The notes under the pieces are model-generated. The model was not told the DNA's origin, made no database searches, and was given only the letters and a program-made list of their open reading frames with translations. Positions 1-21,080 of a stretch of 21,080 bases of DNA are shown here, one piece after another. The stretch is from Neisseriaceae bacterium (GTDB lineage Bacteria; Pseudomonadota; Gammaproteobacteria; Burkholderiales; Neisseriaceae). The stretch is from NCBI GenBank assembly GCA_030151665.1, contig JASLDB010000007.1, positions 1-21,080 on the forward strand. The letters run 5' to 3'. Made by a program: the position numbers and the translations under genes. The first letter of the stretch is position 1. The number at the start of each line of letters is the position of its first letter.

Positions 1-178
1 AGTTTGTCATGCATGGTAAATACTCATTTTGTTTAAGAGCTGTTTAATATTGGTAATTGCTTTGAAAATACCGTTAATAAAACAATCATGTCGCTTTCAA
101 TTTTCAACAGCTCTTAATCGAAGTTCATGAAAAATGAGCATTTACACAAAATGTTTTTTAAATAGTCTTGTTGATTGT

Positions 179-718
179 TTAAAATCGCAAACCCACGCCA
201 ATATTAAAGGCGTGCATGTTTTTGTCTTTTTGACCATTGTGGGCTTTACTGCCTTCATAACCCACATCAACCACCATGTTTTTGACTGGATTGATTTGAA
301 TACCAGCGCCATAGGCAAACGCGGTTTTATTGTGGTCTTTTTTAAAGCCATTGTTGCCACCAACTTCAATCTTGGTTTTGGATTTTGCGGCACCCGCTAA
401 ACCATAAACACTGACAACTTCATTGATGCGGTAGCTTGGACCGACCAAAAGTGAAGCATAACTGGTATCGCGCTTGTTTTTGCCAAACTGATTGTAGGGT
501 GCAACATTGTCTTTTTTACCAGACATAAAAGAGCTTGCTGCCATTACACCCAATTTGTCATTTAATTCATAACGGTATTTGATATTGACACCATTTAAAG
601 TATTGCCATCAGCGACTTTACCTTGAGTGTAACCAATAGAAAGATTATTGTTTTGAGCTTGAGCCAAGCTTGCAGATAAGCAAGTCGTAAACAATAAAAG
701 ACTGGTGATTTTTTTCAT
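179..718 (-). CDS. Ail/Lom/OmpX-family outer-membrane beta-barrel protein (8-stranded OMP)
   Basis: The N-terminus (MKKITSLLLFTTCLSASLAQA) is a Sec signal peptide. The mature protein aligns by eye with OmpX/Ail motifs (NIKYRYE, LLVGPSYRIN, AYGAGIQINP, terminal GVGLRF with C-terminal Phe). The second ATG (718) is preferred over the first (721) because an AAGGAA RBS lies 5 nt upstream of it. Confidence 0.8.
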   Translation of the reverse strand: MKKITSLLLFTTCLSASLAQAQNNNLSIGYTQGKVADGNTLNGVNIKYRYELNDKLGVMAASSFMSGKKDNVAPYNQFGKNKRDTSYASLLVGPSYRINEVVSVYGLAGAAKSKTKIEVGGNNGFKKDHNKTAFAYGAGIQINPVKNMVVDVGYEGSKAHNGQKDKNMHAFNIGVGLRF

Positions 719-923
719 CATGATTCCTTGAATATTAAAAAGTATTCATATTTCGTTTCAGGAATATTATGCAATGTGCTGATAAAATACACTGTCTATG
801 CTTTGTCTGTTTTTCTTGTCTAGAACATGACATTGATTGGATGTGATTTTTTAAATACTTCATAAAACTGTCATGATTTATTGATACGATGGTCGGGTGA
901 TATGAAAATACTTTCTTTGATAA

Positions 924-949
924 CCAGTGCTTAGGTGCTGGTTTTTTTT
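924..949 (+). other. Orphan terminator-like hairpin (CCAGUGC-UUAG-GUGCUGG followed by 8 U) in the ABC-operon leader region
   Basis: Seen directly in the sequence. No plus-strand gene lies upstream of it. Confidence 0.4.
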
Positions 950-988
950 ATTGGGAAAATGAATGATTAGGGTGCTTGATTCATATAA

Positions 989-1017
989 TTGTCAAAAATT
1001 TGTCATTATTTTGTCAT
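989..1017 (+). promoter_or_regulatory. Pho box: three 7-bp TTGTCA(A/T) direct repeats at 11-bp phasing (TTGTCAA aaat TTGTCAT tatt TTGTCAT) in the -35 region of the ABC operon promoter
   Basis: Seen directly in the sequence. It matches the PhoB-binding consensus CTGTCAT-N4-CTGTCAT. A possible -10 lies about 11 bp downstream (AACAAT, 1028..1033). A weaker half-site, CTGTCATgattTATTGAT, lies at 868..885. Confidence 0.6.
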
Positions 1018-1069
1018 GATAACTGTGAACAATGAGCACACCTTTGATGACTTTATTTGGTTAACGAAC

Positions 1070-2182
1070 ATGAATGCAAAATGGATTTATCGCAGTTTAT
1101 TGGTGTTGCCTTTGTTGGCAGCGTGTGGTGGTGACAATGCAGCCAAAACAGAAACGGCCAGCAAAGAGGCCAGTACAGTGGCTGTGGCTGAGGTTGAAAC
1201 CGTGGCCAGTATCACGGAAAAAGCCAAACAAGAAGGAAGTGTTAATAGCGTAGGCATGCCAGACACCTGGGCAAACTGGAAAGGCACTTGGGCTGATATC
1301 GCTCAAGAATATGGCTTGAAACACCAAGATACGGACATGAGTTCAGCGCAAGAAATTGCCAAGTTTGCAGCAGAAAAAAACAATGCCACGGCTGATATTG
1401 GCGATGTGGGCATTTCATTTGGCCCGATTGCTGTGCAACAAGGTGTAACACAGGCTTATAAAACCAGCAATTGGGATCAAATTCCAGATTGGGCCAAAGA
1501 CAAAGATGGCCATTGGGTTGTTGGTTACACAGGCACCATTGCTTTTATCGTGAATAAAGACTTGGTTAAAGATGTGCCTCGCAGTTGGGCAGACTTGAAA
1601 AATGGCAAATACAAGGTGACAGTGGGTGATGTATCCAGCGCCAGTCAAGCGGTTAATGGTGTTTTGGCAGCTAACTACGCTTTGGGTGGTACAGAAGCCG
1701 ATTTAACACCTGCGTTGAATTATTTTGCTGATTTGGCTAAACAAAAACGCTTGGGCATGGTTGACCCTGTGATTGCCAATTTGGAAAAAGGTGAAATCGA
1801 AGTGGCAGTGGTGTGGGATTTTAATGGTTTGAATTATCGAAACCAAATTAATCCTGAGCGATTCGAAGTGCTGATTCCATCGGATGGCTCGGTGATTTCG
1901 GGCTATGCAACCATTATCAATAAATACGCAAAAAATCCCAATGCTGCGAAATTAACCCGAGAGTTTATTTTGTCAGATAAAGGTCAATTGAACTTGGCTC
2001 AAGGCTTTGCCAGACCGATTCGTGCAGAGCATTTAACCATTCCTGAAGATATTCAGAAAAAACTGTTACCAAGCGAACAATATGCCAAAGCCAAACCCAT
2101 TAGCGATTTTGCCACTTGGGAAAAAACAGCCAAAGCATTACCAGGCTTGTGGCAGCAAAAAGTTTTGATTCACCAACAATAA
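1070..2182 (+). CDS. ABC transporter periplasmic substrate-binding lipoprotein (solute-binding family 1, PotD/PhnS/FbpA-like)
   Basis: The ORF-track N-terminus begins at a TTG and overlaps the Pho box. The real start is the ATG at 1070 (MNAKWIYRSLLVLPLLAACGG). This gives a lipoprotein signal with a lipobox Cys, followed by a typical family-1 SBP sequence. Confidence 0.85.
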   Translation: MNAKWIYRSLLVLPLLAACGGDNAAKTETASKEASTVAVAEVETVASITEKAKQEGSVNSVGMPDTWANWKGTWADIAQEYGLKHQDTDMSSAQEIAKFAAEKNNATADIGDVGISFGPIAVQQGVTQAYKTSNWDQIPDWAKDKDGHWVVGYTGTIAFIVNKDLVKDVPRSWADLKNGKYKVTVGDVSSASQAVNGVLAANYALGGTEADLTPALNYFADLAKQKRLGMVDPVIANLEKGEIEVAVVWDFNGLNYRNQINPERFEVLIPSDGSVISGYATIINKYAKNPNAAKLTREFILSDKGQLNLAQGFARPIRAEHLTIPEDIQKKLLPSEQYAKAKPISDFATWEKTAKALPGLWQQKVLIHQQ

Positions 2183-2194
2183 GGCTGTTTGACG

Positions 2195-2992
2195 ATGAAG
2201 GTGATTTTAGTGGTATTGGATGGTTTAAACGCTGATGTGGCAGAAAATAATATGGGTTTTTTGAGTGCAATGTGCCAAGAAAAACTCGGTCGTTATTACC
2301 GTTTACAATGCGAGTTACCATCCATGTCACGGCCTTTGTACGAATGCATCTTAACGGGTGTGAAGCCCGTTAAGAGCGGCATTGTACACAATGGTGTGAC
2401 CAGATTATCCTATGAAAAAAGTATTTTCCATTATGCAAAGCAAGCGGGGCTTAAAACAGCGGCTGCGGCATACCATTGGGTGAGCGAGCTTTACAATGCA
2501 TCGCCTTTTGTTGCCCATTTGCACCGACACACTGCCAATGAAGATTTACCCATTCAATATGGTCATTTTTATTATGAAGATCATTATCCCGATTCACATT
2601 TGTTTGATGATGCGGAACACTTGCGTTTAACATATTCCCCCGATTTTTTATTGGTTCATCCCATGAATATTGACGATGCAGGGCACCGTGCAGGTTTGGA
2701 TTCGATGAAATACCGCAACAGTGCGCGCCAAGCTGACACGTTGCTATCATATTATTTGCAAGATTGGCTAGCGGATGGTTACCAAGTATTGGTCACTGCT
2801 GACCATGGCATGAACAATGACCAAAGTCATGGTGGTATTTTGCCAGAGGAGCGGGCAGTACCTTTATTTGTATTCGGTTCGGCTTTTTCGATGGCAGATG
2901 CGACTGTGGCACAAACCGAGTTATGTGGAACCATGGCTGAAATTTTGGCTGTTAAACACGATAAACCCATTTGCAAAGCTTTATTAAAATGA
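2195..2992 (+). CDS. Alkaline-phosphatase-superfamily enzyme (type I phosphodiesterase / nucleotide pyrophosphatase-like), embedded in the ABC operon
   Basis: It has an N-terminal metal-site motif (VILVVLDGLNAD) and a later TADHGMNND motif (DHG metal ligands), both typical of the AP/NPP superfamily. The ORF track starts at TTG 2189, so the ATG at 2195 was chosen as the start. An AAGG lies upstream. Confidence 0.75.
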   Translation: MKVILVVLDGLNADVAENNMGFLSAMCQEKLGRYYRLQCELPSMSRPLYECILTGVKPVKSGIVHNGVTRLSYEKSIFHYAKQAGLKTAAAAYHWVSELYNASPFVAHLHRHTANEDLPIQYGHFYYEDHYPDSHLFDDAEHLRLTYSPDFLLVHPMNIDDAGHRAGLDSMKYRNSARQADTLLSYYLQDWLADGYQVLVTADHGMNNDQSHGGILPEERAVPLFVFGSAFSMADATVAQTELCGTMAEILAVKHDKPICKALLK

Positions 2993-3831
2993 AAAACAAG
3001 TCGTTTTATGGCTTTGCTTTACTAAGCAGTTTGCCATTTCTTTCTTTGTTGTTGCTTTTTTTGATTGCGCCATTATGGTGGGTGGTTATTAGTGCGTTTC
3101 AAAACACAGACGGTGTTTGGACTTTGTCTTGGTTTAAAGAAGTTTTTGGTAACCCGTTTTACCAACAAGCATTCACAACATCATTGAAAATCAGCCTGTG
3201 GCCCAGTGTGATTGGTTTATTGCTTGGGTTTGCTGGGGCATTTTCCTTGTACCGCATCGCTGATACCATTTTTGGTAAAGCGGTTTTGTCCTTAATGAGT
3301 GTTTTGAGTAATTTTACCGGTGTGCCATTGGCTTTTGCTTTTATGATTATTTTGGGCAGCAATGGGGTGATTACCATTTTACTAAGCATGGTGGGCATTA
3401 ATAACCTATTGGATATTTATGGCATGTCAGGCTTGGTGGTGGTGTATGCCTATTTTCAAATTCCATTGGCCATTTTGTTGTTGTACCCTGCCATTGAAAG
3501 CCTAAAAGATGAATGGCAAGAAAGTGCTGCTTTATTGGGGGCAGGTAAATGGACATATTTTCGATTGGTGGCCTTGCCTGTTTTAATGCCTGCGTTATTG
3601 GCAACATTTGTGGTGTTGTTTGCCAATGCCTTAGGCACTTATGCCACGACTTATGCCTTGACCACTGGGAACTTTAATATTTTGTCGATACGCATAGCTT
3701 CTTTGGTGGCGGGGAATTTTTCGCTTGAACCCAATTTGGCTGCTGCCATTGCAGTGTTATTAATGTTGATTATGTTGTTAACGACACTATTGCAGCATTG
3801 GTTGCAACGCCGTTGGAGACATGTTTTATGA
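2989..3831 (+). CDS. ABC transporter permease (PotB/PhnU-like, EAA loop ESAALLGAGKWTYFRLVALP)
   Basis: The protein is multi-pass hydrophobic with an EAA motif. The ATG at 2989 overlaps the upstream TGA (ATGA coupling), and the ORF-track start at 2971 is a TTG. Confidence 0.85.
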   Translation: MKNKSFYGFALLSSLPFLSLLLLFLIAPLWWVVISAFQNTDGVWTLSWFKEVFGNPFYQQAFTTSLKISLWPSVIGLLLGFAGAFSLYRIADTIFGKAVLSLMSVLSNFTGVPLAFAFMIILGSNGVITILLSMVGINNLLDIYGMSGLVVVYAYFQIPLAILLLYPAIESLKDEWQESAALLGAGKWTYFRLVALPVLMPALLATFVVLFANALGTYATTYALTTGNFNILSIRIASLVAGNFSLEPNLAAAIAVLLMLIMLLTTLLQHWLQRRWRHVL

Positions 3832-4616
3832 GTAAGAATCGCTCAAAATGGCCGCATTATTTATTTTTGGGCTTCTTGTCCTTAATCTTGTTGTTGCCTG
3901 TCGTAGCAACCTTAATGTATGCGGTGGCCGTTGATTGGGGTGCAACTTTGTTACCTAAAGGCTGGACGCTGTCTTGGTTGACTGAGTTGTGGGCTGATCG
4001 GCGTTTTCTGATTTCGTTTCGCAATTCGTTGGTAATTTGTACCGCTTCGGCCTTTTTAACGATAGCAGTGTGTTTACCTGTGTTGTTGTGGGTGCACACA
4101 CGATTTACACGATTGGCAGGGACATTGAATGCAGTGGTTGCCTTGTCTTTCTCTGTGCCGCCTGTGGTGGCTTCTGTTGGGTTATTGCAATTGTACAGCG
4201 GTGATCCATTGCCTTTAACAGGCACGGCTTGGATTTTATTGGGCTGTTATTTCACCATTGCTTTGCCATTTGTGTACCGAGCCATCGACAACAATATGCG
4301 GGCTTTGAATGTTAAAGAGTTGGTCGATGCGGCAGAGTTACTGGGCGCATCCAGTCTTAAAGCATTGTGGTATGTGATTTTACCCAATTTGAAAAATGGC
4401 TTATTGGTGGCGTTTTTGATTTCATTGTCATTTTTGATGGGGGAATTTGTTTTTGCCAATTTATTGGTGTGTGGACAGTTCGAAACCATGCAAGTGTATT
4501 TGTACAGTATTAAAAACATGTCAGGACATTATTCCAGTGCCTTGGTGGCATCGTATTTTGTCATTATTTTGTTGCTAACCTTTTTGGTTAGCTTATTGAA
4601 TCCTGCAAAGAAGTAG
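3828..4616 (+). CDS. ABC transporter permease (PotC/PhnV-like, EAA loop DAAELLGASSLKALWYVILP)
   Basis: The protein is multi-pass hydrophobic with an EAA motif. The ATG at 3828 overlaps the upstream stop at 3829..3831 (ATGA coupling). Confidence 0.85.
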   Translation: MSKNRSKWPHYLFLGFLSLILLLPVVATLMYAVAVDWGATLLPKGWTLSWLTELWADRRFLISFRNSLVICTASAFLTIAVCLPVLLWVHTRFTRLAGTLNAVVALSFSVPPVVASVGLLQLYSGDPLPLTGTAWILLGCYFTIALPFVYRAIDNNMRALNVKELVDAAELLGASSLKALWYVILPNLKNGLLVAFLISLSFLMGEFVFANLLVCGQFETMQVYLYSIKNMSGHYSSALVASYFVIILLLTFLVSLLNPAKK

Positions 4617-4626
4617 TGAGCGATCC

Positions 4627-5628
4627 ATGGCGTATTTACAAGTGAAAGCTGCGCACAAAGCGTATCAAGACAAAGTGGTGTTAAACCACATTGAGTTAAG
4701 TGTGGATCAAGGTGAGTTTGTGACATTGTTAGGCCCCAGTGGTTGTGGTAAATCCACATTGTTGCGTGCTATTGCAGGTTTAAACCCTTTAGACAGTGGC
4801 AGCATTGTGTTAAATGGTCGTGATATTACCCATGCAACACCACAAAAACGAAATATTGCCATGGTTTTTCAGCATTATGCTTTGTTTCCCAATATGACAG
4901 TAAGCCAAAATGTAGGCTTTGGCTTGAAGATGAAAAAACAAAACAAATCAGTTATCCAAGACAAAGTCTTGGCAATGTTGGATTTGGTGGCGTTAAGCGA
5001 ACACAGCCATAAACACCCACATGAATTGTCGGGTGGGCAAAAGCAGCGTGTGGCATTGGCACGAGCTTTGGTCACAGAGCCTGATTTATTGTTATTGGAT
5101 GAACCGTTGTCTGCATTGGATGCCAAAATTCGCAAAAGTTTGCGTGAGCAAATTGGGCGCATTCAACGCCAGTTAAATTTGGCAACGATTTTTGTGACCC
5201 ACGATCAAGAAGAGGCTTTGACCATGTCTGATCGAGTGGTGTTGATGCAAGGCGGCAATATTGCAGAAAATGCCACGCCTGAAAACTTATACCGTCTGCC
5301 ATCCAGTCAATTTTCAGCAGAGTTTATTGGACATTATAATTTACTCACGGCCCAAGACTTGCAATTGGACAATGAAAAAAGCAATCGTTTGTTTGCCATT
5401 CGCCCTGAAACCATCGGTTTACATCGGGTAACGGGTCAGCAGGCGGCGGTGATTGTGGGCAGAACATTGTTGGGCAATGTGGTGCGTTACCAAGCCCAAA
5501 CAGAGCGAGGGCTTTTGTTAAATTGTGATGTGCTCAATGTGGGTGAGATGGCATCGTTGCAAATGGGTGATGCAGTGTTTTTGAGCATGAATCAACAAGA
5601 TTTGGTGGCATTGCCTTTGGCTAGCTAG
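4627..5628 (+). CDS. ABC transporter ATP-binding protein (PotA/FbpC/PhnT-like, with C-terminal TOBE-type domain)
   Basis: The sequence carries Walker A (GPSGCGKST), an ABC signature (LSGGQKQRVALARAL), Walker B (LLLLDE) and an H-loop (VTHD). A C-terminal extension of about 100 aa is typical of importer ATPases of this family. Confidence 0.9.
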   Translation: MAYLQVKAAHKAYQDKVVLNHIELSVDQGEFVTLLGPSGCGKSTLLRAIAGLNPLDSGSIVLNGRDITHATPQKRNIAMVFQHYALFPNMTVSQNVGFGLKMKKQNKSVIQDKVLAMLDLVALSEHSHKHPHELSGGQKQRVALARALVTEPDLLLLDEPLSALDAKIRKSLREQIGRIQRQLNLATIFVTHDQEEALTMSDRVVLMQGGNIAENATPENLYRLPSSQFSAEFIGHYNLLTAQDLQLDNEKSNRLFAIRPETIGLHRVTGQQAAVIVGRTLLGNVVRYQAQTERGLLLNCDVLNVGEMASLQMGDAVFLSMNQQDLVALPLAS

Positions 5629-5650
5629 TTTGATTCACGGATTTAATAGC

Positions 5651-5704
5651 ATAAACAAAACCAAGCTGTTGTGCGACTGAGCATAACAGCTTGGTTTTGT
5701 TTAT
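5651..5704 (+). terminator. Rho-independent terminator: perfect 20-bp inverted repeat (ATAAACAAAACCAAGCTGTT / AACAGCTTGGTTTTGTTTAT) with a 14-nt loop and a T-rich tail
   Basis: Seen directly in the sequence. It sits immediately after the ABC ATPase stop. Confidence 0.8.
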
Positions 5705-5742
5705 GGTCATGACGAAATAATGTTAAGATGGATTGGTTGTGA

Positions 5743-6498
5743 ATGCCAAAAGATAGGTTTATGTTTGCCAAAATTCAAGAAAAACTCCAAGTCATTGCCG
5801 AGGAAAAGGCAATTCGTTTTTTATTCGTTGCCGAAAGTGGTAGCCGGGCATGGGGCTTTGCCTCTACTGATAGCGATTATGATGTTCGGGGTATTTATGT
5901 TCAATCCCAAGAAGCATACTTGTGTATCCAGCATGAGGAAGAGGGTTTTGATTGGATAGAGAATGATTGGTTTGACGTGGGTGCATGGGATATTCGAAAA
6001 ACCTTGCGTTTACTGAGTAAATCCAATGCCGTGGTGTTAGAGTGGTTGCAATCGCCTATTGTTTATCAAACAGAGGGCAATGTACAACAAGCATTATTGG
6101 ATTTGGCTCAGGCTTTTAGCCAGCCGCGTCATTTGCTTTATCACTATCGGGGAATCGCAAAAACAGCCAGCAGTGCTTTTGTTAATGATGCCATTCGTTT
6201 GAAAAAATGGTTTTATATCATTCGACCTTTATTGGCGGCACGTTGGGTGGTTAAAGAAGGTGGTATTGCGCCCATGACTTTGGCGCAATTGCAAACCCAG
6301 TTGCCGATTGCAGAGCAAACTTTGCTAACAGATTTGGTGGCATTCAAAGAAGAACAAAGCGAGGAGTATGTGTGGCAGATGGGGCGTGATTATCAGCAAT
6401 TATTGACCCGATTGTGGGATGAGACTCAGGTGGAGCTGCCGATCAAAGATGTGCCCAATATAGCCTTACTAGATGAATGGTTTAGGACACAATTATGA
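5743..6498 (+). CDS. Pol-beta-superfamily nucleotidyltransferase (predicted-nucleotidyltransferase / RlaP-like family), paralog 1
   Basis: The N-terminal motif ESGSRAWGFASTDSDYDVRGIY fits the minimal NTase signature GS-x9-11-D-x-D (hG[GS] plus two catalytic Asp), followed by a helical C-terminal region. An alternative start is possible at 5761. Confidence 0.65.
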   Translation: MPKDRFMFAKIQEKLQVIAEEKAIRFLFVAESGSRAWGFASTDSDYDVRGIYVQSQEAYLCIQHEEEGFDWIENDWFDVGAWDIRKTLRLLSKSNAVVLEWLQSPIVYQTEGNVQQALLDLAQAFSQPRHLLYHYRGIAKTASSAFVNDAIRLKKWFYIIRPLLAARWVVKEGGIAPMTLAQLQTQLPIAEQTLLTDLVAFKEEQSEEYVWQMGRDYQQLLTRLWDETQVELPIKDVPNIALLDEWFRTQL

Positions 6499-7544
6499 AT
6501 TTGGACATTCATGCTATTCGTCCATATTTATTGTTGGAATGTATTTCTGGCAGTAAAGCGTATGGTCTTGATACCGAAACATCGGACACCGATTTAAAAG
6601 GGGTGTTTTACTTACCCAAAGCCATGTGGCTGCGCGGCGAATATGTGGCGCAAGTGAGCAATGATACCAATGATGAAGTGTATTATGAATTGGGTCGATT
6701 CATTGAGTTGCTGTGTGAGTCCAATCCCAGCATGTTGGAATTGCTGCACGCACCGTCAGAAACCATTTTGTATCGCCATGCCATAATGGACCAATTGAAA
6801 AATGACTGGTTTGTGAGTCAGGCGTGTCAAGAGCGGTTTGCAGGCTATGCCATGGGGCAATTGAAAAAAGCGATAGGCTTGAATAAAAAAGCCTTGAATC
6901 CGATGAGCCATGAGAAAAAAAGCTTGTGGTCGTTTTGCTATGTGTTAATGGATGGCCAGAGTATGGCATTGCCAGATTGGTTGGCAAAAAATCAATATGC
7001 CAAAGAAAATATTGGTTTAAGTAAGGTGGCACATGCGCGTGATATTTATGCCATGTACCATGGTGAAAATATGGGGTTTTTGGGCATCGAAAATGGTTCC
7101 AATGCCAAAGAGTTAACCACCAGTAGCATTCCCAAGGGAATGCCTTGTGTGGGTTATTTGAGCATGAATCTCGATGGCTTTAGCAGCTATTGCAAAGAGT
7201 ATCAGTCATATTGGCAATGGATGAAAGAGCGCAACAGCAGTCGCTATGCCAGTAATCAAACTGGCTATGATTGTAAAAACATGATGCACACTTTTCGGTT
7301 ATTGCAATCAGCATTGCATATTGGCAAAACAGGGCAGGTACAAGTGCGAAGTGAGGCGCGCGAAGCATTATTGGCCATTAAATCTGGGCAATATGCGTAT
7401 GATGAACTAATGAGTCAAGCACAAGATTTGATGCAACAAGTGGCTTTGGCATTTGAAAACAGTGTTTTACCACAGGATATTGAGCGAGAAACTGCTAAAA
7501 ATGCTTTGGCAGACATGAGATCTATTTTGTATAACATGGGGTAA
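6495..7544 (+). CDS. Pol-beta-superfamily nucleotidyltransferase, paralog 2 (349 aa), translationally coupled to paralog 1
   Basis: It has the motif ISGSKAYGLDTETSDTDLKGVFY, the same signature as the upstream gene. There is an ATGA start/stop overlap at 6495..6498. The C-terminal domain is larger. Confidence 0.65.
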   Translation: MNLDIHAIRPYLLLECISGSKAYGLDTETSDTDLKGVFYLPKAMWLRGEYVAQVSNDTNDEVYYELGRFIELLCESNPSMLELLHAPSETILYRHAIMDQLKNDWFVSQACQERFAGYAMGQLKKAIGLNKKALNPMSHEKKSLWSFCYVLMDGQSMALPDWLAKNQYAKENIGLSKVAHARDIYAMYHGENMGFLGIENGSNAKELTTSSIPKGMPCVGYLSMNLDGFSSYCKEYQSYWQWMKERNSSRYASNQTGYDCKNMMHTFRLLQSALHIGKTGQVQVRSEAREALLAIKSGQYAYDELMSQAQDLMQQVALAFENSVLPQDIERETAKNALADMRSILYNMG

Positions 7545-7584
7545 AACCATGCCTATTGTAAATACAATACAAACTGATGCAATG

Positions 7585-7619
7585 AAGCCACTAGCATGTT
7601 GTTAGTGGCTTGTTTTTTA
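7585..7619 (+). terminator. Rho-independent terminator (AAGCCACTA / TAGTGGCTT stem, 9-nt loop, TTTTTT tail)
   Basis: Seen directly in the sequence. It lies downstream of the second nucleotidyltransferase gene, in a convergent intergenic region. Confidence 0.7.
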
Positions 7620-7745
7620 TGGTTCAAAAGGGTGTATTGGCTTTTGATGCAATAGGGCACTGTTAGGCAGTTTATGAGTACTCAGCTAGATTGTAGAACC
7701 ATCATGTTGGCGGGACATTTGAGTCAAGTACGCATCAAGCCAGGT

Positions 7746-8492
7746 TTATTTTGTTAGCTTAAGAATCAGTTCAGGTGCTAATTTTTCTCGAACAGAATAA
7801 AGCGAAGGCATTAAATTTTTTGGATGTTTGTCACTGACATTCATAATATTTTGTGCATAAAGAAGGTCGATGACCTCTTCAGCAATAAGGTTATTAATTT
7901 CATTACTGATTTCATCTAACCCACCTGGGCTTTTATCATTAATGAATTTTTTCTTCACATTGCTTTTGCTGCTGCCGTATCGACTGGTCTCAAAACGTTT
8001 GGTGAGAATATTGCCAATGGAAAAGGTTGGTTTATAAAGTCTTGTTTCTTGTGTATACACTGTTGAGTAAATGCCATCGACACGGTCATAGAGTGATTGG
8101 GATTGTGTATCTATTAGTCTTTGATAAGTTTCCATATTGTTGCGGCAAGCTTGGGTAAAGTTTTTATGCGTTTTCTCATCAGCCCCCATTCCAACATCAA
8201 TCATGATGGTGTAGAAATCTTGTTTGATATAGGTGCTGTCTTCAGGGGTAATGTCCCAATAAATATCTTTTTTGGTTTTACCTTGTTTTTTGAGAAGATA
8301 AGCTTTGGATACTGCATTGCCTATTTCACTGCAGCTGATTGATGGTGCCAATTCTCTAAAAAAACTCACAGAAAATGCTGGTATTTCATCTTCTGCTTTT
8401 TCAGCAGCAGAAGTATAAGCTGTATAGCTTATCAATATGGTGGATAAAATGATTGTAGACAGTTTTCTTTGAATGGGTTTTGCTTTTTGCAT
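7746..8492 (-). CDS. Secreted/periplasmic hypothetical protein (248 aa), no recognisable family
   Basis: A hydrophobic N-terminal signal (LSTIILSTILISYTAYTSAAE) follows a basic n-region. An AAGGA RBS lies 5 nt upstream. The protein is Lys-rich and hydrophilic. Confidence 0.6.
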   Translation of the reverse strand: MQKAKPIQRKLSTIILSTILISYTAYTSAAEKAEDEIPAFSVSFFRELAPSISCSEIGNAVSKAYLLKKQGKTKKDIYWDITPEDSTYIKQDFYTIMIDVGMGADEKTHKNFTQACRNNMETYQRLIDTQSQSLYDRVDGIYSTVYTQETRLYKPTFSIGNILTKRFETSRYGSSKSNVKKKFINDKSPGGLDEISNEINNLIAEEVIDLLYAQNIMNVSDKHPKNLMPSLYSVREKLAPELILKLTK

Positions 8493-8563
8493 AATAATCC
8501 TTCAAGTCTTAATAATACCAGTAATGAGTATTTTGATAGCAATGAAAACGAGATGAGGTGTGT

Positions 8564-8998
8564 TTATTGAAATCTCGACGTGCATGCACTAACGACGACT
8601 TCACATGTACCTTTTTCATTGGTGCGATGCCTTGATACCCGTTTATCTTCTTTGGTTTTACCAAAGCCGATTCTCTCAATTTGTCGATAACAATCATTGA
8701 TCGCATAAGATTTTAGATCATAGTAATTGCCACCATAGGTTTCTCGTATGAAATTGTGGGATCTAGAATACGTTAGCATGCCACAAGTGTTTTGAAATTC
8801 AAATACATGGCAACCTGGGCAGTCTTTTTTGACCGCATTTGTTGCACGATTGGCAACTGGATAATCAACACCACTGGATGTCTGCCCTGTTTTTTTATCA
8901 AAGCCAATAGCACCGTAACAATTAGGAAGCCAACAATCCGCAGCATAACTGATGGGAGCAGCAACAAGAATAATCATGCATATTAATATTTTTTTCAT
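8564..8998 (-). CDS. Secreted Cys-rich protein, DUF4189-like (paralog A)
   Basis: It has a signal peptide (MKKILICMIILVAAPISYA) and eight Cys. The motif CxLPNCYGAIGFDKKTG...CPGC...C is shared with the next gene. The ATG at 8998 is preferred over the GTG at 9013. Assignment to DUF4189 is from memory and not verified. Confidence 0.6.
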   Translation of the reverse strand: MKKILICMIILVAAPISYAADCWLPNCYGAIGFDKKTGQTSSGVDYPVANRATNAVKKDCPGCHVFEFQNTCGMLTYSRSHNFIRETYGGNYYDLKSYAINDCYRQIERIGFGKTKEDKRVSRHRTNEKGTCEVVVSACTSRFQ

Positions 8999-9099
8999 CG
9001 GTTTCTGTCTCACAATGGGGATGAATCAATAACAAATTTGATAAATTAACAAAAATATCAAATAACCATTTTAATGAAAATCAAAGTAATCAATCATCA

Positions 9100-9534
9100 T
9101 TAAATAGGGCGTTTGGTGCAGGCTTTAACAGCGATATGGCATTCACCTCGTTCGCCATGTTGTCGGTAAGAGCGTCTTTTGTCTGTGCTTATTTTTGAGT
9201 AGCCGATGTCATTAATTTTTTGACGACAGGTTGCTAAAGCATCTTCTTGTACCATGTCTTCATACCAAGCCGTTTCATAAACTAAAATATTGTGTGTGTT
9301 CGAATAAGCAATAGCCGCACAGGTTTCTTTAAAGGGCACAATTTCACATGAAGGGCATTCCTTTTTGGCAGCCGTGTTTGCTGCATGAATATTGGAATAA
9401 TTTACTTTGCTAGCTGTTTTTCCAGTGTTTTTATCAAATCCAATAATGCCATAGCAATTGGGTAGCTCACATTGAGCATGGGCAAGTTGGCTAAGAAAAA
9501 AGGGCAGGGTTATCAATACTAAAATTTTTTTCAT
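9100..9534 (-). CDS. Secreted Cys-rich protein, DUF4189-like (paralog B)
   Basis: It has a signal peptide (MKKILVLITLPFFLSQLAHA). It is a clear paralog of 8564..8998, with the CELPNCYGIIGFDKNTG and CPSC motifs and eight conserved Cys. Confidence 0.65.
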   Translation of the reverse strand: MKKILVLITLPFFLSQLAHAQCELPNCYGIIGFDKNTGKTASKVNYSNIHAANTAAKKECPSCEIVPFKETCAAIAYSNTHNILVYETAWYEDMVQEDALATCRQKINDIGYSKISTDKRRSYRQHGERGECHIAVKACTKRPI

Positions 9535-9662
9535 GTTGAATTCAATGCCATTTATTGGGTGAAAATATTAAAACAGAATAGATTAAATTAATTTTATCAA
9601 AGATAGACATGTTTGGTCATCATGGATTCACCATTGATCACTAAGTGAGCCATTGTTGAATA

Positions 9663-9688
9663 GAAAAATCCCGTCCATGGACGGGATT
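9663..9688 (-). terminator. Rho-independent terminator for the DUF805 gene (perfect 22-bp palindrome AATCCCGTCCATGGACGGGATT followed, on the minus strand, by TTTTTC)
   Basis: Seen directly in the sequence. It lies immediately after the minus-strand stop at 9694. Confidence 0.75.
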
Positions 9689-9693
9689 GATAT

Positions 9694-10701
9694 TTATCGC
9701 ATCTTATCAATGGTATTTTCTTTGTAAAGTTCAAACAATTCTTCAGATTGCATTGGGTTGCTGTTGTACATAGCAATCTGGAGAACCAGTATTATGATGA
9801 TAAAGATTAGTCCTGCATAGCTACCTTGTCTTGGTGGGGCACCATATTCATTGGCTTCTTGGCTGCCTGGCATGAACCATAAATACAGTGAGAAGATAAC
9901 CCAAAATGCAATATATAAGAGAGGGTGCAATAGCTGCAATACAATGCCTATTAATATTGAAAAGAGCGCCCACCAACCCGTTTGGTTGCAATCGTGTAAA
10001 CGAAGAATCATGATTTTAATATAAAAAAACATGGACAAAATACCAGCTATTGCCAATAGTACCGCCGTTAAAATGGGTGATACCACTGCAAACATGAAAA
10101 TGATGATAGTCGCGGGGATGCAGGAAAGAACGAAAATAATAGAGGCATTAAGGTAGTTTAAACGACCATAACGGCCGTTAACACTGAATGAAAAGAGACT
10201 AGGAGGCTCAACGATTTCGTTACGAGATTGCCTCTCATAATAGTTGCTATTGGGGGTGGTATAGGCATTGTTGTCTCGGTAGGTATGGTGATTGCTTTGT
10301 GTGGTTTTGCCACCATAAAACGCATCATCCATATTGATGCCAGCGGTTGTTGGTTTTTGCTGTGATTCTTCTAGTTTTAAACCATGAATAGAGGGGCTTT
10401 TGTAGCCAGCTTGTGCGCCTTGCGAATTGGGTGAGCTGTTATCACCTTGAATACTCAGTTCAGAAACAATGCTTTCTTCCTCAATGGCGATTTGTAGGCC
10501 AATGGTTTGTAACTTTTGCTTTAATTTATTGGCATCTTCAAATGAAATGTTTTTTTTCAACGGGATGCGTTTACCCGAAAAGAAAGTTGCCATTTCTTGT
10601 TCAGATAATTTCAATAAATGCTGTGTTTGATTGCTGACTTGGTGAATATCAAAGCCAGATAATAAACTCCCAGTAAAAACGATACGGTATTTTGCTAGCA
10701 T
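9694..10701 (-). CDS. DUF805-family inner-membrane protein with a 170-aa N-terminal cytoplasmic domain and an Asn/Gln/Tyr-rich linker
   Basis: The C-terminal half carries the DUF805 signature (RLNYLNAS...LRLHDCNQTGWWALFSIL...). It has 3-4 TM helices. The N-terminal region is soluble. Confidence 0.7.
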   Translation of the reverse strand: MLAKYRIVFTGSLLSGFDIHQVSNQTQHLLKLSEQEMATFFSGKRIPLKKNISFEDANKLKQKLQTIGLQIAIEEESIVSELSIQGDNSSPNSQGAQAGYKSPSIHGLKLEESQQKPTTAGINMDDAFYGGKTTQSNHHTYRDNNAYTTPNSNYYERQSRNEIVEPPSLFSFSVNGRYGRLNYLNASIIFVLSCIPATIIIFMFAVVSPILTAVLLAIAGILSMFFYIKIMILRLHDCNQTGWWALFSILIGIVLQLLHPLLYIAFWVIFSLYLWFMPGSQEANEYGAPPRQGSYAGLIFIIIILVLQIAMYNSNPMQSEELFELYKENTIDKMR

Positions 10702-11077
10702 TTAGCCCCCTGCCGGATTATTTATGATTTTGTCATTATTGGCTATGTTAGCATGTTTCATGCGTAATGGCTTGTTTAGACAATAATATTGATTGGAATG
10801 TGTTATTTTTTGTGCATTATTCTAACACAGGCTGGTATTAATTTTATTGGGGTCTGATTTTTGTACTGGATTAGCCATTTTTGGGGTGTTTTGTGTTGTA
10901 TTTTGATTGGTTTATGGATGATGATGCGTCATGTTTTTTAAGTTTGGGATGCAAAGAGGCAGAAATAATGCACAATGATTAATATAAGTTCCACTGCTTA
11001 AATATGATATGGTAATATTTTGGTTCGTATTTTGTTGGTTTTTGAAAACATTATTTATCACATGTAATAAATAATGT

Positions 11078-11106
11078 TTGACATGTAATATCTTTATTAT
11101 GATAAT
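11078..11106 (+). promoter_or_regulatory. Candidate sigma70 promoter (TTGACA -17 bp- GATAAT) ending 6 bp before the ATG at 11113, which implies a leaderless transcript; it is overlapped by the direct repeat ACATGTAATA x2 (11061..11070, 11081..11090)
   Basis: The hexamers and spacing are seen directly. There is no Shine-Dalgarno between the -10 and the ATG. Confidence 0.4.
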
Positions 11107-11112
11107 GTTCTT

Positions 11113-11733
11113 ATGAAAAAAAGTTCTGCACATTACCAGCGGCTGTATCGAGAGCGTTTGCGTGAACAAGGTTTAATCAAAAAAGAAATTTGGATTTTGC
11201 CTGAATACACCGCAATGCTTAATCAGATAGAGCAACAATTTCGCCAAGTCGATAACCTTGTTTTGACGCAAAGTCAGGAGATGATGAGTATGGAGCAAAC
11301 CCCATTTTGGCAAGTGAGTACGTTATTTAGCCAGTTGAAAGAAGCGTGCCAAGCGCAGCAACTTCATGTCGATGTACAGTTGCTTGAGGGGACTGAGCCG
11401 ATTATTCATGTGGTGATGCATGATTTTGGTGATTTGCCATTGTTTATTGCGGTGGCGGGTGAGCAAATTATTGTCGAAGGCACTTTGTGGCCGGAAACCG
11501 CTGTTAAAGATGTGGCTGGTTTTAATGATTTGGTTTTGCGGACACATCAATTGTTTCCTTTGTCGAATATTGGTATTCACAGTTCAGAGGGTATGCCTAG
11601 TTATTACGTGATGTATGGTTCTCTGAATTGCCAGTCGCGCATTAGCAGTGTGATTACAGAAATATTGGTATTGGCAGACAATATTATTAAAGCGACAGAG
11701 GCTTACGAAGCGCATTTGTTTGCGGATGTTTAG
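11113..11733 (+). CDS. YjfI/DUF2170-like (YbjN-type fold) cytoplasmic protein with a 55-aa basic N-terminal extension
   Basis: In E. coli yjfI precedes the PspA paralog yjfJ, and the order is the same here. The C-terminal 150 aa have a YbjN-like alpha/beta pattern. The N-terminus (AHYQRLYRERLREQGLIKKEIWILPEY) is basic and resembles a small DNA-binding module. An internal alternative start with a strong RBS lies at 11279/11282 (AGGAG ATGATG). Family assignment has moderate confidence. Confidence 0.55.
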   Translation: MKKSSAHYQRLYRERLREQGLIKKEIWILPEYTAMLNQIEQQFRQVDNLVLTQSQEMMSMEQTPFWQVSTLFSQLKEACQAQQLHVDVQLLEGTEPIIHVVMHDFGDLPLFIAVAGEQIIVEGTLWPETAVKDVAGFNDLVLRTHQLFPLSNIGIHSSEGMPSYYVMYGSLNCQSRISSVITEILVLADNIIKATEAYEAHLFADV

Positions 11734-11755
11734 CCGATTCATAAGGAGTGACAAA

Positions 11756-12466
11756 ATGAGTATATGGAGCAAAATGATTACCGCCTTGCGTGGTGGTGCA
11801 CATGAAATGGGTGAAAATATTATTGACGGCCAAGCTTTGCGTATTTTGGATCAAGAAATTCGTGATGCAGACGCTCAACTTCGTCAGTCAAAAGCGGCTT
11901 TGGCAGATATTATGGCCAAGCAAAAATTAGCCAAAAATGAAGTCAAGCTGCACGGTGACAAAATTGCGGAATATGAGCAATATGCTGTTCAAGCTTTAGA
12001 AACTGATAATGAAGCTTTGGCTTTGGAAGTGGCAGAAAAAATTGCGAAACTAGAAGTATTGCACACGGAAGCCACAGAGCAAATGACAGCTTACACCAAC
12101 AGTGTTAATCAGTTGCAAAAATCGGTATTGGATGTTGAGAGCCATATTAAGCGGCTCAAACAGCAAGCTGATACGGTGCGGGCAACCGACAGTGTTCAAA
12201 AAGCACAAATGGCTGTCTCCAAAAGTTTTGATGGTTCACAAGCCAAAGTGCATACCGCTTTAGAATCGTTGGAAAAAATTAAAAAGCAACAAGCGCAGCA
12301 AGCTGCTAAATTTGAAGCCCAACAAGAATTGCATCAAATGGGTGCTGATGACGATGCTTTGAATCATAAGTTACAAGCAGCGGGCATTGTGCCAGCAAAA
12401 TCCAGTGCAGACAGTGTTTTATTGCGCTTAAAAGCGAAACAGAAAAATACAGATACTGCTAATTAA
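11756..12466 (+). CDS. PspA/IM30-family protein (phage-shock protein A paralog, YjfJ-like; bacterial ESCRT-III superfamily)
   Basis: An AAGGAG RBS lies 7 nt upstream. The N-terminus (MSIWSKMITALRGGAHEMGENII) fits the PspA amphipathic helix a0. The coiled-coil body aligns with E. coli YjfJ/PspA motifs (EVAEKIAKLEVL, TVRATDSVQKAQMAV). The ORF-track start at 11720 is rejected. Confidence 0.85.
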   Translation: MSIWSKMITALRGGAHEMGENIIDGQALRILDQEIRDADAQLRQSKAALADIMAKQKLAKNEVKLHGDKIAEYEQYAVQALETDNEALALEVAEKIAKLEVLHTEATEQMTAYTNSVNQLQKSVLDVESHIKRLKQQADTVRATDSVQKAQMAVSKSFDGSQAKVHTALESLEKIKKQQAQQAAKFEAQQELHQMGADDDALNHKLQAAGIVPAKSSADSVLLRLKAKQKNTDTAN

Positions 12467-12493
12467 TCCATCACCATGAAAGGAGGCAGCGCT

Positions 12494-13123
12494 ATGTTTA
12501 TGGATATTGCGTTGTCGTTTCCAACTGTTATTTTTTCTGTCTTTTTTGCGGTATCCACTGCTTTGTGGTTGGTCAGTATTATTGGATTATTGGACATTGA
12601 AGCCAATTCTGTGGATATGGAAATGGGTGATGTGTCTGCGACAGGGCAGATGATGGGTGTATTGTCTCGTTTGGGTCTGAGTGGTGTACCCATCACCATT
12701 GTCTTGAGTTTATTGTCCATGATTGGTTGGACAGTGAGCTTTACCTTGCAGTATTTTGCCATGGGCTTGGTTGGCAGTGGTGTTTTGATGTATGTCCTGG
12801 GTGCGGTCATTTTTGTGGTGACATTTTGGCTGTCGATTAAATTGACAGCTTTATTTTGCAAACCTTTGCGGGTATCTCTGGCCAGTCACAGTGCGATTAA
12901 TAAAGCACAACTAATCGGTCAAATGGTGGTGGTGCGTAGCATGAGTGTGACAGCGACTTTTGGGGAGGCTGTTTTTAGCGCTGATGGCGTTACCATGAAC
13001 TTGAGAATCAGAGACAGTGAACAAAAAGGTTTTACCGCAGGGGATCAGGTGGTTTTACTGAAGTACGATAGCACAGCGGATGCTTTTGCTGTCATTAGCA
13101 CAGAAGAATTTAACGGTTTTTAG
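12494..13123 (+). CDS. NfeD-like short-form membrane protein (YqiJ/YuaF-like): N-terminal TM helices plus a C-terminal OB-fold beta-barrel
   Basis: The strong RBS GAAAGGAGG (12479..12486) favours the ATG at 12494 over 12476. There are about 4 TM segments. The C-terminal segment (LIGQMVVVRSMSVTATFGEAVFSADGVTMNLRIRDSEQKGFTAGDQVVLLKY) resembles the NfeD OB domain. NfeD genes classically sit next to SPFH/flotillin genes. Confidence 0.75.
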   Translation: MFMDIALSFPTVIFSVFFAVSTALWLVSIIGLLDIEANSVDMEMGDVSATGQMMGVLSRLGLSGVPITIVLSLLSMIGWTVSFTLQYFAMGLVGSGVLMYVLGAVIFVVTFWLSIKLTALFCKPLRVSLASHSAINKAQLIGQMVVVRSMSVTATFGEAVFSADGVTMNLRIRDSEQKGFTAGDQVVLLKYDSTADAFAVISTEEFNGF

Positions 13124-13166
13124 TTTACATTGCACGCTAACTCATTAATACAAAGGAAAGAACAAC

Positions 13167-15194
13167 ATGAGTCCTATTTTGACCATGATTATCACGTTGG
13201 TGGTCGGTATTGTTATTGCCGTCATTGGTATTTTTATTTTGTTAAAAGCGTTTTATACAAAAGTACCACAAGGCACGGCTTTGATTAAAAATGGCTTGAT
13301 GTTAAGTCAACCGAAAGTCAGTTTTACAGGTGCATTTGTATTTCCAGTGATCCACATTAAAGAATTTATGAAGATTTCTTTGGTTACTTTACAAGTCGAT
13401 CGCCGTGGCAAAGATGGCTTGATTTGTAAAGATAACTTGCGTGCAGACATTACCGTGGCATTTTACTTGCGTGTGAATGAAACGGCTGACGATGTATTAA
13501 AGGTGGCAAAATCAGTGAGTGTGAATCGTGCATCTGATCAAGTCGCCTTGGATGAATTGTTTAATGCCAAGTTTTCTGAAGCTTTGAAAACCGTGGGTAA
13601 ACAATTTAATTTTGAACAGCTATTTGATGAACGCCAAAATTTTCGTGATCGAATTGTGCAAACGATTGGTGAGGATTTGAATGGTTATGCGCTAGAAGAC
13701 GTTGCCATTGATTACTTAGAGCAAACACCAGTTGATTTATTGGATAAAACCAAGATTCAAGATGCGGAAGGTATTCGCAAAATTACAGAATTGACCGCTC
13801 GAGAAGGGGTGGCAACCAATGAATTGATGCGAAACGCAGAATTGGCGATTCAAAAGAAAAACGTAGAAGCCAAAGAAGCATCCTTGGCATTGGAGCGTCA
13901 ACAAGCGACAGCAGAAGCTGCGCAGCGTCGTGAGATTGAGAGTAACCAAGCTCGCGAAACAGCGCAAACTGAAATTGTTCGAGAGCAAGAGCGTTTGCGT
14001 CAAGAAGAAGCACGCATTGCAACACAAGAGCAAATCGAAGTGCGTACCCAAAATCAACAACGTGAAATCGAAGTGGCTGAGCAAAATCGCCAACGTGCGG
14101 TGGTGATTGAAGTGGAAAAAGTCACTCGCTCCAAAGAATTGGAAGTGGTGGCTCGAGAACGCGAAGTCGAATTGCAACGCATTGAAAAAGAAAAAGCATT
14201 GGAGGTTGAACGCAAAGAAATTGCCAATGTGATTCGTGAGCGTGTATCGGTTGAAAAAACCGTTGCGCAAGAAGAAGAAAAAATTAAAGAAGTGCGTGAA
14301 GTATCAGAAGCAGAACGCATGAAAAAAGTATCGATTTTAGAAGCCGAAGCCGATGCAGAACAAGCTTTGGTTCGCCAAGTGAAGCAAGCGCAAGCGGATG
14401 AAGAAAAATCGAAACACCGTGCTGTTGAAATCAATACCTTGGCGCAAGCAGAATTAGAAGCTGCTGCCAAAGAAGCTGAAGCCAAAGCACGCATTGCTGA
14501 AGGCATGAAAGCTGAACGTGCAGCACCTGGTTTGGCTGATGCTCGTGTATTGGAAGTTACCGCTGCTGCCCGTGAAAAAGAAGGCTTGGCAACTGCACGC
14601 ATTAAGCAAGAAATGATGTTGGCAGAAGCGCGTGGTGAAGAAGAAAAAGGTTTGGCACAAGCGCGTGTATTAGAAGCACAAGCCGATGCCAAAGAAAAAG
14701 ATGGTTTGGCAGAAGCCAAAGTCTTGGAAGAAAAATTAATTGCCAAGGCGCGTGGTGAAGAACAAGTTGGTGTGGCACAAGCGAATGTGACCAAAGAACG
14801 TGGTCAAGCTGATGCCAAAGCCTTGTTGGATAAATTCAATGCTGAAGCTGAGGGCTTAACCAAGAAATTTGTGGCTTTGGCTAATATGAGCGAAAGCACC
14901 CGTTCACACGAAGAATTCCGTTTGCAACTTGAAAAAGAATTGAACGAAACATTAACGGCCATTGCTGCAAATAAAGACATTGCCAAAGACCAAGCAGAAG
15001 TTTTGGCTGCTGCATTGTCTAAAGCGAAAGTGGAATTGGTTGGTGGTGGTGGTGAATACTTTAATTCATTCGCTAAATCATTGTCGATTGGCAAGAGCAT
15101 TGAAGGTGTTGTTGGCAAAAGCCCAATGGTGCAAGATTTACTCAGCCGCTTCTTGGGCGGTCAGAAAACTGATTCATTGAACAATATGGATTAA
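13167..15194 (+). CDS. Flotillin-family SPFH/band-7 protein (YqiK/FloT-like), 675 aa, with an N-terminal TM anchor and a very long EA-rich coiled coil
   Basis: An AAAGGAAAG RBS lies upstream. The N-terminal hairpin/TM is MSPILTMIITLVVGIVIAVIGIFILL. The SPFH core is present (e.g. GLICKDNLRADITVAFYLRVNE). It is followed by about 400 aa of E/A/K/R/Q-rich repeats, including four tandem xEKxGLAxAxVLE-type repeats at about 14530..14790. Confidence 0.85.
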   Translation: MSPILTMIITLVVGIVIAVIGIFILLKAFYTKVPQGTALIKNGLMLSQPKVSFTGAFVFPVIHIKEFMKISLVTLQVDRRGKDGLICKDNLRADITVAFYLRVNETADDVLKVAKSVSVNRASDQVALDELFNAKFSEALKTVGKQFNFEQLFDERQNFRDRIVQTIGEDLNGYALEDVAIDYLEQTPVDLLDKTKIQDAEGIRKITELTAREGVATNELMRNAELAIQKKNVEAKEASLALERQQATAEAAQRREIESNQARETAQTEIVREQERLRQEEARIATQEQIEVRTQNQQREIEVAEQNRQRAVVIEVEKVTRSKELEVVAREREVELQRIEKEKALEVERKEIANVIRERVSVEKTVAQEEEKIKEVREVSEAERMKKVSILEAEADAEQALVRQVKQAQADEEKSKHRAVEINTLAQAELEAAAKEAEAKARIAEGMKAERAAPGLADARVLEVTAAAREKEGLATARIKQEMMLAEARGEEEKGLAQARVLEAQADAKEKDGLAEAKVLEEKLIAKARGEEQVGVAQANVTKERGQADAKALLDKFNAEAEGLTKKFVALANMSESTRSHEEFRLQLEKELNETLTAIAANKDIAKDQAEVLAAALSKAKVELVGGGGEYFNSFAKSLSIGKSIEGVVGKSPMVQDLLSRFLGGQKTDSLNNMD

Positions 15195-15198
15195 ACAC

Positions 15199-15226
15199 AA
15201 CAACAGGGGCTTTGGCTCCTGTTGTT
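15199..15226 (+). other. Intercistronic stem-loop (12-bp stem AACAACAGGGGC/GCTCCTGTTGTT with one G-U, UUUG loop) without a U-tract, between the flotillin and giant-ATPase genes
   Basis: Seen directly in the sequence. It is not a canonical terminator. It could be an mRNA-processing, stability or attenuation element that tunes stoichiometry. Confidence 0.45.
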
Positions 15227-15279
15227 ACCATGGGCGATTGATTTAAATCGTGATTGAATCGGTTTGGTAAGGATGGAAG

Positions 15280-18200
15280 ATGCAAAAAGCGGTCGATAAC
15301 GAACAACAAATAGATGCTGCTGTTGCCGAAGGTGGCGCTTATGATGTGCTGTATAAGCGCTTGCAAGGGCAAGGCAGTAGACTTTATACATTTACACAAG
15401 AATTAAACCAAGAGCGCCAGCAGGTTTTTGGTGATACCAGCATGAAGGTGCAAACCCGCATCCGTATTCGCACAGAGAATAATTGTGTTGCTCGAGACAT
15501 TGTGCGGGTGGGTGATTGCTTGTTACTTGGTTATAACGTTTTTATTGGTTTGAAAAAAGAAACCGCCATTAATGATGTGTTTGCTTTGTATCGCCTAGTC
15601 GACATTGAGGATGGCTATGAAGTAGAAGATTTGTCGGTGAGCGATGCTGCATTTTTGAATGACCCACGTTTTGTGATGGATTTTAATGAGCTGCATGCTT
15701 ATTACAGCAATACCCGTTTGATGCAGTTGGTGGTGCGCCAAGATAAATTATTGGCAGCATTTCAAATTGGTGAGCGTTTAACCGATATTCGGGTATTTCG
15801 TTGGGCATTGCCAGTTGATGGCAATATGAATGATGCCAAGTACATTGATAACCGTGGCGATCAAGATATTCAATTGCCAGCGGCTTATGATTTTGAATGG
15901 TTACCATGTACTCGGCGCATGTTGGTGGAAACGGGCAAGCGAGCTTATTGGAATATTGAAGACACTTTGTTTTTGGAAGTGAAAAAAGGCGTGTTGTCGA
16001 TTCAAATTGAAGACAATACTGCTACAGGCCTGACCATTCATGAAGAGATTTTGCAAGATGAAAATCAATCTTTAAACGATATTCGCCTTGAATTTGCACG
16101 CTTAGGCAGTTTGCTGTTGCTGCGTTTTTTACCTTATCGAGAACAGGCTTGGCGCTATTTGGTGTTCAACGATTTGAATAAAAGCATGGTGCGAATTGAT
16201 GCCATTAGCCAAGCTTGTATTCAATTGCCTGAAGACCACGGTATTATTTTTCCGGGCGGTTATTATTTACAAAATGGTGAGCACAAAACATTTGATTTGA
16301 ACATGGATAAAATGCTGTTTGAACGCAGCATTAAATCACCCAATGGCCAAGATGTTTTGTATGCGTTTTATGAAGAAGAAGATGGTGCATCGGTATTGTT
16401 AAATTACGATGTGGTGTCTAGGCAATTGCAAAATCCTATTTTTGGGCATGGTTATGCTCGATATGAAGATGGGCGCATGGTTATTTTTGCAGCAGAAAGC
16501 AATGAACCGACACGGGTTCACCCCATGCAAGTTTGGCAAACGCCTTATTACAGCGATGTATTTGCTGCCAATATGCCCAAAGTCAGTGGTTTTTTTGGTC
16601 GTGTTGGCAACCGTGAGTTGGTGCGGGGGATTTCGGATTTATTGGAAATTAGCCGGTTGATTCAATCAAATACTGTGTCAATCGAGCATTACACCAGTTT
16701 GTGCCAGAGTGTTAAACGCGTTTTTGATGCTTATCATTGGTTGGATGAACAGGTATTAAGTGAGTTGTCGCCTTTACTTAAAGAAGTGGCGGCAACCGCT
16801 GAGTTGGTCTTGGATGAATATGAAAAAGTCCAAGGCATTCAAGCACAATCTAAGGCGGCATTAGCAAATGCAGAACATCAGCAACAAGCATTATTGCAAA
16901 CCTTGTTGCCAGATAGTTGGCAATTGATTTCGGATTATGTTGAGGCATTAAATGGCTTAACAGCTCAACGTGGTTTGTTATTGACCATTAAAGATTTGCG
17001 CTATATTGATGTGGACGCTATTTTGCAAATGGAAGCTGATTTGCAAGCGGCTCATGAAAAAGTGGTGCTTGCCACCGTTGAATTCTTATCACAAAAAAGT
17101 GCGTTTGAGCCGTATTACCAAAGTTTAAATGAATTGGACTTGGCTGTTGAACAAGCCCAAACAGTCAGTTTGTTACAAATACCATTGGATCAGATGAACC
17201 AAATGAGCAGTGATTTGGACATGTTGACTCAATTGGTGAGTACTTTGCAAGTTGATGATGCCACACAAAAAACGCACATGATTGAAGCCATCACCACTGT
17301 TTTTGCTAAACTGAATCAAGGCAAAGCATTGGCGGCTCAGCGTCGCAAAAATTTATTAACGTCTGAAACCTTGCAGCAATTCGGTGCACAGTTCCAATTG
17401 TTTAACCAAAGTGTCACAAGTGCCTTGTCTTTGGCCAATTCTCCTGAAAGTTGCGATGAGCAACTGTCTAAATTATTGGTGCAATTGGAAGATTTTGAAT
17501 CGGCATTTGGTGAACATGAAGCCTATTTAACCGATATTCTCAATAAGCGAGAAGAGGTCTTAGAAAGTTTTGAGTCGCATAAGCAAAGTTTGTTAGACGA
17601 TAGACAGCGTAAGGCACAAGCCATTCAGGATGCTGCTTTGCGAATTATCGAAACCATGCCAAGGCGTTTGGAGCGATTGCAAACCATTGAAGAAATTAAC
17701 GCTTTTTTTGCGGCTGATGCTTTGGTTTTGAAACTAAAAGAGTTGGTGCAGCGGTTACGGGATTTGCAAGACGGAATGCGGGCTGATGACATTGAAGCTC
17801 GATTGAAAAGCACTCAAGACAACGTCATGCGTGCCTTGCGTGACAAAACAGAATTGTTTGAAGATGATGGTCGTGTCATTCGTTTGGGCAAGCATCGTTT
17901 TAGTGTGAATACACAGGCTTTGGACATTACCTTGTTACCACGCAATGGGCAATTGAATATTCATTTGAGTGGAACCGATTATTTTGAACCCACACAAAAA
18001 GCAGAATTTGATGCTTTAAAAGATTTTTGGCAAGTGGTGCATGAATCTGAATCTGGGCAATTGTACCGAGCCGAGTACTTGGCTGTGCAATTTTTGAAAG
18101 CCGCCCGTGCAGAAGAGGGGGATTTACATTGGCAAGATGTGAAAAACCATGTGCATGATTTGGCAGTGCTAACGCAGCAAGTTCGCCAATATGCAACCCC

Positions 18201-20241
18201 ACGCTACAAAGAAGGCTATGAAAAAGGTGTGCATGACCATGATGCTGCTTTGATTATTCAGGCCATTTTGCCAGTGGCTGAATATGCAGGATTGCTGCGT
18301 TATGGTGCATCTGCCCGTGCTTTGGCTTATTTTTTCTGGCATACACAAGCAGCAGAGCAAAAAAGCCTATTACTGGATCGCGCCAAATCCAATCATGCCA
18401 TTTTGCAAGTGTTTGCTTATCCTGCCGGGGTGACTGCCTTACAAGCACAATTGCACCAAGACATGGAAAAATTTGTTGTGGCGCATGAACTGGCTTTTGC
18501 TGAGCAAAGCATCCTGACTGCCGCTGAATTTTTGGTGGCTTGGTTGGCGCAAAATGACACGCCTGAATGGGTGGTGAGTAAGTATGCTGCCCAATTGGCA
18601 CATGGTTTGCAAGTGCGATTGGAAGAGCAGCATGTGTGGTCTGATTTTCAATCGACCTTGGCGCGATTAGCAGCATTTCCCCATTTGCAATGGCAGCAAT
18701 TAAGCAATGCTTTATATGGCTTAAGCCAAGTGGACGAAGAATTATCATTGTTAACGCATTATATTGATGAAGCCGTGGCCATGTTGATTTTGCAAAATGA
18801 GCAAATCTTCCATGTGAGTGAAGTGGCTTTGCAAGTGACGGTTAATCAATTATTGGGTAGCCATGTCTTGATTGAAGAGCGGGCATTGACGGTTTCATTG
18901 GATACTTTATTGGAGCGTGTTCGCTACCAAAATGAAGTGTTTATTCCGCAGTTGCGACGCTATCATTCCTTGCGCGCTGATGTGTTAAAAGATGAGGCCA
19001 ATCATTTGCGCTTGGATGAATTTAGGGCAAAACCCCTGACATCGTTTGTGCGAAATCAATTGATTCAACAAGTGTATTTGCCTGTCATTGGTGATAATTT
19101 GGCCAAGCAAATGGGAACGGTGGGTGAGAGCAAACGCACGGACTTAATGGGTTTGTTGATGTTAATTTCTCCACCCGGTTACGGTAAGACCACTTTGATG
19201 GAGTATGTGGCGGCTCGTTTGGGTTTGATTTTCATGAAAATCAATGGACCATCCTTGGGGCACCGAGTGTATTCATTAGACCCTGCCCAAGCACCAGATT
19301 CGACCTCCGCGCAAGAATTAGAGAAATTGAATTTGGCATTGGAAATGGGCAATAATGTGATGCTGTATGTGGATGATATCCAGCACACCAGTTCAGAATT
19401 TTTGCAAAAATTTATTTCATTGTGTGATGGCACAAGGCGAATTGATGGTGTTTGGCGTGGTCAAACCAAAACATACGATATGCGTGGGCGCCGTTTTTGT
19501 GTGGTGATGGCGGGCAACCCTTATACAGAATCGGGTGAAGTGTTTCAGATTCCAGATATGCTAGCGAACCGTGCTGACGTTTATAACTTGGGTGAAACCT
19601 TGGGCAATATGCAAGAGGCCTTTAACCTAAGCTATTTGGAAAATAGCTTAACGTCCAATCCTATTTTGGCACCATTGGCAACACGTGACATGCAAGATGT
19701 GTACACCTTTATTGATAAAGCTGCTGGCAAAGACATTGCCAATACAGATTTTACTTATCATTATAGCAGTGCTGAAATCCAAGAAATTACCCAAGTATTT
19801 AGTCATTTACTGAAGGTAAGAGAAGTATTGGCTAAGGTGAATGCAGCGTATATTGCCAGTGCTGCCCAAAGTGATGATTACCGAACTGAACCTGCATTTA
19901 AATTACAAGGCAGTTATCGCAATATGAATAAAATGGTGGAGAAAGTATCTGCCATTATGAATGATGTGGAACTGAATCAGTTGGTTTCTGACCATTACCA
20001 AGGTGAGGCACAATTGTTAACCACCAAAGCAGAAGAGAATTTATTAAAATTGTCAGATTTGCGAGGGGTGTTAACGGCAGAAGAAAAAGAGCGTTGGTTA
20101 CAAATTAAAACAGAATTTGTGCACCAACGTAAACATGGCAAAGGCAGTGAAGGCACCGCTAAAATGATGGTGGATGAGCTGCAAAACTTATCCGATGCGC
20201 TCAAAGCCTTAACCGCGAAAGCCATTGTATTTAAGAAGTAA
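15280..20241 (+). CDS. Giant (1653 aa) protein with a single C-terminal MoxR/dynein-type AAA+ ATPase module; the N-terminal 1250 aa are uncharacterised
   Basis: It is the largest uninterrupted ORF in the window, with an AAGGA RBS. Walker A is ISPPGYGKTTL at about aa 1296-1306 (nt 19177..19194). Walker B is VMLYVDDIQ (nt about 19361..19380). Sensor-1 is VVMAGNP. An Arg-containing NRAD motif follows. The N-terminal 450 aa look beta-rich. Residues 480-1250 are long alpha-helical/coiled regions. Confidence 0.85.
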   Translation: MQKAVDNEQQIDAAVAEGGAYDVLYKRLQGQGSRLYTFTQELNQERQQVFGDTSMKVQTRIRIRTENNCVARDIVRVGDCLLLGYNVFIGLKKETAINDVFALYRLVDIEDGYEVEDLSVSDAAFLNDPRFVMDFNELHAYYSNTRLMQLVVRQDKLLAAFQIGERLTDIRVFRWALPVDGNMNDAKYIDNRGDQDIQLPAAYDFEWLPCTRRMLVETGKRAYWNIEDTLFLEVKKGVLSIQIEDNTATGLTIHEEILQDENQSLNDIRLEFARLGSLLLLRFLPYREQAWRYLVFNDLNKSMVRIDAISQACIQLPEDHGIIFPGGYYLQNGEHKTFDLNMDKMLFERSIKSPNGQDVLYAFYEEEDGASVLLNYDVVSRQLQNPIFGHGYARYEDGRMVIFAAESNEPTRVHPMQVWQTPYYSDVFAANMPKVSGFFGRVGNRELVRGISDLLEISRLIQSNTVSIEHYTSLCQSVKRVFDAYHWLDEQVLSELSPLLKEVAATAELVLDEYEKVQGIQAQSKAALANAEHQQQALLQTLLPDSWQLISDYVEALNGLTAQRGLLLTIKDLRYIDVDAILQMEADLQAAHEKVVLATVEFLSQKSAFEPYYQSLNELDLAVEQAQTVSLLQIPLDQMNQMSSDLDMLTQLVSTLQVDDATQKTHMIEAITTVFAKLNQGKALAAQRRKNLLTSETLQQFGAQFQLFNQSVTSALSLANSPESCDEQLSKLLVQLEDFESAFGEHEAYLTDILNKREEVLESFESHKQSLLDDRQRKAQAIQDAALRIIETMPRRLERLQTIEEINAFFAADALVLKLKELVQRLRDLQDGMRADDIEARLKSTQDNVMRALRDKTELFEDDGRVIRLGKHRFSVNTQALDITLLPRNGQLNIHLSGTDYFEPTQKAEFDALKDFWQVVHESESGQLYRAEYLAVQFLKAARAEEGDLHWQDVKNHVHDLAVLTQQVRQYATPRYKEGYEKGVHDHDAALIIQAILPVAEYAGLLRYGASARALAYFFWHTQAAEQKSLLLDRAKSNHAILQVFAYPAGVTALQAQLHQDMEKFVVAHELAFAEQSILTAAEFLVAWLAQNDTPEWVVSKYAAQLAHGLQVRLEEQHVWSDFQSTLARLAAFPHLQWQQLSNALYGLSQVDEELSLLTHYIDEAVAMLILQNEQIFHVSEVALQVTVNQLLGSHVLIEERALTVSLDTLLERVRYQNEVFIPQLRRYHSLRADVLKDEANHLRLDEFRAKPLTSFVRNQLIQQVYLPVIGDNLAKQMGTVGESKRTDLMGLLMLISPPGYGKTTLMEYVAARLGLIFMKINGPSLGHRVYSLDPAQAPDSTSAQELEKLNLALEMGNNVMLYVDDIQHTSSEFLQKFISLCDGTRRIDGVWRGQTKTYDMRGRRFCVVMAGNPYTESGEVFQIPDMLANRADVYNLGETLGNMQEAFNLSYLENSLTSNPILAPLATRDMQDVYTFIDKAAGKDIANTDFTYHYSSAEIQEITQVFSHLLKVREVLAKVNAAYIASAAQSDDYRTEPAFKLQGSYRNMNKMVEKVSAIMNDVELNQLVSDHYQGEAQLLTTKAEENLLKLSDLRGVLTAEEKERWLQIKTEFVHQRKHGKGSEGTAKMMVDELQNLSDALKALTAKAIVFKK

Positions 20242-20252
20242 CAGCAAAAGTC

Positions 20253-20290
20253 AAAAAGCCTTGTCTAGAGAATATCGACAAGGCTTTTTT
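20253..20290 (+). terminator. Rho-independent terminator (AAAAAGCCTTGTC / GACAAGGCTTTTT stem, 11-nt loop, TTTTTT tail) ending the PspA-flotillin-ATPase operon
   Basis: Seen directly in the sequence, 12 nt after the stop of the giant gene. Confidence 0.8.
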
Positions 20291-20494
20291 AAACAACGAA
20301 TATTTTCAATGGCTTGATGTTGTTGGTAGATTGCGCTACAATTATTTTTTAAAAAATTTATTGATATTTAAAAATCAATTTACAAAAGCTATTACTCTTA
20401 TCAAGATATTCAATCACCACATGTGTGTTTTTTCGTTACACTGACTGTATTGAAATTCAACAGACACACAACGAACTTATTTAAGGAGTTAAAA

Positions 20495-21061
20495 ATGGTT
20501 GCTAACGTAAACACCCAAATCAAACCTTTCAATGCCACTGCTTTTCGTCAAGGCAAATTTGTAGAAATTTCTGAAAAAGATGTACAAGGCAAATGGGCTG
20601 TATTCTTCTTTTACCCAGCTGACTTCACTTTTGTTTGTCCTACTGAATTGGGCGACTTGGCTGATCATTATGCACAATTGCAAGACATGGGCGTTGAAGT
20701 GTTCTCTGTATCGACTGATACCCATTTCACTCACAAAGCTTGGCACGATTCTTCTGATACCATCGGTAAAATCCAATACTACATGGTAGGTGACCAAACA
20801 TTTAACTTGGCAAACAACTTCGGTGTATTGCGTGTAGGCCAAGGCTTGGCAGACCGTGCAACATTTGTGATTGACCCACAAGGCACTATCCAAGCTGTTG
20901 AAGTGACTGCTGAAGGCATTGGCCGTGATGCAAGCGATTTGATTCGCAAAATTAAAGCTGCTCAATATGTTGCTGCTCACCCAGGCGAAGTTTGTCCAGC
21001 TAAATGGAAAGAAGGCGAAAAAACATTGGCACCATCTTTGGACTTGGTTGGTAAAATCTAA
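20495..21061 (+). CDS. ahpC: Alkyl hydroperoxide reductase subunit C (typical 2-Cys peroxiredoxin)
   Basis: An AAGGAG RBS lies 6 nt upstream of the ATG at 20495. The sequence has the peroxidatic Cys motif FTFVCPTE and the resolving Cys in the C-terminal EVCPAKW. It is a near-textbook AhpC. The ORF-track start at 20423 is rejected. Confidence 0.95.
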
Positions 21062-21080
21062 GTTTTAAAATAAATGACTA

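Follow-up and report, generated by a model that had tools for sequence, protein, structure and literature searches.

The question raised by this locus is what two related nucleotidyltransferases (NTases), encoded by overlapping genes that we call A and B, do together, and whether the pair is as exceptional as an earlier note on the window (the whole 21,080-nucleotide stretch of DNA analysed here) had proposed. That note, made from the letters of the DNA, described a translationally coupled pair of paralogous Pol-beta-type NTases of the RlaP kind, each with the signature GS-x10-D-x-D near its N-terminus. The two open reading frames, their ATGA overlap and their coordinates are as it claimed (Table 1), and the signature is present near the N-terminus of both proteins, fitting residues 32-47 of A and residues 18-33 of B.

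Table 1. Features of the A-B locus and its flanks; positions are those of the window.
Feature	Positions	Strand	Details
Long hairpin between ABC-transporter ATPase gene and ORF A	5650..5705	+	arms 5650-5674 and 5681-5705; 6-nt loop
ORF A, short-form RlaP nucleotidyltransferase	5743..6498	+	251 aa; N-terminal NTase domain, then C-terminal helical domain
A catalytic motif	5836..5883	+	S32-D47, SGSRAWGFASTDSDYD; from sequence and alignment
A third carboxylate	5974-5976	+	D78
Coupling junction	6484..6498	+	AGGA at 6484-6487 inside the 3' end of A; ATGA stop/start overlap at 6495-6498
ORF B, long-form RlaP nucleotidyltransferase	6495..7544	+	349 aa
Parts of ORF B (residues)			NTase core about 1-105; long helix 110-134; inserted alpha/beta subdomain about 144-224; C-terminal helical bundle 226-348
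B catalytic motif	6546..6593	+	S18-D33, SGSKAYGLDTETSDTD; from sequence and alignment
B third carboxylate	6672-6674	+	D60
Intrinsic-terminator-like hairpin and T-run	7585..7619	+	41 nt past the B stop codon; tail GTTTTTTATG

Run against Pfam, both proteins match PF10127 (RlaP) above its curated gathering score of 23, A over the whole model (E 9.5e-62, 209.3 bits) and B over only the N-terminal half (E 2.3e-22, 80.4 bits). The profile search thus puts both in a characterised family with members known to act on RNA 3' ends (PMC12776372), and to that extent the novelty first claimed for the pair falls away. A and B are also related to each other (BLASTP 31% over 85 aa, E 3e-8; 76 columns at a probability of 96.7% by hhalign), which bears out the claim of paralogy, and these alignments indicate that it is limited to the NTase core. 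AF2 models of the two proteins (pLDDT about 91-92) have a two-domain NTase and helical build, and both follow the RlaP layout of an N-terminal NTase and a C-terminal helical domain; A is a short canonical RlaP and B a long form whose overall layout is that of phage T4 NrdC.11. No match to CD-NTase/SMODS or AbiEii/MenT (DUF1814) models was obtained for A or B in Pfam and PADLOC scans, the AbiEii/MenT motif having been called absent beforehand, and no NCBIfam model matched either protein. Searches of PDB sequences with A, B and the family profiles gave no real match in a set that did not include the PfRlaP structure. Two low-scoring candidates for B were set aside, JetB in PADLOC (E 0.021) as noise and DUF7401 in Pfam (E 0.017) as falling under the cut-off.

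The residues expected of an active NTase are fully conserved in both families: G33, S34, D45, D47 and D78 are invariant in 61 of 61 A-type orthologues, and G19, S20, D31, D33 and D60, together with E65, in all 81 B-type orthologues. Judged from these intact active sites, both proteins are predicted to be catalytically competent. This bears directly on the idea that the two overlapping genes of this operon encode a toxin-antitoxin system of the MNT/HEPN kind, in which one protein nucleotidylylates and thereby neutralises the other, because a complete invariant NTase site and a helical domain in both A and B leave no toxin/antitoxin asymmetry. Whereas MNT-HEPN systems consist of a minimal NTase, about 100-140 aa long, and a HEPN RNase as a second protein, A and B have the helical domain fused and are two to three times the size of MNT proteins, as the earlier note had rightly stressed when it called them far larger than the MNT antitoxins. 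The alignments of A and B hold no conserved HEPN R-x4-6-H (R129 in the R-x4-H134 of A is not conserved), and in many genomes the two genes lie kilobases apart, all of which makes such a system extremely improbable.

A and B form a bicistronic operon with translational coupling of B to A, as had been claimed; a Shine-Dalgarno AGGA can be read from the sequence 7 nt ahead of the ATG of B. Alignment with homologues suggests that the true start of A may be Met7 (5761) and not 5743. The description of the pair as an insulated unit is supported for termination, with hairpins on both sides, and lacks support for initiation. Upstream, beyond the stop of the ABC-transporter ATPase gene at 5628, lies a hairpin of 25 pairs including one G-U (dG -40.8 kcal/mol, z -10), whose first 21 pairs, counted from the base, are all Watson-Crick and show that a 20-bp perfect stem had been correctly recognised; its sequence is found only once in the window, and it probably terminates or attenuates the preceding operon. 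The terminator proposed downstream was also found, as a hairpin of 12 pairs (7585-7611, dG -17.4) followed by GTTTTTT. A consensus scan of the plus strand from the upstream gene to A found no sigma-70-like promoter, and no sigma-54 motif was seen by eye ahead of A. Also by eye, the stretch after the upstream hairpin contains a weak TTGTTT-15-TAATGT, too weak for a promoter claim.

Comparison with other genomes overturned the view that tandem RlaP pairs lacking RtcB are unusual. When genome contigs were searched with an alignment, a B-type gene was recovered from at least 582 of the 185,579 species genomes (a single B sequence as query gave no match). Of the 80 B-type loci examined, 66 have an A-type gene upstream of B on the same strand, directly adjoining it in 47; where the two adjoin, about two-thirds of the pairs overlap. 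The pairwise-identity matrices of A and B correlate (Pearson 0.82), pointing to co-inheritance, and A followed by B is a widespread conserved module. RtcB is found within 6 kb of the orthologous pair in 21 of these 80 loci and a divergent WYL+WCX regulator near it in 18, a Band-7 gene being seen as well, and in Bacteroidota WYL / Band-7 / RlaP-A / RlaP-B / RtcB is a common operon order. In Moraxella, Neisseria, Proteus, Glaesserella and Alysiella the pair is normally bare, with no RtcB, and the nearest relatives of the pair in the window are bare pairs too. An RNA-ligase neighbourhood therefore typifies a part of the RlaP family and not each member; the window lacks it, and it contains no RNA ligase, RtcA, RtcR/WYL regulator, ribotoxin or tRNA gene, while Rfam and tRNA scans of it returned no matches. 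As the same pair is present in hundreds of species, often beside RtcB, the one in the window is an ordinary family member, and the locus alone adds little beyond a further instance of a named family with an activity now assigned.

The RlaP family was reportedly defined by Burroughs and Aravind in 2016, and in the accessible literature, a check that did not extend to that work, we found no study of the short and long pair. Among the three functions offered at the outset, RNA tailing or repair is the best supported, and nothing specific speaks for nucleotide-signal defence or antibiotic modification. The closest guide is the work on PfRlaP and PaRlaP, whose genes belong to the Pseudomonas rtcB-rlaP-rtcA operon (Carruthers, Fatma & Huang 2025, PMC12776372). 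These enzymes add one or two NMPs to an RNA 3'-OH, favour mimics of cleaved tRNA, and consist of an NTase and a helical domain with three conserved Asp (PMC12776372). Like them, A and B belong to PF10127, with A matching the full-length model, and have a helical C-terminal domain behind an N-terminal NTase that bears G-S, D-x-D and a third Asp, a likeness drawn from the family model and the published layout. Orthologues of A and B elsewhere are likewise located in RtcB operons. Unlike the Pseudomonas systems, the present locus has two paralogous genes, one short and one long, where those have one; RtcB, RtcA and RtcR are absent from the window, and the regulator in relatives of A-B, where there is one, is WYL+WCX and not RtcR.

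By analogy with these enzymes we consider it probable, with moderate confidence, that the pair is a two-enzyme module that restores the 3' ends of RNA damaged by ribotoxins, any ligase being encoded at another site. A and B would be template-independent RNA 3'-terminal nucleotidyltransferases, made together through the coupling of B to A, and would extend the 3'-OH of broken RNA by one or two NMPs. Candidate substrates would be the tRNA halves produced when a ribotoxin both cuts and removes a nucleotide; once the lost residues were restored, the RNA could be sealed again by such a ligase or become usable again. Both the RNA substrate and the repair role are what we infer for this organism, where the paralogues would most likely have separate tasks, each with its own nucleotide or RNA substrate, or else form a heteromer. 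In jumbo phages, comparative genomics found that the distribution of RlaP mirrors that of RNA ligases (PMC7824862). Some observations sit uneasily with a repair module: the characterised RlaPs are all single genes, the window holds no ligase, and the identity between A and B is only about 30% over 85 aa.

The same activity could serve a housekeeping or regulatory purpose, with A and B placing 3' tails on tRNA or mRNA for decay or end mending, independently of any ligase or conflict. RlaP needs only an RNA 3'-OH and also accepts single-stranded RNA (PMC12776372), and among the proteobacterial loci examined a ligase lies near the pair in one only. The GC content of the pair agrees with that of the surrounding genome, and thus does not point to recent acquisition; a search around the pair for direct or inverted repeats flanking it and for a GC anomaly found neither, and a 4.5-kb Logan contig from another sample, 99% identical, carries the pair in the same context. 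No record of a protein identical to B was found; the best hits and a GC content of about 42% suggest that the source is probably Moraxellaceae-like. However, the small and patchy set of species that have the pair, with none found in E. coli, argues against a core housekeeping role. The gene context of the pair differs between genera, and RNA-repair and conflict genes are found in association with the orthologous pairs and the phage relatives. We therefore regard routine RNA tailing as improbable.

The phage relatives concern B. T4 NrdC.11 (336 aa) is placed in cluster 5 of the RlaP SSN (PMC12776372), and B is of the same length class and layout, with similarity in the NTase core (E 1e-10) and in the C-terminal D-x-K...H..R helical region (E 2e-4), at an identity of only about 30%; A shows only marginal similarity to it. 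B-like genes are present in 298 phage records, of which 191 match at least 80% of the length of B, and T4-like and jumbo phages are among the carriers of B-type relatives. Unlike the pair in the window, the phage copies stand alone with no A-type partner. The gene upstream of the B-like gene in Tenacibaculum phage PTm1 was considered as an A homologue and proved unrelated on comparison. Even in T4 the long NrdC.11-like form has no assigned function, which gives the pair a modest value.

Comparison of neighbourhoods between genera showed a patchy distribution; defence systems appeared at the junction of the pair in Flavobacterium and related genera, and the pair in the window stands alone. In those genera A and B lie kilobases apart with Lamassu, Gabija, Hachiman, Olokun, PDC-M62 and Septu-like systems between them, so that tight coupling is not obligatory, and the A|B boundary in the RtcB operons of Flavobacteriia is a hotspot for defence genes. 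This association of RNA-repair genes with anti-phage islands merits a dedicated survey. The placement ties the pair physically to defence islands, as would be expected if one or both NTases made a nucleotide or oligonucleotide signal or decoy in anti-phage defence, in the manner of CD-NTase/CBASS or Hailong HalB, and the patchy distribution and changing context fit such a role. Against it, PADLOC matches are no better than noise, no SMODS/CD-NTase Pfam model is matched, and the operon has neither an effector nor a HalA-like membrane partner. The product of HalB is oligodeoxyadenylate and its partner is the membrane channel HalA (PMC13276650), whereas no gene for a HalA-type membrane ion channel and no CBASS effector gene adjoins the pair, and A and B differ from HalB (PDB 9dbh; Tan et al. 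2025) in sequence, at 13-14% identity. By sequence they belong to RlaP, a family in which the enzymes assayed lengthen RNA at its 3' end (PMC12776372), and the orthologous pairs are linked to RtcB. Signalling by the pair in defence is accordingly quite improbable.

A more speculative form of the repair account, which we think possible and still rather unlikely, is that the short and long RlaPs are an obligate two-subunit enzyme with no dedicated ligase, healing or tagging RNA 3' ends on its own and giving immunity to nucleotide-trimming ribotoxins or to RNases of phages and competitors; the tie to defence would then not be incidental, and the defence systems placed between the two genes would hint that RNA repair and abortive-infection-type defences are co-regulated, with repair limiting self-damage.

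The acceptor might also be something other than RNA, A and B being small-molecule or protein nucleotidylyltransferases such as aminoglycoside or lincosamide ANT-type enzymes or DrrA/GlnE-type AMPylases. The scores reflect a common NTase and helical-domain fold; identity is 9-15%, no Pfam or NCBIfam resistance-enzyme model was matched, and there is no sequence-family match to ANT/KNTase or to DrrA/GlnE. The acceptors of those enzymes are drugs or proteins, and the A/B locus has no resistance or effector context. In biochemical work on the family, RNA alone was labelled among E. coli macromolecules (PMC12776372), and the orthologues are linked to RtcB, so that modification of a drug or protein is very improbable. 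The compact, ligase-less pair would offer a clean system for asking why two RlaPs are needed. Among plasmids, a single genuine one, from Hymenobacter, carries a full-length B-type gene.

Profile searches place both genes of the pair, on sequence grounds, in a named family whose activity has recently been assigned. The short-form gene, A, matches PF10127 (RlaP, 'RNA repair pathway DNA polymerase beta family') across the whole Pfam model (E 9.5e-62), and the long-form gene, B, matches it at residues 12-126 only (E 2.3e-22); NCBIfam has no model for A or B, and PADLOC gave only noise-level matches for the two. Burroughs & Aravind 2016, as cited by PMC6514570 and PMC7824862, coined the name RlaP for an association of the family with RNA ligase genes. 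Two RlaPs from Pseudomonas, whose genes lie between rtcB and rtcA, were characterised in a December 2025 preprint (PMC12776372), where RNA was the sole E. coli macromolecule labelled, 1 or 2 NMPs were added to an RNA 3'-OH, not a 3'-P, and the 5' half of a cleaved-tRNA mimic was favoured. The crystal structure reported there comprises a nucleotidyltransferase (NTase) domain and, C-terminal to it, a helical domain; three Asp are conserved. The authors propose that RlaP puts back nucleotides cut off by 'smart' ribotoxins (e.g. RloC) before ligation.

Reading the sequence confirmed two same-strand ORFs in which the stop of A and the start of B share ATGA, with AGGA located 7 nt 5' of the B ATG, and the GS-x10-D-x-D motif that the earlier note described is fitted by residues 32-47 of A and 18-33 of B. 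Homologues of A start at the residue aligned with Met7 (MFAKIQEKL...), so the true start may be the ATG at 5761 instead of 5743; neither candidate has a strong Shine-Dalgarno. The hairpins, the upstream one standing between A and the ABC-transporter ATPase gene (stop at 5628), bear out the proposal of an insulated unit as far as termination on both sides is concerned, but not for independent initiation, as no promoter turned up on the + strand ahead of A in a consensus scan. The GC content of the pair equals that of its surroundings (0.42-0.43), and no flanking repeats were found around it in the window.

Features of the window and of B-type loci in other genomes (positions refer to the window; L numbers denote loci)
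Feature	Location	Strand	Remarks
ABC importer operon	989-5628	+	SBP_bac_6 binding protein, two permeases, ATPase with TOBE domain
Type I phosphodiesterase/nucleotide pyrophosphatase-family gene	2189-2992	+	between binding protein and permeases
Upstream hairpin	5650-5705		25 bp, dG -40.8 kcal/mol, z -10
A	5743..6498	+	251 aa
B	6495..7544	+	349 aa
Downstream hairpin and T-run	7585-7619		12 bp, 3' of B
248-aa ORF	7746-8492	-	signal-like N-terminus; flanks DUF4189 pair
Two tandem paralogous DUF4189 proteins	8564-9013, 9100-9534	-	hydrophobic (signal-like) N-terminal segments
DUF805 membrane protein	9694-10701	-	flanks DUF4189 pair
DUF2170	11113-11733	+
PspA/IM30	11720-12466	+
Two ORFs without Pfam match	12476-13123, 13167-15194	+
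1653-aa protein	15280-20241	+	DUF3686 'ATPase involved in DNA repair', DUF7902, AAA_5
Lamassu	L019, between A-type and B-type		LmuB, E 2e-95 (PADLOC)
Gabija	L030, between A-type and B-type		GajA 4e-219, GajB 3e-245
Hachiman	L040, between A-type and B-type		HamA and HamB 5e-303
Hachiman, second HamB	L061, between A-type and B-type
Olokun	L045, between A-type and B-type		OloA and OloB
PDC-M62, Septu-like	L058, L063, between A-type and B-type		A and B genes
AriA/OLD-like ATPase	L042, L055, between A-type and B-type
Type II methyltransferase	L073, between A-type and B-type
PDC-M62A gene	L026, just upstream of B	opposite to B	no A-type within 6 kb upstream of B
IetS	L018, just upstream of B		no A-type within 6 kb upstream of B

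The earlier note took a tandem RlaP-like pair with no RtcB partner to be unusual; the arrangement proved to be common, with nothing aberrant in the window's copy. Protein searches returned thousands of homologue clusters for each gene, and the matches repeatedly share taxa and equal-sized contigs, which is consistent with co-location of A-type and B-type genes in Proteus, Moraxella, Neisseria, Pasteurellaceae, Alysiella and Bacteroidota. Scanning one genome per species turned up a B-type gene in at least 582 species, and the best 80 of these loci were analysed with our own ORF calling, clustering and HMMs. Of the 80, 64 have an A-type gene upstream of B and on its strand, and tblastn adds two (L009, L012) in which the A-type reading frame is overlapped by a long ORF of the opposite strand. 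The two genes are directly adjacent in 47/80, and an overlap is seen in about 30 of the 45 pairs whose junction could be measured; in 12 it is 4 nt long, as in the window, B-type starts being estimates from alignment. Several of the loci without an A-type gene are cut by a contig end (L025, L072) or have long cargo upstream of B (L018, L026), and in these it may lie beyond the 6 kb examined upstream of B.

The catalytic residues are invariant in A (G33/S34/D45/D47/D78, 61/61) and in B (G19/S20/D31/D33/D60/E65, 81/81); judged by sequence, neither of the two is a dead partner. Across loci, the pairwise identities of A correlate with those of B (Pearson 0.82, Spearman 0.37), in keeping with inheritance of the two as a unit; B is more conserved than A (mean identity 58% and 43%). 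The pairs most closely related to the one in the window share only 54% identity with it and are likewise bare; they follow a divergent CMD gene and vary in what lies downstream. The ABC-transporter context of the window recurs on a 4.5-kb contig, 99% identical, from another sample. The pair is absent from E. coli and essentially never carried on plasmids, one Hymenobacter plasmid excepted.

The neighbourhoods range from repair operons to bare pairs. By Pfam, RtcB lies near the pair in 21/80 loci (20 Bacteroidota and the gammaproteobacterium Hydrocarboniphaga, L046), a divergent WYL+WCX regulator occurs in 18/80, and a Band-7/SPFH protein, a TatD nuclease and a ~750-aa protein with a weak RING-like match also recur. 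The typical Pedobacter order is WYL (divergent), Band-7, RlaP-A, RlaP-B, RtcB (e.g. L065). In five Bacteroidota loci (L017, L043, L067, L020, L037) a conserved protein of ~750-770 aa, whose sole match is a weak Prok-RING_4 (E 7e-5, under cut-off), adjoins the RlaP pair and WYL regulator and is a candidate component of the RNA-repair operons. Bare pairs occur in Moraxella, Proteus, Neisseria, Glaesserella, Alysiella and an Acinetobacter MAG, in contexts kept within a genus and differing between genera. Three Neisseria loci (L006, L007, L011) have a small ORF (107-179 aa) between the two genes; the 179-aa one has a signal-peptide-like N-terminus and no Pfam match. Bare pairs have no ligase gene nearby; ligase-independent housekeeping RNA tailing, an alternative taken up again below, seems unlikely.

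The two genes are set apart by 1.5-5 kb of variable cargo, on the same strand, in Flavobacterium, Soonwooa, Chryseobacterium and Kingella; wherever PADLOC recognises any of this cargo, it is anti-phage defence. Since this cargo sits inside the order RtcB, (TatD), RlaP-A, [cargo], RlaP-B in Flavobacterium and Soonwooa (L023, L030, L035, L042, L048), the A|B junction behaves as a defence hotspot within an RNA-repair operon. Kilobases of cargo also show that tight translational coupling is not obligatory. The earlier note's question of a location in defence islands is thereby answered in part: it holds for these other lineages and not for the window.

Only their NTase cores make A and B akin, with 31% identity across 85 aa and 76 hhalign columns. 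In the confident AlphaFold models (pLDDT 91.8 for A, 91.4 for B) both proteins have an NTase domain and, after it, a helical domain; B has in addition an alpha/beta subdomain inserted at about residues 144-224. Folds resembling A are DrrA (10.4), ANT(3'')(9) (9.4), HalB (9.4), KNTase (9.3), GlnE (9.1) and HEPN domains (7-8); for B they are HalB (9.9) and generic NTase and HEPN proteins (<=7.8). Alternative readings are a HalB-like or CD-NTase-like enzyme that makes a signal or decoy for defence, which we consider quite unlikely; an enzyme of the ANT or AMPylase type that modifies small molecules or proteins, which is improbable; and an MNT/HEPN-like toxin-antitoxin pair, which is very improbable indeed. 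These three and ligase-independent tailing have fold-level similarity or context only as their basis; all four are contradicted by the RlaP sequence-family assignment, and the defining partner genes of those systems are absent.

The simplest reading, and a reasonably probable one, is that A and B are two RlaP enzymes for damaged RNA 3' ends, a substrate that we infer. Both would be active and co-produced from one mRNA, and the paralogues might differ in nucleotide or RNA specificity, act sequentially or form a heteromer. KNTase-type enzymes are dimeric, and by analogy an A-B heteromer is conceivable. Orthologous pairs are linked to RtcB, WYL and Band-7, which connects the module with RNA repair and conflict; its phage relatives do so too, as does the report that RlaPs are distributed alongside RNA ligases in jumbo phages (PMC7824862). 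Phage T4 NrdC.11 (336 aa), placed in a separate cluster by the RlaP similarity network (PMC12776372), resembles B at its two ends (E 1e-10 and 2e-4) and A only marginally. B-like phage genes (298 records, 191 near full length) are often found in T4-like, Vequintavirinae and jumbo phages, and A-like ones, some labelled 'YcgL', occur in phiKZ-like phages.

Elsewhere in the window, the same-strand run of five ORFs at 11113-20241 (+) resembles a cluster for membrane stress or conflict associated with PspA. The sole Pfam match of the 248-aa ORF, Swm2, is a eukaryotic family and probably spurious. In the ABC importer operon, the most upstream start given by the ORF finder is TTG in four of five ORFs.

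What the first reader, a model, noticed from the sequence alone, without database searches (positions are those of the whole stretch)
11756..20241. A bacterial ESCRT-III homolog (PspA family) encoded with an AAA+ ATPase: a possible functional analog of ESCRT-III/Vps4
It is established that PspA/Vipp1/IM30 belong to the ESCRT-III superfamily. In archaea and eukaryotes ESCRT-III polymers are disassembled by the AAA+ ATPase Vps4. Classical bacterial psp operons lack any ATPase.

Here a PspA paralog is co-operonic with an AAA+ protein. That protein is from a different AAA+ clade (MoxR/dynein-like, not meiotic-clade Vps4). This suggests convergent recruitment of an ATP-driven remodeller for a PspA polymer. 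Flotillin/NfeD may provide the membrane platform.
Basis: inference. Interest (0 to 1): 0.6.

Follow-up and report, generated by a model that had tools for sequence, protein, structure and literature searches.

The report
PspA–flotillin–giant AAA+ ATPase membrane operon
This is a real five-gene operon that joins a PspA-type membrane-repair protein to a flotillin scaffold and a giant ATPase, but it is a published type (Pseudomonas aeruginosa bac operon), and the ATPase is always next to the flotillin gene and next to PspA only about half the time.

Summary
One promoter-to-terminator unit (11078-20295, + strand) encodes five proteins: a DUF2170/CesT-like protein, a PspA/IM30 paralog (11756-12466), a 3-TM protein, an SPFH/flotillin-like protein, and a 1653-aa soluble ATPase (DUF3686 beta-propeller-like domain, helical region, C-terminal AAA+).

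It matches P. aeruginosa bacABCDE gene for gene (37-74% identity). That operon was shown by RT-PCR to be one transcript. Ravi et al. 2024 (mSystems) described this operon class and already suggested ESCRT-like, ATP-dependent remodelling.

I examined 129 related loci with enough upstream DNA. The ATPase sits directly after a flotillin-like gene in 127 of them. A PspA gene is nearby in 66 (51%), always paired with a CesT-like chaperone of one of two types. PspA is absent from every sampled non-proteobacterial genome locus and was lost repeatedly within Proteobacteria, yet the ATPase architecture did not change.

The ATPase has no detectable MIT domain. Its AAA+ fold carries a pre-sensor-1 hairpin and is nearest to MoxR, RuvB, MCM and Clp, not to Vps4.

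The likeliest reading is a flotillin/NfeD-like/AAA+ membrane-microdomain machine with PspA and its chaperone as a frequent add-on. A dedicated Vps4 analogue remains possible but untested.

The parts
11046..11079 (.). 34-bp palindrome (17-nt arms, 94% complementary) abutting the -35 hexamer. Candidate operator.
   Evidence: the repeat finder; sequence read. A regulatory role is inferred, not tested.
11078..11106 (+). Sigma-70-like promoter, TTGACA-17-GATAAT (11 of 12 matches). It is the best-scoring site in the scanned region and ends 7 nt before the first ATG.
   Evidence: No sigma-54 -24/-12 match lies upstream, unlike P. aeruginosa bacA (PMC10948618).
11113..11733 (+). DUF2170 / YjfI / BacA-like protein (206 aa), CesT/Tir-type chaperone fold. 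Partner of the PspA paralog.
   Evidence: Pfam DUF2170 2.3e-42. NCBIfam BacA model 261 bits, below its cutoff of 300. PDB 8q8o, DUF2170 family protein, 2e-32. 45% identity to P. aeruginosa BacA.
11756..12466 (+). PspA/IM30-family protein (236 aa), YjfJ/BacB type. ESCRT-III superfamily.
   Evidence: Pfam PspA_IM30 5.7e-42, aa 2-229. 56% identity to P. aeruginosa BacB. No TM segment.
12476..13123 (+). 215-aa membrane protein with three hydrophobic segments and a beta-rich C-terminal domain (BacC; YqiJ/YuaF/NfeD-like according to Ravi et al.).
   Evidence: Hydropathy. 37% identity to BacC. Present directly upstream of the flotillin gene in 73 of 74 genome loci and 50 of 52 metagenome loci. HMM support for YqiJ/NfeD is weak.
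13167..15194 (+). SPFH/Band_7 flotillin-like scaffold (675 aa; BacD). One N-terminal TM segment, an SPFH domain, and a long E/A/K/R-rich coiled coil.
   Evidence: Band_7 25.5 bits against a cutoff of 23.6 on aa 1-300. 5 of 28 family members hit Band_7, best 5e-11. 74% identity to BacD. Present in 127 of 129 related loci.
15280..20241 (+). Giant soluble ATPase (1653 aa; BacE / PA3728 family). Databases name it 'DNA repair ATPase'.
   Evidence: Pfam DUF3686, DUF7902 and AAA_5/AAA. 59% identity to the P. aeruginosa protein. No TM segment.
15388..16737 (+). DUF3686 domain (aa 37-486). An N-terminal helix is followed by a beta-rich, propeller-like module.
17101..17352 (+). DUF7902 (aa 608-691) within the long helical middle region.
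   Evidence: Pfam 2.6e-23.
19129..19599 (+). AAA+ core (aa ~1284-1440). Walker A SPPGYGKTT (aa 1297-1305). Walker B VMLYVDD (aa 1360-1366; DD instead of DE, both invariant). Sensor-1 N1413. Candidate arginine finger R1431. Beta-hairpin before the sensor-1 strand.
   Evidence: Invariant columns in alignments A1 and A2. Pfam AAA_5 27.8 and AAA 26.0 bits. Model secondary structure. Fold searches.
20253..20295 (+). Intrinsic terminator: a 13-bp perfect stem (AAAAAGCCTTGTC / GACAAGGCTTTTT), an 11-nt loop and a T-run. Marks the end of the operon.
   Evidence: The terminator scan missed it because its loop limit is 8 nt.

Best explanation
The locus is a bacABCDE-type envelope-stress operon made of two modules.

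Core module. This is the conserved triad of a 3-TM NfeD/YqiJ-like protein, an SPFH/flotillin-like scaffold and the giant DUF3686 AAA+ ATPase.
- Inferred: the flotillin-like protein is anchored by its N-terminal TM segment and assembles with the small TM protein into a cytoplasm-facing membrane-microdomain scaffold.
- Inferred: the soluble ATPase docks on that scaffold through its propeller or helical regions. It uses ATP to assemble, disassemble or extract protein assemblies there.

Accessory module. This is the dyad of a CesT-like chaperone (BacA type) and a PspA paralog.
- Shown or predicted for P. aeruginosa only: the chaperone binds the PspA paralog and dampens expression.
- Inferred, by analogy with B. 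subtilis YdjI-PspA: on membrane stress, PspA is delivered to flotillin-marked membrane to seal or stabilise it.
- Possible but not shown: PspA polymers are one client of the ATPase.
For: - Domain identities.
- One transcription unit: promoter, short gaps and terminator.
- Gene-for-gene correspondence with P. aeruginosa bacA-E. In P. aeruginosa, RT-PCR shows one operon. All downstream proteins rise 6- to 13-fold in a bacA mutant (PMC10948618). A BacA-BacB contact is predicted with AlphaFold probability 0.98 (PMC13092808).
- Neighbourhood counts. In genomes: flotillin-like 74/74, 3-TM 73/74, PspA 41/74. In metagenomes: flotillin-like 50/52, 3-TM 50/52, PspA 25/52. Three distant look-ups show the small protein, the ~600-690-aa protein and the ATPase, with no PspA_IM30.
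- A PspA HMM that detects E. coli PspA at 1.3e-8 finds nothing within 10 kb in the 33 PspA-less genome loci.
- The ATPase tree needs at least 8 gains or losses of PspA. No indel in the ATPase or the flotillin tracks PspA presence.
- The ATPase has no TM segment; the flotillin has one.
- Precedents: an SPFH protein links PspA to the membrane in B. subtilis (cited in PMC7619361 and PMC9239133). SPFH proteins pair with NfeD and with the AAA+ protease FtsH (PMC2636767).
- Relatives often carry membrane-related accessory genes downstream: PLDc_2, TelA or rhomboid.
Against: - No experiment or structure shows that the ATPase touches flotillin, the 3-TM protein or PspA. Everything about its substrate is guilt by association.
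- PspA-less genomes may encode PspA elsewhere; I could not check whole genomes.
- The PspA dyad recurs in about half of loci, with two unrelated-looking chaperone families. That argues for a tighter functional tie to PspA than "accessory" suggests.
- The AAA model is only moderate (pLDDT 72), and the Walker B motif is DD rather than DE.
- NfeD/YqiJ homology of the 3-TM protein is not confirmed by HMMs here.
Confidence: 0.55

Rival explanations
1. One reading: the giant ATPase is a dedicated, convergently recruited Vps4 analogue. Its job is to disassemble or recycle polymers of the co-encoded PspA (ESCRT-III-like) protein, and flotillin/NfeD is only the membrane platform.
For: - PspA belongs to the ESCRT-III superfamily (established; PMC7619361).
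- PspA is co-operonic with the ATPase in 66 of 129 loci. This includes two independent dyad types, DUF2170 and CesT_Tir_1.
- The genes are co-transcribed and co-regulated in P. aeruginosa.
- Ravi et al. proposed ATP-dependent, ESCRT-like remodelling for PspA-AAA+ associations.
Against: - The ATPase persists at full length, with invariant motifs, in 63 of 129 loci that have no PspA within reach. This includes all sampled Myxococcota, Actinomycetota, Acidobacteriota and Streptomyces loci.
- PspA and the ATPase were never found together without a flotillin gene.
- Pfam finds no MIT domain.
- No PspA-correlated insertion exists in the ATPase.
- The AAA+ clade differs from Vps4.
Confidence: 0.2
2. 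The reverse relationship, as in PspA-PspF. The PspA paralog, buffered by its CesT-like chaperone, is a stress-sensing regulator or adaptor. It inhibits the AAA+ ATPase in unstressed cells and releases it when PspA moves to damaged membrane.
For: - Classical PspA binds and inhibits the AAA+ ATPase PspF and is described as an AAA+ adaptor (PMC7619361 and its references).
- PspF-type NtrC ATPases appear among the fold matches to the AAA model. By general knowledge of AAA+ classification, NtrC-type ATPases also carry a pre-sensor-1 hairpin.
- The dyad is dispensable in many lineages, as expected of a regulatory add-on.
Against: - There is no sequence similarity to PspF beyond generic AAA+ motifs.
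- In P. aeruginosa the regulatory role is attributed to BacA, not BacB.
- No data exist on the ATPase activity.
Confidence: 0.1
3. The database name is right: the large protein is a DNA repair ATPase and sits next to membrane genes by coincidence.
For: The Pfam DUF3686 description ('ATPase involved in DNA repair') and the NCBI product names derived from it. Weak RuvB-like P-loop matches, below threshold.
Against: - No nuclease, helicase or DNA-binding domain was detected.
- In 127 of 129 loci the gene sits next to a flotillin-like gene, usually preceded by the 3-TM gene.
- A full-text search for DUF3686 returned no paper, so no literature support for a DNA repair role was found.
Confidence: 0.03
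4. The cluster is an anti-phage or abortive-infection system that uses membrane proteins as effectors.
For: Large STAND- or AAA-like ATPases with PLD-type nucleases or phospholipases and membrane effectors are common in defence islands. Some relatives carry a PLDc_2 gene downstream.
Against: - No protein matches any PADLOC model beyond coiled-coil noise.
- The locus is vertically conserved in a stable chromosomal context rather than in defence islands.
- The window has no PLD gene.
- P. aeruginosa phenotypes concern biofilm, rhamnolipids and osmotic stress.
Confidence: 0.03

Closest known systems
Pseudomonas aeruginosa bacABCDEF ('biofilm-associated cluster', PA3732-PA3727; Mace 2008, Wallart 2024)
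   Same: Same gene order and strand: DUF2170, PspA-like, ~213-aa TM protein, ~680-aa flotillin-like protein, ~1700-aa DUF3686 ATPase. Protein identities are 45, 56, 37, 74 and 59%.
   Different: - The window has no sixth gene (bacF, PLDc_2). A terminator and then ahpC follow the ATPase.
- The promoter is sigma-70-like with a palindrome, not the sigma-54 site proposed for bacA.
- The ATPase lacks the ~90-aa proline-rich C-terminal tail of most homologs.
- The source organism is unidentified, with about 41% G+C.
CesT/Tir-PspA + band-7/flotillin + novel AAA+ + YqiJ/YuaF operon class of Ravi et al. 2024 (mSystems, PMC11237479)
   Same: [quoted passage not shown] Their remark that abbreviated operons without PspA are more widespread is borne out here.
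   Different: Nothing essential differs. This report adds counts (127 of 129 against 66 of 129), evidence for repeated loss, and structural models. The function remains a prediction in both.
ESCRT-III / Vps4 (archaea, eukaryotes)
   Same: An ESCRT-III-superfamily polymer protein is encoded next to an AAA+ ATPase. The proposed logic is ATP-driven turnover of a membrane-bound polymer.
   Different: - The AAA+ clade is different: a pre-sensor-1 hairpin and a MoxR/RuvB/MCM/Clp-like fold.
- No MIT domain is present.
- The ATPase is about four times larger and has a propeller-like domain.
- Linkage to the ESCRT-III gene is facultative, at about 51%.
- The obligatory partner is an SPFH protein.
PspA-PspF (classical psp regulon)
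   Same: A PspA-family protein is functionally tied to an AAA+ ATPase.
   Different: PspF is a 325-aa sigma-54 activator with a DNA-binding domain, and it is transcribed divergently. Here the ATPase has no HTH domain, and no sigma-54 promoter is present.
SPFH-AAA+ partnerships: HflK/C-FtsH, and SPFH-NfeD operons (YqiJ-YqiK, YuaF-FloT)
   Same: A small NfeD-like membrane protein is followed by an SPFH scaffold gene (PMC2636767). An AAA+ machine is associated with an SPFH assembly.
   Different: - The ATPase is soluble and has no protease domain.
- The flotillin-like protein scores only weakly against Band_7 and gives no Pfam hit to a flotillin C-terminal domain.
- The NfeD relationship is not confirmed by HMM.
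Bacillus subtilis pspA-ydjGHI
   Same: PspA is co-operonic with a flotillin-family SPFH protein (YdjI) that links it to the membrane.
   Different: The Bacillus operon has no giant ATPase and no CesT-like chaperone.
MoxR-family AAA+ (NorQ/NorD, CbbQ/CbbO, RavA/ViaA)
   Same: These give the best target-normalised structural matches (TM 0.40-0.41). AAA_5 scores above its cutoff. The motif AGNPYTESG...IPDMLANRAD resembles the MoxR sensor-1 and arginine-finger region (sequence; recalled consensus).
   Different: There is no VWA-domain partner gene. More than 1200 extra N-terminal residues are present. The Walker B motif is DD.

Membership tests
PspA/IM30 (bacterial ESCRT-III superfamily) | Full-length match to the PspA_IM30 profile | tested here: met
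   144.2 bits against a cutoff of 33.9, aa 2-229 of 236. phmmer against PDB sequences finds nothing at E<=0.01, so it is a divergent YjfJ-type member.
PspA/IM30 (bacterial ESCRT-III superfamily) | Self-assembly into rings, rods or carpets, and membrane binding through the N-terminal amphipathic helix | not testable with these tools
   Only the N-terminal sequence MSIWSKMITALRG, which resembles helix alpha-0 of PspA, can be read. No structure was predicted for this protein.
bacABCDEF / CesT-PspA-flotillin-AAA+ operon class | Collinear genes on one strand: DUF2170, PspA, small 3-TM protein, SPFH/flotillin-like protein, DUF3686 ATPase | tested here: met
   The same order is seen in 41 genome loci.
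bacABCDEF / CesT-PspA-flotillin-AAA+ operon class | Sixth gene bacF (PLD/HKD hydrolase) downstream | tested here: not met
   A terminator at 20253-20295 and then ahpC follow the ATPase. Ravi et al. report this gene only 'in some Proteobacteria', and it was found downstream in only 13 of the 74 genome loci. It is therefore optional.
bacABCDEF / CesT-PspA-flotillin-AAA+ operon class | Sigma-54 (-24/-12) promoter upstream of the first gene, as proposed for P. aeruginosa | tested here: not met
   No TGGCAC-N5-TTGC-like site (up to 2 mismatches) lies between 10702 and 11112. A sigma-70-like site is present instead.
Vps4-type ESCRT-III disassembly ATPase | Classical (meiotic-clade) AAA fold | tested here: not met
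Vps4-type ESCRT-III disassembly ATPase | N-terminal MIT domain that recognises ESCRT-III tails | tested here: not met
   Pfam gives no MIT hit anywhere in the 1653 aa, even at E<=1 for aa 487-1240. The N-terminus is instead a helix plus a propeller-like domain. A remote MIT-like helical bundle cannot be excluded.
Vps4-type ESCRT-III disassembly ATPase | Consistent genomic coupling with an ESCRT-III-family gene | tested here: inconclusive
   A PspA neighbour is present in 66 of 129 loci and absent in 63. PspA genes elsewhere in those genomes could not be checked.
Vps4-type ESCRT-III disassembly ATPase | ATP-dependent disassembly of the polymer | not testable with these tools
   Needs biochemistry.
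MoxR-family AAA+ | AAA_5-type core with a pre-sensor-1 hairpin, and closest folds among MoxR proteins | tested here: inconclusive
MoxR-family AAA+ | Partner protein with a VWA domain | tested here: not met
   No VWA domain occurs in any operon protein, and none appears among the recurrent neighbours.
SPFH / flotillin-like scaffold | SPFH (Band_7) domain after an N-terminal membrane anchor, followed by a coiled coil | tested here: met
   Band_7 scores 25.5 bits against 23.6 on aa 1-300. 5 of 28 orthologs hit Band_7, best 5e-11. There is a single N-terminal hydrophobic segment. An E/A/K/R-rich region spans aa ~220-560 (sequence).
SPFH / flotillin-like scaffold | Flotillin C-terminal domain or a relative among solved flotillin structures | tested here: not met
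   No Pfam hit other than Band_7. A profile search of PDB sequences found nothing at E<=0.01. 'Flotillin-like' therefore rests on architecture and on Ravi et al.
NfeD / YqiJ / YuaF family | Profile match to YqiJ_N, YqiJ_OB or NfeD | tested here: inconclusive
   The window protein scores E 0.71 against YqiJ_N. Only 1 of 28 orthologs hits YqiJ_OB, at 0.013. A profile search against the PDB gave no hit. The architecture (three hydrophobic segments, then a beta-rich C-terminal ~85 aa) and the position upstream of an SPFH gene fit the family.

The most novel reading that the evidence does not exclude
The DUF3686 giant ATPase is a true ATP-driven remodeller of bacterial membrane-scaffold polymers. 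It would act on SPFH/flotillin cages in all lineages and on PspA (ESCRT-III-like) assemblies where the CesT-PspA dyad has joined the operon. That would make it the first bacterial counterpart of Vps4 function, built from a MoxR-like rather than a meiotic-clade AAA+ domain.
Probability: 0.22. Interest if true: 0.75.

Novelty: new member of a known kind. Interest (0 to 1): 0.35.

Why it matters
Recent reviews state that bacteria appear to lack a Vps4-like ATPase for their ESCRT-III homologs (PMC7619361, 2025) and that only the ESCRT-III genes seem widely conserved in bacteria (PMC13051332, 2026). How PspA polymers are turned over is therefore an open question.

This operon class is the best genomic candidate for an ATP-driven partner. 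It has a tractable model in P. aeruginosa, where it affects biofilm formation, rhamnolipid secretion and virulence.

The counts obtained here redirect the first experiment. The ATPase should be tested against the flotillin/3-TM pair at least as seriously as against PspA. The database label 'DNA repair ATPase', applied to many of these proteins, is probably wrong.

Tried and rejected
- A full-text search for 'DUF3686' found no paper.
- A search that included 'bacE' was swamped by BACE-1 papers and yielded nothing new.
- PDB sequence searches found nothing for the PspA paralog, for the flotillin-like protein (single sequence and profile), or for the 3-TM family profile.
- A PDB search with the AAA region matched only about 40 residues around Walker A of classical AAA proteins. 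That is not informative about clade.
- PADLOC found no defence-system match.
- The sigma-54 motif search gave chance-level results, with none upstream of the operon.
I cross-checked in two ways. A Pfam scan of 150 flanking ORFs from most of the PspA-less loci (the remaining 32 selected ORFs were not scanned) did not list PspA_IM30 among the families hit by 2 or more members. A broader HMM that does detect E. coli PspA (1.3e-8) gave the same negative result.
- A search for insertions or deletions in the ATPase or flotillin that track PspA presence found none.
- An exact-sequence cluster look-up did not reveal the source organism.

Full report
**What is in the window.** Five consecutive + strand genes lie between a strong sigma-70-like promoter match (TTGACA-17-GATAAT, 11078-11106) and a 13-bp-stem intrinsic terminator (20253-20295).
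- 11113-11733: a DUF2170 protein. Pfam gives 2.3e-42. It matches the NCBIfam 'biofilm formation regulator BacA' model at 261 bits, below that model's cutoff of 300. It also matches PDB 8q8o at 2e-32.
- 11756-12466: a PspA/IM30 protein, 5.7e-42 over aa 2-229.
- 12476-13123: a 215-aa protein with three hydrophobic segments.
- 13167-15194: a 675-aa protein with one N-terminal hydrophobic segment, an SPFH/Band_7 domain (25.5 bits against a cutoff of 23.6 on aa 1-300) and a long E/A-rich coiled coil.
- 15280-20241: a 1653-aa soluble protein with DUF3686 (3.9e-180), DUF7902 and a C-terminal AAA+ domain.

The gaps between genes are 22, 9, 43 and 85 nt. The finding's coordinates and gene content are therefore correct.

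**It is a known operon type.** P. aeruginosa PA3732-PA3727 (bacABCDEF) has the same order. Identities to the window proteins are 45, 56, 37, 74 and 59% for BacA to BacE.
- Wallart et al. 2024 (PMC10948618) showed by RT-PCR that the six genes form one operon.
- They also showed that BacB to BacF rise 6- to 13-fold in a bacA mutant, and that BacA has a T3SS-chaperone fold.
- A 2026 study predicts a BacA-BacB complex with AlphaFold probability 0.98 (PMC13092808).
- Ravi et al. 2024 (PMC11237479) describe this class explicitly. [quoted passage not shown]
- They note that abbreviated operons without PspA are more widespread. [quoted passage not shown]

The window's copy is a divergent new member. 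Its ATPase is a singleton cluster, and the best homolog is 62% identical. It lacks bacF, and its promoter is sigma-70-like with a 34-bp palindrome rather than a sigma-54 site.

The ATPase family is large.

I fetched three sets of loci:
- the 80 best genome loci (43-59% identity);
- 80 metagenome loci seeded from a distant member (28-47% identity to it);
- three look-ups of distant clades.

I annotated neighbours with iteratively built HMMs.

| Set | Loci with enough upstream DNA | Flotillin-like | 3-TM | PspA |
|---|---|---|---|---|
| Genomes | 74 | 74 | 73 | 41 (all with DUF2170) |
| Metagenomes | 52 | 50 | 50 | 25 |

- Of the 25 metagenome PspA loci, 16 carry DUF2170. The other 9 carry a different chaperone, CesT_Tir_1 (PF22550, 1.2e-56).
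- The three distant look-ups show a small protein, a ~600-690-aa protein and the ATPase, with no PspA_IM30.
- Overall, a flotillin-like gene is present in 127 of 129 loci and PspA in 66 of 129.
- My first PspA HMM was blind to canonical PspA, so I verified the negatives twice. A Pfam scan of 150 flanking ORFs did not find PspA_IM30 in two or more of them. A broader HMM that detects E. coli PspA at 1.3e-8 found no hit at E<=1 in any of the 33 PspA-less genome loci.

**Evolutionary pattern.** On a neighbour-joining tree of the ATPases, all 17 loci from Myxococcota, Actinomycetota, Acidobacteriota, a Clostridia MAG and delta-proteobacterial MAGs lack PspA.
- The proteobacterial clade has 41 PspA-positive and 16 PspA-negative loci.
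- At least 8 state changes are needed on the whole tree.
- Apparent losses occur in Stenotrophomonas/Luteimonas, in Xenorhabdus/Providencia/Limnobaculum, in Paraglaciecola, in one Pseudoalteromonas, in a zetaproteobacterium and in two Aquabacterium.
- In Marinobacter and a Cellvibrionaceae genome the dyad is present but transcribed divergently.
- No insertion or deletion in the ATPase or the flotillin-like protein tracks PspA presence. Walker A, Walker B, sensor-1 and the candidate arginine finger are invariant across the family.
- PspA and the ATPase never occur together without a flotillin gene.

The constant functional unit is therefore the 3-TM / flotillin / ATPase triad. The chaperone-PspA dyad is a frequent, twice-invented but dispensable addition.

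**The ATPase itself.**
- The N-terminal model is confident (pLDDT 88.5, pTM 0.85). It has a long helix (aa 20-50), a beta-rich propeller-like body (aa 56-420) and then helices.
- The C-terminal model is moderate (pLDDT 72). It shows a canonical AAA+ core with a beta-hairpin immediately before the sensor-1 strand.
- Foldseek top hits are MCM, RuvB, NorQ and CbbQ (TM 0.40-0.41 normalised to target), Lon and ClpB. p97 appears only at rank 45, and no Vps4, spastin or katanin appears.
- Pfam finds no MIT domain and no VWA partner.
- The Walker B motif is DD rather than DE.
- The public name 'DNA repair ATPase' has no support from domains, context or literature.

**Most likely mechanism.**
- Shown: the gene identities, the single transcription unit, and the conserved triad.
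- Shown in P. aeruginosa only: co-transcription, co-regulation by BacA, and effects on biofilm and virulence.
- Inferred: the flotillin-like SPFH protein and its small TM partner build a cytoplasm-facing scaffold. This follows other NfeD-SPFH pairs (PMC2636767).
- Inferred: the soluble ATPase docks there and uses ATP to remodel assemblies. An SPFH scaffold working with an AAA+ machine has a precedent in HflK/C-FtsH.
- Inferred: the chaperone keeps the PspA paralog in check until it is needed at flotillin-marked membrane, as with B. subtilis YdjI-PspA.

I put 0.55 on the flotillin-centred model, 0.2 on a dedicated Vps4 analogue and 0.1 on PspA as regulator.

**Verdict.**
- The thing is a new, divergent member of a published operon class. 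The hypothesis has already been voiced in the literature, so novelty is low.
- The underlying biological question is still open: recent reviews report no Vps4-like ATPase for bacterial ESCRT-III proteins.
- The counts here sharpen which experiment to do first.
- Interest is 0.35.

Noticed in passing
window 11046-11079: A 34-bp palindrome (AAACATTATTTATCACA | TGTAATAAATAATGTTT) abuts the -35 hexamer of the operon promoter. It looks like an operator for a dimeric repressor. The promoter is sigma-70-like, whereas a sigma-54 site is proposed for P. aeruginosa bacA.
   Followed up: partly
window 20253-20295: A clear intrinsic terminator lies after the ATPase gene (13-bp perfect stem, 11-nt loop, T-run). 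The terminator scan missed it because it allows loops of at most 8 nt.
   Followed up: yes
L134, L138, L144, L152, L156, L158, L159, L162, L163 (e.g. L138:3841-4967): A second PspA-positive version of the operon. A 128-131-aa CesT_Tir_1 protein (PF22550, 1.2e-56) replaces DUF2170 in front of the PspA gene. The source organisms are unknown (metagenomes).
   Followed up: partly
L042:15404-17212, L022:15340-15915, L049:15189-15905: Relatives carry different membrane-related genes just after the ATPase gene: TelA (13 genome loci, 8 of them PspA-less), a rhomboid protease (9 loci) or a PLDc_2 hydrolase (bacF type, 13 loci). TelA might substitute for PspA in some lineages; this was not examined.
   Followed up: partly
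L112:4494-11822: One of two loci with an ATPase homolog but no flotillin gene (the other is L135). In L112 an AIM24-family gene and an M48 peptidase gene precede the ATPase gene.
   Followed up: no
L040, L041, L043, L063, L154: In Marinobacter, a Cellvibrionaceae genome and one metagenome contig, the DUF2170-PspA dyad lies next to the triad but is transcribed divergently. Co-regulation there cannot come from a shared transcript.
   Followed up: no
window 15280-20241 and homologs P0002-P0120: NCBI and UniRef name this family 'DNA repair ATPase', following the Pfam DUF3686 description. Nothing in the domains, gene context or searchable literature supports a DNA repair role. The name is probably a propagated misannotation.
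   Followed up: partly
window 8564-9013 and 9100-9534 (- strand): Two tandem paralogous genes encode small cysteine-rich proteins with signal-peptide-like N-termini. The 9100-9534 protein hits DUF4189 (3e-11). The other was not scanned; its translation is visibly similar. They sit just upstream of a DUF805 membrane protein (9694-10701) that carries an N-terminal extension of about 170 aa.
   Followed up: no
window 5743-7544: Two adjacent RlaP-family nucleotidyltransferase genes ('RNA repair pathway DNA polymerase beta family') follow an ABC transporter cluster (989-5628). That cluster includes a type I phosphodiesterase gene.
   Followed up: no
window 11113-11310 (aa 1-65 of the DUF2170 protein): The BacA-like protein has a basic N-terminal extension of about 65 aa (YQRLYRERLREQGLIKKEIWILPE...) outside the DUF2170 domain. 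The 8q8o match starts only at aa 82, so the extension is not covered by it. It could be a DNA-binding element matching the nearby palindrome, given BacA's reported negative effect on the operon.
   Followed up: no
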